Shown here: one piece after another, positions 1 through 64,000 of the stretch
Layout of the letters: each line of letters starts with the position of its first letter
How positions within the stretch are numbered: the stretch's first letter is position 1
DNA from: a virus
Lineage: Duplodnaviria; Caudoviricetes
Direction: 5' to 3' (one strand)
IMG/VR virus record: IMGVR_UViG_3300007280_000474
DNA: 64,000 bases
The notes under the pieces: model-generated
Told to the model about the DNA's origin: nothing
Databases searched by the model: none
Seen by the model: only the letters and a program-made list of their open reading frames with translations
Made by a program: the position numbers and the translations under genes

Positions 1-1
1 G

Positions 2-220
2 ACGGTCACTCTAGGATACAGTGAACCCAGTGGCCAGGATGTTTTTGATAGCAGTACGACAAACACAGGAGATTTTATTTTCGATGAAATGGGTGTGTTT
101 ACAAACGCAACTGATTTTAACAATTCAGAAATGTTGACACATGTAATCTTTCACCCGGTACAAAAAAGCCAAAATAGGGTGATAGAAATAATTTATACAA
201 TTAGGGTTCAATTGAGTTAA
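2..220 (+). CDS. 3' end of a probable phage structural protein (partial)
   Basis: Frame 2 is open from the window edge to TAA 218-220 and ends ...MLTHVIFHPVQKSQNRVIEIIYTIRVQLS; it is followed by the GAGGA RBS of the fibre gene. Confidence 0.6.
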   Translation, partial: TVTLGYSEPSGQDVFDSSTTNTGDFIFDEMGVFTNATDFNNSEMLTHVIFHPVQKSQNRVIEIIYTIRVQLS

Positions 221-232
221 GAGGAATAATAA

Positions 233-2059
233 ATGGCGTATTCAGTAACAACAAACGACGGCGTTACAATAAGTGTAGCAGATGAGGCTAAAGATAGTAG
301 TTCTCTGTCGCTTACTGTTATTGGTAGAAACGCCACAAACTACGGTCAAAGTATTGTAACAAATACTGTCCGTCAGTTAGAAAACTTTGCAAGTAACGTA
401 CCGCCTTCACCAACATACAAGTTGACAGGTCAATTATGGTACAACAAAAGTGAAGATAATTTAAGAGTATATGATGGCACAGTATGGAATAGGGTATCTA
501 AAGTTCCTGTTTCTGCAAGTGATCTAAGCACAGACTTAGTAGCAGGTACTCAGTATTTTAATAGCACTGATGACAAACTTAAAGTTTATGACGGTGGAGT
601 ATTTAAAGATGCAGTAGTACCAGGTGGTACTGTAACAAGTGCATATTCAGGTAACGTAGCGGCATCAGGTAGTGCAAGTAATTACGGTGCTAAAGTAGAA
701 ACACTTTTCTTAGAAAGCACAGATCCAACTGCTAGTGTAATACCAGTAGTAGCAATTAAATATGTTAGTGACGGTGTAAGTTTACCAGGTGAATTAGCAG
801 ATGCGGCACATGATAGTGCAGGTGCAACTGTTATGGCAGTGTTCTCAGACAGAGCATTTACACTTGACGCAAATGATCCTCACTATGCAACACTAAGTGA
901 TTCAAGCAGTTTCGGAGCAACATTTACAAAAGGTATGAATCTACGTGCTGATTACAGCGACAGTAGTATTGCATTATCAGATAAATCAGAATGGGCAGAC
1001 AAGGCAAATGCAATTTATACAGGTTCAGTTATTGCTGCGGCAGACCTTATTCATGTAAATTCTACAAACTGGGTACCAGGTGGTACTGTTAGTGGTAATT
1101 ACACATTAGGTACAAGCACAAATAGATTTGGTGATTTACATGTTGACCAAGCACAAATTGGTAATCCTTCAACTCCTCAAACAGTAGGTATTATCGGACA
1201 AGTTAATATTGGTAATGTAACAAACGAAGTTAACGAAATTTTCGTACATGACTTACACGTCTCAGGTGACTTAGACTTTGCAGCAGTCAATACATTAACA
1301 AACTTAGAAAGTGCTGATATTGATGATGTAACATTAACATCAGGTACTATATCAACATCACCTAGTGGTGCAAACGATATAGCAAACAAAAATTACGTTG
1401 ATACTAAGGCGGCGGCTGCAACAGCGGCAACAGTAACATTAGTACCAACAAATACAACTAACAGTACACATTACTTAACCTTTGTAGACACTGCAAGTGG
1501 TAATGAGCAAGTAAGAACAGATACAGGCATACAATACAATCCATCTACTAACACATTGACAACTTCAGTGTTTAGTGGTACTACTGGATCAGTTAGTGGC
1601 ACTTGGACAGCAGGAACATTAAGCGACGGTACAGCAAGTATTGCAAGCGGTGTGTTCAGTGGTGTCGCAGTAAGTGCTAGATATGCTGACTTGGCTGAGA
1701 AATATGAAGCAGACGCAGAGTATGAGCCAGGCACAGTAGTTAAAATTGGTGGTGAAAAAGAAATAACAATGACAACAAGTCATGCAGACACAGAAGTGTT
1801 TGGTGTTATCTCAACTGATCCAGCATACATTATGAACAATGACATTGACGGATTACCAGTAGCATTACAGGGACGAGTTCCTGTTAAAGTAATTGGCAAA
1901 GTCCGCAAAGGTGAGAGATTAACAACAAGTGATGTGCCAGGTGTTGCATGGGGTGTAGCAGACGAAGAAGTTCCACTACAAGCAATTATAGGTAGAGCAC
2001 TAGAAAACAAAGATGACGGCGACCAAGGTGTTGTCGAAGCAGTAATTGGCGTAAAATAA
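233..2059 (+). CDS. Tail fibre / baseplate-associated fibre with C-terminal intramolecular-chaperone (peptidase G2-like) domain
   Basis: N-terminal LENFAS...GQLWY..LRVYDG fibre-type motif; S/T/G-rich body; C-terminal ARYADLAEKY...PGTVV...VALQGRVPVKV. Confidence 0.75.
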   Translation: MAYSVTTNDGVTISVADEAKDSSSLSLTVIGRNATNYGQSIVTNTVRQLENFASNVPPSPTYKLTGQLWYNKSEDNLRVYDGTVWNRVSKVPVSASDLSTDLVAGTQYFNSTDDKLKVYDGGVFKDAVVPGGTVTSAYSGNVAASGSASNYGAKVETLFLESTDPTASVIPVVAIKYVSDGVSLPGELADAAHDSAGATVMAVFSDRAFTLDANDPHYATLSDSSSFGATFTKGMNLRADYSDSSIALSDKSEWADKANAIYTGSVIAAADLIHVNSTNWVPGGTVSGNYTLGTSTNRFGDLHVDQAQIGNPSTPQTVGIIGQVNIGNVTNEVNEIFVHDLHVSGDLDFAAVNTLTNLESADIDDVTLTSGTISTSPSGANDIANKNYVDTKAAAATAATVTLVPTNTTNSTHYLTFVDTASGNEQVRTDTGIQYNPSTNTLTTSVFSGTTGSVSGTWTAGTLSDGTASIASGVFSGVAVSARYADLAEKYEADAEYEPGTVVKIGGEKEITMTTSHADTEVFGVISTDPAYIMNNDIDGLPVALQGRVPVKVIGKVRKGERLTTSDVPGVAWGVADEEVPLQAIIGRALENKDDGDQGVVEAVIGVK

Positions 2060-2072
2060 TTAGGAGATAATA

Positions 2073-3044
2073 ATGGCATCAGGATCATCAATTAGCATAA
2101 GCGGTGGCACAAATATGACGCAGGTTGTAGCAGGCACCGACTTAATCGACGCTGACGATTTTAATAATGCAAGACTTAATGTATACCGTTTGATGGGTGG
2201 GGCACAGGATGTTACTTTAGGTACATACACTGCTTCTTCAACTTATGGTTGGAACCAGGGTGGTGCTGGTGTAAATGCAGCAACCGCAGGGAATACAGTA
2301 CAAGACACTGGAGCAGGCGGCTTCAAGGATTTGCAGGACGACGTACAGGCTATGTGTGCGTTTTTAGGCGTAAGTGTTAGAACAGGTGTTGGATCAGACG
2401 TTTCAACATCAGATACAATTTTAGCAAGTACTTGGAACAACTTAATGTTGAACATTCAAGATTGTTGGAACGATAGATTTGGACCAGCAAGTAGAACAGC
2501 GGCAACAGACGGTAGCACAACAAGAACAGCAGCATGGACTAACACATTGACTCAAGAAACTTCATTTGCATTTAACAATGAAGCACAATGTAGAGCATAC
2601 TTTAACGGTGGTGGCGCAGTAGGCGTTAGTGCAAGTAGAAGTAGTGGTAGTTCGCATACGCAGAACACTCAATGGACTAACAAGTTAAGTGCAGTAAGTG
2701 ACGTATTCTTATATTACAACACAACATCAGCAAGTGCTGGTACAAGTTCAGGTATTGGATTTTATGAATTAACTACAAGTTATCAACAAATTTTGATTTA
2801 CTATGGCGGAAGTTCACCATATACATCAGACTATATCAAAGTTGAAGCTCGTGTAAACAGCACAACTAATCCAACTACGGTTTATGTTAAAACAACATTA
2901 GTTGACGCAGGCGATAACGTGCTTGACCAAAATGTTGATGGTACACTGCAAATAAATGCAAGAAAATTAACACCTAACGCAAACGGTTCAGGTTTTAGTT
3001 TTAGTGCTCCAAGTGCTACTCAAGGAAGCATTGTAGGAAGTTAA
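2073..3044 (+). CDS. Virion structural protein (tail-associated), S/T/G-rich
   Basis: AGGAG RBS, co-directional with the fibre gene, beta-rich composition, followed by a terminator. Confidence 0.55.
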   Translation: MASGSSISISGGTNMTQVVAGTDLIDADDFNNARLNVYRLMGGAQDVTLGTYTASSTYGWNQGGAGVNAATAGNTVQDTGAGGFKDLQDDVQAMCAFLGVSVRTGVGSDVSTSDTILASTWNNLMLNIQDCWNDRFGPASRTAATDGSTTRTAAWTNTLTQETSFAFNNEAQCRAYFNGGGAVGVSASRSSGSSHTQNTQWTNKLSAVSDVFLYYNTTSASAGTSSGIGFYELTTSYQQILIYYGGSSPYTSDYIKVEARVNSTTNPTTVYVKTTLVDAGDNVLDQNVDGTLQINARKLTPNANGSGFSFSAPSATQGSIVGS

Positions 3045-3064
3045 TAATTAACTAACTTTAAAAG

Positions 3065-3095
3065 AGCCAGTAATTTGTGTTACTGGCTTTTTTTT
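3065..3095 (+). terminator. Rho-independent terminator
   Basis: AGCCAGTAA-tttgtg-TTACTGGCT 9-bp stem followed by a T-run. Confidence 0.85.
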
Positions 3096-3099
3096 GGCT

Positions 3100-3105
3100 T
3101 AAATA
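3100..3105 (+). promoter_or_regulatory. T4-like late promoter core TAAATA
   Basis: TAAATA 5 nt upstream of ATG 3111, just after a terminator. Confidence 0.55.
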
Positions 3106-3110
3106 AAGGT

Positions 3111-3470
3111 ATGAGTACACGACTAACTAAAGCCTTGGAGTTCGCAAACTACCGGGTTACATTAAACAATCAAACCGCTACCTTAAAAGCAAAGACAGAA
3201 AACCTGTTAAGTTACAGCATTAATGGTGGCACATTCCAAATAGACATGCCCTTGTTGACTTTCTGTAAGCAACTGCTTGATGACGAACATGAGGAAGTTG
3301 TTCTCTTAGATGTCTATAATAATCCTATCAAAGTAGAAGTAGCAGAGTTTTATAAGGAAATAAAAACTAGATACTTTGAAGTGACAAACGATTATTATGC
3401 TGAATACGAGAAATTGAGAAAGGCAAGAAAAGTACATAAGGTATTAGATCTCAATGAAAAAGGAGAATAG
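3111..3470 (+). CDS. Hypothetical phage protein (start moved to ATG 3111)
   Basis: The upstream TTG start lies inside the terminator; protein begins MSTRLTKALEFANY. Confidence 0.7.
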   Translation: MSTRLTKALEFANYRVTLNNQTATLKAKTENLLSYSINGGTFQIDMPLLTFCKQLLDDEHEEVVLLDVYNNPIKVEVAEFYKEIKTRYFEVTNDYYAEYEKLRKARKVHKVLDLNEKGE

Positions 3471-4353
3471 TCGCGGCATATTAATGTTCGCACACAACAA
3501 CGATGAAATAGATTATTTCAGATTGGCTGTTGTAAATGCTCTCCTCATTCAAAAACATTTAGGTATCAAAGATATAACTGTAGTAACAGACTCACACAGT
3601 CTCAGTTACGCACAAGAACAGTTAGGCGAAGATACAATTAACAAAGCAATCAACAATATTGTACTAAATGAAAAAGACAGAAACTTTAAACGTGCCAACA
3701 TTCGTATATACAAGGATACAAGTCATACAGCAAAAAATCTAAGTTTCTATAATGTGAACAGATGTGATGCTTATGATATATCGCCATACGATGAAACAAT
3801 ACTTATTGACGCAGATTACTTGATACTCAGCGATACACTTAATCAGTGTTGGGGTCATAACGAAGAGTTAATGATGAACTGGAAGTGGCAAGACGTAATG
3901 TTTGAAAGAAAGTTTGAAAGTTTAGACAGACTAAATGACCTAGGGGTAACCATGTATTGGGCAACCGTAGTTTATTTTAGAAAGACACCGTATGTAGAAA
4001 GTTTCTTCAACACTGTAAAGCATGTAAAAGACAACAGTCAATTTTACAGAGACTTGTACAAGTGGCAAGGAAAACTGTACAGAAACGATTACAGTTTTAG
4101 TGTAGCGGCTCATACTATGAGCGGATTTGTAGACAAAGGAATAGCACAACTGCCTACAACATTATATAAAACATTTGACACAGACGATGTACACAGTGCT
4201 ATAAGTGATGACACACTACTGTTGTTATTAGAAAAGCCTCGGAGCCCAGGAGACTTTATGTTAACAAAATGGAGTGGTGTAGATTTACATGTAATGAATA
4301 AATGGGCTATAAATAGAATTAGTAACGGATTATTGGAGCACATGAATGCCTAA
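3454..4353 (+). CDS. GT-A fold nucleotide-diphospho-sugar transferase (GT8-like)
   Basis: SPYDETILIDADY DxD motif; paralogue of 5366..6229. Confidence 0.7.
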   Translation: MKKENSRGILMFAHNNDEIDYFRLAVVNALLIQKHLGIKDITVVTDSHSLSYAQEQLGEDTINKAINNIVLNEKDRNFKRANIRIYKDTSHTAKNLSFYNVNRCDAYDISPYDETILIDADYLILSDTLNQCWGHNEELMMNWKWQDVMFERKFESLDRLNDLGVTMYWATVVYFRKTPYVESFFNTVKHVKDNSQFYRDLYKWQGKLYRNDYSFSVAAHTMSGFVDKGIAQLPTTLYKTFDTDDVHSAISDDTLLLLLEKPRSPGDFMLTKWSGVDLHVMNKWAINRISNGLLEHMNA

Positions 4354-4531
4354 AAGAAAACCACCTGAACTAGGTGATTATATACAACACAGTGAGCCTG
4401 CGTTTGATAGAGTAAACGAAGGCACAGTTGATCAACTACTTGCTATGCAGTTTGTATATGTAACACCTAAAGGTGATAGAAGGCATTGTATGTTTTCGGA
4501 GCAATGGAAAAAGATAGACAAACCCACTTAA
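4346..4531 (+). CDS. Small hypothetical protein
   Basis: GGAG RBS; overlaps the upstream stop. Confidence 0.55.
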   Translation: MPKRKPPELGDYIQHSEPAFDRVNEGTVDQLLAMQFVYVTPKGDRRHCMFSEQWKKIDKPT

Positions 4532-4647
4532 CATGCACAAGTTGTAAAAAGTACACAGGACCAGTACTACACTTTGCTCACATATATAACAAGACACTAT
4601 GCCCTAAGTGTGCAACAAAAAGGGTAGAGAAAGAATGGCGAAAGTAG
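4504..4647 (+). CDS. Small zinc-ribbon protein (47 aa; not in ORF track)
   Basis: MEKDRQTHLTCTSCKK...LCPKCATKRVEKEWRK with two CxxC motifs; tiles the gap between neighbours. Confidence 0.55.
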   Translation: MEKDRQTHLTCTSCKKYTGPVLHFAHIYNKTLCPKCATKRVEKEWRK

Positions 4648-4796
4648 AAAAAGAAAAATATGTAAGTATACAGGAACGTTGGAGGGAAGTCGATTGGGAT
4701 TTAATTCAACGTATGAGATTTATGAATGCTGATGCAGAAATAGATCCGGAGGATAGTTTCTCCAACGGTAAAAGAAAGTTTAAAGAGGATGAATAA
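4635..4796 (+). CDS. Small hypothetical protein
   Basis: ATG 4635, MAKVEKEKY...; tiles with neighbours. Confidence 0.5.
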   Translation: MAKVEKEKYVSIQERWREVDWDLIQRMRFMNADAEIDPEDSFSNGKRKFKEDE

Positions 4797-5127
4797 AGAT
4801 TTAGGACGTAAGATTTGTGCATTTTGGATATTTGTAATATTCTTTTGGATGTGGCCATATAGATTATTCACAGACAAAAACAACTGCTACTTTTGGACAT
4901 TAGAAAAACTAATAACCGAAGGAGGTAAAGTTAAATGGTATAAGAGTGCAATATGGTATGGATATCATTGCACATGGGTAAGTCCTCTAGGAGAGGAATG
5001 GGAATACACATTGCCCAAAATGAAAAAGACATCTCTGTGGAATGTTATGTGGTACAATGGCACAATTCGAAAGTTTACAAGAGGTAATAATTATTTTTTA
5101 AAGAAAAAGTTAGAGAGAAAAGAATGA
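4789..5127 (+). CDS. Hypothetical Trp-rich membrane-anchored protein
   Basis: N-terminal hydrophobic segment; overlapping start/stop. Confidence 0.55.
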   Translation: MNKDLGRKICAFWIFVIFFWMWPYRLFTDKNNCYFWTLEKLITEGGKVKWYKSAIWYGYHCTWVSPLGEEWEYTLPKMKKTSLWNVMWYNGTIRKFTRGNNYFLKKKLERKE

Positions 5128-5369
5128 AGTGGTGGGACAGATTTATAGAATGGAGTTGGCAAAAAGAAGCCGACAGGCAATTTGAAGAAGGACAACAACA
5201 AAAACAAGTTATCGATATGATGGCAGATGATGTTGATCCTAATGAAGTTACGATAGAGAATGCATACAAAACAAGATGGATATGGTATCATACAATATTA
5301 GCAATAGGAATATTTTTTACTAATATTATATTGATAGCCATACTAGTACTATTAGCGATTAAATTATGA
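5124..5369 (+). CDS. Small membrane protein
   Basis: C-terminal TM helix; ATGA overlaps at both ends. Confidence 0.6.
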   Translation: MKWWDRFIEWSWQKEADRQFEEGQQQKQVIDMMADDVDPNEVTIENAYKTRWIWYHTILAIGIFFTNIILIAILVLLAIKL

Positions 5370-6229
5370 GCAAAGGTTATATAGTTATAGCACAAAATAA
5401 TGGGTCTGTGAATTACTTAGAACAGGCTTATGCTCTAGCACTTAATTTAAAATTAACGCAAAGCAAAGTAAGCAATCTATCGGTGTGCGTAGATGCAAAG
5501 ACCAAAGAGTCAATAACCTCTAAGCATAAAAAAGTATTTGACCACATTATAGATATTCCATGGAACGACGATGCACAAGGCACATCATGGAAGATAAACA
5601 ATAAATGGAAGTATTACTATATGACACCTTATGATGAAACAGTAATACTAGACACAGACATGATCTTTCCAACAGACGTTAGCCATTGGTGGGATATGCT
5701 AGAAGAGCGTGATGTATGGGCAACAACCAATGTACTCACTTATAGAGGTGACGTTGTTAGCAGTGATTACTATAGAAAGTATTTTGTTAAGAACGATTTA
5801 CCCAACGTCTATACAGCATTCTTTTATTTCAAGAAAAGCGAATTAGCAACTGAGCTGTTTGCAATGATCGAAATCATATTCCAGCATTGGCAACGCATGT
5901 TCTATAAGTATATGCCGCAAGGAAAACCTGCATGGTTAAGCGGTGATGTAGCATACGCTCTTGCGATGCAACTGTTAAACATTGAACATGAATGTACAAA
6001 GCCATTAACAAAAAGTTTCCCAACATTTGTACACATGAAAAGTCATATACAAGATATTCCAGAAACTATGGTAAATGATAAGTGGACAGAATCATTGCCC
6101 ACTTACTATGATTCGTACAGCAATTTTAAAATAGGAAACTTCCAACAACTTATGCCGTTTCACTATGTAGAGAAAGATTGGATGAATGAAACTAAAGTAA
6201 AGCAAATGGAGAAGGACCTTGGTATCTGA
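5366..6229 (+). CDS. GT-A fold nucleotide-diphospho-sugar transferase (GT8-like)
   Basis: TPYDETVILDTDM DxD motif; paralogue of 3454..4353. Confidence 0.7.
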   Translation: MSKGYIVIAQNNGSVNYLEQAYALALNLKLTQSKVSNLSVCVDAKTKESITSKHKKVFDHIIDIPWNDDAQGTSWKINNKWKYYYMTPYDETVILDTDMIFPTDVSHWWDMLEERDVWATTNVLTYRGDVVSSDYYRKYFVKNDLPNVYTAFFYFKKSELATELFAMIEIIFQHWQRMFYKYMPQGKPAWLSGDVAYALAMQLLNIEHECTKPLTKSFPTFVHMKSHIQDIPETMVNDKWTESLPTYYDSYSNFKIGNFQQLMPFHYVEKDWMNETKVKQMEKDLGI

Positions 6230-6884
6230 AGCAGCATTAGCAAGAAAGCAACGGTTCTTAGATCTTAAAAAAGAACATGGCGGCACAGCAGAAGATGTTA
6301 CTAAGCATTTTAAAAATTTAGAATGGACTATCTGGTTTGAAGAAGATGGCACCATTGTGTCTATGAGCAAGGAAGATAACGAAGATTTAAACAACAAGTA
6401 TGAACATGCAACTTTTACCAAGGAGCAAGCATCGATACTTGAGGATAAAAACTGGAACTTGTATCGTATTTTAACAGACCCTAAGAACAAACATGTTCAT
6501 TATATACAAGTACGCCCTGTAGAAGTAGATAGAGTAGCAACAGAGGATTTCTTTCTATACCAGTTAGACAGTGAAAACAATAGGACTTATGATATAAAAT
6601 TGAGCATGAGTAAAACAGCATTAACAATTAGTGCTCATGCTAATTTAATCAAACAATACAGTGACATTGAGATAAGTAATGCTATAATAAAAGGCAGAAA
6701 GATATTGCCTTTTTATATTACAACAAAAAACGATCCTAGTTTTATGTTACATTATGTTAACCTATCACTAGAGCAATTACTAAATGATAAAAAAGTTGTA
6801 TTGGACATGCCCGAAGATTATAGAGGCGCAAGTGTGTTTACTATAAAACTATTTGACAATTACAAGTTTGAGGAGAAAAAATGA
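6219..6884 (+). CDS. Hypothetical protein, paralogue of 6881..7534
   Basis: Shared ALARK(Q/K)RFL N-terminus and KG(R/K)xI..F..T motif. Confidence 0.65.
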   Translation: MVSEAALARKQRFLDLKKEHGGTAEDVTKHFKNLEWTIWFEEDGTIVSMSKEDNEDLNNKYEHATFTKEQASILEDKNWNLYRILTDPKNKHVHYIQVRPVEVDRVATEDFFLYQLDSENNRTYDIKLSMSKTALTISAHANLIKQYSDIEISNAIIKGRKILPFYITTKNDPSFMLHYVNLSLEQLLNDKKVVLDMPEDYRGASVFTIKLFDNYKFEEKK

Positions 6885-7534
6885 GTGAAGAAATAAGTGC
6901 TCAAGCACTAGCTCGCAAGAAAAGATTTTTAGAAGAGAAAGGTGAGGCTGGCGGATTCGAACAACTAGTTGAAAAAGTAGATAACAGAGAATACTTTTTA
7001 TATTTTGACGAGCGTGGAGATATTCAGTCTTTGTGCAAGGAAAGACCAGACGAAGTAAACCCACTGTGGTTAACTTACAATTTTGATCAGCATGATTTAG
7101 CAATGCTTAAAGACAAAGATGTAAATCAGTTCTGGGTAGTAACAGACAGCAAAGGCAAAAGTAAAATACAACTAAGACCACAATCCACTGTGTATGCTGC
7201 AATGGATTCAGATAATCTTATAAAAGTTGATTTTGGCGAGGGTGATGCAAACTTAAAAGTAAGTATCAAAGAAGACTCAGCAACAATTAAACTCAGCGAC
7301 GAAACAAAAGCAAGTTATGAGGGTGTTTATGCAATACAAGCAACTGTAAAAGGCAAACGCATATTTAAAATCTTCCTAACAGATCCAGAAAATCAAAACA
7401 TCATATACGATACACTTACTGTAAGTATGGTAGAACTACTAACGGAAGAAGTAATCACAAAGGATATCATAGCAGATTTACGCCATTGTCACTTATACAC
7501 TGCGCCGTTGTTCGATAAATACTTGAGAGTATAA
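6881..7534 (+). CDS. Hypothetical protein, paralogue of 6219..6884
   Basis: Same shared motifs; GGAG RBS. Confidence 0.65.
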   Translation: MSEEISAQALARKKRFLEEKGEAGGFEQLVEKVDNREYFLYFDERGDIQSLCKERPDEVNPLWLTYNFDQHDLAMLKDKDVNQFWVVTDSKGKSKIQLRPQSTVYAAMDSDNLIKVDFGEGDANLKVSIKEDSATIKLSDETKASYEGVYAIQATVKGKRIFKIFLTDPENQNIIYDTLTVSMVELLTEEVITKDIIADLRHCHLYTAPLFDKYLRV

Positions 7535-7549
7535 ACAGGACAACACAAT

Positions 7550-8569
7550 ATGGCCAAGATAGATGTCACAGAGTTAGACATTTTTTACATTTCTTATGAT
7601 GAACCAAATTGCGAAGAGCATTGGGCTGATCTATTAAACAAAGTTCCATGGGCTAAACGTATACACGGCGTTAAAGGTTTTGATGCCGCACATAAAGCTG
7701 CCGCTAATCAATCTGAAACAGAACGTTTTATCACAGTAGATGGTGATAACATTGTTATGGACGACTTCTTTGAACAAACATTAGACGTACCTGACACAGA
7801 TTTAGACGGCAATAATATATCAGAAAGTATCTTTAGTTGGAATGCAAAGAACATTCTCAACGGCTTAGTATACGGCAACGGTGGACTAAAGTGTTGGCCT
7901 ACTGAATATACTAAAACAATTAACACACACGAAGCCGCAACAGACGGCGAAGGTATGGAGTTTTGTTGGAAACTTAACTACATACAATTAAACGACACGT
8001 TCTCAGAAGTACATCAAACTGCTTCACCTTTCCAAGCCTTTAGAGCAGGCTTTAGGGAAGGAGTTAAAATGAGTCTAGATCAAGGAAAATGGGTTGAACC
8101 TGATCTTTTTCTTGACAAAATATGGTATGGCAATTATAATAGACTACAAACGTGGTGCAACATTGGTACAGATGTTCCCAATGGTCTGTGGGCATTGTAT
8201 GGTGCTAGACTAGGTTGTGAGATGACTGTTTTAACAAAATGGGACACTAACTTAATATCAGACTATGATTGGTTTAAAAACTTCTTTAACAATGAAGTGG
8301 CTCCACGTTTCGACGGATTGAATGATATGACATGCTCGTACACCAAACTAGAATGGCAACAGGAATTGTTATACAAAGAAGTGTGCAGATTAGGGCATAA
8401 GCTCAATGAAGAGATTAACAGCATGATGCTGTTTAACCCTAATGAACAAATGTGCAAGTTCTTTAAGAAAACATACGTTAACCCAAGAAGGTGGGGTGCT
8501 ATGGTAAGAGAAAAGCAAATACAAGATTTGCTTGAAAAAGGTATGATGGAATTAACCGGTGGCAGATAG
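7550..8569 (+). CDS. Putative GT-A-like glycosyltransferase
   Basis: DIFYISYDEP...GFDAAHKAAA...ITVDGD...YGNGGLKCW...FRAGFREGVKM; homologous to the C-terminal domain of 35914..40401. Confidence 0.6.
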   Translation: MAKIDVTELDIFYISYDEPNCEEHWADLLNKVPWAKRIHGVKGFDAAHKAAANQSETERFITVDGDNIVMDDFFEQTLDVPDTDLDGNNISESIFSWNAKNILNGLVYGNGGLKCWPTEYTKTINTHEAATDGEGMEFCWKLNYIQLNDTFSEVHQTASPFQAFRAGFREGVKMSLDQGKWVEPDLFLDKIWYGNYNRLQTWCNIGTDVPNGLWALYGARLGCEMTVLTKWDTNLISDYDWFKNFFNNEVAPRFDGLNDMTCSYTKLEWQQELLYKEVCRLGHKLNEEINSMMLFNPNEQMCKFFKKTYVNPRRWGAMVREKQIQDLLEKGMMELTGGR

Positions 8570-8807
8570 TGCAAAAATTATAGAGGCACTTAAGAAAGGT
8601 ATAGTCACTATTGTGTTTGAAAAAATAGACACAAAAGAGATTAGAACTATGCCTTGCACACTGAACAACGAAATATCAGGACAAGGGATGGTTTTTAAAA
8701 ACTATCAAAGTACAGATACAATAGTTGCTTATGCCTTAGATAAAAAAGCATGGCGTGACGTGAGAGTAAACACAATAATAGAATGGTACGAAGGTGAGCC
8801 AAAGTAA
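8559..8807 (+). CDS. SH3/Sm-like beta-barrel (WYL_2/DUF2693-like) protein
   Basis: LKKGIVTIVFEK..EIRTMPCTL...LDKKAWR pattern. Confidence 0.6.
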   Translation: MADSAKIIEALKKGIVTIVFEKIDTKEIRTMPCTLNNEISGQGMVFKNYQSTDTIVAYALDKKAWRDVRVNTIIEWYEGEPK

Positions 8808-9609
8808 TTTAAAACTAGGAATAATCGGAGCCGGCTTTGTTGGCGGCAGTGTTATCAATGGTTTTGACAGGAACGTAGAACAGTTTGTGGTAGATACAAA
8901 ATTGTATCCAGAACGTACTATTGACCAGTTAATAGAATTTTCCCCCTCAATAATTTTTGTTTGTGTGCCTACACCAAAAATAGAAGATCACGGCGATGTC
9001 GACGTTAGCATAGTAAGACAAGTACTCAGTGATTTATACGACAGAAACTACAAAGGTGTTGTCGCAATAAAGAGTACTATTACACCTAAGCACTTAACTA
9101 GAATGAAAAAAGACTTTGGTGTAAAAATTGTTTACAATCCAGAGTTTCTCACAGAAGCAAATGCACACCAAGACTTTATTAATCCTCACATGCAAGTGTT
9201 AGGAGGCAAGTGGCGTGATTGTGATACTGTAGAAAAAGCATACAACAGACATAGCAGTGTCAAAGTTGTACCCACATACAAAGTAGACTTAATCACAGCA
9301 AGCATGATCAAGTACACTATTAATAGTTGGCTTGCTACCAAAGTATCATTCTTCAACGAACTGTATGAGTTGCATCAAGAAAGCGGTTCTCACACCAGTT
9401 GGGAGCAGTTCACAGAAATGCTAGGCACAGATCCTCGTATGGGTAAAACACACATGCAAGTACCAGGCCCAGATGGCAAATTTGGCTTCGGCGGACACTG
9501 CTTTCCCAAAGACACGGAAGCATTTTTATATTATGCTAAAAACAAAAAGGTAGAATTGAATCTACTCAAAAAAGCAGTTACTTCTAACAAAAGTAGACGC
9601 AAAGATTAA
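8794..9609 (+). CDS. UDP-glucose/GDP-mannose dehydrogenase family (short form)
   Basis: GAGFVG Rossmann motif, VCVPTP, KST, YNPEFL, GFGGHCFPKD catalytic Cys. Confidence 0.85.
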   Translation: MSQSNLKLGIIGAGFVGGSVINGFDRNVEQFVVDTKLYPERTIDQLIEFSPSIIFVCVPTPKIEDHGDVDVSIVRQVLSDLYDRNYKGVVAIKSTITPKHLTRMKKDFGVKIVYNPEFLTEANAHQDFINPHMQVLGGKWRDCDTVEKAYNRHSSVKVVPTYKVDLITASMIKYTINSWLATKVSFFNELYELHQESGSHTSWEQFTEMLGTDPRMGKTHMQVPGPDGKFGFGGHCFPKDTEAFLYYAKNKKVELNLLKKAVTSNKSRRKD

Positions 9610-9625
9610 TATAATCTTTACACGA

Positions 9626-9643
9626 TTGTAACATAACTTTAAC
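9626..9643 (+). promoter_or_regulatory. Pho-box-like direct repeat upstream of the TonB-dependent receptor
   Basis: TTGTAAC-ATAA-CTTTAAC, 7-4-7 arrangement with 11-bp period. Confidence 0.5.
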
Positions 9644-9662
9644 ATTACAGCAATCAGAATTT

Positions 9663-9670
9663 TATAAATA
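9663..9670 (+). promoter_or_regulatory. T4-type late promoter TATAAATA
   Basis: Exact T4 late consensus in the intergenic region; a second TAAATA at 9678-9683. Confidence 0.6.
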
Positions 9671-9786
9671 ACTGCTGTAAATAACCAATAGGTAAATTTA
9701 CACTAACAGAAAAATATAAAACACAATTAGACGGCAAACACCATTAGGGAAACTTGTCACTCTAAAACCTTTACGAGGAACATAGA

Positions 9787-12570
9787 ATGAAAAAGTTCTT
9801 AACAATGGCATTGCTGTTGGTGCCTACTATTGTATTTGCACAAGACAAATACTACGACAGAAATCAACTCCCTCAATTAAGTCAAGAAATCTTAGAGCAA
9901 TCACAGTTTGAATTCACTGCTACAGAAGTACCTGTAAGCAAGTTAATACCTGTGCAAACTCAAAGAGTACAAGACTTAAAGAAGGAAGAAAAAAGATTAA
10001 TCAAGGCACAACAAAATACTTATAGGCCTTTGGTTATTGATCAGCAATATTATATTATTGACGGTCATCATAGATACGATGCATTAACTGAATTAAGCAT
10101 AGCAAATGCTAGAGTATTATTAGTTGATGCACCTATAGAAGAAGTGGTAGACGTATTTAAACAATACAGAGATTATACTCCAACGTATGAACCTACTGTT
10201 GAAGAAGTAGTTGTTGTAGGAACTAGAGCAACACTTATGAGAGCAGTAGACAAGCAAATGATGGCAGATGGTATTCTCAGTGTTGTTGATTCAGATGCAT
10301 TAGGAAACTTTCCTGATACGACAGCCGCGGACGCCATTAGGCGTTTATCCGGCGTGAGTGTAGAAAACGATCAAGGCGAAGGACGTTATGTTACTATCAG
10401 AGGTTTAAGTTCAGACTTAAACAGTGTAGCAGTTAATGGTGCTAGTATGGTTGCTCCTGAGAATGGACGTTCAGTTATTATGGACGGCATACCAACAGAG
10501 TTAATGGACAGTATCACAGTTGCAAAAACTTTGACACCTGAAATGGATGCAGACAGCATTGGTGGTAGAATTGAATTCAATACTAAAAAGCCAACTGACT
10601 TAGATGAAATGTTGTTAAAAGTAAAAGTTAGTAGTAAGTTTGCAGAATACACAGACTACGAACATGCTCCAAACTTTAGTGTAACGTATGGTGATAACAT
10701 CACAGACAATACAGCACACATTATGGGCCTAACATACAGTTCAAAGAACATCGAAAGTTATAACAATGAAACTGGCTTTGGCTGGGAAGATGGTTATATG
10801 AATGACGACTTTGAATTACGTTATTATGACCTAACCAGAGAACGTTATGGATTCAGTTACGACATAAACACACTACTAGAAAGTGGTGCTGTAGTTTTTG
10901 CTAACATCATGTACAACCAGTACGAAGAAGATGAAGTACGTTTTAAAAACGAATACGGTAAAATCAAACTTGCTGAAGAACTAACAAATGGATTGTTATC
11001 AAGCAGAGTAAGGCACGATGCTGAAACAAGACAACGATACGAAACTAGAAGTATTGGTGCTGTAAATGTTGGTGCTGAATTTGATATTGCTGATTGGGCA
11101 GTTGATTCACAACTAAGTTATAGTTGGGCAGAAGAGGATGATAGCGACAATGCTGACATCACTTTTAGAAACTATGACAAAGACAACGGTGCATATTTTT
11201 ATTGGGATAATCCAGTAAATCCATACGTTGTGCCTGTAGATACAACTTTGCGTAATCCAGAAAACTTAGAGTTTGATGCTTTTGAAATGTGGAGTAACAT
11301 AAGCAAAGATGAAGAAACTAGTTTTCAAATCAATGCAGACAACGGTAACTGGAAAGTAGGATTCAAGCATAGATCAAGAACTAAAGATGTAGATGATTAT
11401 ATTATTGCATATGAATGGGATGACATGACTATGGCAGACTTTGATTACACAACTGCACCAGGTTGGTTCTTCCCTAATCAAGTGTTCGGTAATCATATGA
11501 CTCCTGAAGCGGCATATAATCTGCGTAATCTTACAGATCAAATGTCAGTAGACTTCAGTGATGACATCAGCAGAGACTTTGTTACTGATGAAACTATTAA
11601 CAGTGTTTATGTACAACGCACAGTTGAATTAGACAACACAACAATTATTGCAGGTGTACGTTATGAGCATACTGACTTTGAAAGTACAGCATACGACCAA
11701 GATGGCAACAGAACTTATGCAGAGAATGTCTATGGCTTTGTTGCTCCTAGTGTAACTGTAAAGCATTGGCTCACAGACAACTGGCAAGTACGTGGTGCAT
11801 TGTGGAGAGGTCTAAGTAGACCAGGATTTAAAGAAACTGCTCCTATTACAGATTATGATGTAGACACATCAGGTGATACAAGTGGTAGCATCGGTAATCC
11901 AAATCTCAAACCATATGAAGCAGATAACTTTGATTTAAGTTTAGAATACTATGGTGAGGGCATGACTTACTTTGCAGTAGGTTACTTCCACAAGAGCATT
12001 GCTAATGCAATTTATCCAACGTATCAACGTAATGGTACATTCAACGGCATCGCATTTAATGATGGTGTTGAAACTTGGATTAATGCAGACGACAGCACAG
12101 TTGATGGTATTGAACTTAATGCACAATATGGCTGGGATAATGGACTATACGTTGCAACAAACTTTACATGGACTGATTCAGAAAGTACATTTAAGTTTGA
12201 TGACGACGCAGAGTTTACTACTCCATTCCGCAAGTTAGCAGACAAGGCTGCAAACATTAACTTTGGATATGACAGCGGTGCTTGGGATATCAGAGTTGCA
12301 GGTAATTACAGAAGTGATTACTTAGATTGGTTAGCAGATGAAGATGGCGACATTGGTGAAGTTAGTGCGAACAACAGTAGATATGTTGATGACTTTATGC
12401 AGTGGGATCTGACTGTTAAGTATGAAGTTAATGACAACTTCACTATCAAAGCAGAAGCAATTAACTTAAACAACAGACCAGAATATTATTATTGGGGTGA
12501 TGAATCACAACTCAGCCAATATGACATGTTTGGCAAATCTTATAGTTTAGGATTTAATTACAAACTGTAA
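9787..12570 (+). CDS. TonB-dependent receptor with N-terminal ParB/Srx-like domain
   Basis: Signal peptide; RPLVIDQQYYIIDGHHR; TonB box EEVVVVG; plug DAIRRLSGVSVENDQGEGRYVTIRGL; GNPNLKPYEADNFD; barrel C-terminal strand YSLGFNYKL. Confidence 0.9.
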   Translation: MKKFLTMALLLVPTIVFAQDKYYDRNQLPQLSQEILEQSQFEFTATEVPVSKLIPVQTQRVQDLKKEEKRLIKAQQNTYRPLVIDQQYYIIDGHHRYDALTELSIANARVLLVDAPIEEVVDVFKQYRDYTPTYEPTVEEVVVVGTRATLMRAVDKQMMADGILSVVDSDALGNFPDTTAADAIRRLSGVSVENDQGEGRYVTIRGLSSDLNSVAVNGASMVAPENGRSVIMDGIPTELMDSITVAKTLTPEMDADSIGGRIEFNTKKPTDLDEMLLKVKVSSKFAEYTDYEHAPNFSVTYGDNITDNTAHIMGLTYSSKNIESYNNETGFGWEDGYMNDDFELRYYDLTRERYGFSYDINTLLESGAVVFANIMYNQYEEDEVRFKNEYGKIKLAEELTNGLLSSRVRHDAETRQRYETRSIGAVNVGAEFDIADWAVDSQLSYSWAEEDDSDNADITFRNYDKDNGAYFYWDNPVNPYVVPVDTTLRNPENLEFDAFEMWSNISKDEETSFQINADNGNWKVGFKHRSRTKDVDDYIIAYEWDDMTMADFDYTTAPGWFFPNQVFGNHMTPEAAYNLRNLTDQMSVDFSDDISRDFVTDETINSVYVQRTVELDNTTIIAGVRYEHTDFESTAYDQDGNRTYAENVYGFVAPSVTVKHWLTDNWQVRGALWRGLSRPGFKETAPITDYDVDTSGDTSGSIGNPNLKPYEADNFDLSLEYYGEGMTYFAVGYFHKSIANAIYPTYQRNGTFNGIAFNDGVETWINADDSTVDGIELNAQYGWDNGLYVATNFTWTDSESTFKFDDDAEFTTPFRKLADKAANINFGYDSGAWDIRVAGNYRSDYLDWLADEDGDIGEVSANNSRYVDDFMQWDLTVKYEVNDNFTIKAEAINLNNRPEYYYWGDESQLSQYDMFGKSYSLGFNYKL

Positions 12571-12577
12571 TCAAGAC

Positions 12578-12604
12578 AAAGGGGGCAGTTACGCCCCCTT
12601 TTTT
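12578..12604 (+). terminator. Rho-independent terminator (probably bidirectional)
   Basis: AAAGGGGGC-agttac-GCCCCCTTT then TTT, between convergent genes. Confidence 0.85.
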
Positions 12605-12686
12605 ATTTAACTCCTACTAATTTAGCCACGTTGGTAAGCCTACCAGACTTCATTAGTTTGTCAAATTTTTTCCATGCTTTAGCCAT
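12603..12686 (-). CDS. 27-aa cationic amphipathic peptide (not in ORF track)
   Basis: MAKAWKKFDKLMKSGRLTNVAKLVGVK; AGGAG 7 nt before ATG; overlaps the stop of the upstream gene. Confidence 0.5.
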   Translation of the reverse strand: MAKAWKKFDKLMKSGRLTNVAKLVGVK

Positions 12687-13035
12687 TCATAGTCTCCTGT
12701 AAATCTGAGACTCGGCATGAGCCTATTGCTCTTTTGCGAAGTTTCTTTTCGCTGAGGTTCAAAAATGTTATTTTTGTATTGTCTTTTACCACACTAGAGG
12801 CATGCGAGTAGAGACCTAAATTTTCAGCACCTACCATGTCAACATATTCCATTACTGGGCAGTTAGGTAGATCACCTACAACTAGGTTTCCGTTTCTTAG
12901 TTCAAAATGAACTTTATTAGTGTTTGTGACTTTTATATCACTTATAGCCCTAATGGGCACGTGATTGTCAGCCAATGCTGTTCCACTGCTTAAGAGTAGA
13001 GTTAGCATGGCTACTGTTCCTATTGGCTTCGCCAT
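12679..13035 (-). CDS. Secreted/periplasmic small protein (possibly DUF6491-like)
   Basis: Signal peptide ending ALA-D; two Cys; AGGAG RBS. Confidence 0.6.
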   Translation of the reverse strand: MAKPIGTVAMLTLLLSSGTALADNHVPIRAISDIKVTNTNKVHFELRNGNLVVGDLPNCPVMEYVDMVGAENLGLYSHASSVVKDNTKITFLNLSEKKLRKRAIGSCRVSDLQETMNG

Positions 13036-13061
13036 AATCTCTCCTTATTGTTTGTGCAACG

Positions 13062-13095
13062 ATTATGCAACTTGAATGTTACATTTATGTTACAA
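13062..13095 (-). promoter_or_regulatory. Pho-box promoter
   Basis: Minus strand reads TTGTAAC-ATAA-ATGTAAC, 10 nt, CATAAT, matching PhoB promoter geometry. Confidence 0.6.
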
Positions 13096-13098
13096 AAT

Positions 13099-13106
13099 TA
13101 TTTATC
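13099..13106 (-). promoter_or_regulatory. Late promoter GATAAATA
   Basis: TATTTATC on + strand upstream of the gene starting at 13035. Confidence 0.5.
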
Positions 13107-13186
13107 ATTAACTGATGTTATATTAACTGAGTTGTGAATTACTCATATTTGATATGCTAACACACTATGGTAAGATAAATATTGAT

Positions 13187-13909
13187 ATGCACTACTTCTT
13201 AGAGTCAAATATTGAGTTTATGTCGCAGGAAATGAAAGATCATTTATGCGAACTTGCTGACAAACATGTTGAGAAACTTGAAGTACAACATCGTCCTTGG
13301 AAAGAAATTTCATACGCAGGAGAACACGATCAACGTGAAACGCACACCAGAACTGAAGAACTAGTAGGTATAAGAACTGCAAGAGAATTCAAACGTAGAA
13401 AAATTTTGTTAGCAAGACACTTTGGATACAAAGCAGAAGGCATGAAAGAAATGCAATTACATGCATATCATATACCAAATGATATTGCACAAGAACTCAA
13501 ACGTAATGCAGCTCAGATGCTTGACATCGAAGAAGACACTATAGATCCCATATTACAAATTCAAACAGAAGGTAATATACTTTATCCACATTGCGGACAC
13601 AGCAGAGAGTCTAGCATGTTTTGTTTGTTAGCGGGCGATTGTGCTAAAACACAATGGTACGAAGAAACAGAACCATTCCACATGTATGAGAATTGGCGTG
13701 TACCAGATGCTTCTAAAATAAAAGAAGTAGAGGAAACGCAATTCAGAATAGGTCCTTGGTATACATTTAATCACCAACAGTGGCATTCAGTTAAACGTCC
13801 TGACAAATCAGTTAAACGTATTAACATCAATCTCAACTTTACATCACTATCATACGCAGATTTAGAAGAAAAACTGTTTGATATGAATGGTGTTGTTGAA
13901 CAATCCTAA
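13187..13909 (+). CDS. Cupin/2OG-Fe(II) oxygenase-like protein
   Basis: YPHCGH...FNHQQWHSV..RININ pattern; ATG 13187 lies 5 nt after GATAAATA (alternative start 13154). Confidence 0.55.
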   Translation: MHYFLESNIEFMSQEMKDHLCELADKHVEKLEVQHRPWKEISYAGEHDQRETHTRTEELVGIRTAREFKRRKILLARHFGYKAEGMKEMQLHAYHIPNDIAQELKRNAAQMLDIEEDTIDPILQIQTEGNILYPHCGHSRESSMFCLLAGDCAKTQWYEETEPFHMYENWRVPDASKIKEVEETQFRIGPWYTFNHQQWHSVKRPDKSVKRININLNFTSLSYADLEEKLFDMNGVVEQS

Positions 13910-13962
13910 ATAAGAACAAGTCGCGTCTTGCCAGCAATATTGTAGCCATGGAATTTTCTGGT

Positions 13963-13970
13963 GATAAATA
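13963..13970 (+). promoter_or_regulatory. Late promoter GATAAATA
   Basis: Intergenic, upstream of the dehydrogenase/radical SAM operon. Confidence 0.55.
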
Positions 13971-14010
13971 TATGCGTACTTAAACGTACACTACAATTAG
14001 GAGAATACAA

Positions 14011-15336
14011 ATGGCCTCGATCGGATTTGTAGGCGTAGGTAAGTTAGGTCAAGCCTGTGCTGAAATGGTCGCCGAGGTTCATCAAGTTGTAGGATATGAT
14101 GTTAATCATGTAGAGCCTGAAAACTTTACAATGGTTGACAGTGTGGCAGATGCTGTAAGAGGACAAGAAATTGTTTTTGTTGCAGTACCAACTCCACATG
14201 ATCCTCAATACGATGGAAAGGCACCAACCAGCCATTTGCCAAACAAAGACTTCGACTACTCGATAGTACGACAAGTTCTAAGTGAAGTGAATGCTGTAGC
14301 GACCAAAGACCAATTAGTAGTATTGATATCAACAGTACTACCAGGAACAGTAAGAAGAGAACTAGTCGATCTTATTCCCAATGCACGTTTCGTGTATAAC
14401 CCTTACCTTATCGCCATGGGCACTGTAAAGTGGGACATGGTAAACCCAGAAATGGTTATGATAGGAACTGAGGACGGCGATGAGAACGGAGACGCAAAAG
14501 AGTTAATAGACTTTTACAAAACAATCATGCAAAACGAACCACGTTACATTGTTGGAACGTGGGACGAATGTGAATGTATCAAAGTATTTTACAATACATT
14601 TATATCAGCAAAAGTAAGTTTGGTTAACATGATTCAAGACGTTGCAGAAAAGCAAGGCAACATCAACGCAGAAGTTGTGTGTGATGCACTTGCGGCAAGT
14701 GACCGACGTATTATGGGACCAGGTTATATGAAGCCGGGCATGGGAGACGGAGGTGCTTGTCACCCTCGTGATAACATTGCCTTACGTTGGATGGCTGATG
14801 AGTTGGATTTAGGATATGATTTGTTTGATGCTGTAATGCTTTCAAGAGAAGTACAAGCAGAAAACATGGCTAAGAAATTAATGGAATTAGCAGGACACGA
14901 CCATCCACAATTTGGCTCAGTGCCTGATTTACCAGTAGTTATTGTAGGCAAAGCCTATAAGCCATTAGTAGAATATGAAGCAGGTTCTGCCAGTATGTTA
15001 GTTGGACACTACATACAAAAAGCAGGTTGGGATTTGTATTACTACGATGAGAAAACAGGCGATATACCTAGTCAGGATATACTAGACAATCCAGCAGTAT
15101 ACTTGTTAGCTCATAATCCAAGCATCACATATGGTGATCAGTTAGACACAGTACCCGGATGGTATAACGACCATAACGTATCAGATTGTGATACTGCTTT
15201 AGTAGCAACAGGTAACGGAACAGAGCTAAACTTTGCACCAGGAAGTGTTGTAGTTGATCCTTGGAGAAAGACACCTGAAATTGAAGGTGTTAAAGTTGTG
15301 CATTATGGTAATACAAGAAAACAAGCACTAAGATAA
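14011..15336 (+). CDS. UDP-glucose/GDP-mannose dehydrogenase family
   Basis: GVGKLG, VAVPTP, ISTVLPG, GDGGACHPRD, C-terminal GKAYKP. Confidence 0.85.
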   Translation: MASIGFVGVGKLGQACAEMVAEVHQVVGYDVNHVEPENFTMVDSVADAVRGQEIVFVAVPTPHDPQYDGKAPTSHLPNKDFDYSIVRQVLSEVNAVATKDQLVVLISTVLPGTVRRELVDLIPNARFVYNPYLIAMGTVKWDMVNPEMVMIGTEDGDENGDAKELIDFYKTIMQNEPRYIVGTWDECECIKVFYNTFISAKVSLVNMIQDVAEKQGNINAEVVCDALAASDRRIMGPGYMKPGMGDGGACHPRDNIALRWMADELDLGYDLFDAVMLSREVQAENMAKKLMELAGHDHPQFGSVPDLPVVIVGKAYKPLVEYEAGSASMLVGHYIQKAGWDLYYYDEKTGDIPSQDILDNPAVYLLAHNPSITYGDQLDTVPGWYNDHNVSDCDTALVATGNGTELNFAPGSVVVDPWRKTPEIEGVKVVHYGNTRKQALR

Positions 15337-15344
15337 GGTGATTT

Positions 15345-16751
15345 ATGAGTGAACGATTAGAACGCATTAAGGCAATTGATTTAATGATGACAGAGGAAGT
15401 TAGTCCTACATTCTGTTTGGCTAAATGGCATCATACAACAATTTACTTACACAGAGGGCAAACACATAGTTGTTATCACCCTAAGCCACATGACATTCCT
15501 GTACAGGAACTAAAGTGGGATCCGAGCGTGTTACACAATACTCCAACTAAAATTGATGAGCGTATTCAAATGTTCAATGGTGAACAATGTGAAGGCTGTC
15601 AGTATTGTTGGAATGTTGAGAACATGGGTGACGATCATGTAAGTGATAGACATCAACGTAATGCTAGTATTTTCAAGCCGGAACGTTTAGAAGAAATTTT
15701 AAACAATCCACCGGACTTCAAAGTAAATCCAGAATACATTGAGATTGCATTCAGTAATGAGTGCAATTTCAAATGTGGATACTGTCACCCAATGCACAGT
15801 AGTTTGTATCACAAAGAAATTGAAAAGCATGGTCCATATACAACAGTTCAAAATCACAGAAACGATATTGACTGGTTTGATGTGTATGGCGAAGAAGGCA
15901 ATCCATATATTGAAGCATGGTGGAAATGGTGGCCTGAAGTAAGTAAGACGCTAAACATTTTGCGTATTACAGGAGGCGAACCTTTGTTGCACAAAACAAC
16001 ATGGGGTATGTTTGAATACTTGATTGAGAATCCTAGACCTAGTATTGAGATTAATATTAATACTAACATGGGCTACACACCAAGGCGTATGGAAAAACTT
16101 GTTGATGCAGTTACTAGAATGCGAGATAATAAATCTATCAAGGCATTTAAAATGTTTAGTTCTATGGATACATGGGGCAAACGTGCTGAATATTTACGCA
16201 CAGGATTAGACGTTGATATTTGGGAAAAGAATCAAGACATTTACTTGCGTGGTGTTAAAAGTCATATCACGCACATGGTAACATTTAATATACTAAGTGT
16301 AACCAGTTTCACAGACTTTTTAAAGAAGATTTTAGAATGGAGAAAAACATACGAGGACATTATACCTAACAATTTAGGCACAGATGAAAATGTTCGTAAG
16401 ATTAGATTTGATACTCCATACTTGAAAGAACCTATTCAGTATGATATGCACATACTGCCTAAGGAAGAATTTTTACCTTACTTTGATAAGATATTAGACT
16501 TTATCAGAGAGAACGTTGTTGAAGACGATAGAACAATGTTTAGCGAATTAGAATACGAGAGATTCCGCAGAGTACGTGATTACTTTGCAAACGAGCAGTA
16601 CCCTGAAGAACGTATTAAAGAAGGCCGCAGAGATTTTTACGGCTGGTTCTCAGAATATGACAAGCGAAGAGATGTATCGTTTTTAGATACTTTCCCAGAA
16701 ATGGAAAACTTCTGGAACTTGTGCAAGGAAGAGTATGAAAAACAAAATTGA
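15345..16751 (+). CDS. Radical SAM protein with N-terminal Twitch/SPASM-like Cys domain (1 of 5)
   Basis: FCLAKW..SCYH..CQYC; CNFKCGYC; TGGEP. Confidence 0.85.
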   Translation: MSERLERIKAIDLMMTEEVSPTFCLAKWHHTTIYLHRGQTHSCYHPKPHDIPVQELKWDPSVLHNTPTKIDERIQMFNGEQCEGCQYCWNVENMGDDHVSDRHQRNASIFKPERLEEILNNPPDFKVNPEYIEIAFSNECNFKCGYCHPMHSSLYHKEIEKHGPYTTVQNHRNDIDWFDVYGEEGNPYIEAWWKWWPEVSKTLNILRITGGEPLLHKTTWGMFEYLIENPRPSIEININTNMGYTPRRMEKLVDAVTRMRDNKSIKAFKMFSSMDTWGKRAEYLRTGLDVDIWEKNQDIYLRGVKSHITHMVTFNILSVTSFTDFLKKILEWRKTYEDIIPNNLGTDENVRKIRFDTPYLKEPIQYDMHILPKEEFLPYFDKILDFIRENVVEDDRTMFSELEYERFRRVRDYFANEQYPEERIKEGRRDFYGWFSEYDKRRDVSFLDTFPEMENFWNLCKEEYEKQN

Positions 16752-18018
16752 TGTAAAGCAAATAGATTTACCTGCAATTAAGAAAAAGTCTTTATGTGCC
16801 TTGCCGTGGTTACACATACATGTGACTCCGGATCAAAACATAATGCCATGCTGTATTGCTAACATGGAAAATGTTGACGATGTTAGAAGTACCATGGATG
16901 ATGGCATCATGGATTGGATGAACTCCGACGCAATGAAAAAGATGAGACTTGATATGCTTAATGGTGAACAACCTAATGCATGTAAAACTTGCTATCATCA
17001 AGAAATAAGCATGGAGAGTTTTAGAAAAACAACTCTACGTGAATACGATGAATTCCTTGAAGAGAATATTGCTAACACAAACGAAGATGGAAGTTTAGAT
17101 GAATTTAAAATGCGTTACTTAGATATGCGTTTTAGTAATTTATGTAATATGAAATGTAGAACTTGTGGTAGTGCATATAGTTCACAATGGGAGATCGAAG
17201 ATGCAAAATACAATGTTCATTTTAATCAACCTATAAATGAAATTAACACGCCTGTTATTATTGAAGAACTAAAACAGCAACTTCCTAATTTAAAGAAGGC
17301 GTATTTTGCAGGCGGTGAGCCATTAATAATGGATGACCATTACATGTTGTTAGAAGAAATGATAAGACTAGGAAAAACAGATATACAATTATCATATAAC
17401 ACTAACATCAGCAAACTGAAATACAGAGACAAAGATTTGATAAAGTTGTGGTCACAGTTTAAACACAAAGTTCAAATATATGCAAGTCTAGATGACTTTG
17501 GTTCTAAAGCAGAGTATATCAGACACGGGACCAAGTGGAACGAAGTAATGAAAAATTATGAAAAGTTACACAAAGATAAAACTGTACAATTAAACATCAC
17601 TACCAGTGTATCGTTATTTAACTGGCCAACACTAACAACATTTATTGATTACTTACAGGAACAAGGACTTGCACCATGGGCAATAGGAAACGGAGGTGCA
17701 TGGCAAATCAATCCGATATACGGTCCAGAAGAATTTAGTTTCCAAGCATTGCCAACAGAATACAAAAAGCAAGTGATTGCTGAACAAAAAGAGTATATTC
17801 AAAAATTAAGAGTACTAGATAAAAATCATAATGTAGTACATCAAGTAGAATTACTAATGAACCAACTAGAGCAGTTAGCCACACTGGCTTTAGCAAAAGA
17901 TAGTTGGGAAGAAAAGAAGAACAGATTTAGAACAGAAGTTAGAAAGATAGATGGGCGTAGAGGCGAAGACTTTGCTACAACATTCCCAGAACTTGCGAGG
18001 CTAGTACATGAAGAATGA
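16735..18018 (+). CDS. Radical SAM protein with N-terminal Twitch/SPASM-like domain (2 of 5)
   Basis: CALPW..PCC..CKTC; CNMKCRTC; AGGEP. Confidence 0.85.
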   Translation: MKNKIDVKQIDLPAIKKKSLCALPWLHIHVTPDQNIMPCCIANMENVDDVRSTMDDGIMDWMNSDAMKKMRLDMLNGEQPNACKTCYHQEISMESFRKTTLREYDEFLEENIANTNEDGSLDEFKMRYLDMRFSNLCNMKCRTCGSAYSSQWEIEDAKYNVHFNQPINEINTPVIIEELKQQLPNLKKAYFAGGEPLIMDDHYMLLEEMIRLGKTDIQLSYNTNISKLKYRDKDLIKLWSQFKHKVQIYASLDDFGSKAEYIRHGTKWNEVMKNYEKLHKDKTVQLNITTSVSLFNWPTLTTFIDYLQEQGLAPWAIGNGGAWQINPIYGPEEFSFQALPTEYKKQVIAEQKEYIQKLRVLDKNHNVVHQVELLMNQLEQLATLALAKDSWEEKKNRFRTEVRKIDGRRGEDFATTFPELARLVHEE

Positions 18019-19246
18019 TTACATTAAAAATGTAGACAAAGACTTCTTGTTAAAGGAGTCTAAAACGTTCTGTATGTACCCGTGGACGCATTTGAATGCA
18101 ACGCCCTTAGGTAACATATTTCCGTGCTGTAGCAACGACTACACAGCGCCTATGGGCAATACAAAAGACATGACTCTCAATGAAGCATTTAACAGTGACT
18201 ACATGAAAGGCTTAAGACTAGACATGCTCAATGAACGCAAGCATGAGATATGTAATTTTTGTTATGCACACGAAGATGCAGGCCCACACAGTTTTAGAAG
18301 ATACAGCATAGAGCACTTTGGCAAATACTTTGACGAAAGCATGGCTATGACACACGAAGATGGCGCAGTAGATGAAATGAGAATGCGTTACTTTGATATA
18401 CGTTTCTCTAATATCTGCAACTTTAAGTGTCGTAGTTGTGGCAGTGAGTTTAGTAGCCAGTGGGCACTAGAAGATAAAAAAACTTGGAACCCAGATGGTC
18501 CAATTATTATGCACGTCGATAATGAAGAAGGCGGCATATTGCAAGAAATACTTGAACAAGTAGAGTATATAGATATTGCTTACTTTGCAGGCGGAGAACC
18601 GTTGATTACGCCTGAACATTATGTTATACTAGAGGAGTTGATTAGACTTGGCAAAACAGATACAGTATTAAGATATAACACAAACGCAAGTACAGTTTCA
18701 TATAAAGATAAAGACATTTTTGATTTGTGGAAACACTTTGATAAAGTTGAACTGAGCTGTAGTATTGATCATTTTGGTCAAAGAGCGGAAATGATGAGAC
18801 ACGGTACTGACTGGGGAAGAGTAGAAAGAAACCTCAAAACATTTAGGAGTTTAGATTACGTTAGTTTTCAGATGAACACAGTGCTAAGTATAATGAATTA
18901 CTATACTTTACATGAGTTCTATGAATACATGAATGGGGTTGGCTTGTTTGATTATGACAAAGATTTTTATAATAGTTTATACTTAGCGGCCAACCCAAAA
19001 CATTATTGTGCTCAGGCATTGCCGAAGCATATGAAAGAGATAGCCGCAAACAAACTACTTGCAGGCTACAAAGGCGACAGAGCAGTCGACCAATTAATTA
19101 AAAGCGGCACTGAATTTGCCGCATTAAATGACACATGGGACGATGTCAAAAAAGACTTCTTCCATATGACATATAGGTTAAATAAACTACGCGGAGAAGA
19201 TTTCTTTAAAGTTTTCCCCGAGTTAGCAGAACTACAGGATATGTGA
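18008..19246 (+). CDS. Radical SAM protein with N-terminal Twitch/SPASM-like domain (3 of 5)
   Basis: CMYPW..PCC..CNFC; CNFKCRSC; AGGEP. Confidence 0.85.
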   Translation: MKNDYIKNVDKDFLLKESKTFCMYPWTHLNATPLGNIFPCCSNDYTAPMGNTKDMTLNEAFNSDYMKGLRLDMLNERKHEICNFCYAHEDAGPHSFRRYSIEHFGKYFDESMAMTHEDGAVDEMRMRYFDIRFSNICNFKCRSCGSEFSSQWALEDKKTWNPDGPIIMHVDNEEGGILQEILEQVEYIDIAYFAGGEPLITPEHYVILEELIRLGKTDTVLRYNTNASTVSYKDKDIFDLWKHFDKVELSCSIDHFGQRAEMMRHGTDWGRVERNLKTFRSLDYVSFQMNTVLSIMNYYTLHEFYEYMNGVGLFDYDKDFYNSLYLAANPKHYCAQALPKHMKEIAANKLLAGYKGDRAVDQLIKSGTEFAALNDTWDDVKKDFFHMTYRLNKLRGEDFFKVFPELAELQDM

Positions 19247-20589
19247 TGACAGATAAAATAGATGCTGTAAATATATTAGAAAACGGAGATCCAGTAAAGT
19301 CCATAGCGGACAGTAAGCATTTCTGTATTCTACCATGGATACATTTCCATGCATGGCCAGACGATCGTGTTATGCCATGTTGTATTGCAGAAAGTAGTAC
19401 ACCGGTTGCAGAATATCAATCCGGTATGGATATTATGGATATAATGAACTCCGACGAGTATAAGAAGATGCGTAAACTGATGTTAGCGGATGAACCTTAT
19501 GCTCCTTGTCAACGTTGCTACGATTTAGAAAAAGTAGGAACATGGTCATTGCGTATCAGTCAAAACACTCAGCAAACAAATAAAGAACGTAGTGCTGAGA
19601 ACGTAGAAGAAAACTTAAAAATGCTTGCCGACACAAACGAGGACGGAAGCATTGACGAATTTAAAATGAAGTACATGGATATACGTTTCAGTAACCTATG
19701 TAACTTTAAGTGCCGTAGTTGTGGACCAGGTTGTTCAAACTTATGGGGCGAAGAAAAAATAAAACTAGTAGATGACGGTGTATGGATTAACCGCAAAGGC
19801 AGAGACACATTAATGAGTGTAAACTCAGATGGTGCGTTTATGGAAAACTTAAAGCCATATCTCAAAGACGTACAAGAAGTATATTTTGCAGGTGGCGAAA
19901 TATTAGTACACCCTGAGCATTATGAATGTTTAGACTACTGGATTGAAAATGATATGGCGGACAAAGTTCGTCTAAACTATACTACCAACATGAGTAAGAT
20001 TACATATCAAGATAAAGTCAAAGGTGAACGAGATTTATTTGATTTGTGGGAACACTTTCCTAACATTGAGATGTGGGCAAGTATTGATGCTATCGGTAAA
20101 GCAGGTGATATGATTCGTAAAGGATTTAGATGGGAACGTGTTAAGAAAAATATGTTAGCCATCAGAGAACGTGCACCACATATACAGTTAGGATTCACAC
20201 CTACAATTAGTTTGTGGAATGTGTGGCATTACAGTGAAATGTTTGATTGGTTATACGACAATGGATTTACAGATATACACAATCCGCCAAGACTAAACAT
20301 GTTAACAGCACCGGATTGGGCAAACATATCTATCTTACCAGAGAAGTTTAGAATAGAACTTATGCGTGAATTTAGATTATACTATGAGAAGTTTCCAAAG
20401 CCAGAAGATTCAAATATGAATGATACGTTTAAAATGATAATGATGACGTTGCGTAATGGCGAGGAAGACAGAGAAAAGTTAAGAGAATTTTTTAAAGAGA
20501 ATGACGTCATGGACAGAATGCGTGGCGAAGATTTGGCTGAAACAACACCAAGACTACAAGAGGTTAGAGAATGGATAGAACAGAACTAA
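19243..20589 (+). CDS. Radical SAM protein with N-terminal Twitch/SPASM-like domain (4 of 5)
   Basis: CILPW..PCC..CQRC; CNFKCRSC; AGGE. Confidence 0.85.
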   Translation: MMTDKIDAVNILENGDPVKSIADSKHFCILPWIHFHAWPDDRVMPCCIAESSTPVAEYQSGMDIMDIMNSDEYKKMRKLMLADEPYAPCQRCYDLEKVGTWSLRISQNTQQTNKERSAENVEENLKMLADTNEDGSIDEFKMKYMDIRFSNLCNFKCRSCGPGCSNLWGEEKIKLVDDGVWINRKGRDTLMSVNSDGAFMENLKPYLKDVQEVYFAGGEILVHPEHYECLDYWIENDMADKVRLNYTTNMSKITYQDKVKGERDLFDLWEHFPNIEMWASIDAIGKAGDMIRKGFRWERVKKNMLAIRERAPHIQLGFTPTISLWNVWHYSEMFDWLYDNGFTDIHNPPRLNMLTAPDWANISILPEKFRIELMREFRLYYEKFPKPEDSNMNDTFKMIMMTLRNGEEDREKLREFFKENDVMDRMRGEDLAETTPRLQEVREWIEQN

Positions 20590-21677
20590 TAGAGGTAAAA
20601 GCAAAAGAAAAATACCTCAGTGTTACATGGCAGGTAAACAATTTTTGTAACTACAGTTGCAGTTATTGTAATCCTGGTAACTGGCTAGGAGACTTTCGTA
20701 ATGAAGGCGAATTGCAAATCTACCTTGATAACTTAGATCAAATAATTCAAAAGTATCAAGCGGAAGATTACAAACACTACAAGTTCTTCTTCTCAGGTGG
20801 TGAGCCAACAGCATGGAAGCATTTTATTCCTATTGTTGAATACCTAAAAGAAAAACTGCCAGATGCAACTATTGCTGTGAATACTAATTTAAGTAGACCA
20901 CTTGCATGGTGGCAAAAGCATGTACACTTGTTCGATGATATCGTTGCAAGTTTCCATGTAGAGTTTGCTGACAAAAACAGTTACAAAGAAAAGAACATGT
21001 TCTTGTGTGATAAGGTAAACTATCTAAGCACAAAACTGTTGTTACATGATGAGCGTTTTTGGGAAGTAGTAGAGTATGGCGAAGAACTTAAAAAAGTTAT
21101 GCCTAATTACTTTATTGAATGGACACCATTGTACGATGAGATGACTGTTAATGCAGGTCCTTGGCAATATGAAGATGAGGACAAAACAAAGTTTATTGAA
21201 ACTCACAGTTGCGAAATGGAGTTTACTATTCCTAAGCCATACAAAGAAAGTAAAGCAGTAAGTTGGTCTCAGTATGCAGATGGAACTGAGGAAGCATGTA
21301 ACAGTAATGATGTTATTGTTCGCAGACAAAACTTCTTTACCGGATGGGAATGTCGTATAGGTGACAGTATTTTTATTAGTCCAACAGGACAGATTACATT
21401 AGCAAGTTGTGGTGTAAGTGGACCAGTAGGACACATAATGAAGGATGTACGTTACATTGAACCTCGTACTGTAATTTGTGATAAGCATCATTGCCATTGT
21501 GGAACTGATATTATTATACCAAAAAGAAAATTATCAGAGAATGAAATCGAAGTAGTACAAGTAGAAGAAAACGAAGATGACTTTTTAGCAGCCATGGACA
21601 AGTGGGATGAAAATGCTAAAGATTGGGGCGACGAATCACATAAAGGTTCCCCAATGAAGAACATCGACGATTTTTAA
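20571..21677 (+). CDS. Radical SAM protein with C-terminal SPASM-like Cys cluster (5 of 5)
   Basis: CNYSCSYC; SGGEP; C-terminal C..ASC..CDKHHCHC. Confidence 0.85.
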   Translation: MDRTELIEVKAKEKYLSVTWQVNNFCNYSCSYCNPGNWLGDFRNEGELQIYLDNLDQIIQKYQAEDYKHYKFFFSGGEPTAWKHFIPIVEYLKEKLPDATIAVNTNLSRPLAWWQKHVHLFDDIVASFHVEFADKNSYKEKNMFLCDKVNYLSTKLLLHDERFWEVVEYGEELKKVMPNYFIEWTPLYDEMTVNAGPWQYEDEDKTKFIETHSCEMEFTIPKPYKESKAVSWSQYADGTEEACNSNDVIVRRQNFFTGWECRIGDSIFISPTGQITLASCGVSGPVGHIMKDVRYIEPRTVICDKHHCHCGTDIIIPKRKLSENEIEVVQVEENEDDFLAAMDKWDENAKDWGDESHKGSPMKNIDDF

Positions 21678-21685
21678 GGAGTACT

Positions 21686-22900
21686 GTGCCTTTACTAAAC
21701 CACAACAGTTATTGGTACTTCGACACACAAGGACCTAACAATAACGATCTGATTAGGCAAGAGAGAAGTAACTCAATGTTTCGCCGTCTCAAGGATTGGG
21801 ACCAAGAACCAGATGACTATTATCTAATTGAGTTCAAGTCTATTAAATCACTTGAGCGTGTTAATTTAATAACTATCATACCTGAAGACTTGTTAAGTCG
21901 TATTAAAAATCCTGATGATAATTGTTATTTGATATTAGAAAACTTCCATGAAGGATTCAGTTATATCATTAAACAGTTATATGACAGCATTATTAATAGA
22001 TATAAGATCCCACCCCACAAGATGATATTGTTTACAGGTGCATTAGACATACAAGAAAAATTAGACGAGTTTGTTGAAAAGCACAAAGTTAAACCATTTA
22101 GACTTGAAGCAATGTTGGAATTTGAGCTATCAACACAAAGCAGATGGGAACATGACATAAGAGAAGATTACCCAGTAACACTGCAAAACAAAAAGTATAA
22201 TAAGAAAAAGTATCTGAACTTTAATAGACGTTGGCGTCCACATAGGCCTTTACTTACCGCATTATTAAAAGTTTGTGACTTGCTAAAATATGGACATGTT
22301 AGTTTAGCACCGTCAGATGACGGCAGAAGTTGGCGTAACGAAATGGATCATATCATTGAAATATGCAGAGAGTGTGGCAACGAAAGACTTGCACAAATAC
22401 TCATGAAGAATAGAAAAGATATTGAAAACATGGGTGATCTATATTTAGATAAGCCTGACTTAACAATAAACCAAGCATCTGCAGAAGTAACACCAGAGAT
22501 TAATAAACTATACGAGGACACTTATTTTAGTGTTGTATCAGAAACAATATTCTTTACTAATTACAGAGATTGGGAAGACAGTGCTTTCCTCAGTGAGAAA
22601 ACATTTAAGGCAATACTATTTAAGCATCCATTTATATTGGTAGCAACACCTAACACGTTGAAGTATTTAAAAGCATTAGGATATAAAACATTCTCTCCTG
22701 TGATAGACGAATCATATGACAGCATAGAAGATAATACACTAAGAATGATTGCTATTGTAAAAGAAATAAACAGGCTATGTAAACTAAAAGGTCCTGCATT
22801 AGAAGATTACTTAAACTATTGTAGAGAAATATGCGATTACAATTTTAAAGTGTTCACAGAGAAAAAGGAATTCAGTTACCCACACGATTATGAACTATAA
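21686..22900 (+). CDS. Putative glycosyltransferase-like protein, family A (1 of 4)
   Basis: NRRWRPHR...FSVVSET...SEKTFK...HPF...GYKTF...DESYD motif shared with 23678, 29086, 32784. Confidence 0.5.
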   Translation: MPLLNHNSYWYFDTQGPNNNDLIRQERSNSMFRRLKDWDQEPDDYYLIEFKSIKSLERVNLITIIPEDLLSRIKNPDDNCYLILENFHEGFSYIIKQLYDSIINRYKIPPHKMILFTGALDIQEKLDEFVEKHKVKPFRLEAMLEFELSTQSRWEHDIREDYPVTLQNKKYNKKKYLNFNRRWRPHRPLLTALLKVCDLLKYGHVSLAPSDDGRSWRNEMDHIIEICRECGNERLAQILMKNRKDIENMGDLYLDKPDLTINQASAEVTPEINKLYEDTYFSVVSETIFFTNYRDWEDSAFLSEKTFKAILFKHPFILVATPNTLKYLKALGYKTFSPVIDESYDSIEDNTLRMIAIVKEINRLCKLKGPALEDYLNYCREICDYNFKVFTEKKEFSYPHDYEL

Positions 22901-23696
22901 CAAAGAAAACATACACACACTTGATATTAAAAAGTATGATCGCATATTTGCATTTGGTTGCAGTTTTACAAATTACTATTGGCCTACATGGGCAGATATT
23001 ATTGCACATGAAAACCCAACGGCAGATTATAACAACAGAGCTATGCCTGGGGCAGGCAACAGTTTTATCTTAGCACACCTTAGTCAAGCAATAAGATACT
23101 ATAATATTGGTCCTAACGACTTAGTAACAATTATGTGGAGTACATTTTATAGACACGATGCTTATCGAAAAATGAAATGGTACACGCCTGGTAACATTTA
23201 CTCTCAGAATGATATTCCGCACGGTGTACTACTAGATTACTTAAATGACACCAGAGGATTTGCTATACAAGATTTTGCAATCATAGACACAACAACCAGA
23301 ATGCTACAGGGTGCTGAGTTTGATTCAATCGCTATGTGGGGTGTATCGCCTTTATTACAAAACTACTATGGTTTAAGTCAACACCCAGAATGTGAACTAG
23401 AATGGAAAGATGTTGAACTGCTATATAAAGATTTAGATAATAATATACTGCCTGACTTGCTAGGCACAGGTTGTGATGGACACTGGGCAGAAACATTTAC
23501 ATTTAAAAATGATGAGGGAGATGATCACATTGACTATCATCCTAAAACAACCAAGTATGCAGAATACTTAGAAAAGATTGGTATACAATTAACTGATAGC
23601 ACAAAGCAGTGGGCAAAAGAATGCGATGAATATACTGCTAGTATTGTAAATCAAGACGAACTAAACTACTTACACAAATGGTACGAAACATTATGA
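22890..23696 (+). CDS. SGNH/GDSL-like hydrolase or acyltransferase, family B (1 of 4)
   Basis: FGCSFT block I, GAGN block II, DYHP block V. Confidence 0.55.
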   Translation: MNYNKENIHTLDIKKYDRIFAFGCSFTNYYWPTWADIIAHENPTADYNNRAMPGAGNSFILAHLSQAIRYYNIGPNDLVTIMWSTFYRHDAYRKMKWYTPGNIYSQNDIPHGVLLDYLNDTRGFAIQDFAIIDTTTRMLQGAEFDSIAMWGVSPLLQNYYGLSQHPECELEWKDVELLYKDLDNNILPDLLGTGCDGHWAETFTFKNDEGDDHIDYHPKTTKYAEYLEKIGIQLTDSTKQWAKECDEYTASIVNQDELNYLHKWYETL

Positions 23697-25306
23697 TTAC
23701 AAACTATTATAAATTTGTAGAACAATGCCGTAAGTTTGGCAACTCGTTTGTGGTAGTTACTAGGGAAGAACCTAAGCCTACCTATACTGAGATGGTAGAA
23801 CAGATAACAACAGAGATGGCTAAACAAGGATGTAGTTTTGTGCTACGTTCTGAAACAACGTATCAAAATGAGCATAGGCACAGTGATGTAGACAAAGATG
23901 TTATACTACTAGTGAAAACACAGATGCCCCATAGAGAAGATGAATATCCTAAAACTTGTTTAGTTGTTGGCCCTTGTGAACATCACTTTTTAGATCCGTG
24001 GATGGAATCAGAAGATAGATATCAATGGCAGGAAGATAACTTTATTAACAGAGGTGCAGGCACAAGAACAATCTTAGATTTAACACATACAGTAGATACA
24101 CAATCAAGTTGGCGTCATGCTATGTTGTTAAGTTTTACTAAATTACTGCCGTATTACGATGATGGTGTGTTACTGCCTGTGTTTGCAGGACCAATACAGG
24201 AATATGCTATAGACAAGTTAAGCACAACTGAACTTGTAGAATTTATAAAACAAAAATTATTTGATGGATATAGTAGAATAATTTTTGACGACAAGGACGA
24301 AGCAATATTTTGGAGTAGGATATACAAAGTACATTCTGTGATCAAACGTCTTACGCACATACTTCCTCCGGGCAGTTTCTTTTTTGCAACATCAGCACTT
24401 AATGCTGAGGAAATATATAAGAAGTGGTGTGAGAACACAGGCGAAGAAGAATTGCTAATAATGATACCATGTGCTAGATTTGAAAGTGTTGCAAAAGCAA
24501 TGATGTTGGATAATGGATTACAATGGCACTACGATGATTTAAATTATGAAGTAAGTGTTATGCCTCGCCCTAAAAAGTTTTTGTGTTACAATAGAATGCC
24601 TCGTCTACACAGAGTTAAGATGTTTACTGAGTTACACAAAAAAGGTTTGCACAACGATGCATTGATAAGTTTCCACGATGAGGATGAAGCATTAAGTAAA
24701 GGTAGATGGGCAGACATAAAAGGCAACCCACATCTTTTAACACATTGGGGAGATACGTTTCGTTATTTTTACAGTAATATAATGCCAAACATAGAGCAGT
24801 TTAAATTAAACAAAACTGAAGAAAGATGGAACCCAGTTGACATCACACAAGATGATTTTGATCATTTCCACGATACTTATTTTAGTGTTATCAACGAAAC
24901 ATTATTTTATAAAGATGATTACCAGTACCAAGAGTTATGTGATATTAGTCCAACTGACAGTGTATTTTTAAGCGAAAAGATTTTTAAACCACTAGCATGT
25001 AAACATCCTTTCTTAGTAATAGGCGTAGACAGAACACTAGAGTATTTGAAAAAATATGGCTACAAAACATTTGATAAATGGTTTGATGAAAGTTATGATC
25101 AAGAACCCGACGATGACAAACGTATGGAAATGTGTGTGGCAGAGATAGAAAGATTATGTAAGTTAAGCGACGATGAATGGTGTACTATGTATAAAGAGAT
25201 GATCCCTACATTACAACATAACTTTGATGTATTAGCAAGGAACAAGCACTTAATAGTAAGCAATTTAAATTTTGTAGAAATCTTCAGGAACAATAGACCG
25301 TATTAA
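23678..25306 (+). CDS. Putative glycosyltransferase-like protein, family A (2 of 4)
   Basis: NRMPRLHR...FSVINET...SEKIFKP...HPF...GYKTF...DESYD. Confidence 0.5.
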   Translation: MVRNIMITNYYKFVEQCRKFGNSFVVVTREEPKPTYTEMVEQITTEMAKQGCSFVLRSETTYQNEHRHSDVDKDVILLVKTQMPHREDEYPKTCLVVGPCEHHFLDPWMESEDRYQWQEDNFINRGAGTRTILDLTHTVDTQSSWRHAMLLSFTKLLPYYDDGVLLPVFAGPIQEYAIDKLSTTELVEFIKQKLFDGYSRIIFDDKDEAIFWSRIYKVHSVIKRLTHILPPGSFFFATSALNAEEIYKKWCENTGEEELLIMIPCARFESVAKAMMLDNGLQWHYDDLNYEVSVMPRPKKFLCYNRMPRLHRVKMFTELHKKGLHNDALISFHDEDEALSKGRWADIKGNPHLLTHWGDTFRYFYSNIMPNIEQFKLNKTEERWNPVDITQDDFDHFHDTYFSVINETLFYKDDYQYQELCDISPTDSVFLSEKIFKPLACKHPFLVIGVDRTLEYLKKYGYKTFDKWFDESYDQEPDDDKRMEMCVAEIERLCKLSDDEWCTMYKEMIPTLQHNFDVLARNKHLIVSNLNFVEIFRNNRPY

Positions 25307-25343
25307 AATAATACGGTAAATAGTACATTATAGGAAACCCGGA

Positions 25344-27626
25344 ATGGCAGACAACAATCAACCAATAGATTTTAACCTCAACAGCCTTGCAAAGGATAAA
25401 GCAGAACTACCTGAAAAACCTGAACTAAGTGTTGAAGATGCACGTCATCAAAGCATGCACGAAGTAATTAAAGGTTATGCTAAACCTGTGCAACAAAAGA
25501 ACATGACTAGCATATATGTTGACTATAAAACAAGAGAGTCAAGTATTATATTAGTTATGTGTCCAGAATGGGCACCAGAGTTTCCTCCGTTTAACTTAGC
25601 AAGACTTGCAGGTATATGTAAGAGTGCAGGATACGAAACTGAGATAATGGACTTGAATGTAAAGGCATATAACTTGCATCAAACTGAATGGCAACCAGAG
25701 GGTAAACTTCCTTTCCGCTTGTGGGATCCTAGTGCAAGTTGGCACTGGCTTGGCGAAACATATTTGCATGATGTTCACCCATTATTAGAACCTTTACTGG
25801 AAGACGCCATAGAACAGATTATAGAAAAGAATCCTACAGTAGTTGGTTTCAGTCAATACTACATTTCGGAAGAGCCTACTAATTGGATGGCACAGCAAAT
25901 TAAAGAACGTGCGCCGCATATTAAATTAGCAGTAGGTGGAAGTAACGTACACAAGGATTGGTTTGACCACAGAGGCATATATGACTATGTTGTTGCTGGT
26001 GAAGGTGAAGCCGCTATATTACAAATTTTAGATGATGTTGAAGAAGGCATTGAACACGAAGAAAAGCCTTACATCATGAAACAGTCTAACACAGAGCGTA
26101 TCAACATTAACGGTATGCCGATGCCAGACTATACAGGACTAGACTTTAACGAATATAAAGTACCCAACGGAGTAACCTCAGAGTTCTCACGTGGTTGTAC
26201 TGCTAAGTGTACTTTCTGTGAGGAAACACACTTTTGGAAATACAGACAACGTCAAGCGGTTGATGTTATTACAGAAGCAGAATGGTTGTACTACAACAAA
26301 GGTGCAGACATCATGTGGTTTATTGATTCGCTTGTAAACGGTAACCCTAATGAGTTGCGAGCATTTGCACTTGCACTAAGAGCTAAGAAGATTCCAATGC
26401 GTTGGACAGGTTATGCACGTTGTGACGGACGTATGGACGAAGAATACTTCAGAGATATCTCCGGCGAGGGTGGCTGTATCATGTTTAACTATGGTATTGA
26501 AAGTGGTTCGCAAAGAGTATTAGACGACATGGCTAAAGGTGTTACTATCAAAGAGATGGAAGACAACTTTAAGTGGGGTAAGAAGTATGGCGTAATGGCT
26601 GCAACTAACTGGATTGTTGGTTTCCCTACAGAGAAGCATCTTGACTTTGCACAAAGTATGGCATTCTTATGGCGTAACAGAAACCAGAACATCAACAACG
26701 TTGGTGCTGGTGTAGGAATGGCAGTAGGACCCGAAACTATTGCAGGACAGAATCCTCACAAATACAATGTTAGTTTCCACAAGTATCAGAACCACTGGAT
26801 AGCAAATGACTTTACTATTGGCGGAACACACGTTATGCATCGTGTTAAGTTCTTCCACATGTTCCTAGACTTAATATCAGGTTCAACAGAAGTACCATTT
26901 GGTTACCCTGTTCGTAGGAACTTAGCAATAGAGCATTACGATATTAAACTAGATGATCCAGGTGCTCAACATGAGATTGAGTATGATGACTTTGACTACA
27001 TGATCATCAAGCCAAATATTTCACCGTTTGCAGATCACTTAGTAAATGAGATTTGGCCTTTCTTGAGAATGTTATGGTTAACCAAAGGAGGTTACACAGC
27101 AGAGATTAAATTTAATCCTGAGATTGATTTAAGAGAGTTTGGTTCTCAGTTTGGCCCAGGTATGTTTAATGCTGTATACAAGTTTAGAATTAATGCAGGT
27201 GGTAGTTGGACAGCAAACTTTGAATACAAGTTTGAACAAGTAGACAATCCATACGACAATAGATCTCCTGAACGTAAAGGACCATTCTTTGCACAAGACT
27301 ATTCACGTATGCAATCAAATGCTGCTCTCAGAGCAAGAGCATTAGCGAAGCCTACATGGGATAAAAAGAAAGGACGTGATGATATTGACTTTAATGATCT
27401 ACTTGAAGAAGAAAAGTTTTTAAATGAGAACATTGATTTCTCATTCGAACACAAATTTATAGGCACAGGTAAGTGGGACAGAAACGAAGCACAAATAGAA
27501 GTACCAGATGAGATTTCAACAGGTGTAAACAAAGACAACATACACTTAAACAGCAAGGAAGCATTCAACGCAGCCACAGATAAAGTCTCTGATGTATCAA
27601 GAATAAACGCAAAAGAGATTGACTAA
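25344..27626 (+). CDS. B12-binding radical SAM protein (class B methyltransferase-like)
   Basis: PPFNLARL, VGGS, GEGE, SRGCTAKCTFC, YGIESGSQRVL, WIVGFPTE; TAAATA at 25317-25322. Confidence 0.85.
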   Translation: MADNNQPIDFNLNSLAKDKAELPEKPELSVEDARHQSMHEVIKGYAKPVQQKNMTSIYVDYKTRESSIILVMCPEWAPEFPPFNLARLAGICKSAGYETEIMDLNVKAYNLHQTEWQPEGKLPFRLWDPSASWHWLGETYLHDVHPLLEPLLEDAIEQIIEKNPTVVGFSQYYISEEPTNWMAQQIKERAPHIKLAVGGSNVHKDWFDHRGIYDYVVAGEGEAAILQILDDVEEGIEHEEKPYIMKQSNTERININGMPMPDYTGLDFNEYKVPNGVTSEFSRGCTAKCTFCEETHFWKYRQRQAVDVITEAEWLYYNKGADIMWFIDSLVNGNPNELRAFALALRAKKIPMRWTGYARCDGRMDEEYFRDISGEGGCIMFNYGIESGSQRVLDDMAKGVTIKEMEDNFKWGKKYGVMAATNWIVGFPTEKHLDFAQSMAFLWRNRNQNINNVGAGVGMAVGPETIAGQNPHKYNVSFHKYQNHWIANDFTIGGTHVMHRVKFFHMFLDLISGSTEVPFGYPVRRNLAIEHYDIKLDDPGAQHEIEYDDFDYMIIKPNISPFADHLVNEIWPFLRMLWLTKGGYTAEIKFNPEIDLREFGSQFGPGMFNAVYKFRINAGGSWTANFEYKFEQVDNPYDNRSPERKGPFFAQDYSRMQSNAALRARALAKPTWDKKKGRDDIDFNDLLEEEKFLNENIDFSFEHKFIGTGKWDRNEAQIEVPDEISTGVNKDNIHLNSKEAFNAATDKVSDVSRINAKEID

Positions 27627-28594
27627 TGTATGCGACAAATGAATGGGAACCTTTAAAAAGAGTTATAGTAGGATCAGCAACAGGAGCAAGAGTACCAGCA
27701 CTAGATGACAGTGTACGTTATGTAAACTATGCAGACGTACAAGACATGAGTACTATTGAACACGGACCATATCCTCAAATAGTAATAGACGAAGCAAATG
27801 AAGATTTAGAAACATTTGCAAACTTCCTCAAAGGCGAAGGCATAGAAGTAGTACGTCCTCAACCTGTATCACCAGTACATTATTATGATTACTGTCCGAG
27901 AGACATAGTTTTTGTGCATGGCGAAAATGCCATTGCAACACCTATGCCTATCAAAGCCAGAGAATTTAATTTCAGTAATATAAGACATGCATTCGGCGAT
28001 GAATTTTTTGTTGCTCCAAGGCACAACGGAATAGACAAGTTTGATCATCGTTGCGTAGGCGACCCAGACGTACTTGCACTCAATGAAAAGTATCCTGCAT
28101 TTGATGCTGCTAATGCTATTAGAGCAAACGATGAAATACTGTATCTTGTTAGCAACTCGGGTAACAAAAAAGGTGCTGAATACTTACAGCATCAATTAGG
28201 CGACACTGCTACTGTAAGACTACTAGAAGGAGTGTACTCTTACATGCACATAGACAGCACTGTAGCGTTTTTAAGAGAAGGGTTAATGTTATTGAACCCT
28301 ACTAGAATAAAAGACGTTAACGTACTGCCTGCGCCGTTTAACAAGTGGGACTATATAATGTGTCCAGAGCCCACAGACATTGGTTACTATGGTAATTATA
28401 ATAATGCTAGTGTGTGGATCAATATGAATATGATGAGTATTAATGAAAACTTAATTGTACTCGAAGAGAACCAACACAGCCTAAGAAAAGAATTAGAAAA
28501 GTACAACATAGAATGTGCAATGTTACCTACAAGACACCAACGTACTTTGGGTGGAGGGTTTCACTGCGTCACACTGGATTTAGAACGTGGATAA
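27626..28594 (+). CDS. Amidinotransferase (glycine/scyllo-inosamine amidinotransferase family)
   Basis: NEWEPLKRVIVG, CPRD, FDAAN, HIDST, LGGGFHCVTLD catalytic Cys. Confidence 0.9.
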   Translation: MYATNEWEPLKRVIVGSATGARVPALDDSVRYVNYADVQDMSTIEHGPYPQIVIDEANEDLETFANFLKGEGIEVVRPQPVSPVHYYDYCPRDIVFVHGENAIATPMPIKAREFNFSNIRHAFGDEFFVAPRHNGIDKFDHRCVGDPDVLALNEKYPAFDAANAIRANDEILYLVSNSGNKKGAEYLQHQLGDTATVRLLEGVYSYMHIDSTVAFLREGLMLLNPTRIKDVNVLPAPFNKWDYIMCPEPTDIGYYGNYNNASVWINMNMMSINENLIVLEENQHSLRKELEKYNIECAMLPTRHQRTLGGGFHCVTLDLERG

Positions 28595-29102
28595 TGTAAT
28601 ACAGGGTAACATTGACGTAATATGGAACACAGATTTCCATGATTACGAATATATAAAGCAACCTCTCAAAGAAGAGGAAATGAAAAACTGGCGATCACTA
28701 GGATACTATCATGAGAGTTTCTCTGGTGGTATGTATGACAGTAGACAGCCTATGCCAGAATGGACAGACACAGTAGCAGAACAAATTGGGTTAACTAACG
28801 CAGGGTTTGTGTTTTACAAAATGCAAACACTGGACATTATGCCTAATCATGTGGATCACTTTGAAACATATTGCAGAGTGTTTGATGTAGATAGAAATAA
28901 TGTTTACAGAGCACTATTATTTTTAGAAGATTGGAAAGGTGGGCAATACTTAGAAGTGAACCACAAAGCATTAACCAATTGGAAAGCAGGAGACTTTGTG
29001 CTGTGGCAAGCAGACGTTGATCATGCAAGTGCCAACATAGGCACAACAGACAGATACGCACTACAGATAACAGGAACACTCATAGATGGCAGATACGAAT
29101 GA
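28587..29102 (+). CDS. 2OG-Fe(II) oxygenase-like protein
   Basis: HVD...H(ASAN)...RYALQITG facial triad plus Arg. Confidence 0.75.
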   Translation: MDNVIQGNIDVIWNTDFHDYEYIKQPLKEEEMKNWRSLGYYHESFSGGMYDSRQPMPEWTDTVAEQIGLTNAGFVFYKMQTLDIMPNHVDHFETYCRVFDVDRNNVYRALLFLEDWKGGQYLEVNHKALTNWKAGDFVLWQADVDHASANIGTTDRYALQITGTLIDGRYE

Positions 29103-30486
29103 TAACAACGTAGACTTTTTTGCTCCGTCAACAAGTTTATTTGTGTACAATGCTCCGTGGCCTCTATCTGAAATCCCAGCAGTTGAGCAACAAGATTTCC
29201 TAGCACTCACATACAGCAGTTATACTAGACTAGGCACACTGAGACTAAAAGATCCTAAGTGTGTTGTGTTTGCATATTACTCCAATGGACCAATGCTTGC
29301 TCTACACAGGCAACAGTTAACACTAGACCAACGTAAGTATCTAAACAGGCACGGATTAAAAATATATCTCACAGAGCCTATTTGTTCTCATATAATCGAT
29401 GACCCTGCAGGAGATCATTTTTATCACAATTTTAATTTTGGATTCTACAGTGAATTTTATAACGAACAACTAGAAAACAAAAGGCATCGCAGTAAAGAAC
29501 TCGATAGTATTTGGAAATTTGTAAGAGAGAATGCACTTACAAATGTAACCGTTGCTACATGCGATTATCAAATAGATAAGTATTACCCTTTGTATAACGA
29601 TTACATGACTCTTGAATATGATGATTTGTTTTTAAGAGATATGCGTATATATGATAATGTAACAATAAAGCCTAAGAAAGAAATAACCAAACGTTTTATA
29701 TGTCCTACTTGGAGATACTCTACTGCTAGACTATTAATCAGCACTATACTGCAAGACAAAGATGCTTATTTGTCATGGTACTTCAAAGGCGAAAACATAC
29801 TACAAGGAAGTACATGGGCAAAACCAAATCATTTTCAAAAATATGCACCTGAACTTTTTGATAGAGTCTTCGAAGGCGAAACTAAATTATTTAATCAGGC
29901 ACCACTAACAATTGATATCAAAGCAGATCGAGCAACAGAGATTCCAGACGGTGCCGCACATCATTACCCGGACCATTTAGTAAACAACAAATTCAATGAA
30001 GGGATGAATCCTATTGCAGTAAACGAAGTGCATCAGCCGTTGGAAAAATTGTATGAGCATACATTTCTCAGTATACAAGCAGAAAGTAGATTTGCACAGC
30101 CAACCGGTAACTGGAGCGAAAAAGTAATACAAGCAGTGCAATATAAAACACCATTTATTATTATAGCACCACCTTATACTTTACAGTGTATGAAAGACGC
30201 AGGCTATAGAACGTTTGATAAATGGTGGGACGAAAGTTATGATACAACTGAAAATCATTTACTTAGATTTAAAAAGATTGTAGATATCATAGATTGGATA
30301 GAAAGTAGAACACACGATGAACTGCTTGAAATACACAAAGATATGGAAATAGTTTTAGAACACAACTTTTGGACAGCAGTTGATAACACACAAACAGGAA
30401 CAATGACTTCTGCAATGGATCCAGATAATGCTGTTTCAATATCATGGGAAAGCGAATGGAGCAATAAGGAGTTCAACAATGACTAA
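29086..30486 (+). CDS. Putative glycosyltransferase-like protein, family A (3 of 4)
   Basis: LSIQAES...SEKVIQ...TPF...GYRTF...DESYD. Confidence 0.5.
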   Translation: MADTNDNNVDFFAPSTSLFVYNAPWPLSEIPAVEQQDFLALTYSSYTRLGTLRLKDPKCVVFAYYSNGPMLALHRQQLTLDQRKYLNRHGLKIYLTEPICSHIIDDPAGDHFYHNFNFGFYSEFYNEQLENKRHRSKELDSIWKFVRENALTNVTVATCDYQIDKYYPLYNDYMTLEYDDLFLRDMRIYDNVTIKPKKEITKRFICPTWRYSTARLLISTILQDKDAYLSWYFKGENILQGSTWAKPNHFQKYAPELFDRVFEGETKLFNQAPLTIDIKADRATEIPDGAAHHYPDHLVNNKFNEGMNPIAVNEVHQPLEKLYEHTFLSIQAESRFAQPTGNWSEKVIQAVQYKTPFIIIAPPYTLQCMKDAGYRTFDKWWDESYDTTENHLLRFKKIVDIIDWIESRTHDELLEIHKDMEIVLEHNFWTAVDNTQTGTMTSAMDPDNAVSISWESEWSNKEFNND

Positions 30487-31399
30487 ACGTGTGTTTGCAT
30501 TCGGGTGCAGTGTTACAGCATACAGATGGCCCACATGGGCTGATATTATTGGCAAATCATATAAGAATAAAGGCTACGAATATTATAATTTTGGTAATAG
30601 TGGCTCCGGTAATGAATACATACTTAATTCATTGTTCTTAGCAGATACAAAATTTAAGTTCACCCCTGAAGATATAATTATTATCATGTGGAGTAGTTGG
30701 AACAGAGAAGATAGATATCAAATTGGCTACAACTGGACACCAGGACTTAGAGGCCAATGGACCAAGGAAGGTAATATTCTAACAGCAGTTATGGATAGCC
30801 CTAGATACGATATGTCATGGTTAAAGTATTGGAGTTTAGAACATGATATCTCTAAAAATATTACTGCAATAAAATCTGCAAGAAAGTGTTTTGATATTAC
30901 CCACGAAGATTGGCTTGCGCCTTACGAGCAGAGTGAGAATGCAACAAGAAACAACAATGCAGATATAGGTGATAGAATATTTGAAGAGTACACTCTGAAA
31001 TGGGACGAAAGAAAAGAAAACAACTGGGTCAAAACTTTTGCTGAAGTTAGACCTAATCCTAATCCCAGACTAGACATATTCATTCGTATAGATGGACACC
31101 CCCTGCCTTCTGAAGCATTGGCCTATGTACAGAAATACACAGATTTTGATATTGATGAACATACTATCAATTGGGTAGACGAATGGTCTTATAGAATGAT
31201 ACAGTGGAGCGAACTAAACAACAGGAGAGAGCCTGGTAAAAAAATTGTTAACAGTTGGGCAGACTTCCATGATGAAGAGTTCGTGGTTATGATTGATCAA
31301 TATCACGCACAAGAACAACAAATCTATTGCAATGGTACTTATCCTGATTTATGGACTGATGATTGTTTTATAGATTTACTTAAAGACTTTCGTTTTTAA
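30479..31399 (+). CDS. SGNH-like protein, family B (2 of 4); start moved to ATG 30479
   Basis: FGCSVT..WPTWADI, GSGN, DGHP; AAGGAG RBS. Confidence 0.55.
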   Translation: MTKRVFAFGCSVTAYRWPTWADIIGKSYKNKGYEYYNFGNSGSGNEYILNSLFLADTKFKFTPEDIIIIMWSSWNREDRYQIGYNWTPGLRGQWTKEGNILTAVMDSPRYDMSWLKYWSLEHDISKNITAIKSARKCFDITHEDWLAPYEQSENATRNNNADIGDRIFEEYTLKWDERKENNWVKTFAEVRPNPNPRLDIFIRIDGHPLPSEALAYVQKYTDFDIDEHTINWVDEWSYRMIQWSELNNRREPGKKIVNSWADFHDEEFVVMIDQYHAQEQQIYCNGTYPDLWTDDCFIDLLKDFRF

Positions 31400-32123
31400 A
31401 CGCAAATAATTTTTCAGCATACAATCTGTGTGGCTCTTCATTGTGATGCCAATACTGCGCCTTAGGATTTTCATAACCTGCATTTCTATAATGCCAAAAG
31501 AAACTTGCATCGTTGTCTAGCATATACATATACTTATTTTGATCTACTTGCCCTATATAAAAATCTAAATGCTTGTTCTCAGGAGAGAACATTTTCATTG
31601 TGTTACACATCAGATAGTCAATGTCTTTGCTGTTAAAGAAGTACTGCATCTGTAGCACGGTGTTAATACAGTCTAGTTCACACATGTATTCGTGTCTTGC
31701 TTGATACTCGTGCCAGTAAGGAATTACACTTCTTTCATAATCTGTTCCGCCTGCCCAGCCAGCATTGATTTGCATGAAGTGTTCGTTGATTTCTGTGTAG
31801 TAATGTGCGGCAGGATTTGCTTGTTTGTAATCAATAGTGCCCGGCTCGTTGGGATAATCTAAACGTATGTTTTCGCTCCAACCTATTAGTACCATAACAT
31901 CCATTGTGTCTGCATTGTACTCTGTGTCAAACCAATTTAATACACTGCGAGCAATAGCACGGTTACTCATAGCAACCATTGCAATATTAATTTGTCGTCT
32001 GCCTAGTTTATCTGCTAGTACAGCACCATAACAATTTGCTCTGTTGTATTCGCTATCTTGTGAGCCATCTATTTCTGAGCCACTGGTGTGACTACACCCT
32101 GCTACTAATAATATTTTATCCAT
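31380..32123 (-). CDS. SGNH-like protein, family B (3 of 4)
   Basis: AGCSHT block I, MSN, IGWS, C-terminal WHH. Confidence 0.55.
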   Translation of the reverse strand: MDKILLVAGCSHTSGSEIDGSQDSEYNRANCYGAVLADKLGRRQINIAMVAMSNRAIARSVLNWFDTEYNADTMDVMVLIGWSENIRLDYPNEPGTIDYKQANPAAHYYTEINEHFMQINAGWAGGTDYERSVIPYWHEYQARHEYMCELDCINTVLQMQYFFNSKDIDYLMCNTMKMFSPENKHLDFYIGQVDQNKYMYMLDNDASFFWHYRNAGYENPKAQYWHHNEEPHRLYAEKLFAFKNESL

Positions 32124-32724
32124 TCATCTTATCCCTAAACACTGGCATGTCTGGTAGGAAAGGATAGTCTTTCCAACTCCATGTAGGCCATTTCTCTTTC
32201 GATACTACAGGCAATTTATCCAAACCCATTTGTGCAGTTTCTGGTGTCATGTAATAATGATATCCAATTGTGTCTATGGCTTGATCTCCCCATGGTTGAT
32301 CATCTACTCTGCCATCGTACGCCATCTTCTTTAGTGCGTCATAATCACTTTCGTAGTGACACAGTATAGCACCACCTCTGCCTAAACTCAAGGGCTTTTT
32401 AAACTGAAAACTTAAACATGTAAAACTTAGTGGAATATAACTATGAGGTCGAAAGTCCACAGCCGCATCAATGATGTCTGTGTTGCCTAGTGTGTAATAA
32501 TTTTCCCATTCAGTGTTTTCCCAGTGCCAATCGAGCCCTAGTTTTTCACACACAAAAGGTATACTGATATATGTGTGAGTAGGTATGCCAACTGATGTTG
32601 TTGGTCTCATGTATCGCAAACATAGTTCAACTGCATGTGTACAGCAATCAACAGCAACAGCATAAGGTGCATCATAGTAATCGGCTATTGCACGTTCAAA
32701 GTCTCTTACAATTTTAAAGCTCAT
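32116..32724 (-). CDS. DegT/DnrJ/EryC1/StrS PLP aminotransferase (short form)
   Basis: AVAVDCCTHA, IDAA, SFQFKKPLSLGRGG. Confidence 0.8.
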   Translation of the reverse strand: MSFKIVRDFERAIADYYDAPYAVAVDCCTHAVELCLRYMRPTTSVGIPTHTYISIPFVCEKLGLDWHWENTEWENYYTLGNTDIIDAAVDFRPHSYIPLSFTCLSFQFKKPLSLGRGGAILCHYESDYDALKKMAYDGRVDDQPWGDQAIDTIGYHYYMTPETAQMGLDKLPVVSKEKWPTWSWKDYPFLPDMPVFRDKMNG

Positions 32725-32738
32725 GTACTACTTCCTTT

Positions 32739-32763
32739 GATAAATATTAAAACAGTATTTATC
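32739..32763. promoter_or_regulatory. Pair of opposed late promoters
   Basis: GATAAATA (+, 32739-46) and TATTTATC (-, 32756-63) in the 59-bp gap between divergent genes. Confidence 0.55.
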
Positions 32764-32783
32764 GGTAAGGAAACACACACATA

Positions 32784-33998
32784 ATGAAAACAGAACGTGC
32801 GATAGTTTTTAGAGAAGTTTGGCGCCACGACTTCACAGTACAAAAACTAATTAATTTAGTTCACGAATACAAAAATACAGATATAGTGGTTGATTGTGCT
32901 AAGGAATCTACACTACACCATAGAGAAGTAGGCATAAACATACCATGGGAAGAAATAGTAGATGCTAAGTTTAAGAATAATAATACAGTACATGTAATAA
33001 CAGGCAATTTTTCTAGTTATTCTACAGAATGGAATCATCCTAATGACATAGAAATTAACAGACCAGGTCGGTCGATAGGAGATAAACATTTTGAGCAAGC
33101 AGTAAAATATGGTCTGATAGATCAAGTACATTGTTGGCCCACATATTTTTTAGCATGGAATGGATTTAAAGTATTTAGATCAATCGAAAAAGCATACGTT
33201 GATCCTCTAAAAGAAAAGTTATTTTTTTGTGCAGTAAGACAAGCAAAACCGCATCGAATGTTACTGTTGGATGAATTAGAAAAACGTAAATTACTTGATC
33301 GCGATATTTCTGGCTTTACATGTTTAGATCCTCTCAAAGTCTGGAAGAAAAATTTAGATTTAGTAGGCGGAACGGATTACTATCAAGGGGAAGTTGAATT
33401 ACCCCCACTAGTATCAGAAAACAGTGATCTTTATGGTACCCCACCTAATGTAATGAAAAAATGTCTTATCAATGTTGTGTCAGAAACATCTATTGATAGT
33501 CGTTTTTGGACAGAAAAAACAGTATGGCCTATTGTATATCAGATGCCATTTTTAATACACGGAACAAGACATATAAACAACAGATTGAAGGCTATCGGTT
33601 TTAAACTGTTTGATGAACTCATTGATTATTCATTTGACAGCATTGTATCTCCAAGAGAACGTACAGTTGCAATAGCAGAAGAACTTAAACGTTTAGCAGA
33701 CTTGAATTTGAATTATGAAGAAGTATTTGAATCCCAGAGACCTATAGCAGAACATAATCTTTGGCGATTAATAGAGTTGTATCACAATGATGAATACATG
33801 CCAGGGTTTGTGAGGAATGCCAGCGATAGACTAGTTAGAGCTACTTTCGATGACACAAAACCAGAAGGTGCGCCAATAATTGATCCTATAATAGGCAGTT
33901 GGTTGCCTTTTACTGAGAACAATGGACGTAACCAAAAAGCAGTAGACCTCTATAGAGACAATCCATACTTACGCAAGTTATTCAAAGACCGGTTATAA
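32784..33998 (+). CDS. Putative glycosyltransferase-like protein, family A (4 of 4)
   Basis: RQAKPHR...INVVSET...TEKTVWP...MPF...GFKLF...DYSFD. Confidence 0.5.
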   Translation: MKTERAIVFREVWRHDFTVQKLINLVHEYKNTDIVVDCAKESTLHHREVGINIPWEEIVDAKFKNNNTVHVITGNFSSYSTEWNHPNDIEINRPGRSIGDKHFEQAVKYGLIDQVHCWPTYFLAWNGFKVFRSIEKAYVDPLKEKLFFCAVRQAKPHRMLLLDELEKRKLLDRDISGFTCLDPLKVWKKNLDLVGGTDYYQGEVELPPLVSENSDLYGTPPNVMKKCLINVVSETSIDSRFWTEKTVWPIVYQMPFLIHGTRHINNRLKAIGFKLFDELIDYSFDSIVSPRERTVAIAEELKRLADLNLNYEEVFESQRPIAEHNLWRLIELYHNDEYMPGFVRNASDRLVRATFDDTKPEGAPIIDPIIGSWLPFTENNGRNQKAVDLYRDNPYLRKLFKDRL

Positions 33999-34001
33999 AT
34001 A
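33994..34001 (+). promoter_or_regulatory. T4-type late promoter TATAAATA
   Basis: Exact consensus upstream of 34028. Confidence 0.55.
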
Positions 34002-34027
34002 GTTGTACTGAGATTAAGGAGTTTGCT

Positions 34028-34255
34028 ATGTCAGAAACACATGAAGGTTCAATGGGCACCGATAGAATACCACCAAGTGGTACAGAAAGAAACTATAAAG
34101 ATAAGCAACAGGACCTAACTGAACTAAACAGTGATGGTAACAGAGAGCGTGGCCGTTATGGCGAAGACGAATCTGCTGAGGCTAAAGCAAGAGAAGCGGA
34201 ATTAAAAAAACGTATTGAGGAATTACGCAAGAGAGATCCTTTCATCTATAAATGA
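34028..34255 (+). CDS. Small hypothetical protein
   Basis: AAGGAG RBS; charged C-terminal helix. Confidence 0.6.
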   Translation: MSETHEGSMGTDRIPPSGTERNYKDKQQDLTELNSDGNRERGRYGEDESAEAKAREAELKKRIEELRKRDPFIYK

Positions 34256-34413
34256 TTACACCCTGCGTACAAGTTTGTACTATAAACAAACACAATGTAT
34301 GCACAGGCTGTAAACGTACGGTAAAAGAAATCTCAAATTGGACAAGATATAGTCCAAGTAAACGTAAACAAATAATGCGTGAGTTAAAACACAGAGACAT
34401 ACATAAAGAATGA
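34252..34413 (+). CDS. DUF1289/YdhL-like Cys-rich small protein (not in ORF track)
   Basis: MITPCVQVC...CTGCKRTVKEISNW; ATGA overlaps at both ends. Confidence 0.75.
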   Translation: MITPCVQVCTINKHNVCTGCKRTVKEISNWTRYSPSKRKQIMRELKHRDIHKE

Positions 34414-35921
34414 TAATACTAGGAATAAGTTCAGGCTTTCACGATGCGGCAGTAACAGTCGTCAAAAGCGGCAAAGTGTTATTTGCAGGACACAGTGAAA
34501 GATACAGTAAACAAAAAAACGATGCATTTCTCAATGATGAATTAATCAATGCAGCGTTAGAGCATGGCAAGCCAGATGTTATAGTATTACACGAAAACAG
34601 TCGTGCTAAAAAGTTGAGAGGATTGTTATCGGGCGATTTCAACACATTCAAGGAATTATCTCAAGAACAATGGATCAAAGAGTTCTATCCACAGTTAGCA
34701 GGCATTCCAATTAAAAGTTATTGGCACCATGAAACACATGCCGCGGCTGGTATCTTAACAAGCAATTTTGCTGAAAGTGCAATAATGGTTATCGACGCAA
34801 TTGGTGAATTCGATACAGCAACCATTTGGCACTACAAGGGCAAAGAACTTAAAAAATTACATAGCACTAGATATCCTAGCAGTTTAGGTTTATTTTATAC
34901 AGCAGTTACACACAGAGTAGGCTTAAAGCCAAACGAAGATGAATATATTTTAATGGGTATGGCTGCATACGGCGACCCAATACAAGCTGCAAAGTTAAGC
35001 AGACAAATGGGCAAAGACTTTTTCAAACATGAGTGGGCATGGAGCAAACCTGCTGAAACAGTTAAAATGAAAAAGAATTTGCAAAAGGGCATGAACCCTA
35101 AAATGTATGAGGAGTACGATGACTTCACTATTGCAATGGCAGCACAAATGCAAATTGAGGAACGTATACTTGCATACGCAGAACATGCCAGAGAGTTAAC
35201 AGGTTCCAACAACTTAGTGTTCATGGGCGGAGTTGCATTAAATTGTGTTGCTAACAGCAGACTAAAAGAAGTAGGGTTTGAGCAATTACACATCATGCCT
35301 AACCCAGGTGATGCTGGTAGCAGTTTAGGTGCCGCCGCTTTAGAATACTTTAATCAAACAGAACGTAAAATTAAATGGGAAGGACCTTACTTGGGTAAAA
35401 ACATTCCAGGTAGTTATCCTGTAAATGCCGCTCTAGCAAGTTTAGAGAAAGGTGAACTGTTTGGTATAGCAAATGGTAGAGCAGAGTTTGGACCTCGAGC
35501 ATTAGGTAATAGAAGTTTATGTGCAGACCCACGTGGTGATGAGATACAAGACCGCATGAACGAAATCAAAAAGAGACAAGAGTTTAGACCATTTGCTCCA
35601 GTTATATTAGAAGAGTTTGCAGACCAATACTTTGACATGCCTGTAGAGACAAGTCCTTACATGCAATATGTAGCACGTTGTAAATATCCAGAGCAGTTTC
35701 CTGCTATTGTACACAAAGATGGTACAAGCAGAGTACAAACAGTATCTCAAAAACAACACCCAGGGCTATACATGTTGCTGAGAGAGTTCTACAAGCGAAC
35801 AGGATGCCCAATGATACTTAATACAAGTTTAAATATTAAAGGACAACCAATCGTTAATGATGTAGAGGATGCGGCTTTGTTTGCAAAACAATACGGTGTA
35901 CCTGTACACATAAGTGATTAA
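34410..35921 (+). CDS. Carbamoyltransferase (NodU/CmcH family)
   Basis: FHDAA, HHETHA, GGVALNC, PGDAG, EFGPRALGNRS, FRPFAP, DGTSRVQTV, LNTSLN. Confidence 0.92.
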   Translation: MIILGISSGFHDAAVTVVKSGKVLFAGHSERYSKQKNDAFLNDELINAALEHGKPDVIVLHENSRAKKLRGLLSGDFNTFKELSQEQWIKEFYPQLAGIPIKSYWHHETHAAAGILTSNFAESAIMVIDAIGEFDTATIWHYKGKELKKLHSTRYPSSLGLFYTAVTHRVGLKPNEDEYILMGMAAYGDPIQAAKLSRQMGKDFFKHEWAWSKPAETVKMKKNLQKGMNPKMYEEYDDFTIAMAAQMQIEERILAYAEHARELTGSNNLVFMGGVALNCVANSRLKEVGFEQLHIMPNPGDAGSSLGAAALEYFNQTERKIKWEGPYLGKNIPGSYPVNAALASLEKGELFGIANGRAEFGPRALGNRSLCADPRGDEIQDRMNEIKKRQEFRPFAPVILEEFADQYFDMPVETSPYMQYVARCKYPEQFPAIVHKDGTSRVQTVSQKQHPGLYMLLREFYKRTGCPMILNTSLNIKGQPIVNDVEDAALFAKQYGVPVHISD

Positions 35922-38900
35922 TATGTTTGATATATTTTATATTGGCGAAAACCAGCAACTCAAAAATCAATTACCCTTCGCAAAGCAAGTAGACTCCGCT
36001 GACGTTGCCACCCCTAATACCAAAATGTTTTGGCTTATAGAGCCTAACATTGAACTCAGTGATTTTGGTGTACTTGAATTTAGACCTCCGCAACATGATC
36101 AACATTATGAGCATGTATGGAAATGGGATAATATAAACTACGGTGGGCTACGTTTAATGCCTACTCAAGAATCACAAGGTGTTAAAGAAGTTAACAAAGT
36201 AGTATGTAGAAAGAAGTTTGACATACTACACACTAAAACACCTGGCAAATATTTTGAAAAGAATCCATATGCTACACACGTCTGGTGTGTAGATAAAGAA
36301 TATGCCTTCAATGACGACATTGATTGGGCACCCAGTAACTTTGAACCAGACTTTATACATACATTCCATTTGCGTGGACAACTAGAACATAAGTATCCAG
36401 AGCAAGAGGGTGGTATCAAATTATATCCTAAAAATTGGAAAAATGCTGATATCAAGTATCACACATTCTTGGATGCAAGTGCGAAGTATCCTGTAATGTT
36501 TGTCGAAGATCCTGAAGATTACTCACAACGTGATGTACACGATGATGATTATGTCTGGTTAATAGACAAAGAACACCGCATTGACGAAAGCACAATCGAC
36601 TGGGTGCCTAATCCTTTTGAAGGAGAATTTATACACAGTTTTAGAATGCCTAATCAACTACAGGAAAAGACTTGGAGTTATAATCATCCTACAAGCGATA
36701 GACGTTTAGGCGGTATTAGACTTGTACCTCGTAATTGGAAAAAGTCATTTGAGTTAATAGAGAATGGACTTGTTATACACAACGACTGTCCTATAGATGA
36801 TGAGTCATATGATGTTTACTTTATTGACGAGGACGACTTCAATGCAGACACATATCAAGATCTTGCAGATAGAAGTAAGACAGAATGGTTTTGGGTAGTG
36901 GACAGAGAGTATGACTTTAACGGTAAACTGTTGTTTATACCACAGGAACACGAACTAGATTATATACATGTATTCAAAGTACCAGACATGCTGGAAGAAC
37001 GTTATCCACTTGACATTGAAGAACCATGGGATAATAGATGCGGTGGTGTTCGTTTAGTTAATAAAAACTTTGATATGACCAAGCACAAATATCAGCCAGG
37101 TATTGTGCCTGTTAAGTATGATATATTTTACACAGATGATCCTAAACAGTTTGGTACATTTGCTCGCAAAAGCAAGACAAAAATGTTTTGGCTTATTGAC
37201 AACGAATATCAACTAGACAATAATTTTAAAGTTGTAGTTCCTAAGCATGAACAAAAGTTTATGCTAAACTATCAAGTAGAACAATTACAACATAAGTATC
37301 CAGAACAAGAAGGCGGCATATACTTAGTGCCTAAGAGTGCTAATGCTGATACACAAATCAAGTATAAAGGACAATTAGAAAAAGTTTCAGTTGCTAAGTA
37401 TCCAGTTGTTCGTGTAAGCGACATTGATAACTTTGGACAGATAAATGAGGACTGCTGGATTGTTGATGAGGAATATCAAATAGAGGATAACATCGATTGG
37501 GCTCCTAGTGTGTTTGAGAAAAATAGCATGCACACATTCCATGTAGGAGATCAGTTAAGACACAAATACCCAGATAGAATGGGCGGTGTTAGATGGGTAC
37601 CTTTAGTGTGGGACGGTAACGTTGCTATACACGATGAAGCATTAGACATTGCTAAACAGTATCCTATTAAACGTGTTAAAGATGTAACAGACTTGAGTGT
37701 TGTTACTACTGACTGCTGGTTAGTAGATGAGGAGTATCAATTAGAAGATAAGTTTACTTGGGTACCGACTGTATTTGAAAAAGAGAGCATACACACATTC
37801 CACTTTGGTGATCAACTAAAACATAAGTATCCTGAAGAGATGGGTGGTATACGTTGGGTACCAAAAGAGTGGAACAACGAATACATTATACATGAAAGTT
37901 TAGAAGGTGCACAAAAACTTTATCCAGTTAAGTTTGTTGATGACCCAAGTGTTGCACCAGAGTCAAACAAGCCATGTTGGCAAGTTGACAAGGCTTATAG
38001 AATCAATGACAGTATTAATTGGGTACCAGGAGACTTTGACAAAGACAAAGTACATGTATTCCATATATTTGAACAGTTAACAACCAAGTACACAGAAAAG
38101 ATGGGTGGTGCATATTGGTGGCCCGGTAACGAATGGGACTACCAGATTAAAGTACATGAAGATCCGTTACGTCTTGCTGTTGATCCTTATCCAGTTATGT
38201 TTGTTGAAGACCCAACTGACTTTAGTGTAGTCACAGAAGACTGTTGGTTAGTGGATAAAGAATACGAACTTGATGAAAAAATAAATGTTGTGCCGTATCA
38301 AAATGAATCAGAGATGAGCATGGTTCATACATACCATGTGTCAGGACAACTAGAACACAAATACCCTGAAGCAATGGGCGGTATATACTGGGTACCAAAA
38401 GATCATGTAGATGCAGATATTAAAATACACGAAGAGTCATTACAAATAGATAGAACTTTCCCGGTATACTTTGTACAAGACCCAACTGACTTTAGTCAAG
38501 TTACTGAGGATTGTTGGTTAGTAGATGAGGAGTATGAAATAGATCCTAACATTACATATCTACCATGGGGTTCGTGGAAAGACAAGTGGCAAGCAGATGC
38601 TGAACGCAAGTTAATTCATGTGTATCATGTTAAAGGACAGTTAGCACACAAATATCCAGAAGCAATGGGTGGTGTGTATTATGTACCTAAGAACTGGAAA
38701 GATGCAGAAACAAAGATCCATGAGAATACACCGTTTGGTGACACATTTAAATTTGATGTATTTGACAACGAAGAACAAGGTCGTAAAGAAAGCACAACTG
38801 GTTGGTTCTGGGTTATAGAATCAGACGTTGAACTATTACCTGATTTTAACTTGGATTTTGTACCGCAAGTTTGGGATAAAGGCAAGAAGCATGTATGGCA

Positions 38901-40401
38901 AAAACTGAATCCTAAAACAGGTAGACAGTACGATTATAGTGGTGTGTCATTGTGTCATAAGGAGCCTGCTGAAAAAGGTAGACCTAAATTCATACGCGAG
39001 CCTGCTTGTACGCAACGCGAGTACCCCGTTTATCACTTAGAGGCATCAGATTACAGCGATACACTAGACGCCGCTTACAGACGCTTGTGTGCGGCTACAG
39101 ACACCAAAATGTTCTGGGTAGTAGACTTACATACCCAATTATCACCGGACTTTGACTTCGCTTATTACCCTACACAATACGATGTAGGCTATATGCACGT
39201 CTTTTTAAACGAAGATGGCGAGCATAAGAACGTTAGATTAGTGCCTAAAGAACTGTTTGAGGAGTGGGAATACACTGACGAACAGATACTAAACAACAGT
39301 TTAGGCAACATGAAAATGATGACTGTAGAGGCTAGTTTACGTCCTAAGTGGCCTATTATTAGACTAGATGATTACAACAAAGAAGACTTTATTAGCGAAT
39401 TAGAAAGTTATAGAGATGGGTTTGAAACAGGTGAACCAGTGCCATTTGTGTGGTCAGTAGACCCAAACACAGACATTGATGTACAAGGATCACCAGTAAA
39501 GTTAGGATTCTCACCGAAAGTATCTGATATAACAAAAGTACATGCATGGCAAAAAGTTAATGATCAAACTAACAGTGTACATGGATATGGCGGACTTAGA
39601 CTATGGCCCACTAATGGCGATTACAGTAAGTTAACATCAGAAGCACTAAGACTGAACAAAATTAAGAACATACAATATGTCAGAGAGCATGGTAGTATTA
39701 CAGATATGTACGACATAGTGTTCTTGAGTTATAACGAGCCTAAAGCAGAACAACGTTATGAGAAGTTACAAGAACGTGTAGAACAAATATCTACTGTGAG
39801 CAAACGCAAGCCTAATCTTATATGGGTCAAAGACATTGATGGTATATTCAATGCACACCAACATGCCGCTAATCAAGTTAGCAGTAGAATGTTTTGGGTG
39901 ATTGACGGTGATGCTGATTTAGTAGATGAGTTCAACTTTGAATACTTACCTGATGTATACGACGAAGATGTTGTGCATGTATGGAACAGTATCAACAAAG
40001 TAAATGGTTTAGAATACGGTTACGGTGGTGTTAAACTGTTCCCAACTGAGATGGTTAGGGAAGCAACATCATGGGGATTAGACTTCACTACAGGGCTTAG
40101 TTCTAGGTTTAAGGCTATTCCTGATATTAGTTGTTACACATCGTTCAACACAGACGCTTACAGCACGTGGAGAAGCGCCTTTAGAGAGTGTGTTAAACTA
40201 TCACTCAAAGACGATTCAGAGAGTACAGAACGTTTAGATGCATGGTTACATCCTAATCCAGATGCAGACTTTAGGCATGATGCTAAACGTGGTGCAGAGG
40301 AAGCCGTTGCATTTGCTAAACAGTACAAAGACGATCCAGAAACACTAGCCAACATCAACGACTTTAAGTGGTTAGAACAATACTACAATGAGCAAAATTA
40401 A
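35914..40401 (+). CDS. 1495-aa tandem-repeat protein ending in a GT-A-like domain
   Basis: About 14 modules W-x-[VI]-D/E...P...H.F...GG; the last domain matches 7550..8569. Confidence 0.7.
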   Translation: MINMFDIFYIGENQQLKNQLPFAKQVDSADVATPNTKMFWLIEPNIELSDFGVLEFRPPQHDQHYEHVWKWDNINYGGLRLMPTQESQGVKEVNKVVCRKKFDILHTKTPGKYFEKNPYATHVWCVDKEYAFNDDIDWAPSNFEPDFIHTFHLRGQLEHKYPEQEGGIKLYPKNWKNADIKYHTFLDASAKYPVMFVEDPEDYSQRDVHDDDYVWLIDKEHRIDESTIDWVPNPFEGEFIHSFRMPNQLQEKTWSYNHPTSDRRLGGIRLVPRNWKKSFELIENGLVIHNDCPIDDESYDVYFIDEDDFNADTYQDLADRSKTEWFWVVDREYDFNGKLLFIPQEHELDYIHVFKVPDMLEERYPLDIEEPWDNRCGGVRLVNKNFDMTKHKYQPGIVPVKYDIFYTDDPKQFGTFARKSKTKMFWLIDNEYQLDNNFKVVVPKHEQKFMLNYQVEQLQHKYPEQEGGIYLVPKSANADTQIKYKGQLEKVSVAKYPVVRVSDIDNFGQINEDCWIVDEEYQIEDNIDWAPSVFEKNSMHTFHVGDQLRHKYPDRMGGVRWVPLVWDGNVAIHDEALDIAKQYPIKRVKDVTDLSVVTTDCWLVDEEYQLEDKFTWVPTVFEKESIHTFHFGDQLKHKYPEEMGGIRWVPKEWNNEYIIHESLEGAQKLYPVKFVDDPSVAPESNKPCWQVDKAYRINDSINWVPGDFDKDKVHVFHIFEQLTTKYTEKMGGAYWWPGNEWDYQIKVHEDPLRLAVDPYPVMFVEDPTDFSVVTEDCWLVDKEYELDEKINVVPYQNESEMSMVHTYHVSGQLEHKYPEAMGGIYWVPKDHVDADIKIHEESLQIDRTFPVYFVQDPTDFSQVTEDCWLVDEEYEIDPNITYLPWGSWKDKWQADAERKLIHVYHVKGQLAHKYPEAMGGVYYVPKNWKDAETKIHENTPFGDTFKFDVFDNEEQGRKESTTGWFWVIESDVELLPDFNLDFVPQVWDKGKKHVWQKLNPKTGRQYDYSGVSLCHKEPAEKGRPKFIREPACTQREYPVYHLEASDYSDTLDAAYRRLCAATDTKMFWVVDLHTQLSPDFDFAYYPTQYDVGYMHVFLNEDGEHKNVRLVPKELFEEWEYTDEQILNNSLGNMKMMTVEASLRPKWPIIRLDDYNKEDFISELESYRDGFETGEPVPFVWSVDPNTDIDVQGSPVKLGFSPKVSDITKVHAWQKVNDQTNSVHGYGGLRLWPTNGDYSKLTSEALRLNKIKNIQYVREHGSITDMYDIVFLSYNEPKAEQRYEKLQERVEQISTVSKRKPNLIWVKDIDGIFNAHQHAANQVSSRMFWVIDGDADLVDEFNFEYLPDVYDEDVVHVWNSINKVNGLEYGYGGVKLFPTEMVREATSWGLDFTTGLSSRFKAIPDISCYTSFNTDAYSTWRSAFRECVKLSLKDDSESTERLDAWLHPNPDADFRHDAKRGAEEAVAFAKQYKDDPETLANINDFKWLEQYYNEQN
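38207..38496 (+). repeat. Coding direct repeat in the 1495-aa gene
   Basis: AAGACCCAACTGACTTTAGT at 38207-38226 and 38477-38496 (270-bp period, 90 codons). Confidence 0.8.
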
Positions 40402-41050
40402 TTTAGAGACTTGGGAAGACGTTAGAGTATGGTGCGACAAATATGGTACCGTGCCTCCCACAGTTGTTGAAAAAATTAACAGTGGCTTATATCCTAGAGA
40501 TGCATTCAGCCTAGGACAGTTAGCAAGTAAGTTTTGGTTACTTAATTGTTTAGAAGTACAAGAAGTACCACAGAATGCTACATGGGCCATACTAGGTTGT
40601 TGGATAGGCAGTCTAGTTCCTTTTATATGCAAGAAGCAAGCAGTAGAACGCATATACGGCTTTGACATGGACCCTGTAGCAATTACCAAAGCAGAAATGT
40701 TTAATGACCGTTATTTAGATGGCTGGAAGTTTAAAGGCGTTGTACAAGATTTAGAATACCTCGACACAGGTAATATGGAGTTCCAAACAGGCGGTGAACT
40801 TATTCAAGTTACGCCAGACATAGTGATCAATACTAGTTGCGAACATATGAACACACATTGGTTTGACTCAGCAGACTCTGATCAACTCATAATTATGCAA
40901 ACAAATAACTCAGAAGAGTTTGACGGGCACATCAATGTGTGTTATACTGTAGAACAGATGCAAGAGCGTTACCCGATGAGTAACTGTCTCTTTGCAGGAG
41001 AAATGGTTACACCCGTTTACTCCAGGTTTATGCAAATAGGATACAAGTAA
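40388..41050 (+). CDS. Class I SAM-dependent methyltransferase-like protein
   Basis: ILGCWIG motif I, FDMD, INTSCEH. Confidence 0.65.
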   Translation: MSKINLETWEDVRVWCDKYGTVPPTVVEKINSGLYPRDAFSLGQLASKFWLLNCLEVQEVPQNATWAILGCWIGSLVPFICKKQAVERIYGFDMDPVAITKAEMFNDRYLDGWKFKGVVQDLEYLDTGNMEFQTGGELIQVTPDIVINTSCEHMNTHWFDSADSDQLIIMQTNNSEEFDGHINVCYTVEQMQERYPMSNCLFAGEMVTPVYSRFMQIGYK

Positions 41051-41572
41051 GTGAAAACCAAAGTTATTAACCTCTACGGAGGACCCTCGAGCGGAAAGAG
41101 CACACAGGCAAGTGGCTTGTTCTACAAAATGAAACAGCAAGGTTACAATGTAGAACTAGTAAATGAGTTTGCCAAGGAATGTGTATGGGAAGACAATGTA
41201 CCAATGCTGAAGGATCAGTTATGGGTATTAGCACACCAGCACCGTAAATTAGTACGTTTAAGAGACAAAGTAGACTACATTATCACAGATAGCCCTGTGT
41301 TGCTTAGTGTTGCTTACAGGACGGTTTATGACGGTCCTATGTACACTGATGCTATCGATGTACTAGCAAAAGAATGCTACGACATGTACGATAACTTAAA
41401 CGTATATCTAAACAGAACAACAGAGTTTACTGAAGAAGGTAGAGCTCAAGACTTAGAACATTCAGTACACATAGACAATCACATACTTACAATACTAGAG
41501 GATATGCAAGTACCATACTTTCGTTTGGATGTCGATAACGAAACTGTACCAAAAGTACTAAGGTTGCTTTAG
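41051..41572 (+). CDS. P-loop NTPase/kinase (NadR/AAA_28-like)
   Basis: GGPSSGKST Walker A; ITDSP. Confidence 0.75.
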   Translation: MKTKVINLYGGPSSGKSTQASGLFYKMKQQGYNVELVNEFAKECVWEDNVPMLKDQLWVLAHQHRKLVRLRDKVDYIITDSPVLLSVAYRTVYDGPMYTDAIDVLAKECYDMYDNLNVYLNRTTEFTEEGRAQDLEHSVHIDNHILTILEDMQVPYFRLDVDNETVPKVLRLL

Positions 41573-41736
41573 TGTATCTATGTATTTGTAATGCTGTTAA
41601 AGAAGGTGACAAAGAACGTTACCACCTCATAGGTACCAATTGTGGTAAGTGTAAACTACATTGGCCTGATCCTAAACTTCCACCAATCAACTTATACAAC
41701 GCACCGAAAATAAAGTCAAAAAAAAGCACCCCTTAG
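41572..41736 (+). CDS. Mini Bfd-like [2Fe-2S] protein (not in ORF track)
   Basis: MYLCICN...GTNCGKC; GTG start overlaps the upstream TAG. Confidence 0.55.
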   Translation: MYLCICNAVKEGDKERYHLIGTNCGKCKLHWPDPKLPPINLYNAPKIKSKKSTP

Positions 41737-41744
41737 GGTGCTTT
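41718..41744. terminator. Bidirectional terminator at the junction of the two arms
   Basis: A-run, AAGCACCC-ctta-GGGTGCTT; long U-tract on the minus strand. Confidence 0.75.
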
Positions 41745-41749
41745 AAGTT

Positions 41750-42079
41750 TTAGAAGTATTTGGCAAAAATACTATCTGAGCCTTCCTGTAAAGATGTCAT
41801 AATCAAATCTAAGTCTAGTGTTACCTCTACTAGTTGAATACGACCTTTACGGTCTATTTTATTAAGCCATTCAGTCATCCCGTCTACTGTAAAGTTTTCT
41901 TCGAGATTCTCAGTATCAAATTCCATGACTTGTTCTGTATCGAACGTTACAGTTATTTTATCAATAAACTGCTTCGGAATTTCTGTTGGATTTATGCCTT
42001 GTAAAATGTTATTCGAGCTATTCTTTCCATTCTTCGACTTACCGATCAACACCACACGAGCGGCTCCGTTGGTCATCAT
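41750..42079 (-). CDS. Hypothetical phage protein
   Basis: ORF; TATAAATA on the minus strand at 42116-42123. Confidence 0.6.
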   Translation of the reverse strand: MMTNGAARVVLIGKSKNGKNSSNNILQGINPTEIPKQFIDKITVTFDTEQVMEFDTENLEENFTVDGMTEWLNKIDRKGRIQLVEVTLDLDLIMTSLQEGSDSIFAKYF

Positions 42080-42118
42080 AATGATCCCTTATATTAAAAA
42101 AGTGTGTTACTTATATAT

Positions 42119-42781
42119 TTATACGACTTTTTTAGGTCTGCCGGGACCTTTCTTTGGCTTGAGCTCTGGGTTCAAACGATATGCTTCTGCTTTCTTTGCT
42201 TCTGCATCACGTAACAATGCTGCTGCATCGTCTTCCAAAATTCCTGCCTGTGCAAGTAAGTTGTTAGCAATTTGAGCTTCTTCAGCCTCAGATGCTACCT
42301 CTGGAATACTTACTGCTTCACTTGCTAGAGTTGGATCTGATTCAACATCGACAGGATTAACTGCTGGTGCTTCTGCAGACTCTCTAAGTGTTGCTGGATC
42401 TACTTCCGTGTTCAATGGTGGATTAGAAGCATTTTTAATTTTTCTAATCTCAGCATTTACATCTGCTAGTGAAACTGATGTAGACGGTGTAGGGGTCAGT
42501 GTAACTAAATCTACAGACACCTTTTCAATTCTACGATCGAAATGTAATGCTTGTAAAATGTTTTGCCCATCTGAGAACTGTCTACGATCTAGTACATCAG
42601 CAATGTCATTAGATTCTTGTGCTTCTGCACTCTGTACGACGTTCATTAAACCATCATGTTGAACATCAGGTAATGATTCTGTTTTTACAATTAAGGCATT
42701 CTCGGCTTCACCTGGTACTTCTCTATAAAGAATTACACAAGGCTTCTCACCAATTTTACCAACGTGTTTCATTGCTTCCAT
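42119..42781 (-). CDS. Hypothetical phage protein with C-terminal AT-hook-like motif
   Basis: Ends KKGPGRPKKVV; GAGGAG RBS. Confidence 0.65.
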   Translation of the reverse strand: MEAMKHVGKIGEKPCVILYREVPGEAENALIVKTESLPDVQHDGLMNVVQSAEAQESNDIADVLDRRQFSDGQNILQALHFDRRIEKVSVDLVTLTPTPSTSVSLADVNAEIRKIKNASNPPLNTEVDPATLRESAEAPAVNPVDVESDPTLASEAVSIPEVASEAEEAQIANNLLAQAGILEDDAAALLRDAEAKKAEAYRLNPELKPKKGPGRPKKVV

Positions 42782-42786
42782 GGTAA

Positions 42787-43083
42787 TTACTCCTCTGAAG
42801 CTGCTTCTTCTCCAGCCTCTTCTTGAGCTGCTTGCTGTTCTTGTACATAAGATAAGAACGCATTCAACTTGTCAAATACTGCACCAACTTGTGATAACTC
42901 AGCACCTCTAAATGCTCCACGTTGTGTTGCAAGGTCCACGATCTGTAATAGTGTTCCTAGGTCTGAAAGGTTTACACTCTCTGGTACTTGTTGCTCCCCG
43001 GCTTCTGCTGTAGCCTCAGGTGCTGTTGTTTCTTCTGCCATTTCTGGTTGCTCCTTTTTTGTTTTAGCATTTTGTTTTGCCAT
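42787..43083 (-). CDS. Hypothetical acidic phage protein
   Basis: AGGAG RBS; TAAATA on minus at 43109-43114. Confidence 0.65.
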   Translation of the reverse strand: MAKQNAKTKKEQPEMAEETTAPEATAEAGEQQVPESVNLSDLGTLLQIVDLATQRGAFRGAELSQVGAVFDKLNAFLSYVQEQQAAQEEAGEEAASEE

Positions 43084-43153
43084 TTTTAAACTCCTAAAAT
43101 GTTTATTATATTTAACTGATGTTTTAATGAAGGGGTGAAAATTATGGCGTATT

Positions 43154-43438
43154 TTACAAAGAACTGTTCAAAACCCTCTGAAAGTTCTCTAATTCAATAG
43201 GGCATTCAAAGTATACTGTGCCACTGTGGTATCCTTTGCGATAGTAGAACTGCTTTTTAACATTGATATCTAAATATTCTTGTATGTTAAGCATAAAGTC
43301 TACGCCGCTTTTTGTTTCTCTATCAGTTACACGAACACGTTGGGTGAGTAGTTTAACAAACAGTTCTGCTCCAGAACGTGCTAGTAACTCAAACTCCCAT
43401 TCAGTAAGTTGATTATTATTAGTTGGTACTAATTCCAT
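43154..43438 (-). CDS. Hypothetical protein (start moved to ATG 43438)
   Basis: GAGGA RBS at the end of the vWA gene. Confidence 0.55.
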   Translation of the reverse strand: MELVPTNNNQLTEWEFELLARSGAELFVKLLTQRVRVTDRETKSGVDFMLNIQEYLDINVKKQFYYRKGYHSGTVYFECPIELENFQRVLNSSL

Positions 43439-43439
43439 T

Positions 43440-44762
43440 TTAGTCCTCTCTGCTGTATGGTACTGTAATACCAAATGGTGAGGTTGGTGTTGATAAGCCT
43501 CTGCTACCGTGTACAATAAACAATGTATCACAGTAGTTCTCATCTCCCCAACTACCCCATGGGTATCCATCTGTGAACATGATGAACTTCTTAGGCACAA
43601 TGCCTTCGTCCTTCATGTAGTCAAAGCAACAATCAAACTCGGTACCGCCGCCACCTTCGATTTCGTAGTCCATAAACTCGTCCATGTTAGTGTCAGTGAA
43701 TACTTGAGGATTGTGTACTTCTGTATCAAAGCAGAATAAGTGTATCTTGAAGTTAGTGTACTGATCCATAACGCCTTTAACTTCGCTTAAGAAGTCAATT
43801 AGCATGTCGTCAAATATACTACCACTCACATCAAGTGCAATAGCAACATCGATAGTTGTGTCGTAGTCCATACCTGGCAACCAGTAACCACTGTCTGCAC
43901 CTTTACGGCTTTGTGTTCTAAAAGTGTAGTCGTTCTTGATCACACTTTGAATTTGCATAGCAAGTAGTGTTCTCCAATCCAACTGAGGATTGAGGATCTT
44001 GTCCAGCATACGTTTAACGCCACCTGGTAAGTTACCGGCGCCTGCTGCTTTTGCTGCTTGCACTGTAGCACTTTTAAATTCTTGCTTGGCCTTTTCCTTC
44101 TCATCAGCAGTCATTGGGATTGGACCTGCTTTACCATTTTCGCTGTCGTCAGCATCACCATCACCTGCAGGACCGCTACCAGCATCATCGCCATCTTCAC
44201 GTTCCATGTGAATGTCGAAAGATACTTTTTGTATACGACCTTCATCGTCCATTTCTTTGTATATTTCGTCATACACTGCTTCAGAGGTCATGTCCTGATA
44301 CTTGTAATCAAAACATACTTCAATAATCTCTTTACGAATTCGCTTGCCAATCTTAGCAAGTTCAAGTTCTAGATTGATAACGTAATCGTTCGCTACATTC
44401 CAAAGTTGATGTATACGGTCTCCACGTCTATCAGGATCCATATGGTCATATACGCAATGTAGAATCTCATGACCCATAAGCCAAATGCACTCATCTTCTG
44501 TAAGTGCGGCAGTGAAGTGTCTGTTGTAATAGAAATGCTTACCGTCTGTAGCGGCAGTAGGACACCATTCAGTAGCATCAATCAACTTCAAACGTGTAGC
44601 AAGAGCACCAAAGAACGGTGCATTCATAAGCATGTCTACACGAGCTTTGATAAGAATATCTTCTATTTCTACTGAAGTTTTAGTTGTTTGCGGTACATCA
44701 ATAACAGGCTTTGCGTCCTTGTTTACAGATGTCTCGTCTTTTGTTGCGAATGAGTTATCCAT
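43440..44762 (-). CDS. Metallopeptidase-like (DUF2201) plus vWA domain protein
   Basis: TAATDG, HEILH, ANDYVIN, DVSGS MIDAS, GGGT, FTDG. Confidence 0.85.
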   Translation of the reverse strand: MDNSFATKDETSVNKDAKPVIDVPQTTKTSVEIEDILIKARVDMLMNAPFFGALATRLKLIDATEWCPTAATDGKHFYYNRHFTAALTEDECIWLMGHEILHCVYDHMDPDRRGDRIHQLWNVANDYVINLELELAKIGKRIRKEIIEVCFDYKYQDMTSEAVYDEIYKEMDDEGRIQKVSFDIHMEREDGDDAGSGPAGDGDADDSENGKAGPIPMTADEKEKAKQEFKSATVQAAKAAGAGNLPGGVKRMLDKILNPQLDWRTLLAMQIQSVIKNDYTFRTQSRKGADSGYWLPGMDYDTTIDVAIALDVSGSIFDDMLIDFLSEVKGVMDQYTNFKIHLFCFDTEVHNPQVFTDTNMDEFMDYEIEGGGGTEFDCCFDYMKDEGIVPKKFIMFTDGYPWGSWGDENYCDTLFIVHGSRGLSTPTSPFGITVPYSRED

Positions 44763-44793
44763 TTGTTACCTAATTTCCTACTTAATATTGTAT

Positions 44794-44822
44794 ATTATAC
44801 GCTCTTTTGTGGTGTAAGTCAA
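44794..44822 (-). promoter_or_regulatory. Sigma70-type early promoter (vWA gene)
   Basis: TTGACT-N17-TATAAT. Confidence 0.85.
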
Positions 44823-44840
44823 GTACATATTACTTATAAA

Positions 44841-44853
44841 TTTCAATAACTTA
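44841..44853 (+). promoter_or_regulatory. IHF-like site
   Basis: TTTCAATAACTTA (one mismatch to WATCAANNNNTTR); same 12-mer and spacing as at 46887. Confidence 0.5.
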
Positions 44854-44870
44854 CATGCCCTTAATAAGGT

Positions 44871-44943
44871 GGACCTCCCGTTAAGGAGGTCCGTTTGCCC
44901 TGTGCTAGGTAGGGAGTAACATAGGTAGGTGCACAAGGGCAAA
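44871..44943 (-). ncRNA. Candidate structured antisense sRNA / 3'-UTR RNA with anti-RBS loop
   Basis: 12-bp stem with 25-nt loop ACCUACCUAUGUUACUCCCUACCUA, then an 8-bp hairpin containing ACCUCCUUA. Confidence 0.55.
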
Positions 44944-44948
44944 AACCG

Positions 44949-46058
44949 TTATACGATATACTTGAGGTACTTATCGTTGAAAGTAGTCTGTATATCTTTG
45001 TCCAACACCTTACGGAAGTTGAACACGATTTGGTAGTCTTTCATCAATGTCTTAAGAGCAAAGATGACCATTTCAGGTTCAAAGTTGTTGAATGCAAAAC
45101 GAATCATGTTGTTAAGCATTTTGCCGATATTGGTGTCTACCTCACCAACTTCTTTCCATACTTCGTTTAGTTCGTATGCAAGACCGACAGTCAAACTGTA
45201 TTTTGCAGATATCTCACTTGATACCTTCTTGTCCAGTTTAGTGACCTTACCATCAAGTACCTCGGTTGGATTAGGTAGGAACGCCGCAACCTTACGGTGC
45301 TCAGCAAACTTAATTGCCATACCTTCGCCAACTGCACCTGCAAGTTCAGCCATTTGTTCTTTTGCACTTGCATCCTCAAATTCTTCTACATTAAGAATCT
45401 CGCTCACAAAGTTCCATGAACGTGGTGAGGCAAATGCCTGTGAGTTAGACTTTGGATCAAAGTCAAACAAGTCCTGTTTAGCATAAGACAAGTAACCAAC
45501 AACATCAGGGTGAACATCGTTGTTCACAGCCCACTGAGCCCAATCCTCAAAATTGACCTCCATGTTAATGTGTCGGAACCTGTTAGCCAACGGTGCTGGC
45601 ATTCTGTATGTAACACCTCGGTCAGTGTCACGGTTACCAGCCGCTACAATCCTAACATTCTTAGGAAGGGTGTACTGTCCAATCTTACCGTTAAGAACTA
45701 ACTGGTAAGCCGCCGCCTGTACACTTGGAGGAGCAGAGTTAAGTTCATCCAAGAACAATACAATAGTATCGAACTCAGCAGCCTGCTCTGGCGTTGGAAG
45801 GTCCGCTGGGGGAGCCCATTCCATTTGATTAGTTTCCGGGTTACGGAAAGGATATCCACGCAAGTCTGTTGGCTCCATAAGAGCTAGACGCATATCAATC
45901 ATTAAGTTTTTACCAGGAAGAACATTGTATGTAATGTTCTCAATAAGTTCAGACTTACCTATGCCTGGAGCACCCCAAAGGAATATGGGACGTTTTGCTT
46001 TCATTGCTCGAACTACAATTGGTTGTACTTGAGCTGGACGTGTTGTTAATGTTTCCAT
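44949..46058 (-). CDS. MoxR-type AAA+ ATPase
   Basis: GAPGIGKS, LFLDELN, AAGNR, PLANRF, SPRSW. Confidence 0.9.
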   Translation of the reverse strand: METLTTRPAQVQPIVVRAMKAKRPIFLWGAPGIGKSELIENITYNVLPGKNLMIDMRLALMEPTDLRGYPFRNPETNQMEWAPPADLPTPEQAAEFDTIVLFLDELNSAPPSVQAAAYQLVLNGKIGQYTLPKNVRIVAAGNRDTDRGVTYRMPAPLANRFRHINMEVNFEDWAQWAVNNDVHPDVVGYLSYAKQDLFDFDPKSNSQAFASPRSWNFVSEILNVEEFEDASAKEQMAELAGAVGEGMAIKFAEHRKVAAFLPNPTEVLDGKVTKLDKKVSSEISAKYSLTVGLAYELNEVWKEVGEVDTNIGKMLNNMIRFAFNNFEPEMVIFALKTLMKDYQIVFNFRKVLDKDIQTTFNDKYLKYIV

Positions 46059-46093
46059 TGTTTACCTACCTATTTAATTTAACCTACCCTAGT

Positions 46094-46122
46094 ATTATAC
46101 TAAGAGTTCCTACCAAAGTCAA
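46094..46122 (-). promoter_or_regulatory. Sigma70-type early promoter (MoxR gene)
   Basis: TTGACT-N17-TATAAT. Confidence 0.85.
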
Positions 46123-46297
46123 CCGAAACTTTATACATTTTTTCAAAAATATGTATTGCTTCTTCACGACTCAACAGTTCTTCTTGATACGCACTACGCT
46201 CTTCACAGTTAAGTGTGTACCACTCATTAAAGTTGCTTTCGACTGAAATACCATCAATCCACTTGAATTCAAATTGTTCTGCCATCATAATCCCCAT
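46100..46297 (-). CDS. Small hypothetical protein
   Basis: Start overlaps the upstream TAA. Confidence 0.55.
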   Translation of the reverse strand: MGIMMAEQFEFKWIDGISVESNFNEWYTLNCEERSAYQEELLSREEAIHIFEKMYKVSVDFGRNS

Positions 46298-46806
46298 TAT
46301 TGAACAGAAACTCTAACTGGAATAAAAGTGTCCAATTGAGGCTCGTAGTTACGTTTGATCCAATAAGTATCTCCGTCCAATTCGACTAGGACATTGTACC
46401 CTGTGATCACAGTTTCAGTATAACGTTGCTGTACCATCTTGGTGACTTCTTTACAAGTTTCACCCTTCTTGTATGCAATGTTATTACCAACTTTGTTACC
46501 TAAGACACCACCGATAACTTTAGCTGCTTCGTTGCCGCTACCGCCACCAATTTTGTCACCAATTGCAGTACCAATTGCGGCACCTAACAGTCCTTCTGTG
46601 CTGCCAAAGATGCCATTAACACCTCTTTCAACATAGCCACTGCTATCACGTTGTGCTTGATACCCACATACCAACTGCTGAGTTGGCACATTCTCATACC
46701 TAACCTGCTCATGCAGAATAGGATTTACGTCTACGACATACGCATCAGCCGCCAAAGCAGGGCCACTGGCTGCAATAAGTCCTAGTGCAATTAAAGATTT
46801 CTTCAT
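46297..46806 (-). CDS. Glycine-zipper 2TM exported/outer-membrane protein
   Basis: Signal peptide; GAAIGTAIGDKIGGGSG...GGVLGNKVG. Confidence 0.75.
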   Translation of the reverse strand: MKKSLIALGLIAASGPALAADAYVVDVNPILHEQVRYENVPTQQLVCGYQAQRDSSGYVERGVNGIFGSTEGLLGAAIGTAIGDKIGGGSGNEAAKVIGGVLGNKVGNNIAYKKGETCKEVTKMVQQRYTETVITGYNVLVELDGDTYWIKRNYEPQLDTFIPVRVSVQ

Positions 46807-46837
46807 AAGTTACTCCGTTTTGTTACTTAATATGTAT

Positions 46838-46866
46838 ATTATACGGATATATTGGGGTAAAGTCAA
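46838..46866 (-). promoter_or_regulatory. Sigma70-type early promoter
   Basis: TTGACT-N17-TATAAT. Confidence 0.85.
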
Positions 46867-46884
46867 CCAAAAAACCGACTTAAA

Positions 46885-46897
46885 AATCAATAACTTA
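46885..46897 (+). promoter_or_regulatory. IHF consensus site
   Basis: AATCAATAACTTA matches WATCAANNNNTTR. Confidence 0.55.
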
Positions 46898-46899
46898 CG

Positions 46900-47298
46900 T
46901 TACCTAGCAGTTAATCCTACTGTTGCTTCTGCTACTTTTTGCTCGTTATTGTACACTACACAGTCGTAAAAGACGTGCTTACGCCTACTGTAAGCCCTTG
47001 TAGCAACGTATTTGATAGTCTGGCCGGGTAACACTACCCTACGAAACTTAGCCTTGTCTACAGTGGTAATCATGGGTGTTGCGGGTATGGCTGAGTTAAC
47101 TTGGCTCATAGCATGCAATCCTGCTGTTTGACACATACCTTCGATTAAGTATACGCCGGGCCAAATAGCCATATGTGGGAAATGATCTTTTAGAATAGGG
47201 TGATCAGATTTTATTGTGTAGTATGCTTCTACGGTGTTTTCATCTAGTATGTCGTGTTGTTCTACTAATAGTATTGAACCAGTGTGTGGTAGTTTCAT
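46900..47298 (-). CDS. fabZ: FabZ/FabA-like hot-dog dehydratase
   Basis: LPH, HFP...WPGVYLIEGMCQ, AKFRRVVLPG. Confidence 0.75.
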   Translation of the reverse strand: MKLPHTGSILLVEQHDILDENTVEAYYTIKSDHPILKDHFPHMAIWPGVYLIEGMCQTAGLHAMSQVNSAIPATPMITTVDKAKFRRVVLPGQTIKYVATRAYSRRKHVFYDCVVYNNEQKVAEATVGLTAR

Positions 47299-47693
47299 TA
47301 TAAGTTACCTGCAAAATATTTTAAATCGTGTCCGCCTAACTTAAACCATGCCGCATCATTATCATCATAAAACACTATCTTTTTCTTTGATAGGTAGTAC
47401 GGCCTAGTCATTGCTTTGTCTAACTTAATTAGTATAGAACCAACTAATGGCTCCTCTAAATTGAATTCGTGATGTGCAAACCACCTACGCATTAGACTGT
47501 TACCCACTGTTGTGAGTCTGAGTCCAATTGGCTTGTTTGGCATATTGGTAACACGAAAATTTTTGAATATGGCATGACATATATCAATAACTTCATCGTC
47601 GTTGAAATTGTTTTTGTATTTTGCTGAACGCTCTTTGATGTAACCCGCAATTTGAAATTGGATAGGACTATCCTTTGTGATTTCGAATTTCAT
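47298..47693 (-). CDS. Hypothetical phage protein (start moved to ATG 47693)
   Basis: ORF with GLRLT motif; tiles with neighbours. Confidence 0.6.
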   Translation of the reverse strand: MKFEITKDSPIQFQIAGYIKERSAKYKNNFNDDEVIDICHAIFKNFRVTNMPNKPIGLRLTTVGNSLMRRWFAHHEFNLEEPLVGSILIKLDKAMTRPYYLSKKKIVFYDDNDAAWFKLGGHDLKYFAGNL

Positions 47694-47979
47694 CCTCAGT
47701 AATTTCCTCGCCTTGTAACAATTTAATGACTTTAAAATCTTGTGTGTCAAATTGTTTATTGAGTCGTTCTGCAAGATTAAATGCATGTCCAGGGTTTGAA
47801 AAAGAAACTTTCTTGTATTTTGGTCCAGGATAACTAACAAGAGTATTTAAAATTCTAAGGTTTATAGGACTACCTTGGTAATAAACACTAAATATTGCTC
47901 CTGCACTTAGTACTTGTTCCGATTTGTATGTGTGTTTGTTTATGCTTTCTAACAGTATGTTAGGTTTTGGTCTACTCAT
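47668..47979 (-). CDS. Hypothetical phage protein (start ATG 47979)
   Basis: MSRPKP...YPGPKYKKVSFSNPGHA; AGGAG RBS; GATAAATA on minus at 48003-48010. Confidence 0.65.
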   Translation of the reverse strand: MSRPKPNILLESINKHTYKSEQVLSAGAIFSVYYQGSPINLRILNTLVSYPGPKYKKVSFSNPGHAFNLAERLNKQFDTQDFKVIKLLQGEEITEDEIRNHKG

Positions 47980-48040
47980 TGTATGTGTCTCCTGTACACA
48001 TATATTTATCAATTTTCGCCATTAAAGCATACGTTAATAC

Positions 48041-48244
48041 CTACTTGCTATGTGGGGGTAATTTAGCCTCTACAAACAGTTCATGTTTCCTTTTTACTGG
48101 ATTATACTTCCTTAGTTTAAGTTTTTTGTTTTCTACTACTAATGACCTAGTCTTAACTGCTGTATAATGATAGGTGTGGTGGTCCCTAGTTTCTCCCTCT
48201 GGTATGAGGTAAACTATGGTTCTTCTCTTGTCTTTCTTTGCCAT
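48041..48244 (-). CDS. rpmG: Ribosomal protein bL33 (Zn-independent type)
   Basis: MAKK..R..V.L...YHYT..K...KLKLRKYNPVKRKHELFVEAK matches the L33 pattern; no Cys. Confidence 0.8.
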   Translation of the reverse strand: MAKKDKRRTIVYLIPEGETRDHHTYHYTAVKTRSLVVENKKLKLRKYNPVKRKHELFVEAKLPPHSK

Positions 48245-48250
48245 GTCTCT

Positions 48251-48697
48251 CTAGTTTGATGGAAAGCCTGCCTGTACAAACTCGCCAATTGTTTGAATAT
48301 CTTTCTCTGATAGCATACCTGCTTGTCCCCACATAAGAGCAGATTGTGGTCCAACCGTGCCTCCGTTTTTATATGTGGTAAGTTTCATGATAATATCACT
48401 TGAACTTTGTCCTGCTAACATTGGGCCTACTCCGCCTTGTCCTTGCTGTCCGTGACATGCGGCACAACCTGCCCACAAACTTCTAATACTGCTAAAATCA
48501 TCAGCCATTGCTAGTTCTCTTTTAGCCATTTCGATTTCTGCTGGAGTACCGTTAAGTGCTACATATTCCTCGTAGCATTCACCTGTGCAATTACTTACAC
48601 TTTTATACCCACTGTATGCTAGATTAGGGTAAATCATAAGTCCAAAAAATACTGCTATTGCCGCAGTGCCTGTTAGTGCTTTAAAAAGTTCGCTCAT
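48251..48697 (-). CDS. Membrane-anchored class I cytochrome c (c553/c4-like)
   Basis: N-terminal TM; CAACH haem motif; GPMLAGQ; distal Met in ALMW. Confidence 0.85.
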   Translation of the reverse strand: MSELFKALTGTAAIAVFFGLMIYPNLAYSGYKSVSNCTGECYEEYVALNGTPAEIEMAKRELAMADDFSSIRSLWAGCAACHGQQGQGGVGPMLAGQSSSDIIMKLTTYKNGGTVGPQSALMWGQAGMLSEKDIQTIGEFVQAGFPSN

Positions 48698-48698
48698 A

Positions 48699-48929
48699 TT
48701 AATCCTTGCTGTCTACTAATGCTTTGAATTCTGTGTATCCACCAATCTTCTCACCGTCAACGATGATCTGTGGGAATGTTCTTGCACCTGGAAAAGTTTC
48801 CATTAGTGTTTCTCTATCAAAGTCTTCGTTTAACATTTTGTATGTTAAGTCGTAACCTTTCTGCTCTGCAAGCCTTTTAGCCATATCACAGTATGGACAT
48901 TGTGGTTTGCTGTAAATTTCTACTTTCAT
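48699..48929 (-). CDS. Glutaredoxin
   Basis: CPYC, RTFPQI, IGG. Confidence 0.92.
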   Translation of the reverse strand: MKVEIYSKPQCPYCDMAKRLAEQKGYDLTYKMLNEDFDRETLMETFPGARTFPQIIVDGEKIGGYTEFKALVDSKD

Positions 48930-48951
48930 AATCTTCCTTATTTTTCAAATA

Positions 48952-49302
48952 CTATTTATTAATTACTCCGCCCAAACATAACTTTGTTAGGACCAAATCG
49001 TCTATGTGACTAAAGGTTAGTATTACGTCTTTACCATTACTGCTATCCCAATGCCAACCCCAACGACCGTAACAGTTGTCTTCGATCCATGCTTTGTCAG
49101 AACCGCTTAGAGTTTCTGAGTTAGTACGCCATTCGTAATCAAACTGTACATTGTACTCACCTTGATATGGTTTTGCGAACATCTCAAGTTGTATTGGCAT
49201 TATGTGCTTAATCGCCATCAGAGAACTTGCCTCCGTCTCCCACAATGTTTTGTTCTGCCTTGATCTGTTTCTTTGTTTCCAGTGTAGGATAAACTCTTTC
49301 AA
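48952..49302 (-). CDS. Hypothetical protein (true start uncertain, possibly ~49200)
   Basis: ORF; the N-terminus overlaps the upstream gene. Confidence 0.45.
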   Translation of the reverse strand: MKEFILHWKQRNRSRQNKTLWETEASSLMAIKHIMPIQLEMFAKPYQGEYNVQFDYEWRTNSETLSGSDKAWIEDNCYGRWGWHWDSSNGKDVILTFSHIDDLVLTKLCLGGVINK

Positions 49303-49399
49303 ACAAACGTACTAGAAACTTAACATCAAATGTTGCTTCAGTAATACCTTCGTTATCGAGGTTTCTAACGTGGTTAACAAACTTACTTAGTTCATCCAT
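49208..49399 (-). CDS. Small hypothetical protein
   Basis: Tiles with neighbours; C-terminal DGGKF. Confidence 0.55.
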   Translation of the reverse strand: MDELSKFVNHVRNLDNEGITEATFDVKFLVRLFERVYPTLETKKQIKAEQNIVGDGGKFSDGD

Positions 49400-49898
49400 T
49401 ACGTTGCTTGTTCAGGATACGCATACGTTGTTTGCATTCCATCCTAGTCTTAAATGGTCCTTCATAACCATAATGAAGTAATGTTGATAACTTAGGACCA
49501 TGTCCTTGTTTCCAACCTTTTTCAAAGTTAATACAATACCAGCCAGCGGCATAGTATACATCACTGCCTTCTGTTTTAAGATACAATGGTATATCTTCCC
49601 TGTAATTAGTATCATCTGATTCTACAGGTATTGGGTTTGGGTAATCAATTAAGTGTCCTTTAATAAAGAACTCTGTGTTTTCTTGATTAGACTTATCAAT
49701 TTGTTCCTCAAAAATAGAGATGTTACCAAAATGGTTACCTACTGCATCTTCATTATCAAACACCTCTATAGTTTGTCCGCTAATGAATGTAAATCTATCC
49801 TGTACATTTTTGTTGAGCAAACCAATACGTTTGTCTCCACGTTGTACAATCCACGCCTCGTCACTTATAGGTTGAAGTTTTGCTTTAGTATCGATCAT
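49392..49898 (-). CDS. Hypothetical phage protein
   Basis: GAGG RBS; YYAAGWY...PKL..L..Y.YEGPF. Confidence 0.65.
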   Translation of the reverse strand: MIDTKAKLQPISDEAWIVQRGDKRIGLLNKNVQDRFTFISGQTIEVFDNEDAVGNHFGNISIFEEQIDKSNQENTEFFIKGHLIDYPNPIPVESDDTNYREDIPLYLKTEGSDVYYAAGWYCINFEKGWKQGHGPKLSTLLHYGYEGPFKTRMECKQRMRILNKQRNG

Positions 49899-49900
49899 CT

Positions 49901-50110
49901 TTACCTCTTTTCGATTAGTTTAATATATTCTTCATCTAGTGTATCATTATCTGCAACTGCTTTACCATTGACATAAATTAACTGTCTAGGTCTAAACGTG
50001 CCCAGTCTACGATACACTGATTGGCCTTTGTCTGGTGACTCGTATATCCAAGTACCTTTCTTAGGCCATATGCCTCGAAGTATTTTCTCAGCCTTGTCGA
50101 GGGGGTGCAT
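49901..50110 (-). CDS. Small hypothetical protein
   Basis: IYESPDKGQSVYRR motif; GGAG RBS. Confidence 0.55.
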   Translation of the reverse strand: MHPLDKAEKILRGIWPKKGTWIYESPDKGQSVYRRLGTFRPRQLIYVNGKAVADNDTLDEEYIKLIEKR

Positions 50111-51083
50111 TTAAGAACTCCGAGTAGTCTTGAGGTGTTTCACTCATACGCATCAAGTTCCATTTAGCACAGAACTTCATGAAGTGAATACCAACTTGAC
50201 TCACTTGTTCTTTATCCACCGCCTCTGTGATTACACGTCTGCTCTCTTCTTTAATCTCATCAGGTTGCTGAGTAAGATCAATAAGGATTCTATTACGTTC
50301 GTAATCATCTTTAACTCTATGCTCTTCTTCGTTATGGTCTACCCAACGTTGTAGCATAAAGTTGTTATAGTTAAATCCGCCTGTGTTTCTGTCTTCAAAT
50401 GCTTCCAGCATGCCTGTTTTATTCTTACTGCCTTTCTTTCTAGCACCTGGATATGCACTGAATACATTATCACTAGTATCACCCCTAATACACTTTTCAA
50501 ACAATAACCACTCTGGGTTTGGTGCTTCTACAGGCTCTTTAGTCTTTTTATTAATAATTGGGTCGCCTGTCTTACCGCTAGTGATACCATCAATAGCAAC
50601 AATCTTATCTTGTACGCCATCGTACTGCTTAACGTTCTCAGCAATCAATTGATAGAAGTCACTGTCACTGCTGACAATAACGTGTTGATCTTCTGGATGT
50701 TGTTGTATCCAAGTAGCAATAAGGTCGTCTGCTTCTGCATTACCTTGTCTAACAACACTTGCATTAGTCTTACTACTTAAGAAGTCAATCATATCGTTGT
50801 ATGCTTCAAAGAACAGTTCATCATCTTCTTGTTCTTTTACACTACGTTGATCAGCAATCACTTTACGATTTGCTTTGTATGGGGGATAAAAATCTTTACG
50901 CCAAGAACGGCCTTCTAGACAGAATACAACATGAGTGCCGTCAAAGTCTCTCCATGCTTTCTTAACACTGTTAAACATGATGTGCATTGCCATGCCGATC
51001 TTCATGTCCATGTCGTTACCACGTGCTACATGCTTTGCACGGAAAAACATATTCATACTGTCTACTAGAATAAATGTTTGCAT
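50088..51083 (-). CDS. rnh: T4-like RNase H / 5'-3' exonuclease (start moved to ATG 51083)
   Basis: LVDSMN, WRKDFYPPYKANR, EADDLI, SSDSDF, GDTSDNV. Confidence 0.85.
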   Translation of the reverse strand: MQTFILVDSMNMFFRAKHVARGNDMDMKIGMAMHIMFNSVKKAWRDFDGTHVVFCLEGRSWRKDFYPPYKANRKVIADQRSVKEQEDDELFFEAYNDMIDFLSSKTNASVVRQGNAEADDLIATWIQQHPEDQHVIVSSDSDFYQLIAENVKQYDGVQDKIVAIDGITSGKTGDPIINKKTKEPVEAPNPEWLLFEKCIRGDTSDNVFSAYPGARKKGSKNKTGMLEAFEDRNTGGFNYNNFMLQRWVDHNEEEHRVKDDYERNRILIDLTQQPDEIKEESRRVITEAVDKEQVSQVGIHFMKFCAKWNLMRMSETPQDYSEFLNAPPRQG

Positions 51084-51115
51084 ATCTGTGTCCGTTTTAT
51101 GTATATTAGTGTGTG

Positions 51116-51144
51116 ATTTTAGCATATCTATTTAACTGTGTCAA
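51116..51144 (-). promoter_or_regulatory. Sigma70-type promoter (RNase H gene)
   Basis: TTGACA-N17-TAAAAT. Confidence 0.7.
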
Positions 51145-51184
51145 TGTTCTTGTAAAATTAAAATACCTTATAATATGCGGTAAA

Positions 51185-51409
51185 TTAATCAAATAGGTCA
51201 TCAAATGGTGACTCTTTTAAATTGTCTGTTCTACGTTTTTCAAAGTCTCTACTCAAGTCGTATGTTAGGTGCTTTGAAAAGTTTTCAAGAATGAAGTTGA
51301 TTTCGTCTGGCTTAAAGTTATCTAGCTCTTTGGTGATAACACCATCAAGCATCCTTACCAGTCTCGCCAGTTTCTCCTTCGCCCTTGTCTCTGGTGTCTG
51401 TTTCGACAT
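51185..51409 (-). CDS. Small hypothetical protein
   Basis: ORF in operon context. Confidence 0.5.
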   Translation of the reverse strand: MSKQTPETRAKEKLARLVRMLDGVITKELDNFKPDEINFILENFSKHLTYDLSRDFEKRRTDNLKESPFDDLFD

Positions 51410-51884
51410 CTAAACTCATCTCCTGTTGTTCTTGTAACCCATAGTCTAAGTCAGCACGTTCCTGTAATAGTACAGTTTTACATACATCATTGAACCATTT
51501 GTTTACTACATCTTCATCGCTTTGTCCTGTGTAACCATTGTTGTGCAACATCTTAACAAAGTGATCATTCCAATCTAGTTCGATGTATCCTGCTTTTGCA
51601 TTCTCAGGATCTACACCTAGTTCAAGTACATTTACCCAAGGTTCTTCTTTTATTTCAGCAACCTTCTTTTCAAACTCAACCTTGCCAATTCTTTCATGCT
51701 TAAAGTCAACTTCAAGTTGTGCTACTTCTTTATCAACTTCAGTTTCTGCTTCAATCATAGCAAGTGCTTTTTCTAAATCTTCACCTTCGTAGTAGTATTC
51801 TGCTTCTGCTATTGCACGACTTTTACCTTTAAGTCCCCAACTAGCAGGCATCATACTAAAAGGCATCTTAGTTTTTTTCTTCAT
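51345..51884 (-). CDS. Hypothetical phage protein
   Basis: EPWVNVL...GYIELDWN..FV..L...GY.G; AGGAG RBS. Confidence 0.65.
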   Translation of the reverse strand: MKKKTKMPFSMMPASWGLKGKSRAIAEAEYYYEGEDLEKALAMIEAETEVDKEVAQLEVDFKHERIGKVEFEKKVAEIKEEPWVNVLELGVDPENAKAGYIELDWNDHFVKMLHNNGYTGQSDEDVVNKWFNDVCKTVLLQERADLDYGLQEQQEMSLDVETDTRDKGEGETGETGKDA

Positions 51885-51893
51885 AACATTCTC

Positions 51894-52781
51894 CTATTTG
51901 CCAATTGCATTACCATATATGTGTGCATGCACTCGGCTAGTATAATAATACCCACGTTGTATTGCTTCGTCGGCAATCATCGCTTCAGTCATCTTAAGAC
52001 CTTCTACTGTGCCTCCAACGCCCATAATCCAGACAGGCCAATCAACACCAACATTACGAAACGCTTCTGTGTGTTGTTCAACTTCATCCCAACTCTCCTC
52101 ACTTCCATTTACAACAAATTTAAGTTGTCCTTTATTAGATACTTCTGCATACTTGCCTACAACTTCAGGCTTAATTGCTTTCTTAGGTTGTTCACCTGCT
52201 GTACTCCATAACTTAGGCGACACACTCCAATACCATTCTCTGCCTACCCAACGTGAGTAATTTATTTGTACCCACTCGCTGAATTCATCTGTAATAGGCT
52301 TTGTGCCATTTGTTTCTACAGTGACTCGCATTGGCATGTTACCTCTGCTTTTAAATTCATCGATAACTGCACTCATACCTGGTTGTGTTTTCTTAAGCAT
52401 TGGCTCGCCGCCAGTAAACACCATATCGATATTCTGGCCTGTTTTATCATGTACAAAAGTACCTGTGGGCAAAAGTGCTGTAAGTTCATCTACAGCCTCT
52501 TCGACAGTTCGATCTGTGATCAAGTGCTTGTATTTCTTTGCCCATGTATAACTACTATCACAGCCTTTGCTGAACACAGGCAACTCTTCTACTACTTTAA
52601 TTCTAGAGATATCAATCTCTTCATAAGGTAGTTCCCAACTGTCTGGGTTTGTAGGATCGTCTTGCCCGAATCCATTACACTGTAAATTACACAAGAAGAA
52701 ACGCATCCACAGACTAGGAATACCTACGTAGGCTCCTTCTCCTTGCGGACTGTAGAATGTTTCACTGTATTGTAAATTCAT
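51894..52781 (-). CDS. queE: 7-carboxy-7-deazaguanine synthase (QueE-like radical SAM)
   Basis: ETFYSPQGEG..G.PS...R..CNLQC...GCDS, TGGEP, ETNGT, SVSPKL, RVH. Confidence 0.85.
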   Translation of the reverse strand: MNLQYSETFYSPQGEGAYVGIPSLWMRFFLCNLQCNGFGQDDPTNPDSWELPYEEIDISRIKVVEELPVFSKGCDSSYTWAKKYKHLITDRTVEEAVDELTALLPTGTFVHDKTGQNIDMVFTGGEPMLKKTQPGMSAVIDEFKSRGNMPMRVTVETNGTKPITDEFSEWVQINYSRWVGREWYWSVSPKLWSTAGEQPKKAIKPEVVGKYAEVSNKGQLKFVVNGSEESWDEVEQHTEAFRNVGVDWPVWIMGVGGTVEGLKMTEAMIADEAIQRGYYYTSRVHAHIYGNAIGK

Positions 52782-52802
52782 AATTATACACCAATTTGCA
52801 TT

Positions 52803-52831
52803 ATTATACGCTCTTTAATAGTTAAAGTCAA
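52803..52831 (-). promoter_or_regulatory. Sigma70-type promoter (queE)
   Basis: TTGACT-N17-TATAAT. Confidence 0.85.
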
Positions 52832-53091
52832 GTCCATTTTCCAGTAAGTTTCATGTGTGCGATGTCTTCCCATGTTGCCCATTCAACTCTACGAGAACTA
52901 TCTACCGGCAGTTGAGGTAGTTCTATTCTCATCTTTACAGTTCTAGTATAAGCATAACGCAACCAAATACGTTGTTTGGTTACACTAGTCTTTGGCCACA
53001 GTACAAACTTTCTCTTCCATTCACTTACTTCTAAGTTATCTGGCGAATGTAAAAAGTCTGCAACACTATTACCTTCTCCTGGTATTGGCAC
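52828..53091 (-). CDS. Hypothetical protein
   Basis: ORF in operon; Trp-rich. Confidence 0.5.
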   Translation of the reverse strand: MPIPGEGNSVADFLHSPDNLEVSEWKRKFVLWPKTSVTKQRIWLRYAYTRTVKMRIELPQLPVDSSRRVEWATWEDIAHMKLTGKWT

Positions 53092-53502
53092 TTATAGTTT
53101 ACCTTCTGCTCTTAACTGCTCTCTAATTTTTGTAGCACTAATGCTGTGGATATCCTCACCGAGATCGTGTTCAGTAAAAGTATAACCCACGCCACGCCCA
53201 TAACTAATATCAACGATATTAGGCACAAGCATAATAATAAAATCTTCACCTTCTACAAAACCCTCTTTTGATAATGCTTCGCTGATGTTTGCAAAAACTG
53301 TGTCGACATCAAATGGATTATCATTCTGCGCCGCAGTTCTGCCACCGCCTGCATCTTCGCCTACAATGCCGCCTACGTTGCGTACTTGTATTGCTACTTG
53401 CCCTGTTTCCAGCAATGCTTTTTTAAACAGTGCTGTGTGTCCGTCATGCCAGGGTTGCCATCTACCTAGCATTTGAGTTGTTGGCTTAGTCCAATCAAAC
53501 AT
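53092..53502 (-). CDS. Cytidylyltransferase-like (HxGH nucleotidyltransferase)
   Basis: GRWQPWHDGH, ISATKIR. Confidence 0.8.
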   Translation of the reverse strand: MFDWTKPTTQMLGRWQPWHDGHTALFKKALLETGQVAIQVRNVGGIVGEDAGGGRTAAQNDNPFDVDTVFANISEALSKEGFVEGEDFIIMLVPNIVDISYGRGVGYTFTEHDLGEDIHSISATKIREQLRAEGKL

Positions 53503-53512
53503 ATCTTACTCC

Positions 53513-54229
53513 TTAATCAACAAAGGCACGCTCTAACATAAAGTCGCCTGCCTCGCCTGTGTTACCCTCAATCCACCCGGATTCAGAGAATTGCTCTCTA
53601 CATTGTCTGTTTAGGTCTGGAGAGCCACAAACCATAACTGAATCTCGCCCTAGTGTTAACCCACCTGGGAGAAACTCCTCTATATGATCCCAGAACCTTC
53701 CCTTCCTGGGATAGTCTTCTCGGGTCACACTTTCAATATACCTAAAAGGTAAATCAGTCTCTAGTAATGCAAGTTCGGGCCTATATGATAACTCAGCCTT
53801 CTCTCTTACCGTGTGGAACAAATAAACATTCTTGTACTGCTCATATGTTAGATAGTCTCTAGCAATACTCATAAATGGTGCAATGCCTGTTCCTGTGCTT
53901 AACATTACCAAGTTCTCAGTTGGTTTCAAATAATCAATAACCAAACTACCTGTACACTTTGGCTTCATTAATACTTCATCGCCTGGTTGTATGTGCTGTA
54001 GCCTACTTGTTAAAGGACCGTCGGGTACTTTAATACTTAAAAACTCTAAGTGGTCATCGTAATTTGTGCTGACTACACTGTATGCTCTATAGATAGGACG
54101 TGGGTCAGCATCTAATCCTATCATTGCAAACTCGCCGTTTTTAAATCTAAAACTACGATCTCTTGTTGTTTTAAAACTAAAAAGTCTATCGCTATAATGT
54201 TGTACCTCTAGTACTTTTTCTTTTAACAT
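53513..54229 (-). CDS. fpr: Ferredoxin/flavodoxin-NADP+ reductase
   Basis: RAYSV, VPDGPLTSRL, TGTGIAPF, CGS, ERAFVD. Confidence 0.9.
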   Translation of the reverse strand: MLKEKVLEVQHYSDRLFSFKTTRDRSFRFKNGEFAMIGLDADPRPIYRAYSVVSTNYDDHLEFLSIKVPDGPLTSRLQHIQPGDEVLMKPKCTGSLVIDYLKPTENLVMLSTGTGIAPFMSIARDYLTYEQYKNVYLFHTVREKAELSYRPELALLETDLPFRYIESVTREDYPRKGRFWDHIEEFLPGGLTLGRDSVMVCGSPDLNRQCREQFSESGWIEGNTGEAGDFMLERAFVD

Positions 54230-54236
54230 AATACCT

Positions 54237-54599
54237 CTATGTTGTCGATAAAATTACAATTACCACATAAGTTAAAAAGTGTGCTAATTGATCTACTCCG
54301 TGTGTTACCCAGTATAATTGATCTGCTGGTCCTAGTTTCTTACTCTTCCAAAAATTGCTTTTAATATAGTCTACGTGGTAATGTACAACTGTGTCTAGTA
54401 TTCCTAAAAGTGCCGCCCAAAGAACAGGTATACCACACGACGCTAACACGACCCATGTAAAAAGTCCATGCAGTTCGCTATGTGCCATTCCTTTCCAGTG
54501 TCCATAGGTGCCTTTGTGTTTAATCATCCAACTGTATTGCATAAAGTAATCAGCGAATACATGCTTGATCATTAGTAAAGTGATAATTGTCAGTTCCAT
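54237..54599 (-). CDS. DUF3307-like membrane protein
   Basis: KH..ADY..Q, HS..H, HYHVD..K, DQLAH. Confidence 0.7.
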   Translation of the reverse strand: MELTIITLLMIKHVFADYFMQYSWMIKHKGTYGHWKGMAHSELHGLFTWVVLASCGIPVLWAALLGILDTVVHYHVDYIKSNFWKSKKLGPADQLYWVTHGVDQLAHFLTYVVIVILSTT

Positions 54600-54600
54600 A

Positions 54601-54924
54601 TCAATCACCCTCTTTGACAAATACTCCGTCAACCATTCGACCCTTTCGGTCCTTTATATCATTATAAGCCACTTCCAAACAATCTGTAAGGCTTATGTTG
54701 TTTCTCTCTGCAATGTTAATCAACACAACCAACATGTCACCAATATCATCTTTGATGTCTTTGCCTTTGCAAATATTATCGCTCAGTTCACCCATCTCTT
54801 GAATTAGTTTTGCTAGTTGGTCTTTGTCTGTAGCACCTTCGATTAAGTTCCTTGCATGATGCCAGTGCTTAACATGCTCAATGGTAGCAATCAGTCTTGT
54901 GCTTTCTAAGTTTTCAACTGTCAT
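54601..54924 (-). CDS. MazG-like nucleotide pyrophosphohydrolase
   Basis: QLAKLIQEMGEL...DDIGDMLVVL...AYNDIKDRKG. Confidence 0.8.
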   Translation of the reverse strand: MTVENLESTRLIATIEHVKHWHHARNLIEGATDKDQLAKLIQEMGELSDNICKGKDIKDDIGDMLVVLINIAERNNISLTDCLEVAYNDIKDRKGRMVDGVFVKEGD

Positions 54925-55427
54925 TCTACATCTCCATTTAAACTTGCTAGAATGTGATGTGGGTCAAGGTCTCCCACTTCTGCAAGAAGTGCTTCGTAAA
55001 CAGCAACATGTAAGTCACTGCTTTCGAAATACTTTGCTCCTTGTGCTAAATCTTTATAGATATCTCTGATGACGTTGGTGAGTCCTACGTTGTACACTTC
55101 ATCAAAGTTAAGTGCTTCTGGTTTTAATGTATGACCGTAACTTATTAGTCCAAAGAAAACTACATCGTTTACACTAATAGTTTCTATGTCTAAGTTAATA
55201 TCATCGCCAGTGTTTAGTAATGTAATACCTTCCTTGTATGAACTTTGTTTTGCATTATCTGCAATGCAGTCAATACATTCAAATACTTCATCAACGGAAA
55301 CAGGAAAACGATTGCAAATCCAATCTAAACCTTTTCTATCAATTACTGCGTCTGTGATATCCTCTACTGGAACAGCACTGCTAGATACAACCAGGATATT
55401 ATTGTGACCTCGTGTTTCAATACTCAT
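54921..55427 (-). CDS. Hypothetical protein (weak DUF433-like N-terminus)
   Basis: ORF in operon; VPVEDI...FPVSVDEVFECI. Confidence 0.5.
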   Translation of the reverse strand: MSIETRGHNNILVVSSSAVPVEDITDAVIDRKGLDWICNRFPVSVDEVFECIDCIADNAKQSSYKEGITLLNTGDDINLDIETISVNDVVFFGLISYGHTLKPEALNFDEVYNVGLTNVIRDIYKDLAQGAKYFESSDLHVAVYEALLAEVGDLDPHHILASLNGDVE

Positions 55428-55437
55428 TGATCCCCCG

Positions 55438-56115
55438 TTACTTAGACGAATTCACAATGTTCATAAACTCATTACGAACTGCTGGATCATGCTTAAAGCA
55501 TCCACCTAGTTTGCTAGTAATGGTTGATGAACCGGTATCTTCAACTCCCCTACTCTTAACACAATAATGTTGAGCATCAACAATAACGCCAATGTTCTCA
55601 GTGTCGAGTATATATGACAACGCATGGTAAACTTGTTCAGTTAACCTTTCTTGTATTTGAGGTCTTTTAGCAAAGTACTCAACTACTCTGTTAAGTTTAC
55701 TAAGACCTAATACTTTTTCATTTGGAATATATGCCACTGTAGCAACACCATCAATAACAACAAAGTGATGTTCGCAGTTACTTTGAACGTTGATGTTACG
55801 CTCAATAACCATCTCATCATACTTCATCTTATTGTCTACTGCTGTACACTTTGGAAATGCTTCATAGTCGAGACCCCAAAAGATTTCGTTTACATACATT
55901 TTTGCAACTCTTTTAGGTGTGTCTACTAAACTATCATCAGTAAGATCAAGTTCAAGCAGTTTCATAATTTCTACAAAATGCTTTTCGATTGAATCAATTT
56001 TATCTGTACGTGATAGACCATTGCTTACTACTGGAGTTTCTACTCCAACAGATACTAGGTGTTCGTGGACTCTGCGACCCAGATCAGGGTCAGTTTTAGT
56101 TTTATTATAAGCCAT
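55438..56115 (-). CDS. folE: GTP cyclohydrolase I
   Basis: DTPKRVAKM, SNCEHH, GLSKLNR, RPQIQERLT, HYCVKSRG. Confidence 0.95.
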   Translation of the reverse strand: MAYNKTKTDPDLGRRVHEHLVSVGVETPVVSNGLSRTDKIDSIEKHFVEIMKLLELDLTDDSLVDTPKRVAKMYVNEIFWGLDYEAFPKCTAVDNKMKYDEMVIERNINVQSNCEHHFVVIDGVATVAYIPNEKVLGLSKLNRVVEYFAKRPQIQERLTEQVYHALSYILDTENIGVIVDAQHYCVKSRGVEDTGSSTITSKLGGCFKHDPAVRNEFMNIVNSSK

Positions 56116-56180
56116 TTGCTTTCTCCTTCCTAACGCGGATTAATAAGTTAAATTGTTTTGCTACCTTTGTGTAGCAATTA

Positions 56181-56188
56181 TATTTATC
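56181..56188 (-). promoter_or_regulatory. Late promoter GATAAATA upstream of folE
   Basis: TATTTATC on + strand. Confidence 0.5.
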
Positions 56189-56402
56189 AAGAATCAAGTT
56201 TAATTATACCGTTTTCCCAATTTTCAGCAACGTCTTCAGCATAGTGAATACTTTTGCCTGGGACCTCCCTGCTTTCTCTCAATGTGTCATCTTCGAAGAG
56301 ATCAATCACATAAGTTGTGTCTGGACCTCTACTGCCATTGCCACCGTATGGCTCTTTACGAATTACTGCTGAACGACTCATTCCCTCACTCCTTGTTGTC
56401 AA
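56187..56402 (-). CDS. Small hypothetical protein
   Basis: KSIHYAEDVAENW motif; ORF in operon. Confidence 0.55.
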   Translation of the reverse strand: MTTRSEGMSRSAVIRKEPYGGNGSRGPDTTYVIDLFEDDTLRESREVPGKSIHYAEDVAENWENGIIKLDS

Positions 56403-56892
56403 AGTTCCACCATTGCTCGTATGGGAATACTACCCACGGATTGTTATCTGGTGTTAGTTCCCTTGCATAAAAGTCTACGTTTTGATAATTGCTTTGTGAC
56501 TTGCTTAACAGTGTAGCCACTTTAAGATTTACATCATTGCCAACTTCTAATGCGTGATCGTATATGACATCTTCAATTGCTTGAAGTGTAGTGCCAGTAT
56601 CGTTTATGTCATCAACTAACAACACCTTTCTATCAATATACTTCTCTAGTATGTGTTCGAGTGTTTTAATGTCCTCAAACTCTCCATCACGGGTCTGCCA
56701 ATTGAAACCTCTAAATGGAACATCAAAGTAATGGCTAAACATTACTCCAATTAGATAACCGCCTCTACCAGGACCAATTACTACGTCTGGTTTGTAAGCA
56801 TCGACAGACATGTCCCTTACTATACTTTGGCAGTCATTAACTAAGTTCTCATAGGAATAGAACAGTTTTTTCACTTCTGCTTTTTCTCCCAT
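56386..56892 (-). CDS. Type I phosphoribosyltransferase (xanthine/guanine PRT-like)
   Basis: GPGRGG, VLLVDDINDTGTT PRPP loop, WVVFPYE. Confidence 0.85.
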   Translation of the reverse strand: MGEKAEVKKLFYSYENLVNDCQSIVRDMSVDAYKPDVVIGPGRGGYLIGVMFSHYFDVPFRGFNWQTRDGEFEDIKTLEHILEKYIDRKVLLVDDINDTGTTLQAIEDVIYDHALEVGNDVNLKVATLLSKSQSNYQNVDFYARELTPDNNPWVVFPYEQWWNFDNKE

Positions 56893-57839
56893 TCAAATGA
56901 GTGTTCGATTATTTCATCTAGTCCAAATACTGGAGTCCAACCTAGCTCTTCTCTTGCCTGTGTAATGTCAGCATAAGTCTTAGGTGGATCACCTGCTCTG
57001 CGATCTACGATACTGTATTTTGGGGTAATACCAGTAACACGCTCAAAGGCTTCGATGACCTGAAGCACACTGTTAGGAGTCGACTGTCCTAAGTTAAATG
57101 TGTTACTGGTATTTTTATCTTCGAGGTAATTAAGAGCGGCTAGATGTGCAACTGCTATGTCGTAGACATGCGTATAATCTCTTTCGCATGTTCCGTCTGT
57201 GGTATCATAGTCATTGCCGAAGACTTGAATCTCTTCATCATTAAGCACGGCTCTGCATATAATTGGCACCAAGTGACTAGCAGGCTTTTGAGTGTAGCCA
57301 TGTTCTAGTTCAGGGTCGGCACCTGCGGCATTAAAATATCGAAGATTAACAAATTTCAATCCGTATGCTCGGTCGTAGTCTGGTAGCATATCTTCTACCA
57401 TCTTTTTAGTAAGACCATATGCACTAACTGGTGCAGTTGGTGTGTCCTCAGTAGTTGGGAAGTTTTGTATATCCCCATACACACTGCTTGAACTACTAAA
57501 AATAAAATGTTTAACACCTGCTTCTACAGCACTGTTCAACAGTGAAATAGTATTACCTACGTTGTTCTCATAGAACACACCAGGCTCTGTTACACTTCTT
57601 CCAACCTCATGATCGGCTGCAAAGTGCATAATAGCATCTGGTTGTGTAAGTTTGATCACACCTTTCATTTGATGGTTGTCTAAATCAAATGGATACTGTG
57701 ATACTCCAGGTATTTCTTTTTTAACTCTATCAATATTAATAACATTATGACCTGCGTCTACAAGTAAGCGACATACCATGCCACCAATGTATCCACTGCC
57801 TCCTGTAACTAATACTGTCTTTGCTTCTTGATTATTCAT
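56871..57839 (-). CDS. galE: UDP-glucose 4-epimerase
   Basis: TGGSGYIG, HFAA, SSSSSVYG, YGLTK, LRYFNAAGA, DGTCERDYTHV, RRAGD. Confidence 0.9.
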   Translation of the reverse strand: MNNQEAKTVLVTGGSGYIGGMVCRLLVDAGHNVINIDRVKKEIPGVSQYPFDLDNHQMKGVIKLTQPDAIMHFAADHEVGRSVTEPGVFYENNVGNTISLLNSAVEAGVKHFIFSSSSSVYGDIQNFPTTEDTPTAPVSAYGLTKKMVEDMLPDYDRAYGLKFVNLRYFNAAGADPELEHGYTQKPASHLVPIICRAVLNDEEIQVFGNDYDTTDGTCERDYTHVYDIAVAHLAALNYLEDKNTSNTFNLGQSTPNSVLQVIEAFERVTGITPKYSIVDRRAGDPPKTYADITQAREELGWTPVFGLDEIIEHSFEWEKKQK

Positions 57840-59046
57840 ATTTTTGCCTTGCTACATGCTTTCTGAAACCCCAATTATCTCTGAGCCATCTAGCACCTTT
57901 GCCTTCCAGTATGTCCATTGTCCTATCAATAGTGCCATTCTGGTAGTCGCTAATTTTACCAATATTATACTTGGAAAGATCGTTTGTGTCAATACTTTTT
58001 AACATATTATCTAGTTTTTGTACTGCGTCATCGATGCTCCAAGGTACATACATATGGTGTCCGTTGTTTGCAAACACTTCTGGGAAACTTCTGTAAGCAG
58101 GATATAAGGTAAGTGTACCCATAGTGTCTGCTTCGCTTACAGTGTTGCTTACCCAATCTTGTAACGCACAATTAAATAGCACTTTACTATCTGCTAACAA
58201 ATTGTAGTAGTCATTCTTTTTAAGACCTGTGTAAACTCTAAAGTTTGCAGTCTTTGTCTTGCCTAAATCCCATGCATCTTGTAAGTCCATTGCACGTTTT
58301 ACATACCGTGGATCATTGCTTTTAAGTTCTGGGTGTCCACAAAATATAGCAAATTCAACATCTGGATCTATTTTGTAATAGGCTTCTGCTAAATCCATAT
58401 AAAAGTGTGGTTGCTTCTCGTCGTCCCAACGTGCGGCAAAGCCTACACGATTTGATCTATCATGTAGTAATGCAGGAGCAGGAACACGTTCCTTAACTTC
58501 TTCTTTACCATATGGTAGACCTGAAACATAAATTGGACACTTGAATCCTGCAATTCTTAGGTGTGCAACAAATTCTTCACTTGCAACAATAATACCATCT
58601 ACAAACTCATCAACCATTTGCTCATATCTACGCATCCAACTAAACATGCCTTCTCTGATTAAGAAGTCATCTGGGTCAGTAGTTTGTGCAAGGAACCTAA
58701 GGTATACTTTGGGTCTGTATTCCTTTGGTGATTGATCCATAATGTAAGGAAGGCATTCAAGTCCTGGTGTAAACATATCTTCATAAAAGATAACATCGTC
58801 ACTACTAATCTCGCCATTCTTCATTTTCTGTACAAGACTCATAGTCTGACTTAAACTGTAATAACTACGTCCATGAGCATCCAACACACTACCAGTTACG
58901 ATAGCCTTACTGTTGTCCAGTTCCTCACCAGTGATAATCTCATAGTCAATACCACGTGCTTTGAATACACGTTCATTCCAATCTTGCAACTGCAATGTAT
59001 AACGTGCCTCATAACTTTCGAGGCCCATGTAATATAGTTTACGCAT
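57832..59046 (-). CDS. GT-B fold glycosyltransferase (start moved to ATG 59046)
   Basis: FAARWDDEKQP, QDWVSNTVSEA, YRSFPE. Confidence 0.7.
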   Translation of the reverse strand: MRKLYYMGLESYEARYTLQLQDWNERVFKARGIDYEIITGEELDNSKAIVTGSVLDAHGRSYYSLSQTMSLVQKMKNGEISSDDVIFYEDMFTPGLECLPYIMDQSPKEYRPKVYLRFLAQTTDPDDFLIREGMFSWMRRYEQMVDEFVDGIIVASEEFVAHLRIAGFKCPIYVSGLPYGKEEVKERVPAPALLHDRSNRVGFAARWDDEKQPHFYMDLAEAYYKIDPDVEFAIFCGHPELKSNDPRYVKRAMDLQDAWDLGKTKTANFRVYTGLKKNDYYNLLADSKVLFNCALQDWVSNTVSEADTMGTLTLYPAYRSFPEVFANNGHHMYVPWSIDDAVQKLDNMLKSIDTNDLSKYNIGKISDYQNGTIDRTMDILEGKGARWLRDNWGFRKHVARQKYE

Positions 59047-59188
59047 CTTTATCTTTCTCCTCAGATTGTGTATTGTCAGGTAACTCGCCGTAATCAACAA
59101 CTTGCGTTACTTCTTCGTCTAAGTTTCCTAAGTTACTGTTATTTAGATCTTTAGAATCTTTATCAGTAGTTTTTTTCGATTTTTCCAT
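59039..59188 (-). CDS. 49-aa acidic low-complexity protein (not in ORF track)
   Basis: MEKSKKTTDKD...EEKDKDA; AAGGA RBS; fills the gap. Confidence 0.4.
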   Translation of the reverse strand: MEKSKKTTDKDSKDLNNSNLGNLDEEVTQVVDYGELPDNTQSEEKDKDA

Positions 59189-59200
59189 CTCAATATCCTT

Positions 59201-60103
59201 TTATAAATTTAGTAGATCAGCATAATGTTCGGCAGTCTGTTTAGCAGTCTTTGGACCTAAGTGCCCAGGAATGCTATCATTAAACATATTGCCACCTTTA
59301 TAACAATCTCTAGCATCATCGATCTGGTCTATGATATAACATCCTAATAGATCAGCAGTGTTCTTACTCCATGTGCCTTCCACATAAGAAGTCTTACCTT
59401 CCCACATGTTCTGAATAGAATTGATCAAACACATTGCCTGAGTATTTCTATTATGTTCCCAATCATCCAAATCAAAACCAAACAATGATCTTAACATGTT
59501 AAAGTTTTTTCTTTGGTATGGCTCATGGTTAAGGTGCCCGGTTACATATCTATTCACACCGTAATAAGATTCACGTGAGAATTCAGTCCACTGGTTTATA
59601 ACACCGAGTGGTTTCTTACATTGCTTATATAGTGATAGATTATTAACATAACTAAAATGTATAGATGTGCCTGCTTTACCTAAATTAATTACCGGCACAC
59701 CTAGTGCTTGTGACAGATAATAGCATATACGCTCATCCTCTGCTAATCCTGTTCCCATTAATTCTGAACATCCAAACATTACCACACTATTGGACCAATC
59801 TACATCGTCTAGGTCAATGCATCTATAGCCCTGCTTGTTAAATGTGTATGTAACTTCTTTGTTTCTGTAATGCCAATCCTCAGGCATTAACTCCAAATTT
59901 GCTACATACCTATCAAGTGTGTCATTTGAATAAAACTTATGAGTACCTGGCAATTCCACATCATCATTTTGATCTACAAATGCTGGATATTGGTTAGCCT
60001 TTATGAGTTGTGCATCAGTACCATTAAAAGTTGAGTGCGGCAAAAAATTGCCATCTTCAATACTTTGTAGTATACTTTTCCTATCCATCAGTGTTTCTTC
60101 CAT
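59201..60103 (-). CDS. SGNH-like protein, family B-related (4 of 4)
   Basis: YTFNKQGYR, FGCSELMG, NLGKAGTS, PGHLG. Confidence 0.55.
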   Translation of the reverse strand: MEETLMDRKSILQSIEDGNFLPHSTFNGTDAQLIKANQYPAFVDQNDDVELPGTHKFYSNDTLDRYVANLELMPEDWHYRNKEVTYTFNKQGYRCIDLDDVDWSNSVVMFGCSELMGTGLAEDERICYYLSQALGVPVINLGKAGTSIHFSYVNNLSLYKQCKKPLGVINQWTEFSRESYYGVNRYVTGHLNHEPYQRKNFNMLRSLFGFDLDDWEHNRNTQAMCLINSIQNMWEGKTSYVEGTWSKNTADLLGCYIIDQIDDARDCYKGGNMFNDSIPGHLGPKTAKQTAEHYADLLNL

Positions 60104-60159
60104 CTACACTCTTCTTAGTATAATTGTTGGTTCGTTCTGCTCTGCAATACGCAACATAA

Positions 60160-60339
60160 TTACATATTGTTTTTCTTGTCTTGGATTTCCTTACGTCTTT
60201 CTTTTGTAAGTTTACCAAGTTCACCTAAAGCCTTACGAGCTCTAGTTGCCGCGGCTTTAACGCCACCGTTTTCGAACTTATCGTTCTCTGCTAAGTACTG
60301 CTCGAATAGAGCTTTAATTTGTAAATGATTCTCTGTCAT
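60160..60339 (-). CDS. Histone H1-like Hc1 family protein (start ATG 60339)
   Basis: ENDKFENGGVKAAATRARKALGEL.KL.KE.RKEIQ; AGGAG RBS. Confidence 0.75.
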   Translation of the reverse strand: MTENHLQIKALFEQYLAENDKFENGGVKAAATRARKALGELGKLTKERRKEIQDKKNNM

Positions 60340-60359
60340 TACTTTCTCCTTTTTAATTG

Positions 60360-60746
60360 TTATGCCCCAGGCATGTAATTGGTGGGGTATTCCATTTCGC
60401 AACCGTTTTCATTATCTTCGGCTACTGAAATCTTTAACCAGCGATCAGGATACATTGCTTGTATATGCTCTGCTAGTTCATCTGCGATCATCTCGCATGA
60501 TTTGTAATCAAGATCGAGAGTCGCTTTATCATATAGCCTCTCCATCCATCTTTTAAACTGTATAAATTCTACATCTCTGTCTTCATGAAACACTTCAAGC
60601 CATACCTTAAAGTGAAAGATGTGTCTGTGCGGATATCCTAAAAAGGATACATCATCCCAATCACCTGTTGCTAGATTAGGATCTTCCAAGGCGGCAGGGT
60701 ACTTGTGAATACCCTCCTTGTTAAACGTTACCCAGATACTCCTCAT
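60360..60746 (-). CDS. QueD/PTPS-like T-fold protein
   Basis: EGIHKY...HRHIFH...VEFIQFK...SCEMIA...VAEDNENG. Confidence 0.7.
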   Translation of the reverse strand: MRSIWVTFNKEGIHKYPAALEDPNLATGDWDDVSFLGYPHRHIFHFKVWLEVFHEDRDVEFIQFKRWMERLYDKATLDLDYKSCEMIADELAEHIQAMYPDRWLKISVAEDNENGCEMEYPTNYMPGA

Positions 60747-60919
60747 AGTGTTACTGTCTCCTCAGCAACCTCAGTAACGGGTTGAGTTACATAACGCATT
60801 GGTCTACGCATAGCGGCTACCCTAGCCTTTCTAATAGCATTACGTTCTGCTTTCTTCTTATGGTTCTTTCTGTTCTGTCTATCTCTGAACTGTTGAACCT
60901 TTTGTTTTACTTTTCTCAC
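60743..60919 (-). CDS. 58-aa highly basic protein (not in ORF track)
   Basis: GTG start after GGAGG; MRKVKQKVQQFRDRQNRKNHKKKAERNAIRKARVAAMRR...; 4-nt overlaps at both ends. Confidence 0.55.
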   Translation of the reverse strand: MRKVKQKVQQFRDRQNRKNHKKKAERNAIRKARVAAMRRPMRYVTQPVTEVAEETVTL

Positions 60920-61101
60920 GACCAGCCTCCGTCAATTGTTTCCATTACTTCATTCATATGACCTAGCAACTGTGTGATAGGCTCATCATAATCACCAATA
61001 TCGTAATCAACACTATCTTGCTCTTCAAACATAGCCTTGATCTGATCTCCGTACTGAACAATCTGTTCTAGTTGTTCTCTCATTTCATCTGATATTGCCA
61101 T
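60916..61101 (-). CDS. Small acidic hypothetical protein
   Basis: GGAGG RBS; TAATG overlap. Confidence 0.6.
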   Translation of the reverse strand: MAISDEMREQLEQIVQYGDQIKAMFEEQDSVDYDIGDYDEPITQLLGHMNEVMETIDGGWS

Positions 61102-61511
61102 TACGCCTCCTTGCTAGGATCCCATATAGTCAAGTTCTTAGTCTTAAGTCTATTGACTACAATTTTATACCTGCTTTGTTCCTCTTGCCATTCCTTTAAC
61201 CATTTATGTCCGTCACGCTCTGCGTCAACAAAAATTGCATTAGTAAATGCTAATGGTAATAAGATAGCACAATGTATAACAATACTTGCTACTGTGTTGT
61301 AGCCAAACCAACCTAAGTAGTTGGCTGCTAAAAATCCAAAGAACACACTCCACACAACAAACAATACTAACATAAAGTATGTCTGTAGGCTAGGGTCTGG
61401 GATATACTTTAATGGATTGTATCTCACATCCATCACACGCCTCCAGCCACTCACAAGACTCATGACTGTTCTTCTGAATAGACTTGGCTTTTTAATTGCT
61501 GGTTCAATCAT
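61101..61511 (-). CDS. Two-TM membrane protein
   Basis: VMDVRYNPLKYIPD followed by two hydrophobic helices. Confidence 0.65.
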   Translation of the reverse strand: MIEPAIKKPSLFRRTVMSLVSGWRRVMDVRYNPLKYIPDPSLQTYFMLVLFVVWSVFFGFLAANYLGWFGYNTVASIVIHCAILLPLAFTNAIFVDAERDGHKWLKEWQEEQSRYKIVVNRLKTKNLTIWDPSKEA

Positions 61512-61521
61512 TTTTTCTTCC

Positions 61522-61617
61522 TTACTCAACATGGTTCCTTATATATTCTTTGATCACATGCATTCCATATGATGCCCAAGTTATTACTACTAGACTCCAA
61601 AACAATATCTCTATCAT
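61522..61617 (-). CDS. 31-aa membrane peptide (not in ORF track)
   Basis: MIEILFWSLVVITWASYGMHVIKEYIRNHVE; tiles the gap. Confidence 0.4.
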   Translation of the reverse strand: MIEILFWSLVVITWASYGMHVIKEYIRNHVE

Positions 61618-61784
61618 TCATCTGAATCCTTTTTAATAGGATTGTCGTAGTAATCATGTGTGCCTGCTCTGTAACGTGCTTTCTTCTCACTTACAAGAAC
61701 ACTGCTCATGTATGCAAAATATCCAGCAGACAAAAAGATAACTACTCCAAATATAAAATTAAGAATCTCCATCAAGATAGTCAT
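61614..61784 (-). CDS. Small membrane protein (not in ORF track)
   Basis: MTILMEILNFIFGVVIFLSAGYFAYM...; ATGA overlap. Confidence 0.45.
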   Translation of the reverse strand: MTILMEILNFIFGVVIFLSAGYFAYMSSVLVSEKKARYRAGTHDYYDNPIKKDSDE

Positions 61785-61950
61785 CTAGCATCTCCTGTAT
61801 TTCGTCTGGTAGTTTGGCTCCCATTGCTACTGCAAAGTCTAATACAGTGATAAAGAACTCTTGCAAGTCTTCTTCACTGTTAAAACCTTCAATGTCAATG
61901 GTGGACTCTATGTTAGTCCTGCCACGTTTACCTGCTAATTTAATTTGCAT
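61759..61950 (-). CDS. Small hypothetical protein
   Basis: ATG 8 nt after the -10 box. Confidence 0.55.
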   Translation of the reverse strand: MQIKLAGKRGRTNIESTIDIEGFNSEEDLQEFFITVLDFAVAMGAKLPDEIQEMLDDYLDGDS

Positions 61951-61958
61951 AGTTCTTT

Positions 61959-61987
61959 ATTATACGATTATAACGATTCAATGTCAA
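61959..61987 (-). promoter_or_regulatory. Sigma70-type promoter
   Basis: TTGACA-N17-TATAAT, perfect consensus. Confidence 0.85.
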
Positions 61988-62409
61988 CCTTTCTTTTGCT
62001 TGCTAAGTTTTTCTAAACTTAGTTTATCTTTAAGACTCATTAAGTATGCTGCACCTGCTAAAATAAAGATAGCACCTGCTTCTGCAAATAGCCCAATTGG
62101 TTCCATCTCTTTACTGTGCAACACAATAAGTCTACATAATGCTGTAATAGCAATGATAATAGGTAGTGTTACAGGAATACGTTCTGTGCTGTAAAATGCT
62201 CCAATCATTGCAACAACCTCTGCAAAGATAAACAACATAAACAAGTCTGCTAGTACAACTGATCTAGCAATAAACATACCAAATACATAGTCGCCAATGG
62301 CAAATATAGTACATACGCCAATCAATGCAATAATTGCACGTTCTGTTAACACTGTGGTCCAATGCATCTTATCGTCCTTCTTTAGTAAACTTTCAAATAA
62401 TTCTTTCAT
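61984..62409 (-). CDS. psiE: Phosphate-starvation-inducible PsiE family membrane protein
   Basis: LADLFMLFIFAEVVAMI..FY...RIPVTLPIIIAITALCRLIV. Confidence 0.8.
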   Translation of the reverse strand: MKELFESLLKKDDKMHWTTVLTERAIIALIGVCTIFAIGDYVFGMFIARSVVLADLFMLFIFAEVVAMIGAFYSTERIPVTLPIIIAITALCRLIVLHSKEMEPIGLFAEAGAIFILAGAAYLMSLKDKLSLEKLSKQKKG

Positions 62410-62582
62410 ACTATATGGTTCTCCCTGCTTTTCTTTGCCGTGTGTACAATACCACTTTTAGTTGTGTAGGGTTCTTTGCTTATACCCTTTGTACCTGCAT
62501 TGTCATTTATAAGTTGAAATAAAAATACAAACATTGCAATTACTGCTGGTAATAATATTGCTAATAAAATAACTCCGTCCAT
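62406..62582 (-). CDS. Small membrane protein (not in ORF track)
   Basis: MDGVILLAILLPAVIAMFVFLF...; GAGGA RBS; ATGA overlap with psiE. Confidence 0.5.
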   Translation of the reverse strand: MDGVILLAILLPAVIAMFVFLFQLINDNAGTKGISKEPYTTKSGIVHTAKKSRENHIV

Positions 62583-62586
62583 GTCC

Positions 62587-62769
62587 TCACCAATTGTGTA
62601 TTACATTTGCCATAATAAAGAAACATGTCATAAAGTTAACCCCCACAATAACAGTGCGGAGCAAAGCCACATAATTATCATAGGGTTCAGTTTTCTCATC
62701 TGAGAAACCACCTAATGCATATTTCCAAATAGTCCATACCTTACGCACTTTCGTACCTATCAAAGACAT
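62587..62769 (-). CDS. Small membrane protein
   Basis: WTIWKYALGGFSDEKTEPYDN...IHNW. Confidence 0.6.
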   Translation of the reverse strand: MSLIGTKVRKVWTIWKYALGGFSDEKTEPYDNYVALLRTVIVGVNFMTCFFIMANVIHNW

Positions 62770-63793
62770 GGTTAATTACATTGTTAACTCTAACGAAGTG
62801 AGCACACTTGGGCATATCCTTTATACGAGTTGCACCAATGTATGTACATGTACTTCTTACTCCGCCGAGTATTTGTTCTACTGTATTGCTTACAGGACCT
62901 CTATCCGGCATAACAATAGTCTTGCCTTCTGTGCCTCTGTAGCCGTCCTTTCTAGCACCATGTGTATCAAGTGCTGTTTGCGAACTCATGCCGTAGAACA
63001 CTCTGTTACCATCTACTAGTTCTGCTTCACTTTCTTCATGTCCTGCTAACATACCTCCTAGCATTACAAAGTGAGCACCGCCTGCTAATGCTTTTGCTAC
63101 ATCGCCTGGTTGTGTACAACCACCGTCAGCAATTATGTGTCCACCAACTCCATTAGCGGCATCGGCACAATCCATAATTGCACTAAACTGTGGTACGCCT
63201 ACACCTGTTTGTGTTCTTGTAGTACAAACACTGCCTGGACCAATACCAACTTTGACAACGTCAGCACCCTTTATAATCAATTCTTCAGTCATATTAGGAG
63301 TGACAACATTGCCGGCGATTATAATCTTATCAGGGTATTCTTCTCTGATACGTTGTACAAAGTCGATATAGGATTGATGATAGCCGTTAGCCACATCAAT
63401 TGTGATTGCTGGAATGTCTGGCCATGATTGCATTACTTGTTTTAGTGTTTGGTAATCAGTTGCATTGTTATCCCAAAGTGCACCAGTGCCAACGCATGCT
63501 GAAATGTACTTCAGTTCTAAGCCACTGCCCATTGCTTCTTTCCACTGTTCAAAGGTGTAGTGCTTTCTGATAACAGTCATCATCTTAAACTTCTGTAAGG
63601 TCTTAGCCATACTAAATGTTCCTACACCATCCATGTTACTAGCCATAATAGGCACATAACTTAGTGAACGCCCGCTGTTTCTAAACGAAAACTCACGCAT
63701 AATGTTTACGTCTTTCCTAGAGCTCAAGGTAGAGCGTTTAGGTTGTAGCAATACATCAGCATAATCTAAATGTATATTGTAGTCGATTCTCAT
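62741..63793 (-). CDS. guaC: GMP reductase (start moved to ATG 63793)
   Basis: DVLLQPKRSTLSSR, SNMDGVGTF, IDVANG, GIGPGSVCTTR, ADGG, FYGMSS, EGK, GGVRSTCTYIGA; no CBS domains. Confidence 0.92.
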   Translation of the reverse strand: MRIDYNIHLDYADVLLQPKRSTLSSRKDVNIMREFSFRNSGRSLSYVPIMASNMDGVGTFSMAKTLQKFKMMTVIRKHYTFEQWKEAMGSGLELKYISACVGTGALWDNNATDYQTLKQVMQSWPDIPAITIDVANGYHQSYIDFVQRIREEYPDKIIIAGNVVTPNMTEELIIKGADVVKVGIGPGSVCTTRTQTGVGVPQFSAIMDCADAANGVGGHIIADGGCTQPGDVAKALAGGAHFVMLGGMLAGHEESEAELVDGNRVFYGMSSQTALDTHGARKDGYRGTEGKTIVMPDRGPVSNTVEQILGGVRSTCTYIGATRIKDMPKCAHFVRVNNVINHVFDRYESA

Positions 63794-63972
63794 ACAAATT
63801 GTCCTATTAAAAACATTGAAAGTAACATAAAGCCTAACACACATACCTGAATTATTGACGCCCATGCTACTTGCTTCATTGGGTGCATTTCTACTAGTTT
63901 ATCTAGTGCGTCTACATCAGGACTTAGGTTAACTGCCTGTAGTACTTTCTCTTCTGTTGATTTCTTATTCAA
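63790..63972 (-). CDS. Small membrane protein
   Basis: C-terminal TM helix; ATGA overlap with guaC. Confidence 0.55.
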   Translation of the reverse strand: MNKKSTEEKVLQAVNLSPDVDALDKLVEMHPMKQVAWASIIQVCVLGFMLLSMFLIGQFV

Positions 63973-64000
63973 TCTATTACCTCGTCCTTAGTGTACTTTG

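What the first reader, a model, noticed from the sequence alone, without database searches (positions are those of the whole stretch)
9787..12570. Phage TonB-dependent receptor with a ParB/Srx-like domain between signal peptide and TonB box
Seen: signal peptide, then ~100 aa with LIPVQ...RPLVIDQQYYIIDGHHR (ParB/sulfiredoxin signature, ~9856-10160), then TonB box EEVVVVG (10201-10221), plug and complete barrel in one frame. Established: N-terminal TBDR extensions are normally STN or CarboxypepD_reg-like domains, and ParB/Srx folds are cytoplasmic NTP-binding/hydrolysing modules. Inference: a periplasmic nucleotide or phosphoester-processing domain tethered under an importer, or a recent phage-made fusion. 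The plug/barrel motifs recall receptors found beside beta-propeller phytases (from memory, unverified).
Basis: partly seen in the sequence, partly recalled or inferred. Interest (0 to 1): 0.75.

Follow-up and report, generated by a model that had tools for sequence, protein, structure and literature searches.

The report
Phage outer-membrane importer with ParB-like domain
A large marine phage carries a bacterial-type outer-membrane nutrient importer, probably switched on by the host's phosphate-starvation regulator, with a small phage-type ParB/sulfiredoxin-fold domain attached to its periplasmic end, an arrangement seen here only in phages and whose biochemical role is untested.

Summary
ORF 9787-12570 encodes, in one frame, a signal peptide, a ~115-aa domain, a TonB box, a plug and a complete barrel.

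The extra domain is a true ParB/Srx fold. AF2 gives pLDDT 91. Foldseek matches ParB-N, Noc, sulfiredoxin and SerK. A profile search hits 5k5d at E=8e-7.

It is not an assembly chimera. The same architecture occurs in 50 protein clusters (56-100% identity) from independent marine assemblies. Five of the six contexts read carry clear phage genes, mostly T4-like; the sixth looks phage-like. The domain is under purifying selection (dN/dS 0.11).

A second phage encodes the domain as a separate secreted protein 9 nt upstream of the receptor gene. In 401 genomes of the order of the nearest named bacterial relatives, the profile gave only weak partial ParB hits, none in a receptor-sized frame.

Those relatives are Porticoccaceae (SAR92) genomes, 60% identical. 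They lack the domain and have a beta-propeller phytase gene directly downstream.

The phage gene sits behind a direct repeat that closely matches the Pho box of pstS in those bacteria.

Best reading: a Pho-controlled phosphorus-scavenging cassette in which a phage ParB/Srx domain replaces the phytase as the receptor's periplasmic partner. Its chemistry is unknown. First readers of this scan noted the same architecture on two other genomes.

The parts
9626..9645 (+). Pho-box-like direct repeat TTGTAAC-ATAA-CTTTAAC-AT, about 140-160 nt upstream of the start codon. A possible -10 (TATAAA) lies at 9663-9668; that is my inference.
   Evidence: The exact pattern occurs only twice in the window, both times in this islet (chance 0.21). 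It resembles the pstS Pho box CTGTCAC-ATAA-CTTTAAT of Porticoccaceae genome G002 and the corresponding box of G001. A related motif lies upstream of the split operon in L023.
9787..9840 (+). Sec-type signal peptide, residues 1-18, predicted cleavage VFA|QD.
   Evidence: Every domain-bearing homologue starts with a signal peptide. Judged by eye, no predictor run.
9844..10182 (+). ParB/Srx-fold domain ('N-dom'), residues 20-132. Invariant residues: R25, P29, Q30, P55, Q57, P81, G93, H94, H95, R96. Nearly invariant: R60, D85, D98.
   Evidence: Profile against PDB sequences: 5k5d E=8e-7, SerK 5e-4, SbnI 1.6e-3. AF2 pLDDT 91.3, pTM 0.85. Foldseek hits ParB-N, Noc, Srx, ParB and SerK and phage ParB/Srx proteins. 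dN/dS 0.107.
10060..10074 (+). DGHHR motif, residues 92-96, the predicted phosphate-binding loop.
   Evidence: G, H, H and R are invariant in 60 sequences. The motif aligns to DGHHR of serine kinase SerK.
10183..10221 (+). Disordered tether, residues 133-145, ending in the TonB box EEVVVVG (10201-10221).
   Evidence: pLDDT is below 50 for residues 133-145 in the full-length model. The TonB box aligns with that of receptors lacking the domain.
10261..10566 (+). Plug domain, residues 159-260.
   Evidence: PF07715, E=3.4e-14.
10597..12570 (+). Beta-barrel, about residues 271-927, plus the stop codon.
   Evidence: PF00593 E=1.6e-38; TIGR01782 end to end. The AF2 barrel is confident and Foldseek matches many TonB-dependent transporter structures.
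12578..12601 (.). GC-rich hairpin with T runs on both sides, a bidirectional terminator shared with the convergent small gene.
12679..13035 (-). Convergent 118-aa secreted protein of unknown family. It is a neighbour and probably co-regulated, but not a required partner.
   Evidence: Signal peptide seen. No Pfam or PHROG hit. Present without any receptor gene in the syntenic phage contig L030.
13076..13094 (-). Second copy of the Pho-box-like repeat, TGTAACATAAATGTAACAT, 41-59 nt upstream of the small gene.
   Evidence: Conserved in L030 as TGTAACAAAAGTGTAATA.

Best explanation
This is a phage auxiliary cassette for phosphorus scavenging.

Shown:
- A large marine myophage carries a complete TonB-dependent outer-membrane transporter.
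- Its nearest named bacterial relatives are the receptors next to the phytase gene in Porticoccaceae (SAR92).
- The gene has its own promoter region with a host-type Pho box and its own terminator.
- It is an insertion relative to a syntenic phage that lacks it.

Inferred:
- In a phosphate-starved host, PhoB turns the gene on.
- The protein is exported and inserted in the outer membrane.
- With host TonB it imports an organophosphate, with phytate the leading candidate.

Shown for the domain:
- The phage did not take the phytase. Instead, a ~115-aa ParB/Srx-fold domain from the phage domain pool is fused between the signal peptide and the TonB box.
- In one phage lineage the domain is encoded as a separate secreted protein just upstream of the receptor gene.
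- It therefore hangs in the periplasm on a flexible tether at the transporter's exit.

Inferred for the domain:
- Its invariant pocket (R25, Q57, R60, D85, GHHR 93-96, D98) binds a phosphoryl group. It either captures the imported phosphorylated ligand or hydrolyses it to release phosphate for PstS.
- In this reading it serves as a compact stand-in for the periplasmic phytase partner.
For: Architecture and fold.

Found in phages only:
- The six domain-bearing contexts read are P0022, P0035, P0037, P0040, P0042 and P0049.
- Four lie on T4-like contigs with gp23, portal, sheath, baseplate, gp32/gp59 or spanin genes.
- The P0040 contig shares the window's local gene order.
- L031 looks phage-like only.
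- The window itself has PHROG tail-fibre, HNH and exonuclease hits.

Not seen in bacteria: in 401 genomes of the order of the Porticoccaceae relatives, the profile gave only weak partial ParB hits, none in a receptor-sized frame.

Origin of the domain: its relatives are phage ParB/Srx proteins and polyvalent-like phage proteins.

Split form:
- In phage contigs L023 and L024 the signal-peptide-plus-domain gene ends 9 nt before a receptor gene with its own signal peptide.
- P0090, a 95% relative of that receptor, branches next to the base of the fused clade.

Selection: dN/dS is 0.107 for the domain, 0.064 for the plug and 0.060 for the barrel.

Phytase link:
- In L009-L012 the receptor (60% identity over residues 138-927) is followed by PF02333 phytase and preceded by PPK2 and NUDIX genes.
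- A published survey infers phytate as the substrate from receptor-phytase adjacency (PMC3400609).

Pho box.

Precedent: phage genes with pho boxes controlled by host PhoBR (PMC10976474).

Insertion: L030 is syntenic with the window but lacks the receptor gene.
Against: - No activity or ligand is known for this domain.
- Known ParB/Srx enzymes use NTPs or act on DNA in the cytoplasm. None is known to act as a phosphomonoesterase.
- The residue aligned to SerK's catalytic Glu30 is an invariant Gln.
- The domain's closest non-receptor relatives mostly lack signal peptides, so its ancestral role was probably cytoplasmic or virion-borne.
- The substrate is inferred only from bacterial relatives at 60% identity. 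The closest bacterial relative (P0053, 69%, L008) has no phytase beside it.
- The Pho-box pattern is only moderately specific: the reversed control pattern gave 5 hits in G001.
- Some fused loci show no clear box (L031; only a half-site in L001).
- A copy 85% identical, without the domain, sits in another phage (P0034). The domain is therefore dispensable for at least some uses of the receptor.
- The host is not identified.
Confidence: 0.5

Rival explanations
1. Superinfection exclusion. The phage-made receptor is a trapped copy of a phage entry site. Its periplasmic ParB/Srx domain acts as a non-specific DNase/NTPase, as proposed for ParB domains of phage polyvalent proteins, and destroys DNA of competing phages that is released into the periplasm.
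For: TonB-dependent receptors are common phage receptors (my own knowledge). ParB/Srx domains of phages and plasmids are reported or predicted to be NTP-regulated DNases that can degrade rival elements (PMC5512222). The domain's nearest relatives are phage proteins of that type.
Against: The Pho-box-like promoter and the phytase-linked ancestry point to nutrient stress, not defence. NTP-regulated nuclease activity would lack NTPs in the periplasm. There is no evidence that any phage uses this receptor.
Confidence: 0.13
2. Regulatory or mechanical module. The domain works like the STN signalling domain of FecA/FpvA-type transducers, or it modulates TonB engagement. It would contact a periplasmic or inner-membrane partner (host TonB/ExbBD, a sensor, or the plug) rather than a small molecule.
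For: The topology is the same as in STN-bearing transducers: signal peptide, extra domain, TonB box, plug. The tether around the TonB box is disordered.
Against: The fold is ParB/Srx, not STN. No sigma or anti-sigma gene was seen among the neighbours scanned. The invariant polar pocket is shared with cytoplasmic relatives, which suggests a conserved small-ligand or catalytic site rather than a lineage-specific protein interface.
Confidence: 0.12
3. The receptor imports something unrelated to phosphorus, for example a carbohydrate, as other members of the TonB-Xanth-Caul subfamily do, or a metal chelate. In that case the domain's role is tied to that substrate.
For: TIGR01782-type receptors take chitin oligosaccharides, maltodextrins, xylan and sucrose as well as phytate (PMC3400609). 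The window's cassette lies inside a large sugar-tailoring gene cluster next to UDP-sugar dehydrogenase genes. A sulfatase-family gene follows the receptor gene in L004.
Against: The upstream short dehydrogenase gene is also present in L030, which has no receptor gene. That adjacency is therefore synteny of the insertion site, not an operon. The phytase adjacency in four bacterial relatives and the pstS-like box favour phosphorus.
Confidence: 0.15
4. The domain is a functionless passenger, or the fusion is an assembly or annotation artefact.
For: A domain-less copy exists in another phage. Read mapping could not be done.
Against: There are 50 clusters from independent assemblies, and the only signal peptide lies ahead of the domain. 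dN/dS is 0.11 and ten residues are invariant. The model is confident. A split form keeps the same gene pairing.
Confidence: 0.02

Closest known systems
Phytase-linked TonB-dependent receptors of Porticoccaceae (SAR92) and other Pseudomonadota; subfamily TIGR01782 'TonB-Xanth-Caul'
   Same: 60% identity over residues 138-927. The subfamily model matches end to end. The TonB box, plug and barrel are the same. A similar upstream operator is present (TTGTCACAAAACCCTAAC in L012).
   Different: The bacterial proteins are about 820 aa, with the TonB box directly after the signal peptide, and a beta-propeller phytase gene downstream. The phage protein has the extra ParB/Srx domain and no phytase gene nearby.
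TonB-dependent transducers with an N-terminal STN signalling domain (FecA, FpvA, FoxA; PDB 1kmo, 2o5p, 6i97)
   Same: An extra globular periplasmic domain lies between the signal peptide and the TonB box. The overall barrel and plug fold is shared.
   Different: The extra domain here is ParB/Srx-fold, not STN. No sigma/anti-sigma pair was seen. Sequence identity is 11-13% only.
ParB/Srx superfamily: pNOB8-type ParB-N (5k5d), serine kinases SerK (5x0j) and SbnI (5uje), sulfiredoxin (1xw4), Noc/ParB CTPases (7ng0, 7bnk)
   Same: The fold is shared (Foldseek E down to 9e-6, TM about 0.55-0.61). The profile match is E=8e-7. A DGHHR motif is shared with SerK and SbnI.
   Different: This domain is exported to the periplasm. 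It has Gln where SerK has the catalytic Glu30. It lacks the Cys of sulfiredoxin. It has its own invariant N-terminal R..LPQ and PxQxQR motifs. It is about 115 aa with no DNA-binding or dimerisation domain.
ParB/Srx domains of phage proteins, both small standalone ones and polyvalent proteins (Iyer, Burroughs, Anand, de Souza and Aravind 2017, PMC5512222)
   Same: These are the nearest structural and sequence relatives: phiMAM1 K7Z9N4 at TM 0.75, Ralstonia phage Alix (1054 aa), and multi-domain proteins P0130-P0158.
   Different: Most of those have no signal peptide. They are thought to act in the cytoplasm or to be injected. None is fused to a membrane transporter.
Cyanophage pstS/phoA and other phage genes under host PhoBR control (PMC10976474)
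   Same: A host-derived phosphorus-acquisition gene in a T4-like marine phage, with a host-type Pho box upstream.
   Different: This is an outer-membrane transporter rather than a periplasmic binding protein or phosphatase. The host is a heterotrophic gammaproteobacterium rather than a cyanobacterium. It carries an added domain. Its regulation is not tested.

Membership tests
TonB-dependent transporter (TIGR01782 subfamily) | N-terminal signal peptide and TonB box | tested here: met
   Residues 1-18 and EEVVVVG at 139-145. The TonB box aligns with that of bacterial relatives. The signal peptide was judged by eye.
TonB-dependent transporter (TIGR01782 subfamily) | Plug domain and complete beta-barrel above curated thresholds | tested here: met
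   PF07715 53.7 bits (cut-off 23.9); PF00593 134 bits (cut-off 27); TIGR01782 442.5 bits (cut-off 310), positions 1-867 of 868. AF2 and Foldseek agree.
TonB-dependent transporter (TIGR01782 subfamily) | TonB-energised transport of a substrate | not testable with these tools
   Needs uptake assays.
Phytase-linked receptor | Adjacent beta-propeller phytase gene | tested here: not met
   Met in the bacterial relatives L009-L012. No phytase homologue was found in the window or in the held phage loci.
ParB/Srx superfamily | ParB/Srx alpha+beta fold | tested here: met
   AF2 pLDDT 91.3. Foldseek probability 1.00 to ParB-N, Noc, Srx, ParB and SerK.
ParB/Srx superfamily | Sequence-profile membership | tested here: met
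   The family profile hits 5k5d at E=8e-7 and SerK at 5e-4. Pfam ParBc_2 is below its cut-off for this protein (20.2 against 23.6 bits) and just above it for homologue P0122 (24.1 bits).
ParB/Srx superfamily | Conserved Arg-containing phosphate-binding loop (GxxR / DGHHR) | tested here: met
   G93, H94, H95 and R96 are invariant in 60 sequences and align to DGHHR of SerK.
SerK/SbnI serine kinases (ParBc_2) | Catalytic Glu (SerK E30) | tested here: not met
   An invariant Gln57 aligns with position 30 of the E30Q mutant chain 5x0j. NCBIfam SerK scores 16 bits against a cut-off of 380.
ParB/Srx superfamily | NTP binding or hydrolysis, or DNase activity | not testable with these tools
   Needs biochemistry.
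STN-type TonB-dependent transducer | STN (PF07660) N-terminal domain with a sigma/anti-sigma partner | tested here: not met
   No STN hit. The fold is ParB/Srx. No sigma or anti-sigma family was found in the neighbours scanned.
Pho-regulon-controlled phage auxiliary gene | Host-type Pho box in the promoter | tested here: inconclusive
   The repeat at 9626-9645 matches 15 of 20 positions of the pstS box of G002. Both Porticoccaceae pstS promoters carry the box. Related motifs occur upstream in L023, L004, L022 and L030. Pattern specificity is modest, and PhoB binding is untested.
Pho-regulon-controlled phage auxiliary gene | Induction under phosphate limitation | not testable with these tools

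The most novel reading that the evidence does not exclude
The domain is the first extracytoplasmic catalytic member of the ParB/Srx superfamily. It would be a periplasmic phosphohydrolase, acting on inositol phosphates or nucleotides, that marine phages welded to an outer-membrane importer. The result would be a single-polypeptide 'import and release phosphate' device that replaces the bacterial receptor-plus-phytase pair.
Probability: 0.2. Interest if true: 0.85.

Novelty: new variant of a known kind. Interest (0 to 1): 0.68.

Why it matters
N-terminal extensions of TonB-dependent receptors are known as signalling (STN) or carboxypeptidase-regulatory-like domains. A ParB/Srx fold there, outside the cytoplasm, is not a described arrangement. 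I did not find it in the literature searches run here. The precomputed Pfam annotations of the homologues list only the plug and barrel domains.

It is widespread and conserved in marine T4-like phages. It therefore points to a specific and testable way in which viruses of heterotrophic bacterioplankton rewire host phosphorus uptake, beyond the cyanophage pstS/phoA paradigm. It also points to an unknown activity of a very common phage domain.

The fused form, the split form, the domain-less phage copy and the empty-site relative together form a natural series for dissecting what the domain adds.

Tried and rejected
- Complex prediction of the split pair (receptor core of L023 with the secreted domain P0126) gave no verdict, score 0.00. 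It counts neither for nor against binding.
No other route was tried.
- Megablast against GenBank phages found nothing. tblastn found only distant receptor hits (27-34% identity) on unannotated faecal and metagenomic 'phage' contigs.
- No whole genome is held for the window, so the host could not be sought through the genome.
- Literature searches for phage-encoded TonB receptors as auxiliary genes and for SAR92 phages returned nothing directly relevant.
- The ESM Atlas feature search gave only sub-threshold viral 'hypothetical' clusters with scores of 0.81-0.83. These are a lead only.
- The fusion of the same domain family to Cu/Zn superoxide dismutase first looked like independent evidence for a periplasmic location. 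I rejected this because those proteins have no signal peptide.
- The recurring short UDP-sugar dehydrogenase gene upstream of the receptor gene looked like an operon partner. I rejected this because L030 keeps that gene without the receptor gene.
- The tree needs at least 4-5 gains or losses of the domain and is only midpoint-rooted. I draw no direction of transfer from it.
Full report
**1. What is in the sequence**

ORF 9787-12570 (+) is a single open frame of 927 aa.
- Pfam finds the Plug domain (residues 159-260) and the TonB-dependent barrel (454-894).
- NCBIfam TIGR01782 ('TonB-Xanth-Caul' receptors) matches residues 138-926 over the whole model, at 442 bits against a cut-off of 310.
- Residues 1-18 look like a Sec signal peptide. 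EEVVVVG at residues 139-145 (nt 10201-10221) aligns with the TonB box of relatives.
- Residues 20-137 lie between these two elements. For this stretch Pfam gives only a sub-threshold ParBc_2 hit (20.2 bits, cut-off 23.6).

**2. The extra domain is a ParB/Srx fold**

An exhaustive search with residues 20-140 found 196 representative proteins.

A 60-sequence alignment (A2) has invariant R25, P29, Q30, P55, Q57, P81, G93, H94, H95 and R96. R60, D85 and D98 are nearly invariant.

The profile of that alignment hits several solved chains:
- a pNOB8-type ParB N-domain (5k5d, E=8e-7);
- the ADP-dependent serine kinase SerK (5x0j, 5e-4);
- SbnI (1.6e-3);
- Noc, Spo0J and sulfiredoxin in the weak tail.

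AF2 on the alignment gives pLDDT 91.3 and pTM 0.85. Foldseek returns ParB-N, Noc, sulfiredoxin, ParB-CDP/CTPγS and SerK, all at probability 1.00.

The GHHR loop aligns with DGHHR of SerK. The invariant Gln57 aligns with residue 30 of the E30Q SerK mutant chain, which is the catalytic Glu of the wild type. The domain is therefore not a SerK-type kinase, although it keeps the phosphate-binding loop.

In the full-length model (pLDDT 83.5) the domain is a separate confident globule. It is joined to the plug by a disordered stretch (residues 133-145) that contains the TonB box. The barrel and plug match solved TonB-dependent transporters only generically, at 11-15% identity.

**3. Real, conserved and found only in phages**

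In the 5.8-billion-protein collection, 50 clusters (56-100% identity, 921-968 aa) have the same signal peptide, domain and receptor layout. The next relatives (about 820 aa, 69% identity or less) start their match at the TonB box.

The six domain-bearing contexts I read are as follows.
- P0022: between gp2 and the baseplate genes, with gp32, gp59, gp5, gp25 and gp6 nearby.
- P0035: Clp protease, PhoH and a clamp-loader-like gene.
- P0042: directly after gp23, with portal, sheath and prohead protease.
- P0037: a T4 spanin-like gene.
- P0040: shares the window's local gene order.
- P0049: small overlapping ORFs, 2OG oxygenases and radical SAM genes; phage-like but with no hallmark gene.

The window itself has PHROG tail-fibre, HNH, exonuclease and carbamoyltransferase hits. 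Its MoxR-like ATPase is closest to that of jumbo phage PA5oct.

Selection on the domain is purifying. Between the window and L001, dN/dS is 0.107 for the domain, 0.064 for the plug and 0.060 for the barrel.

In 401 genomes of the order that holds the nearest named bacterial relatives, the domain profile gave only weak, partial, generic ParB hits (best 40 bits). None lay in a receptor-sized frame.

**4. Where the two halves come from**

*Receptor half.* A scan of species-representative genomes found four loci in Porticoccaceae and 'Pseudomonadales' metagenome-assembled genomes, one labelled HTCC2207, that is SAR92.
- They are 60% identical over residues 138-927 and lack the domain.
- In all four the next gene is a beta-propeller phytase (PF02333). 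PPK2 and NUDIX genes lie upstream.
It also agrees with a published inference that such receptors take phytate (PMC3400609).
- No phytase, PPK2 or NUDIX homologue is present in the window or the held phage loci.

*Domain half.* The relatives found are phage proteins.
- Some are small ParB/Srx proteins of cultured phages: phiMAM1, Moby, AS-szw and ACP17, with TM up to 0.75.
- Others are long multi-domain proteins with several ParB-like modules, a GNAT-like part or Cu/Zn superoxide dismutase, and no signal peptide.
- These resemble the polyvalent proteins whose ParB domains are proposed to be NTP-sensing or NTP-regulated DNases (PMC5512222).

**5. A split form and other natural variants**
- Split form: in phage contigs L023 and L024 (virion structural protein phrog_1645, ferrochelatase) the domain is a 134-aa protein with its own signal peptide. 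Its stop codon lies 9 nt before an 819-aa receptor gene that also has its own signal peptide. That receptor is 56% identical to the window's. P0090, a 95% relative of it, branches next to the base of the fused clade.
- Domain-less phage copy: a receptor 85% identical to the window's sits in a different, PolA/primase/RNR-type phage.
- Bacterial copy: a 69%-identical domain-less copy lies on a bacterial contig with uvrB and thrS.
- Empty site: L030 is syntenic with window 5366-18018 but has about 94 nt where the window has the receptor gene.

The receptor gene with its promoter is therefore a mobile insertion among related phages. The pairing of domain and receptor is maintained in two gene arrangements.

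**6. Regulation**

- The repeat TGTAACA-N6-TAAC occurs exactly twice in 64 kb (chance 0.21). One copy is upstream of the receptor gene (9627). The other is upstream of the convergent small secreted-protein gene (13078, minus strand).
- At the time, the only match in the 25 loci then held lay 72-88 nt upstream of the split operon in L023.
- Variants lie upstream of the cassette in L004 and L022, ahead of a tiny lipoprotein-like ORF, and upstream of the small gene in L030.
- The bacterial receptor genes carry TTGTCACAAAACCCTAAC (L012) and TTGTCAAAAAATTCTAAT (L011) upstream.
- A degenerate pattern covering the phage and bacterial versions was run over two Porticoccaceae genomes. It hit only those two sites and one more, which lies inside a textbook Pho box (TTGTCAT-ATTT-CTGTCAC-ATAA-CTTTAAT) in front of pstS-pstC.
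- The other genome has the same box before its pstS.
- The phage box TTGTAAC-ATAA-CTTTAAC matches the second and third repeats of that pstS box.
- The pattern is not very specific, because the reversed control gave 5 hits in one genome. The weight rests on where the hits fall.
- Control of phage genes by host PhoBR through pho boxes has experimental precedent in cyanophages (PMC10976474).

**7. Interpretation**

The best-supported account is a phosphate-starvation-induced phosphorus-scavenging cassette.
- The receptor comes from the bacterial phytate-type lineage.
- In phages, the periplasmic phytase partner is replaced by a small ParB/Srx domain placed at the transporter's periplasmic exit.
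- The domain's invariant Arg/His/Gln/Asp pocket is shared with its cytoplasmic phage relatives. This argues for a conserved small phosphorylated ligand or a catalytic site.
- Whether the domain binds, hands over or hydrolyses that ligand is open.

Rivals that remain open:
- a periplasmic nuclease used for superinfection exclusion;
- an STN-like or TonB-modulating module;
- a substrate that is not a phosphorus compound.

A functionless passenger or an artefact is effectively excluded.

**8. Novelty**

Phage-borne TonB-dependent receptors recur in this scan (e1-4702854, e1-5660674, e1-5391790, e1-5406218). First readers flagged this same architecture on two other genomes (e1-5725220, e1-5741662). 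Another note describes a ParB-like gene overlapping the start of a compact phage receptor (e1-5324508), which may be an independent instance of the pairing; I did not test it.

New in this analysis:
- the verified fold;
- the restriction to phages;
- the split form;
- the empty site;
- the phytase ancestry;
- the Pho box.

I class the finding as a new variant of a known kind: a TonB-dependent transporter and phage auxiliary gene with an undescribed type of periplasmic extension.

Noticed in passing
window 12679-13035 (-), box at 13076-13094: A 118-aa secreted protein with no known family sits behind the same Pho-box-like repeat. It has 16 relatives (E up to 0.001) in marine metagenomes, and the two contexts read are phage contigs. 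It keeps its box in L030, where no receptor gene is present. It may be a second phosphate-responsive phage gene.
   Followed up: partly
L030 1-10372 compared with window 5366-18018: This phage contig is syntenic with the window (287/222/217/334-aa genes, WYL_2, short UDP-sugar dehydrogenase, small secreted gene, full dehydrogenase, two radical SAM genes). It lacks the receptor gene, so it is a natural empty site for the cassette.
   Followed up: yes
L004 9761-9994 and L022 about 7770-7990: A tiny lipoprotein-like ORF (lipobox LSTGC or LSGC, mature part about 25-30 aa) lies directly upstream of the fused receptor gene in two phages, downstream of the Pho-like repeat. It may be a surface or periplasmic accessory of the receptor.
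   Followed up: no
P0136, P0145, P0154, P0158 (proteins): The same ParB/Srx subfamily is fused after a Cu/Zn superoxide dismutase domain in long phage-like proteins that have no signal peptide. Other members (P0130, P0132, P0133) carry two or three ParB-like modules, a GNAT-like region and a conserved basic Cys-containing C-terminal tail.
   Followed up: partly
L006/L007 6001-8436: A receptor 85% identical to the window's, but without the ParB-like domain, sits between a helicase gene and small ORFs in a phage with PolA, primase, PhoH and RNR genes. The same receptor lineage therefore moves between unrelated phage types.
   Followed up: partly
L008 5912-8407: A domain-less receptor (69% identity) on a bacterial contig (uvrB, thrS, an AraC-type regulator) nests inside the phage clade in the tree. 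This could reflect phage-to-bacterium transfer or a rooting problem.
   Followed up: no
window 8794-9609; L004 8584-9384; L022 6635-7435; L030 5466-6281: A truncated UDP-glucose/GDP-mannose dehydrogenase-like gene (266-271 aa) has the N-terminal and central domains only. It is conserved at 65-67% identity between the window, L004 and L022. The full-length paralogue is at window 14011-15336.
   Followed up: partly
L004 12855-14129: A sulfatase / alkaline-phosphatase-superfamily gene (PF00884, with a weak Phosphodiest hit) directly follows the fused receptor gene in one phage. It could be a phosphoester or sulfoester hydrolase partner.
   Followed up: no
L028 380-1345 (-) and 1490-2641 (+): In Porticoccaceae genome G002 the pstS Pho box lies in a divergent intergenic region shared with a porin gene (Porin_4). 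That porin is possibly phosphate-selective.
   Followed up: no

Follow-up and report, generated by a model that had tools for sequence, protein, structure and literature searches.

The message of a MoxR/AAA_5-type ATPase gene in an uncultured marine jumbo phage carries, directly after its stop codon, a conserved RNA hairpin whose 25-nt pyrimidine loop is complementary to the leader of the same message, including the RBS region, far beyond chance. The reading that we prefer, to which we give a probability of about 0.55, is that this 3'UTR element pairs with the leader of its own mRNA, masks the SD and limits the translation of the message that carries it.

A structured RNA behind the MoxR stop codon

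In the window, which is the whole 64,000-nt stretch of phage DNA analyzed here (IMG/VR record IMGVR_UViG_3300007280_000474), the MoxR gene (44949..46058, minus strand) encodes 369 aa and ends in UAA. A DUF2201 vWA/metallopeptidase gene lies downstream, and glycine-zipper and FabA-like genes lie upstream. The preliminary description of this DNA had placed three neighboring genes behind sigma70 promoters, and such promoters, each an 11/12 match, indeed stand in series at 46866, 46122, and 44822, one each for the glycine-zipper, MoxR, and vWA genes. The promoter of the MoxR unit (TTGACT, 17 nt, TATAAT; 46094..46122, minus strand) occupies the same position in all related loci. MoxR is a monocistronic unit consisting of a promoter, a leader of about 32 nt, the coding sequence, the anti-RBS hairpin, and a terminator. 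No internal promoter was evident just upstream of the MoxR stop on reading the sequence, and a tRNA/tmRNA scan returned none. Further matches to TTGAC-N17-TATAAT were seen on the minus strand at 52831, 57992, and 61987; the leader at 52831 showed no complementarity to the loop (−4.1 kcal/mol), and the matches at 57992 and 61987 apparently lie within coding sequence.

The conserved hairpin begins 5 nt past the MoxR UAA. Its 5' arm (44931..44943, minus strand), which contains one bulged U, pairs with the 3' arm (44894..44905, minus strand) in a 12-bp stem (arms of 13 and 12 nt; 44943–44931 with 44905–44894) that closes the 25-nt loop ACCUACCUAUGUUACUCCCUACCUA (44906..44930, minus strand). The 111-nt region folded with −36.9 kcal/mol (z = −3.6 against shuffles), and the coordinates, stem, and loop given in the preliminary description were all correct.

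To place the hairpin among related phages, a MoxR protein search was used, which yielded 80 related loci on marine viral contigs; CheckV estimated these contigs at 9–24% of their genomes, indicating phages of roughly 350 kb. The hairpin was present directly 3' of the MoxR stop in about 45 of the 80 loci, always 0–30 nt past the stop and ahead of the terminator, and a covariance model search found exactly one copy in the 64-kb window and one per locus. The stem was assessed in cmsearch alignments made with a covariance model from a 3-sequence seed; a MAFFT alignment of the hairpin left the 3' arms out of register. In these model-based alignments, compensatory changes were observed in all eight modelled pairs, and 96–98% of cells were paired. 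When the partner was slid by 1–3 columns, 22–54% were paired, and none of 500 shuffles reached the observed values. The hairpin that had been proposed from the window is thus both conserved and covarying in related phages. Several of the stem pairs are G-U pairs, which would be C-A mismatches on the opposite strand; because they fit the MoxR-sense strand only, the selected molecule is the MoxR-sense RNA. A separate candidate, in which the antisense of the loop is the leader of a plus-strand gene, was ruled out, since no ORF follows and the stem G-U pairs fit the minus strand only.

The loop was near-invariant across lineages (consensus CCUAC..(G)UUACUCC..CUAC..CCUA), although the MoxR proteins are 65–88% identical and the stems are wholly different between lineages. 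In an exact-word scan of the viral collection, 36 of the 77 matches to a 15-mer of the loop were the hairpin (new or overlapping), as were all 25 matches to a 17-mer of a sister loop type. Rfam 15 gave no match, to the C4 family or any other, at the gathering score for the window or at E <= 10 for 44700–46200, and no near DNA match to the window was found among GenBank phages. The closest isolate was Pseudomonas phage PA5oct, whose MoxR protein is 50% identical and whose gene is followed by a plain terminator only; neither the hairpin element nor a complementary leader was found at its MoxR locus. These results establish the hairpin as a genuine RNA structure under selection on the MoxR-sense strand, and it is a new, uncatalogued structured RNA family.

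Two variants of the architecture were noted. In seven loci (L026, L027, L168, L170, L175, L185, and L189), a mini-hairpin is inserted in the 5' half of the loop, where it replaces the first CCUAC, and the loop part GUUACUCCUACAACCUA is still single-stranded. In two others (L058:4077-4141 and L069:2556-2622), the anti-RBS hairpin is nested in a longer stem that forms the U-tailed terminator.

A second, GC-rich hairpin of 9 bp with the tail ACCUUAUUAA follows 1 nt past the first one (44871..44892, minus strand), and its tail is followed by the consensus promoter of the downstream gene. Most relatives have an unrelated GC-rich hairpin here with 5–8 U behind it, an intrinsic terminator. The window belongs to a subgroup with the tail (C)ACCUU(A/U)U, and the terminator scan made no call in the window, where the 9-bp stem is present with ACCUUAUUAA behind it. 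The most plausible reading of the second hairpin is a MoxR terminator that is degenerate or leaky in the window. The preliminary description had found neither hairpin to carry a U-tract, which holds for the second hairpin in the window and in some relatives but not in most. It had also pointed to the 16S anti-SD sequence in the second hairpin; the hairpin does exist and does contain ACCUCCUUA, but this sequence is not conserved and relatives have a terminator there, so that a 16S anti-SD mimic was ruled out.

With regard to expression, metatranscriptome contigs from four studies cover the loop region and part of the gene in several relatives, and one exact 168-nt RNA-library contig spans 44902–45069. 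These contigs give no ends or strand and may derive from DNA, and they are at most compatible with transcription.

Complementarity between the loop and the MoxR leader

The first 10 nt of the loop (ACCUACCUAU) are the exact complement of AUAGGUAGGU (46073–46064, minus strand), the RBS region 5 nt from the MoxR AUG. Further along the loop, CCCUACC pairs over 7 bp with GGGUAGG (46089–46083, minus strand), which adjoins or lies at the predicted 5' end of the mRNA, and the two sites are colinear and antiparallel. The two-part duplex had an energy of −25.9 kcal/mol compared with −10.9 ± 3.1 for shuffled leaders, of which 0.05% reached the native value. When the loop was slid over both strands of the 64 kb (31,980 windows; mean −6.6, sd 3.4), the MoxR leader ranked first, the antisense of the element itself excepted. 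The two-part pairing is therefore far beyond chance, and the loop is, judged by its complementarity, an anti-RBS sequence. Both the 10-nt complement to the MoxR RBS and the match of CCUACC with a second leader element in the same order had been noticed in the preliminary description, and both were confirmed. An 11-bp match to the loop at 11291–11301 was set aside, as it lies apparently in a coding region, judging from the surrounding sequence.

The comparison was extended to the relatives by scoring contiguous helices; RNAduplex whole-loop scans of the 7-kb loci were noisy, the MoxR leader ranking 1–9 among the peaks. In all 38 non-redundant loci, a contiguous helix of 7–12 bp was found between the loop and its own MoxR leader, ending 0–9 nt from the AUG in almost all of them. 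The partners differ from lineage to lineage: leader GGAGUAACAU faces loop AUGUUACUCC in L006, AGGAGUAGUA faces UACUACUCCU in L017, GGAGUGAUGUA faces UACAUCACUCC in L023 (three double changes compared with the common type), GGUAGGAG faces CUCCUACC in L016 and L024, GUAGGAGUAAUU faces AGUUACUCCUAC in the L031 group (12 bp including one G-U pair), and AGUUAGGAGC(A/G) faces UGCUCCUAACU in L058 and L069, the compensatory change of L058 joining this loop to leader AGUUAGGAGCA. A G-U position in the loop–leader helix is kept by whole clades. In a permutation test on 19 clade representatives, native loop–leader pairs scored 415 compared with 365 ± 11 for permuted pairs (p about 3e-5), and a second permutation set gave p = 6e-5 for MoxR, with shared ancestry only partly corrected for in both. 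As a control, the 3' flank of the vWA gene was scored against the leader of the same gene and was at chance (mean score 14 vs 22 for MoxR). The lineage-specific double changes and the excess of native over permuted pairs argue that the loop and the MoxR leader co-evolve across phage lineages, which the preliminary description had named as a way of checking its proposal.

In distant MoxR loci that lack the hairpin, a complement of the leader was found directly at the stop codon. There, UAGUUCUCCUGCUAGG (also UUCUCCUGCU) is opposed to leader AGCAGGAGAA, and UAAUCCUGGU and UAAUCCUAGU are opposed to leaders CAGGAUUA and AUUAGGAUUA with compensatory differences (UAAUCCU(G/A)GU); in L071, a small hairpin has the loop UCCUAGU opposite the leader ACUAGGA. 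The complement at the stop in hairpin-less loci points to 5'–3' pairing of the same message as a likely arrangement there too, the recurring principle being a MoxR message whose 3' end is antisense to its 5' end.

Two further patterns were seen behind MoxR genes. In L050, L055, L057, L065, L067, and L070, an invariant UAGUUCUCCUGCUAGG runs from the MoxR stop codon, unstructured and followed by the terminator, with a 6–10 bp complement to the RBS of the same locus, AGCAGGAGAA or CAGGAGAA. In L066, L068, L072, and L079, the first 60 nt past the MoxR stop hold a conserved GCUAGUCAC in a tiny hairpin loop and then a U-tailed hairpin, GGAGGCAGG..CCGUAAG.CCUCC; this 3'UTR pattern had no complement in the leader.

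Hairpins that are recognized by proteins likewise tend to combine an invariant loop with a variable stem. The hairpin might accordingly be a site for a protein or for RNA polymerase (antitermination), a processing site, or a 3'-end stabilization site, its likeness to an anti-SD sequence being a by-product of pyrimidine-rich recognition. The constant position of the element just upstream of the terminator, and its nesting in the terminator stem of L058 and L069, would suit such a site, which nevertheless leaves unexplained the joint change of loop and RBS in L017, L023, L058, and the window clade, the leader complement at the stop codon of hairpin-less relatives, and the rank of the MoxR leader as the best match in 64 kb. 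We regard such a site as quite unlikely. Covariation of loop and leader could in principle also arise at the DNA level, where inverted operator copies (with looping across the gene) or recombination sites would co-vary as the specificity of a protein drifts, and words of the TAGGTAGG type do occur three times in the promoter and leader and twice in the loop. Such DNA sites are very improbable: the 3' copy occupies the loop of a stem whose covariation includes G-U pairs valid on one strand only, a G-U position in the loop–leader helix persists throughout whole clades, the 5' copy falls on the SD at an SD-like distance from the AUG, and the arrangement is without exception antisense and inside the transcript.

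Other candidate partners of the loop

The preliminary description had proposed that a 3'UTR-derived antisense RNA switches off three early genes. In such a scheme, a stable fragment made of the hairpin and the terminator would act in trans on the MoxR, vWA, glycine-zipper, and lineage-specific RNAs and would shut down or coordinate a small set of early genes, which is compatible with action in cis. In the window, the glycine-zipper RBS GGAGUAAC (46816–46809, minus strand), a candidate secondary (trans) target, is the exact 8-mer complement of the loop centre as had been stated, but the energy of its leader (−13.1 kcal/mol) is unremarkable against the window background. The 6 + 5 nt match to the vWA leader (44763..44793, minus strand) is likewise present but weak (−12.2 kcal/mol) and loosely conserved. 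Each of the two scores falls roughly in the top few per cent of random windows and is unremarkable singly; leaders of just −12 to −13 kcal/mol speak against a trans-acting RNA, and so does the general likeness of GGAG-type RBSs to one another.

Among the relatives, the evidence on action in trans points both ways. The vWA RBSs of many relatives match their own loop over 7–10 bp, even where the vWA gene stands >1 kb away behind inserted genes, as a trans-acting RNA would allow. This leader nevertheless follows the loop only weakly (p = 0.024 compared with 6e-5 for MoxR in the same set, ancestry again being partly corrected for), the covariation is absent in L023, L028, and L058, and the loops of L006, L007, L010, and L023 match MoxR alone. 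The RBSs of upstream genes of glycine-zipper size (~160 aa) match the loop in the window, L001, L002, the L031 group, and L058; in L058, both extra targets follow the unusual GCUCC loop, the upstream gene sharing GGAGC. In the window clade, the loop centre GUUACUCC is conserved although it has no partner in the MoxR leader, and it matches the glycine-zipper RBS in the window, L001, and L002, which hints at additional trans targets. Of the three-gene early regulon, then, the MoxR leader stands, whereas the vWA and glycine-zipper leaders are weak in the window and several lineages have MoxR only. Such a regulon is possible; MoxR is the universal partner.

Two observations were made around the vWA gene itself. 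In L031–L042 and L051, at about 4185–4195, UAGGUUGAC overlaps the −35 box of the vWA promoter; it is a recurrent strong predicted partner of the AACCUA part of the loop and would be present only in read-through transcripts. In L031 and L051, 70 nt past the vWA stop, CUCCUAC faces the vWA RBS GUAGGAG over 7 bp, and this 3' flank may be a second, weaker anti-RBS arrangement.

A partner of a different kind was found in relatives of the L011 clade, where (C)UAGG(G)UAGGGAGUAAC stands at the end of a large tail-fibre-like late gene, right before a covarying, U-tailed terminator (L164:1-2163; L165–L167, gene end plus about 60 nt; L097:11440-11500; L112). This late-gene 3'UTR site is a perfect complement of the loop over 13–17 nt, with no start codon behind it, and is a better partner of the loop than the MoxR leader. 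Pairing in cis is impossible here, and the complement (L164–L167 and L112) can pair only in trans; judged by its complementarity, it could be a partner or sponge RNA. It leaves room for action in trans and for a sponge-like network. No homologue of the late-gene complement was found in the window, and a search of five relatives' contigs (9–24% of the genomes) for a second copy of the loop complement returned only the element's own antisense. In addition, L090 (9566–9633) and L103, which are short contigs that may or may not belong to MoxR phages, carry the same 17-mer, UAGGUAGGGAGUAACAU, between the portal gene and the next gene, after a small hairpin and about 45 nt upstream of the SD of that next gene.

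Taken with a layout of seed and terminator like that of known 3'UTR-derived small RNAs, these matches make a trans-acting RNA possible, but we consider it distinctly less probable than pairing within the MoxR message. A wider scheme, in which a small RNA–RNA network of the phage centers on the loop and serves as an RNA-only temporal switch in a giant phage, appears unlikely. Early in infection, the loop would mask the MoxR RBS and partly the vWA and glycine-zipper RBSs, and late in infection, abundant structural-gene mRNAs with this "RBS mimic" just before the terminator would titrate the loop or become its targets.

Proposed self-repression and its relation to known systems

From the structure, conservation, complementarity, and co-evolution described above, we infer that the loop pairs with the leader in vivo, within one molecule, and that this pairing represses MoxR. 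The covarying stem would present the 25-nt loop in single-stranded form in the 3'UTR of the MoxR mRNA, and the loop would base-pair with the short 5' leader of the same mRNA at both the SD/RBS region and the motif near the 5' end. Such pairing would occlude 30S binding and would possibly make a double-stranded RNase substrate. As soon as the 3' end of the message exists, the translation of MoxR would be limited, so that self-repression would be built into a gene with a consensus promoter and a strong RBS, and the second hairpin, weakened in this phage, would terminate the unit. The overlap with the SD is what suggests repression rather than stabilization as in hbs. A 17-bp two-part helix within a closed 25-nt loop would be topologically strained.

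The closest analogue is icaR of Staphylococcus aureus, in which an anti-SD motif in the 3'UTR pairs with the SD of the same mRNA and represses it; the pairing was shown experimentally to block the formation of the initiation complex and to make an RNase III substrate, and the authors called their case a singular example (PMC3868564). As in icaR, the phage element has a pyrimidine-rich anti-SD-like motif in the 3'UTR of the very mRNA that it would regulate (19–43 nt past the MoxR stop, upstream of the hairpin at the terminator position), with complementarity to the SD region of that mRNA beyond chance. Unlike icaR, whose 3'UTR is about 390 nt long, the phage has a short covarying hairpin right past the stop that displays the motif in its loop; the predicted pairing is in two parts (SD and 5' end), and the element is conserved and co-evolving across a large family of uncultured phages. 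The two share no sequence homology. In B. subtilis, anti-SD-like sequences located hundreds of nucleotides downstream strongly repress translation and are depleted from endogenous genes, which suggests that selection normally acts against them (PMC12697547), and for hbs a 5'/3'-UTR interaction is reported to be linked to the control of ribonuclease action on the mRNA (PMC5737220). The likeness to these cases is that intramolecular pairing of distant regions with the 5' leader or RBS alters translation or decay; the anti-SD sequences depleted in B. subtilis differ from the phage one, which is positively conserved. The icaR precedent and the effect of distant anti-SD sequences (PMC3868564, PMC12697547) agree with the proposed repression in cis.

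The preliminary description had instead drawn an analogy to the c4 RNA of phage P1, which is functional at most. The c4 RNAs of P1 and P7, like the CI RNA of P4, are phage-encoded and leave segments exposed that pair with two sites on a target, an RBS among them; c4 is cut out of the 5' region of its operon, and its downstream targets control an antirepressor and immunity. The phage element resembles c4 in having two exposed segments for two target sites, one of them masking an RBS, and in that regulator and target come from one transcript, a likeness of mechanism and not of descent. It differs in being a 3'UTR hairpin downstream, not upstream, of its target, in a lytic-type gene unit, and it has no Rfam match.

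CpxQ and SroC are small RNAs derived from 3'UTRs that share the terminator of the mRNA. CisR, another 3'UTR-derived small RNA, inhibits a CTXphi phage mRNA (PMC13250501). The phage element is similar to these three in its conserved seed immediately upstream of the terminator of the parental mRNA and in its potential to act in trans on RBSs; unlike theirs, its seed lies in a large hairpin loop and not in a linear 5' segment, and its best-supported target is the parental mRNA itself.

No earlier description of the phage element was found in the literature, and very few cases of pairing between a 3'UTR and the RBS of the same message have been documented in bacterial-type mRNAs. What is new here is an anti-RBS sequence displayed in the loop of a covarying hairpin, its predicted contact in two parts, one at the SD and one at the 5' end, and the breadth of conservation and co-evolution in uncultured marine jumbo phages. 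The natural variation amounts in effect to a compensatory-mutation experiment carried out in dozens of uncultured marine giant-phage lineages. With about 50 nt for the hairpin and about 35 nt for the leader, the element is compact; in jumbo phages, where little is known of post-transcriptional control, it stands as a clear candidate for it. It marks the phage MoxR–vWA pair as a module whose dosage would be tightly controlled.

Follow-up and report, generated by a model that had tools for sequence, protein, structure and literature searches.

A predicted 7-deazaguanine DNA-modification module with an associated purine PRTase and glycosyltransferase in an uncultured marine giant phage

The analysed window, a stretch of 64,000 nucleotides from an uncultured marine giant phage, probably carries most of a DNA-modification module that swaps genomic guanine for a 7-deazaguanine base after replication. 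The conserved set comprises the genes of a DpdA-like protein, a glycosyltransferase (GT), DpdL, GalE, a PRTase, FolE and QueE. The first-pass annotation had described a 7-deazapurine locus, and this description is supported by the present analysis: the FolE, QueE-like, purine PRTase, GalE, GT-B, MazG, Fpr-like and GuaC genes that it listed are all present on the minus strand, and the PRTase, GalE and GT genes do lie between folE and the gene which it called queD-like. For the comparison of related loci, the best 80 of 266 matches were used; all belong to a single clade of relatives, and the counts among them are not independent. In 59 of them, forming a well-covered subset, the sequence extended for 9 kb or more upstream of QueE. 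In the following list of features, all on the minus strand, counts out of 80 and out of 59 refer to these best 80 of 266 matches and to the subset drawn from them, respectively.

51894..52781, minus: QueE-like radical SAM enzyme (7-carboxy-7-deazaguanine synthase type); phrog_2076, E 7.7e-51
52828..53091, minus: 87-aa small ORF of no known function; weak PHROG match; 4/80, not conserved
53092..53502, minus: small nucleotidyltransferase/kinase-like protein, accessory; phrog_10255 'kinase', E 1e-18, and a weak cytidyltransferase PHROG; 1/80
53513..54229, minus: Fpr-like FAD/NAD(P)-binding reductase, accessory; PF00175 and PF00970; 121 bits against NF008178, under its cut-off of 390; 5/59
54237..54632, minus: DUF3307 membrane protein, accessory; PF11750, E 4.3e-9; phrog_2470; 5/59
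54601..54924, minus: MazG-like nucleotide pyrophosphatase, accessory; PF03819; phrog_1992, phrog_715; 11/59
54921..55427, minus: 168-aa conserved protein of no known function; no Pfam, PHROG or NCBIfam match; 32/59
55438..56115, minus: FolE, GTP cyclohydrolase I; NF006824, 320 bits against a cut-off of 202; 59/59
56187..56402, minus: 71-aa small conserved ORF of no known function; no family match; 39/59
56386..56892, minus: type I purine (6-oxopurine-like) PRTase; PF00156, 53.1 bits against 26.3; 57/59
56871..57839, minus: GalE, UDP-glucose 4-epimerase; TIGR01179, 343.5 bits against 262.3; 59/59
57832..59100, minus: GT-B/GT4-like glycosyltransferase; weak sub-threshold PF13524; 59/59
59201..60103, minus: 300-aa protein of no known function, not conserved; no Pfam, PHROGs or NCBIfam match; 1/80
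60360..60746, minus: DpdL, QueD/PTPS-fold paralogue; tblastn to phiST CGPG_00067, hhalign; 59/59
60916..61532, minus: two small ORFs, 61 and 143 aa; no family match; 17/59 and 24/59
61984..62409, minus: PsiE-family membrane protein, accessory and probably unrelated; PF06146, E 2e-18; 6/59
62741..63865, minus: GuaC, GMP reductase, accessory nucleotide-pool gene; NF003470, 480 bits against 397; 9/59
63969..64000, minus: window edge; homology with contig L087 predicts three more genes past base 64000

DpdL, GT, GalE and FolE were encoded in each of the 59 loci (from the best 80 of 266), the PRTase in 57 and the DpdA-like protein in 49, so that the PRTase and the glycosylation genes do belong to the locus; GuaC, MazG and Fpr, found in 9, 11 and 5 loci of this subset, are accessory. 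The product of 59201-60103, first labelled SGNH-like, was not confirmed as such: it matched no family and recurred in none but one of the 80 loci. Parts of the conserved set were also found in Pseudomonas phage PA5oct, Acidovorax phage ACP17 and cyanophage BUCT-ZZ01.

FolE catalyzes the first step of deazaguanine synthesis. Together with the QueE-like protein and a canonical QueD encoded elsewhere in the genomes of relatives, it would convert GTP to 7-carboxy-7-deazaguanine (CDG), judging by the functions of the respective families. The QueE-like protein reached at most 41 bits with the QueE NCBIfam models, below their cut-offs, and its cluster motif is split (CX3C-X38-C) in all 80 loci (the best 80 of 266). 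A tblastn search of the window detected no canonical PTPS/QueD; one is encoded elsewhere in the genome in three of four marine relatives, as well as in PA5oct. The lack of a recognizable queC was borne out in a 91 %-complete relative, in which the sole QueC-family match was an NAD synthetase.

Judged by its sequence, the product of the supposed queD-like gene (60360-60746) is DpdL and not a canonical QueD. It aligned with DpdL of phage phiST (CGPG_00067) at an hhalign probability of 98.7 % (E 2.4e-16) and contains the DpdL signature LxxxHRHxF (PMC10516641), which is invariant among the relatives. DpdL is a QueD paralogue, missing the catalytic Cys of QueD/PTPS, which was proposed as the CDG decarboxylase of the dDG-modified phage phiST, and the family is tied to dDG in this phage (Hutinet et al., 2023; PMC10516641). 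According to this proposal, DpdL would process CDG by decarboxylation to 7-deazaguanine; however, no dDG was detected in E. coli co-expressing dpdL of ACP17 or phiST with dpdA (Hutinet et al., 2023; PMC10516641).

The statement that tgt and dpdA are lacking holds inside the window, but not just past its end. Contig L087, 92.85% identical to window positions 62978-63998, encodes beyond the equivalent of base 64000 a conserved 174-aa protein of no known function, a 72-aa ORF and a TGT/DpdA-like protein, the gene of the latter being located ~0.7 kb past the window end with its stop near window-equivalent 64692; this position derives from L087, as the window's own sequence ends at base 64000. The occurrence of this gene in 49 of the 59 loci (from the best 80 of 266) and in five of five large relatives speaks against the DpdA-independent route initially proposed. 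The protein possesses an invariant DSGGFQ motif and a second invariant Asp, and 36 of the 39 marginal PDB matches of a 60-sequence profile were tRNA-guanine transglycosylases, colinear over these motifs, all PDB matches being statistically marginal (E 0.33 or worse). Its comparison with phiST DpdA3 gave an hhalign probability of 77.5 % (E 1.9e-5), and just 53.5 % with a three-sequence DpdA3 alignment, while its HMM retrieved ACP17 gp123 at E 8.7e-10. Pfam TGT matched in none of five genomes, nor the DpdA-like protein itself, and matched one of 60 relatives at E 0.0058; there was no PHROG match to the protein, and similarity to phage 9g DpdA was not detected (hhalign 0.7 %). Considering homology and the context of the clamp and PolB genes, we infer a divergent TGT/DpdA-like transglycosylase that would exchange the base into DNA.

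The DpdA system of Enterobacteria phage 9g produces archaeosine in DNA. Its order of pol, clamp and DpdA is paralleled by PolB, clamp and the DpdA-like gene here, and the further layout (FolE, QueD, then QueE) is alike; unlike the present module, 9g has Gat-QueC and a canonical QueD, with no DpdL, GT or PRTase within the first 50 kb. The DpdA3/DpdL system of phiST (dDG; Hutinet et al., 2023; PMC10516641) shares FolE, QueE and the QueD-fold DpdL with LxxxHRHxF. Like here, a very divergent TGT-superfamily transglycosylase lies beside polymerase genes in phiST, MazG (CGPG_00068) is nearby, next to DpdL, and QueC is absent. In contrast, the transglycosylase of our module is twice as long (~520 aa vs 259) and keeps the TGT-like DSGGFQ motif missing from the DpdA3 alignment, the QueE motif is split, transglycosylase and DpdL are separated by the GT4 glycosyltransferase and GalE, and the PRTase, whose relative in phiST is encoded elsewhere in the genome, is inside the module.

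Sequence comparison places this PRTase in the purine type, its best solved relatives being purine PRTases: in a profile search against PDB, purine PRTase 1vdm came first (E 2.6e-22), followed by Sulfolobus GpT-2 and GpT-1. Homologues were detected in 21 of 50,697 phage records (11 PA5oct-like, five of the Cellulophaga phiST group, four of Flavobacterium immuto and one of BUCT-ZZ01), all of them from deazaguanine phage groups. Immuto, which has neither DpdL nor GT and makes a preQ1 derivative, carries the gene within its cluster; therefore, the molecule common to these phages is guanine or CDG rather than one final base. By tblastn, no homologue was found in any Campylobacter phage record, yet G is fully replaced in Campylobacter phage CP220 (Hutinet et al.; PMC10516641), so that complete replacement does not depend on the PRTase. 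The enzyme may serve as a sink for the guanine that is cut out, or as its salvage route: most likely, it would turn the guanine freed at each exchange into GMP, which would pull the exchange forward and return guanine to GTP and FolE, and GuaC, if present, would drain GMP to IMP.

Alternatively, the PRTase could join PRPP with CDG or 7-deazaguanine into a 7-deaza-GMP analogue, as TubE/ToyH do, to be phosphorylated, reduced and built in by the phage PolB; MazG and GuaC would then deplete normal G nucleotides, and the DpdA-like protein would patch leftover G or have another role. Such a route accords with the finding of the PRTase within the deazaguanine clusters in four groups of phages, with the complete G replacement in the PRTase carriers phiST and immuto (PMC10516641), with MazG near DpdL in the window as in phiST, and with a report, cited in PMC10516641, of the ADG nucleoside in the cytoplasm of cells infected with CP220. 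In Streptomyces, the tubercidin and toyocamycin clusters, according to the preprint describing them, likewise bring together core genes for CDG or preQ0, a PRTase of PF00156 and a homologue of GMP reductase; the likeness is by gene content only, and by the preprint's detection rule they contain no TGT/DpdA, whereas here a DpdA-like gene is linked. This analogy, drawn in the first-pass annotation, is not supported, resting on GuaC, which is accessory: it is common in many unrelated phages, lies ~60 kb away in two relatives, is placed elsewhere in relatives G001 and G004 and is absent from G002 and PA5oct. MazG is likewise kept in only 11 of the 59 loci (from the best 80 of 266). The DpdA-like gene, present in 49 of these, is kept in the module wherever sequence coverage permits. 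Furthermore, no UbiD-type decarboxylase, PurA/PurB homologue, dedicated kinase or phosphatase was seen in the core, the nearest solved relatives of the PRTase are ordinary 6-oxopurine PRTases, and the analogue, if made as a ribonucleotide, would presumably enter RNA pools as well. Altogether, we regard synthesis at the nucleotide level as unlikely, in favor of exchange in DNA.

The GT of the window had weak GT4 matches in PDB (E about 0.1), and its 55 % identical homologue from BUCT-ZZ01 passes the cut-offs of PF13692 and PF00534 (GT group-1). The alignment, in which a conserved start and motifs are visible, suggests that the true start is an ATG ~23 codons inside ORF 57832..59100. As for GalE, 11 of its 71 matches across the 80 loci (the best 80 of 266) were below 32 % identity. 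A sugar decoration of the modified base is possible: the GT4-type enzyme and GalE would most likely attach a hexose (from UDP-Gal or UDP-Glc) to deazaguanine or an intermediate, this being the least certain step of the pathway. In the huimycin pathway, the GT-B enzyme HuiG glycosylates a free 7-deazapurine base with a UDP-sugar and provides a precedent, though huimycin is a secondary metabolite, not DNA, and the likeness is an analogy only. Unmodified 7-deazaguanine has no obvious hydroxyl for a glycosyltransferase, which counts against the decoration and would suit another explanation, namely that the targets of GT and GalE are phage or host proteins or glycans, that the two genes are linked to the others only by position in a conserved early-gene block, and that the base is plain dDG or dCDG. 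UDP-glucose dehydrogenase and carbamoyltransferase genes in the same window, and the presence of DpdL without this GT in phiST with its proven dDG, point the same way. However, the coordinates put the GT next to DpdL, or no more than ~3 kb from it, in Phosso, PA5oct, ACP17, X1, BUDD, BCSR5 and BUCT-ZZ01, unrelated phages of alpha-, beta- and gamma-proteobacteria and cyanobacteria; it occurs in 18 of 28 DpdL-bearing records, with only five other records matching, weakly and partially; and the pair of ACP17 dpdA and dpdL alone yielded no dDG in E. coli (PMC10516641). We consider a role of GT and GalE unconnected with DNA rather unlikely.

Cyanobacteria make pterin glycosides. Since the host of BUCT-ZZ01 is a cyanobacterium, and FolE, the PTPS-fold DpdL and GT adjoin, they might be thought to form a glycosylated pterin next to unrelated purine salvage genes, an alternative already raised in the first-pass annotation. 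This is very unlikely because of the QueE-like and DpdA-like genes in the same module, of DpdL, which is without the catalytic Cys of QueD/PTPS and belongs to a family tied to dDG in phiST (PMC10516641), and of the modified G in PA5oct DNA. Five restriction enzymes fail to cut the latter DNA, a result that the PA5oct authors attribute to modified G; the available text of their preprint names only gp162 and gp230, not the transglycosylase, DpdL, GT or PRTase. In this Pseudomonas jumbo phage (Wroclawvirus), the gene order of gp162-gp170 matches the module of the window: clamp, DpdA-like (49 % identical), GT, DpdL (59 %), small ORF, SDR remnant, PRTase-like, QueE-like, virion protein and exonuclease. 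FolE is not in the block, the GalE-like gene (gp164) is a truncated remnant, the GT is of a short type, and GuaC is missing. We know of no description of the roles of the co-travelling PRTase and GT in deazaguanine phage loci, and the purine PRTase and the GT/GalE pair are additions new to deazaguanine DNA-modification systems.

The genes at 51894-63865 form a single run, all on the minus strand, whose principal members are as follows.

51894-52781, minus strand: QueE-like protein, the last gene of the run (PHROG 'QueE-like radical SAM domain', phrog_2076, E 7.7e-51)
53092-53502, minus strand: small nucleotidyltransferase/kinase-like protein (PHROG 'kinase', weak match to a cytidyltransferase family; present in 1/80 relatives, the best 80 of 266)
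55438-56115, minus strand: FolE (NF006824, 320.4 bits against a cut-off of 202)
56386-56892, minus strand: type I phosphoribosyltransferase, PRTase (PF00156, 53.1 bits against 26.3)
56871-57839, minus strand: GalE (TIGR01179, 343.5 bits against 262.3)
57832-59100, minus strand: glycosyltransferase (GT) ORF of 422 aa, with a sub-threshold glycosyltransferase match
60360-60746, minus strand: DpdL, 128 aa, whose sole PHROG match is a family without a name
62741-63865, minus strand: GuaC (NF003470, 480.2 bits against 397)

The window also has recognisable genes for MazG, a DUF3307 membrane protein, an Fpr-like reductase and a PsiE-family protein. The gene at 59201-60103, called SGNH-like in the first-pass annotation, had no match in Pfam, PHROGs or NCBIfam, and the label was not confirmed. 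A megablast search of the stretch against cultured phages gave no match.

Scanning of IMG/VR with the QueE-like protein yielded 266 matches, the best 80 of which (66-79% identity) were kept as related loci, and genes were counted over the 59 of these that extend 9 kb or more upstream of QueE. DpdL, the GT, GalE and FolE were found in all 59 loci (of the 71 GalE matches across all the best 80 loci, 11 were below 32% identity), the PRTase in 57/59 and a gene for a DpdA-like protein in 49/59, while MazG (11/59), GuaC (9/59) and Fpr (5/59) are accessory. Since the loci form one clade, these counts are not independent. Among the large related marine phage genomes, G001 and G004 carry GuaC about 60 kb away from the module and G003 has it within the module; G002, phage PA5oct and the five contigs nearest to the window have none. 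The linkage of GuaC and PRTase on which the earlier interpretation leaned is broken in G001 and G004. GuaC was also ruled out as a marker of deazaguanine phages, as 63 phage records of assorted kinds contain a homologue.

The gene at 60360-60746 had been taken for a queD-like one; homology to CGPG_00067 of phage phiST, together with the motif LxxxHRHxF, identifies it as DpdL instead. CGPG_00067 was matched by tblastn (E 1e-6), by the DpdL HMM (E 5.7e-16) and by hhalign of a 14-sequence alignment of the window DpdL with phiST DpdL (probability 98.7%, E 2.4e-16, 109 columns). The signature is present in the window protein as L36, H40-R41-H42 and F44, and H40, R41, H42 and F44 are invariant in 14/14 aligned sequences. 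DpdL homologues were detected by tblastn in 28 of 50,697 phage records, phiST included. According to the main text of Hutinet et al. (2023; PMC10516641), CGPG_00067, named DpdL there, is a QueD paralogue marked by LxxxHRHxF in place of the CxxxHGH of QueD and is proposed to decarboxylate 7-carboxy-7-deazaguanine (CDG) to 7-deazaguanine; following that proposal, the window protein would be a putative CDG decarboxylase. Our own comparisons with QueD were weak, hhalign giving 5.6% with the relatives' QueD and 3.3% with QueD of phage 9g, and the DpdL profile found no PTPS among its PDB matches; because of this, the DpdL-QueD link rests on the HHpred result of the cited paper and on a language-model Atlas lead, in which PTPS made up 20% of one neighbouring cluster. 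The same main text reports that co-expression of dpdL with the matching dpdA in E. coli, for Acidovorax phage ACP17 and for phiST, gave no visible 7-deazaguanine in DNA (dDG), and remarks that further enzymes of unknown kind may be required (PMC10516641).

The first-pass annotation had favoured a DpdA-independent pathway, an idea abandoned here given the gene linked to the module in relatives. An exact-match scan with 60 bases of the window end retrieved L087, a 2.9-kb metagenome contig 92.85% identical to the window over 62978-63998, which past GuaC codes for a protein of 174 aa and carries an ORF of 72 aa, followed by the final 387 residues of a large DpdA-like protein; judged by this contig, the gene stops about 0.7 kb beyond the window end. 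The full-length protein, first read in related locus L085, has 520 aa. Its gene is present in 5/5 large contigs and in 51/80 related loci (best 80 of 266), always after PolB and a clamp-like gene. DSGGFQ and a later Asp are found unchanged in all 60 DpdA-like sequences aligned; the Asp of the motif and the later one are, presumably, the catalytic aspartates of tRNA-guanine transglycosylase (TGT).

The Pfam TGT model PF01702 matched in 0/5 of the relatives' genomes, did not match the DpdA-like protein itself and found 1/60 members of its family, weakly (E 0.0058); phiST DpdA3 and ACP17 gp123 were likewise without an hmmscan match in this test. The protein had no match in PHROGs, and neither the single sequence nor its 17-sequence profile matched anything in the PDB. 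With the 60-sequence profile, 36 of the 39 PDB matches were tRNA-guanine transglycosylases, all marginal (E 0.33-1.5), with alignments colinear over DSGGFQ and the later motifs. By hhalign the family scored 77.5% with phiST DpdA3 (E 1.9e-5), 53.5% with a three-sequence DpdA3 alignment and 0.7% with DpdA of 9g; its HMM recognized ACP17 gp123 at E 8.7e-10, a protein that we assume to be the 'dpdA' of PMC10516641. The language-model Atlas lead for the protein was also TGT. Considering these matches, the protein beyond the window, seen in the DNA of relatives and not in the window's own, is very probably a divergent DpdA-like transglycosylase. Its family comprises at least 5,844 proteins in public data, and 1,110 clusters were obtained at the 50% identity level; among the matches listed in the first large profile search there were only close relatives without names.

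Beside the DpdA-like gene, a conserved protein of 169-174 aa is encoded in 46/59 loci (of the best 80 of 266) and also in ACP17. It lies at 3845-4354 in L085, at 992-1516 in L087 (equivalent to about 63969-64493 of the window) and, as gp122, at 6306-6704 in the ACP17 segment L108. The protein has no relative in Pfam, PHROGs or the PDB, and may be a further part of the module.

The nearest known system is DpdA3/DpdL of phiST, from which the module is set apart by a long transglycosylase bearing DSGGFQ, by a QueE with a split motif and by the conserved GT, GalE and PRTase. In gene order the relatives of the window agree with 9g, where polymerase, clamp, DpdA, FolE and QueD are followed by QueE. 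The best NCBIfam QueE equivalog, with a cut-off of 240 bits, gave the window QueE-like protein a score of 41, and in 80/80 relatives (best 80 of 266) the cluster cysteines are split, CX3C-X38-C, and not contiguous, CX3CX2C. The split arrangement recurs in QueE of PA5oct and of cyanophage BUCT-ZZ01; QueE of ACP17 has the contiguous motif. FolE varies among the relatives: those of a few loci, such as L030 (90%) and L037 (79%), are near the window's, and most show about 35% identity to it (median 35.5%, n=74). The existence of two forms suggests that this gene was swapped within an otherwise conserved module.

No canonical QueD was found in the window by tblastn; canonical QueD/PTPS genes lie elsewhere in G001, G003 and G004, and PA5oct has two copies. 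The lack of queC noticed at first pass was borne out, as none was found: in G001, which is 91% complete and possesses both a DpdA-like gene and PTPS, the sole QueC-family match is an NAD synthetase. Weak QueC-family matches in G001 and G004 cover the first 60 model positions only and were rejected; the assignment of the G001 protein (L089, 922-1866) as NAD synthetase comes from PHROG, in a scan of the G001 protein alone.

Parts of the module occur in three cultured phages, which makes it directly testable. In PA5oct the clamp gene gp170 is followed by the DpdA-like gp168 (49% identical), GT gp167, DpdL gp166 (59%), gp165, gp164, the PRTase-like gp163 and the QueE-like gp162. Gp164 (12407-12925 of the segment L098) is a truncated SDR of 172 aa whose resemblance to GalE is confined to the N-terminal part of that protein (26% over 109 residues), and it holds the position GalE has in the marine phages. 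The preprint on PA5oct infers a modified G in the phage DNA and cites only gp162 and the PTPS gene gp230. ACP17 has QueD, FolE, the 169-aa homologue, the DpdA-like gene, GT (gp124), DpdL and QueE; BUCT-ZZ01 has QueE, PRTase, QueD, FolE, a second GT, the DpdA-like gene, DpdL and GT. This second, GT group-1-like gene of BUCT-ZZ01, situated between FolE and the DpdA-like gene, encodes 447 aa (10918-12261 of the segment L112).

A profile of the PRTase matched in the PDB the purine PRTase 1vdm of Pyrococcus (E 2.6e-22), then GpT-2 and GpT-1 of Sulfolobus and then Hpt/Gpt enzymes, and the acidic PRPP motif is invariant. By its fold, motif and nearest relatives, the window gene encodes a type I PRTase that is 6-oxopurine-like (Gpt/Hpt-type); the NCBIfam HGPRT and XPRT equivalogs stay below their cut-offs, and some metagenomic relatives bear the JGI name hypoxanthine PRTase. 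Homologues occur in 21 of 50,697 phage records, namely 11 PA5oct-like, 5 of the phiST group, 4 of Flavobacterium phage immuto and BUCT-ZZ01. In immuto_2-6A the PRTase gene lies between QueE and FolE, within a cluster with DpdA, DpdN and QueF; in phiST it is 18 kb away, near ribonucleotide reductase. The immuto gene sits in the published fdPreQ1 cluster; in the main text of the publication on it the word 'phosphoribosyl' does not appear. Immuto has neither DpdL nor a window-type GT.

According to the text of PMC10516641, immuto makes a preQ1 derivative and phiST makes dDG; what the PRTase-bearing phages would have in common is either the guanine that base exchange sets free or CDG as a precursor. 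This common ground therefore favours a guanine sink or salvage role for the PRTase. The excised guanine would be converted by the enzyme to GMP and further to GTP for FolE, and GuaC, where present, would turn GMP into IMP. The first-pass annotation had instead pictured a tubercidin/toyocamycin-like pathway, whose defining features are wanting: a DpdA-like gene is linked to the module, and GuaC occurs in 9 of the 59 loci (of the best 80 of 266). A route in which the PRTase acts on a deazapurine base, the analogue reaching DNA as a nucleotide, is a less likely alternative. Should the PRTase be a guanine sink or salvage enzyme, it would show how phages handle the flood of free guanine from base exchange.

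The window GT ORF scored 18.2 bits with PF13524, below the threshold of 25. The BUCT-ZZ01 GT, 55% identical to it, passes two GT group-1 models (PF13692, 28.3 against 27; PF00534, 26.5 against 26.4), and the GT profile found GT4 matches in the PDB at E about 0.1. The ORF is annotated from a TTG, a start that is probably wrong: in all relatives the gene begins at the internal ATG some 23 codons further on, which corresponds to a protein of about 399 aa. A window-type GT was present in 18 of the 28 DpdL records, adjoining DpdL or within about 3 kb of it. In several phage lineages not related to one another, GT and GalE are closely flanked by the transglycosylase and DpdL, which argues for a role of the two in the same pathway. 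Cyanobacteria, for their part, make pterin glycosides.

As to whether the DNA base itself bears a sugar, a precedent comes from huimycin biosynthesis, in which, as the text of a preprint has it (10.64898/2026.04.15.718813), a GT-B enzyme glycosylates a free 7-deazapurine base. Against a sugar on the base stand the facts that plain 7-deazaguanine is without a hydroxyl and that dDG of phiST is made without such a GT, the phiST group, with its proven dDG, having no gene of the window type. On balance, we regard a sugar-bearing base as possible but less likely than not. An inclusive reading, which we put forward only tentatively and with some doubt, is that these phages together with PA5oct, ACP17 and BUCT-ZZ01 would have sugar-bearing 7-deazaguanine DNA, made by a new DpdA subfamily, DpdL, the QueE with the split motif, a glycosyltransferase of GT4 type and GalE; by taking away the guanine cut out of the DNA, a dedicated PRTase would let the exchange go to completion, and lack of the GT, as the 'unknown enzyme', would account for the failed E. 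coli test with dpdA and dpdL of ACP17.

A literature search covering sources outside subscription journals found no paper that ties the DpdA clusters of phages to either a PRTase or a glycosyltransferase. None of the terms 'phosphoribosyl', 'glycosyl' and 'sugar' appears in the main text of PMC10516641, and its supplements, which give DpdA/DpdL genes per phage, may list some of these phages.

This form of the deazaguanine module, to which a GT, GalE and a purine PRTase are added, is abundant and is not described in the papers searched. Modifications of DNA with 7-deazaguanines shield phages from nucleases, those of restriction systems among them, and the mapping of their chemistry is still in progress. 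If the DNA base does bear a sugar, it would be without precedent as a glycosylated purine hypermodification and would add a new class of purine modification.
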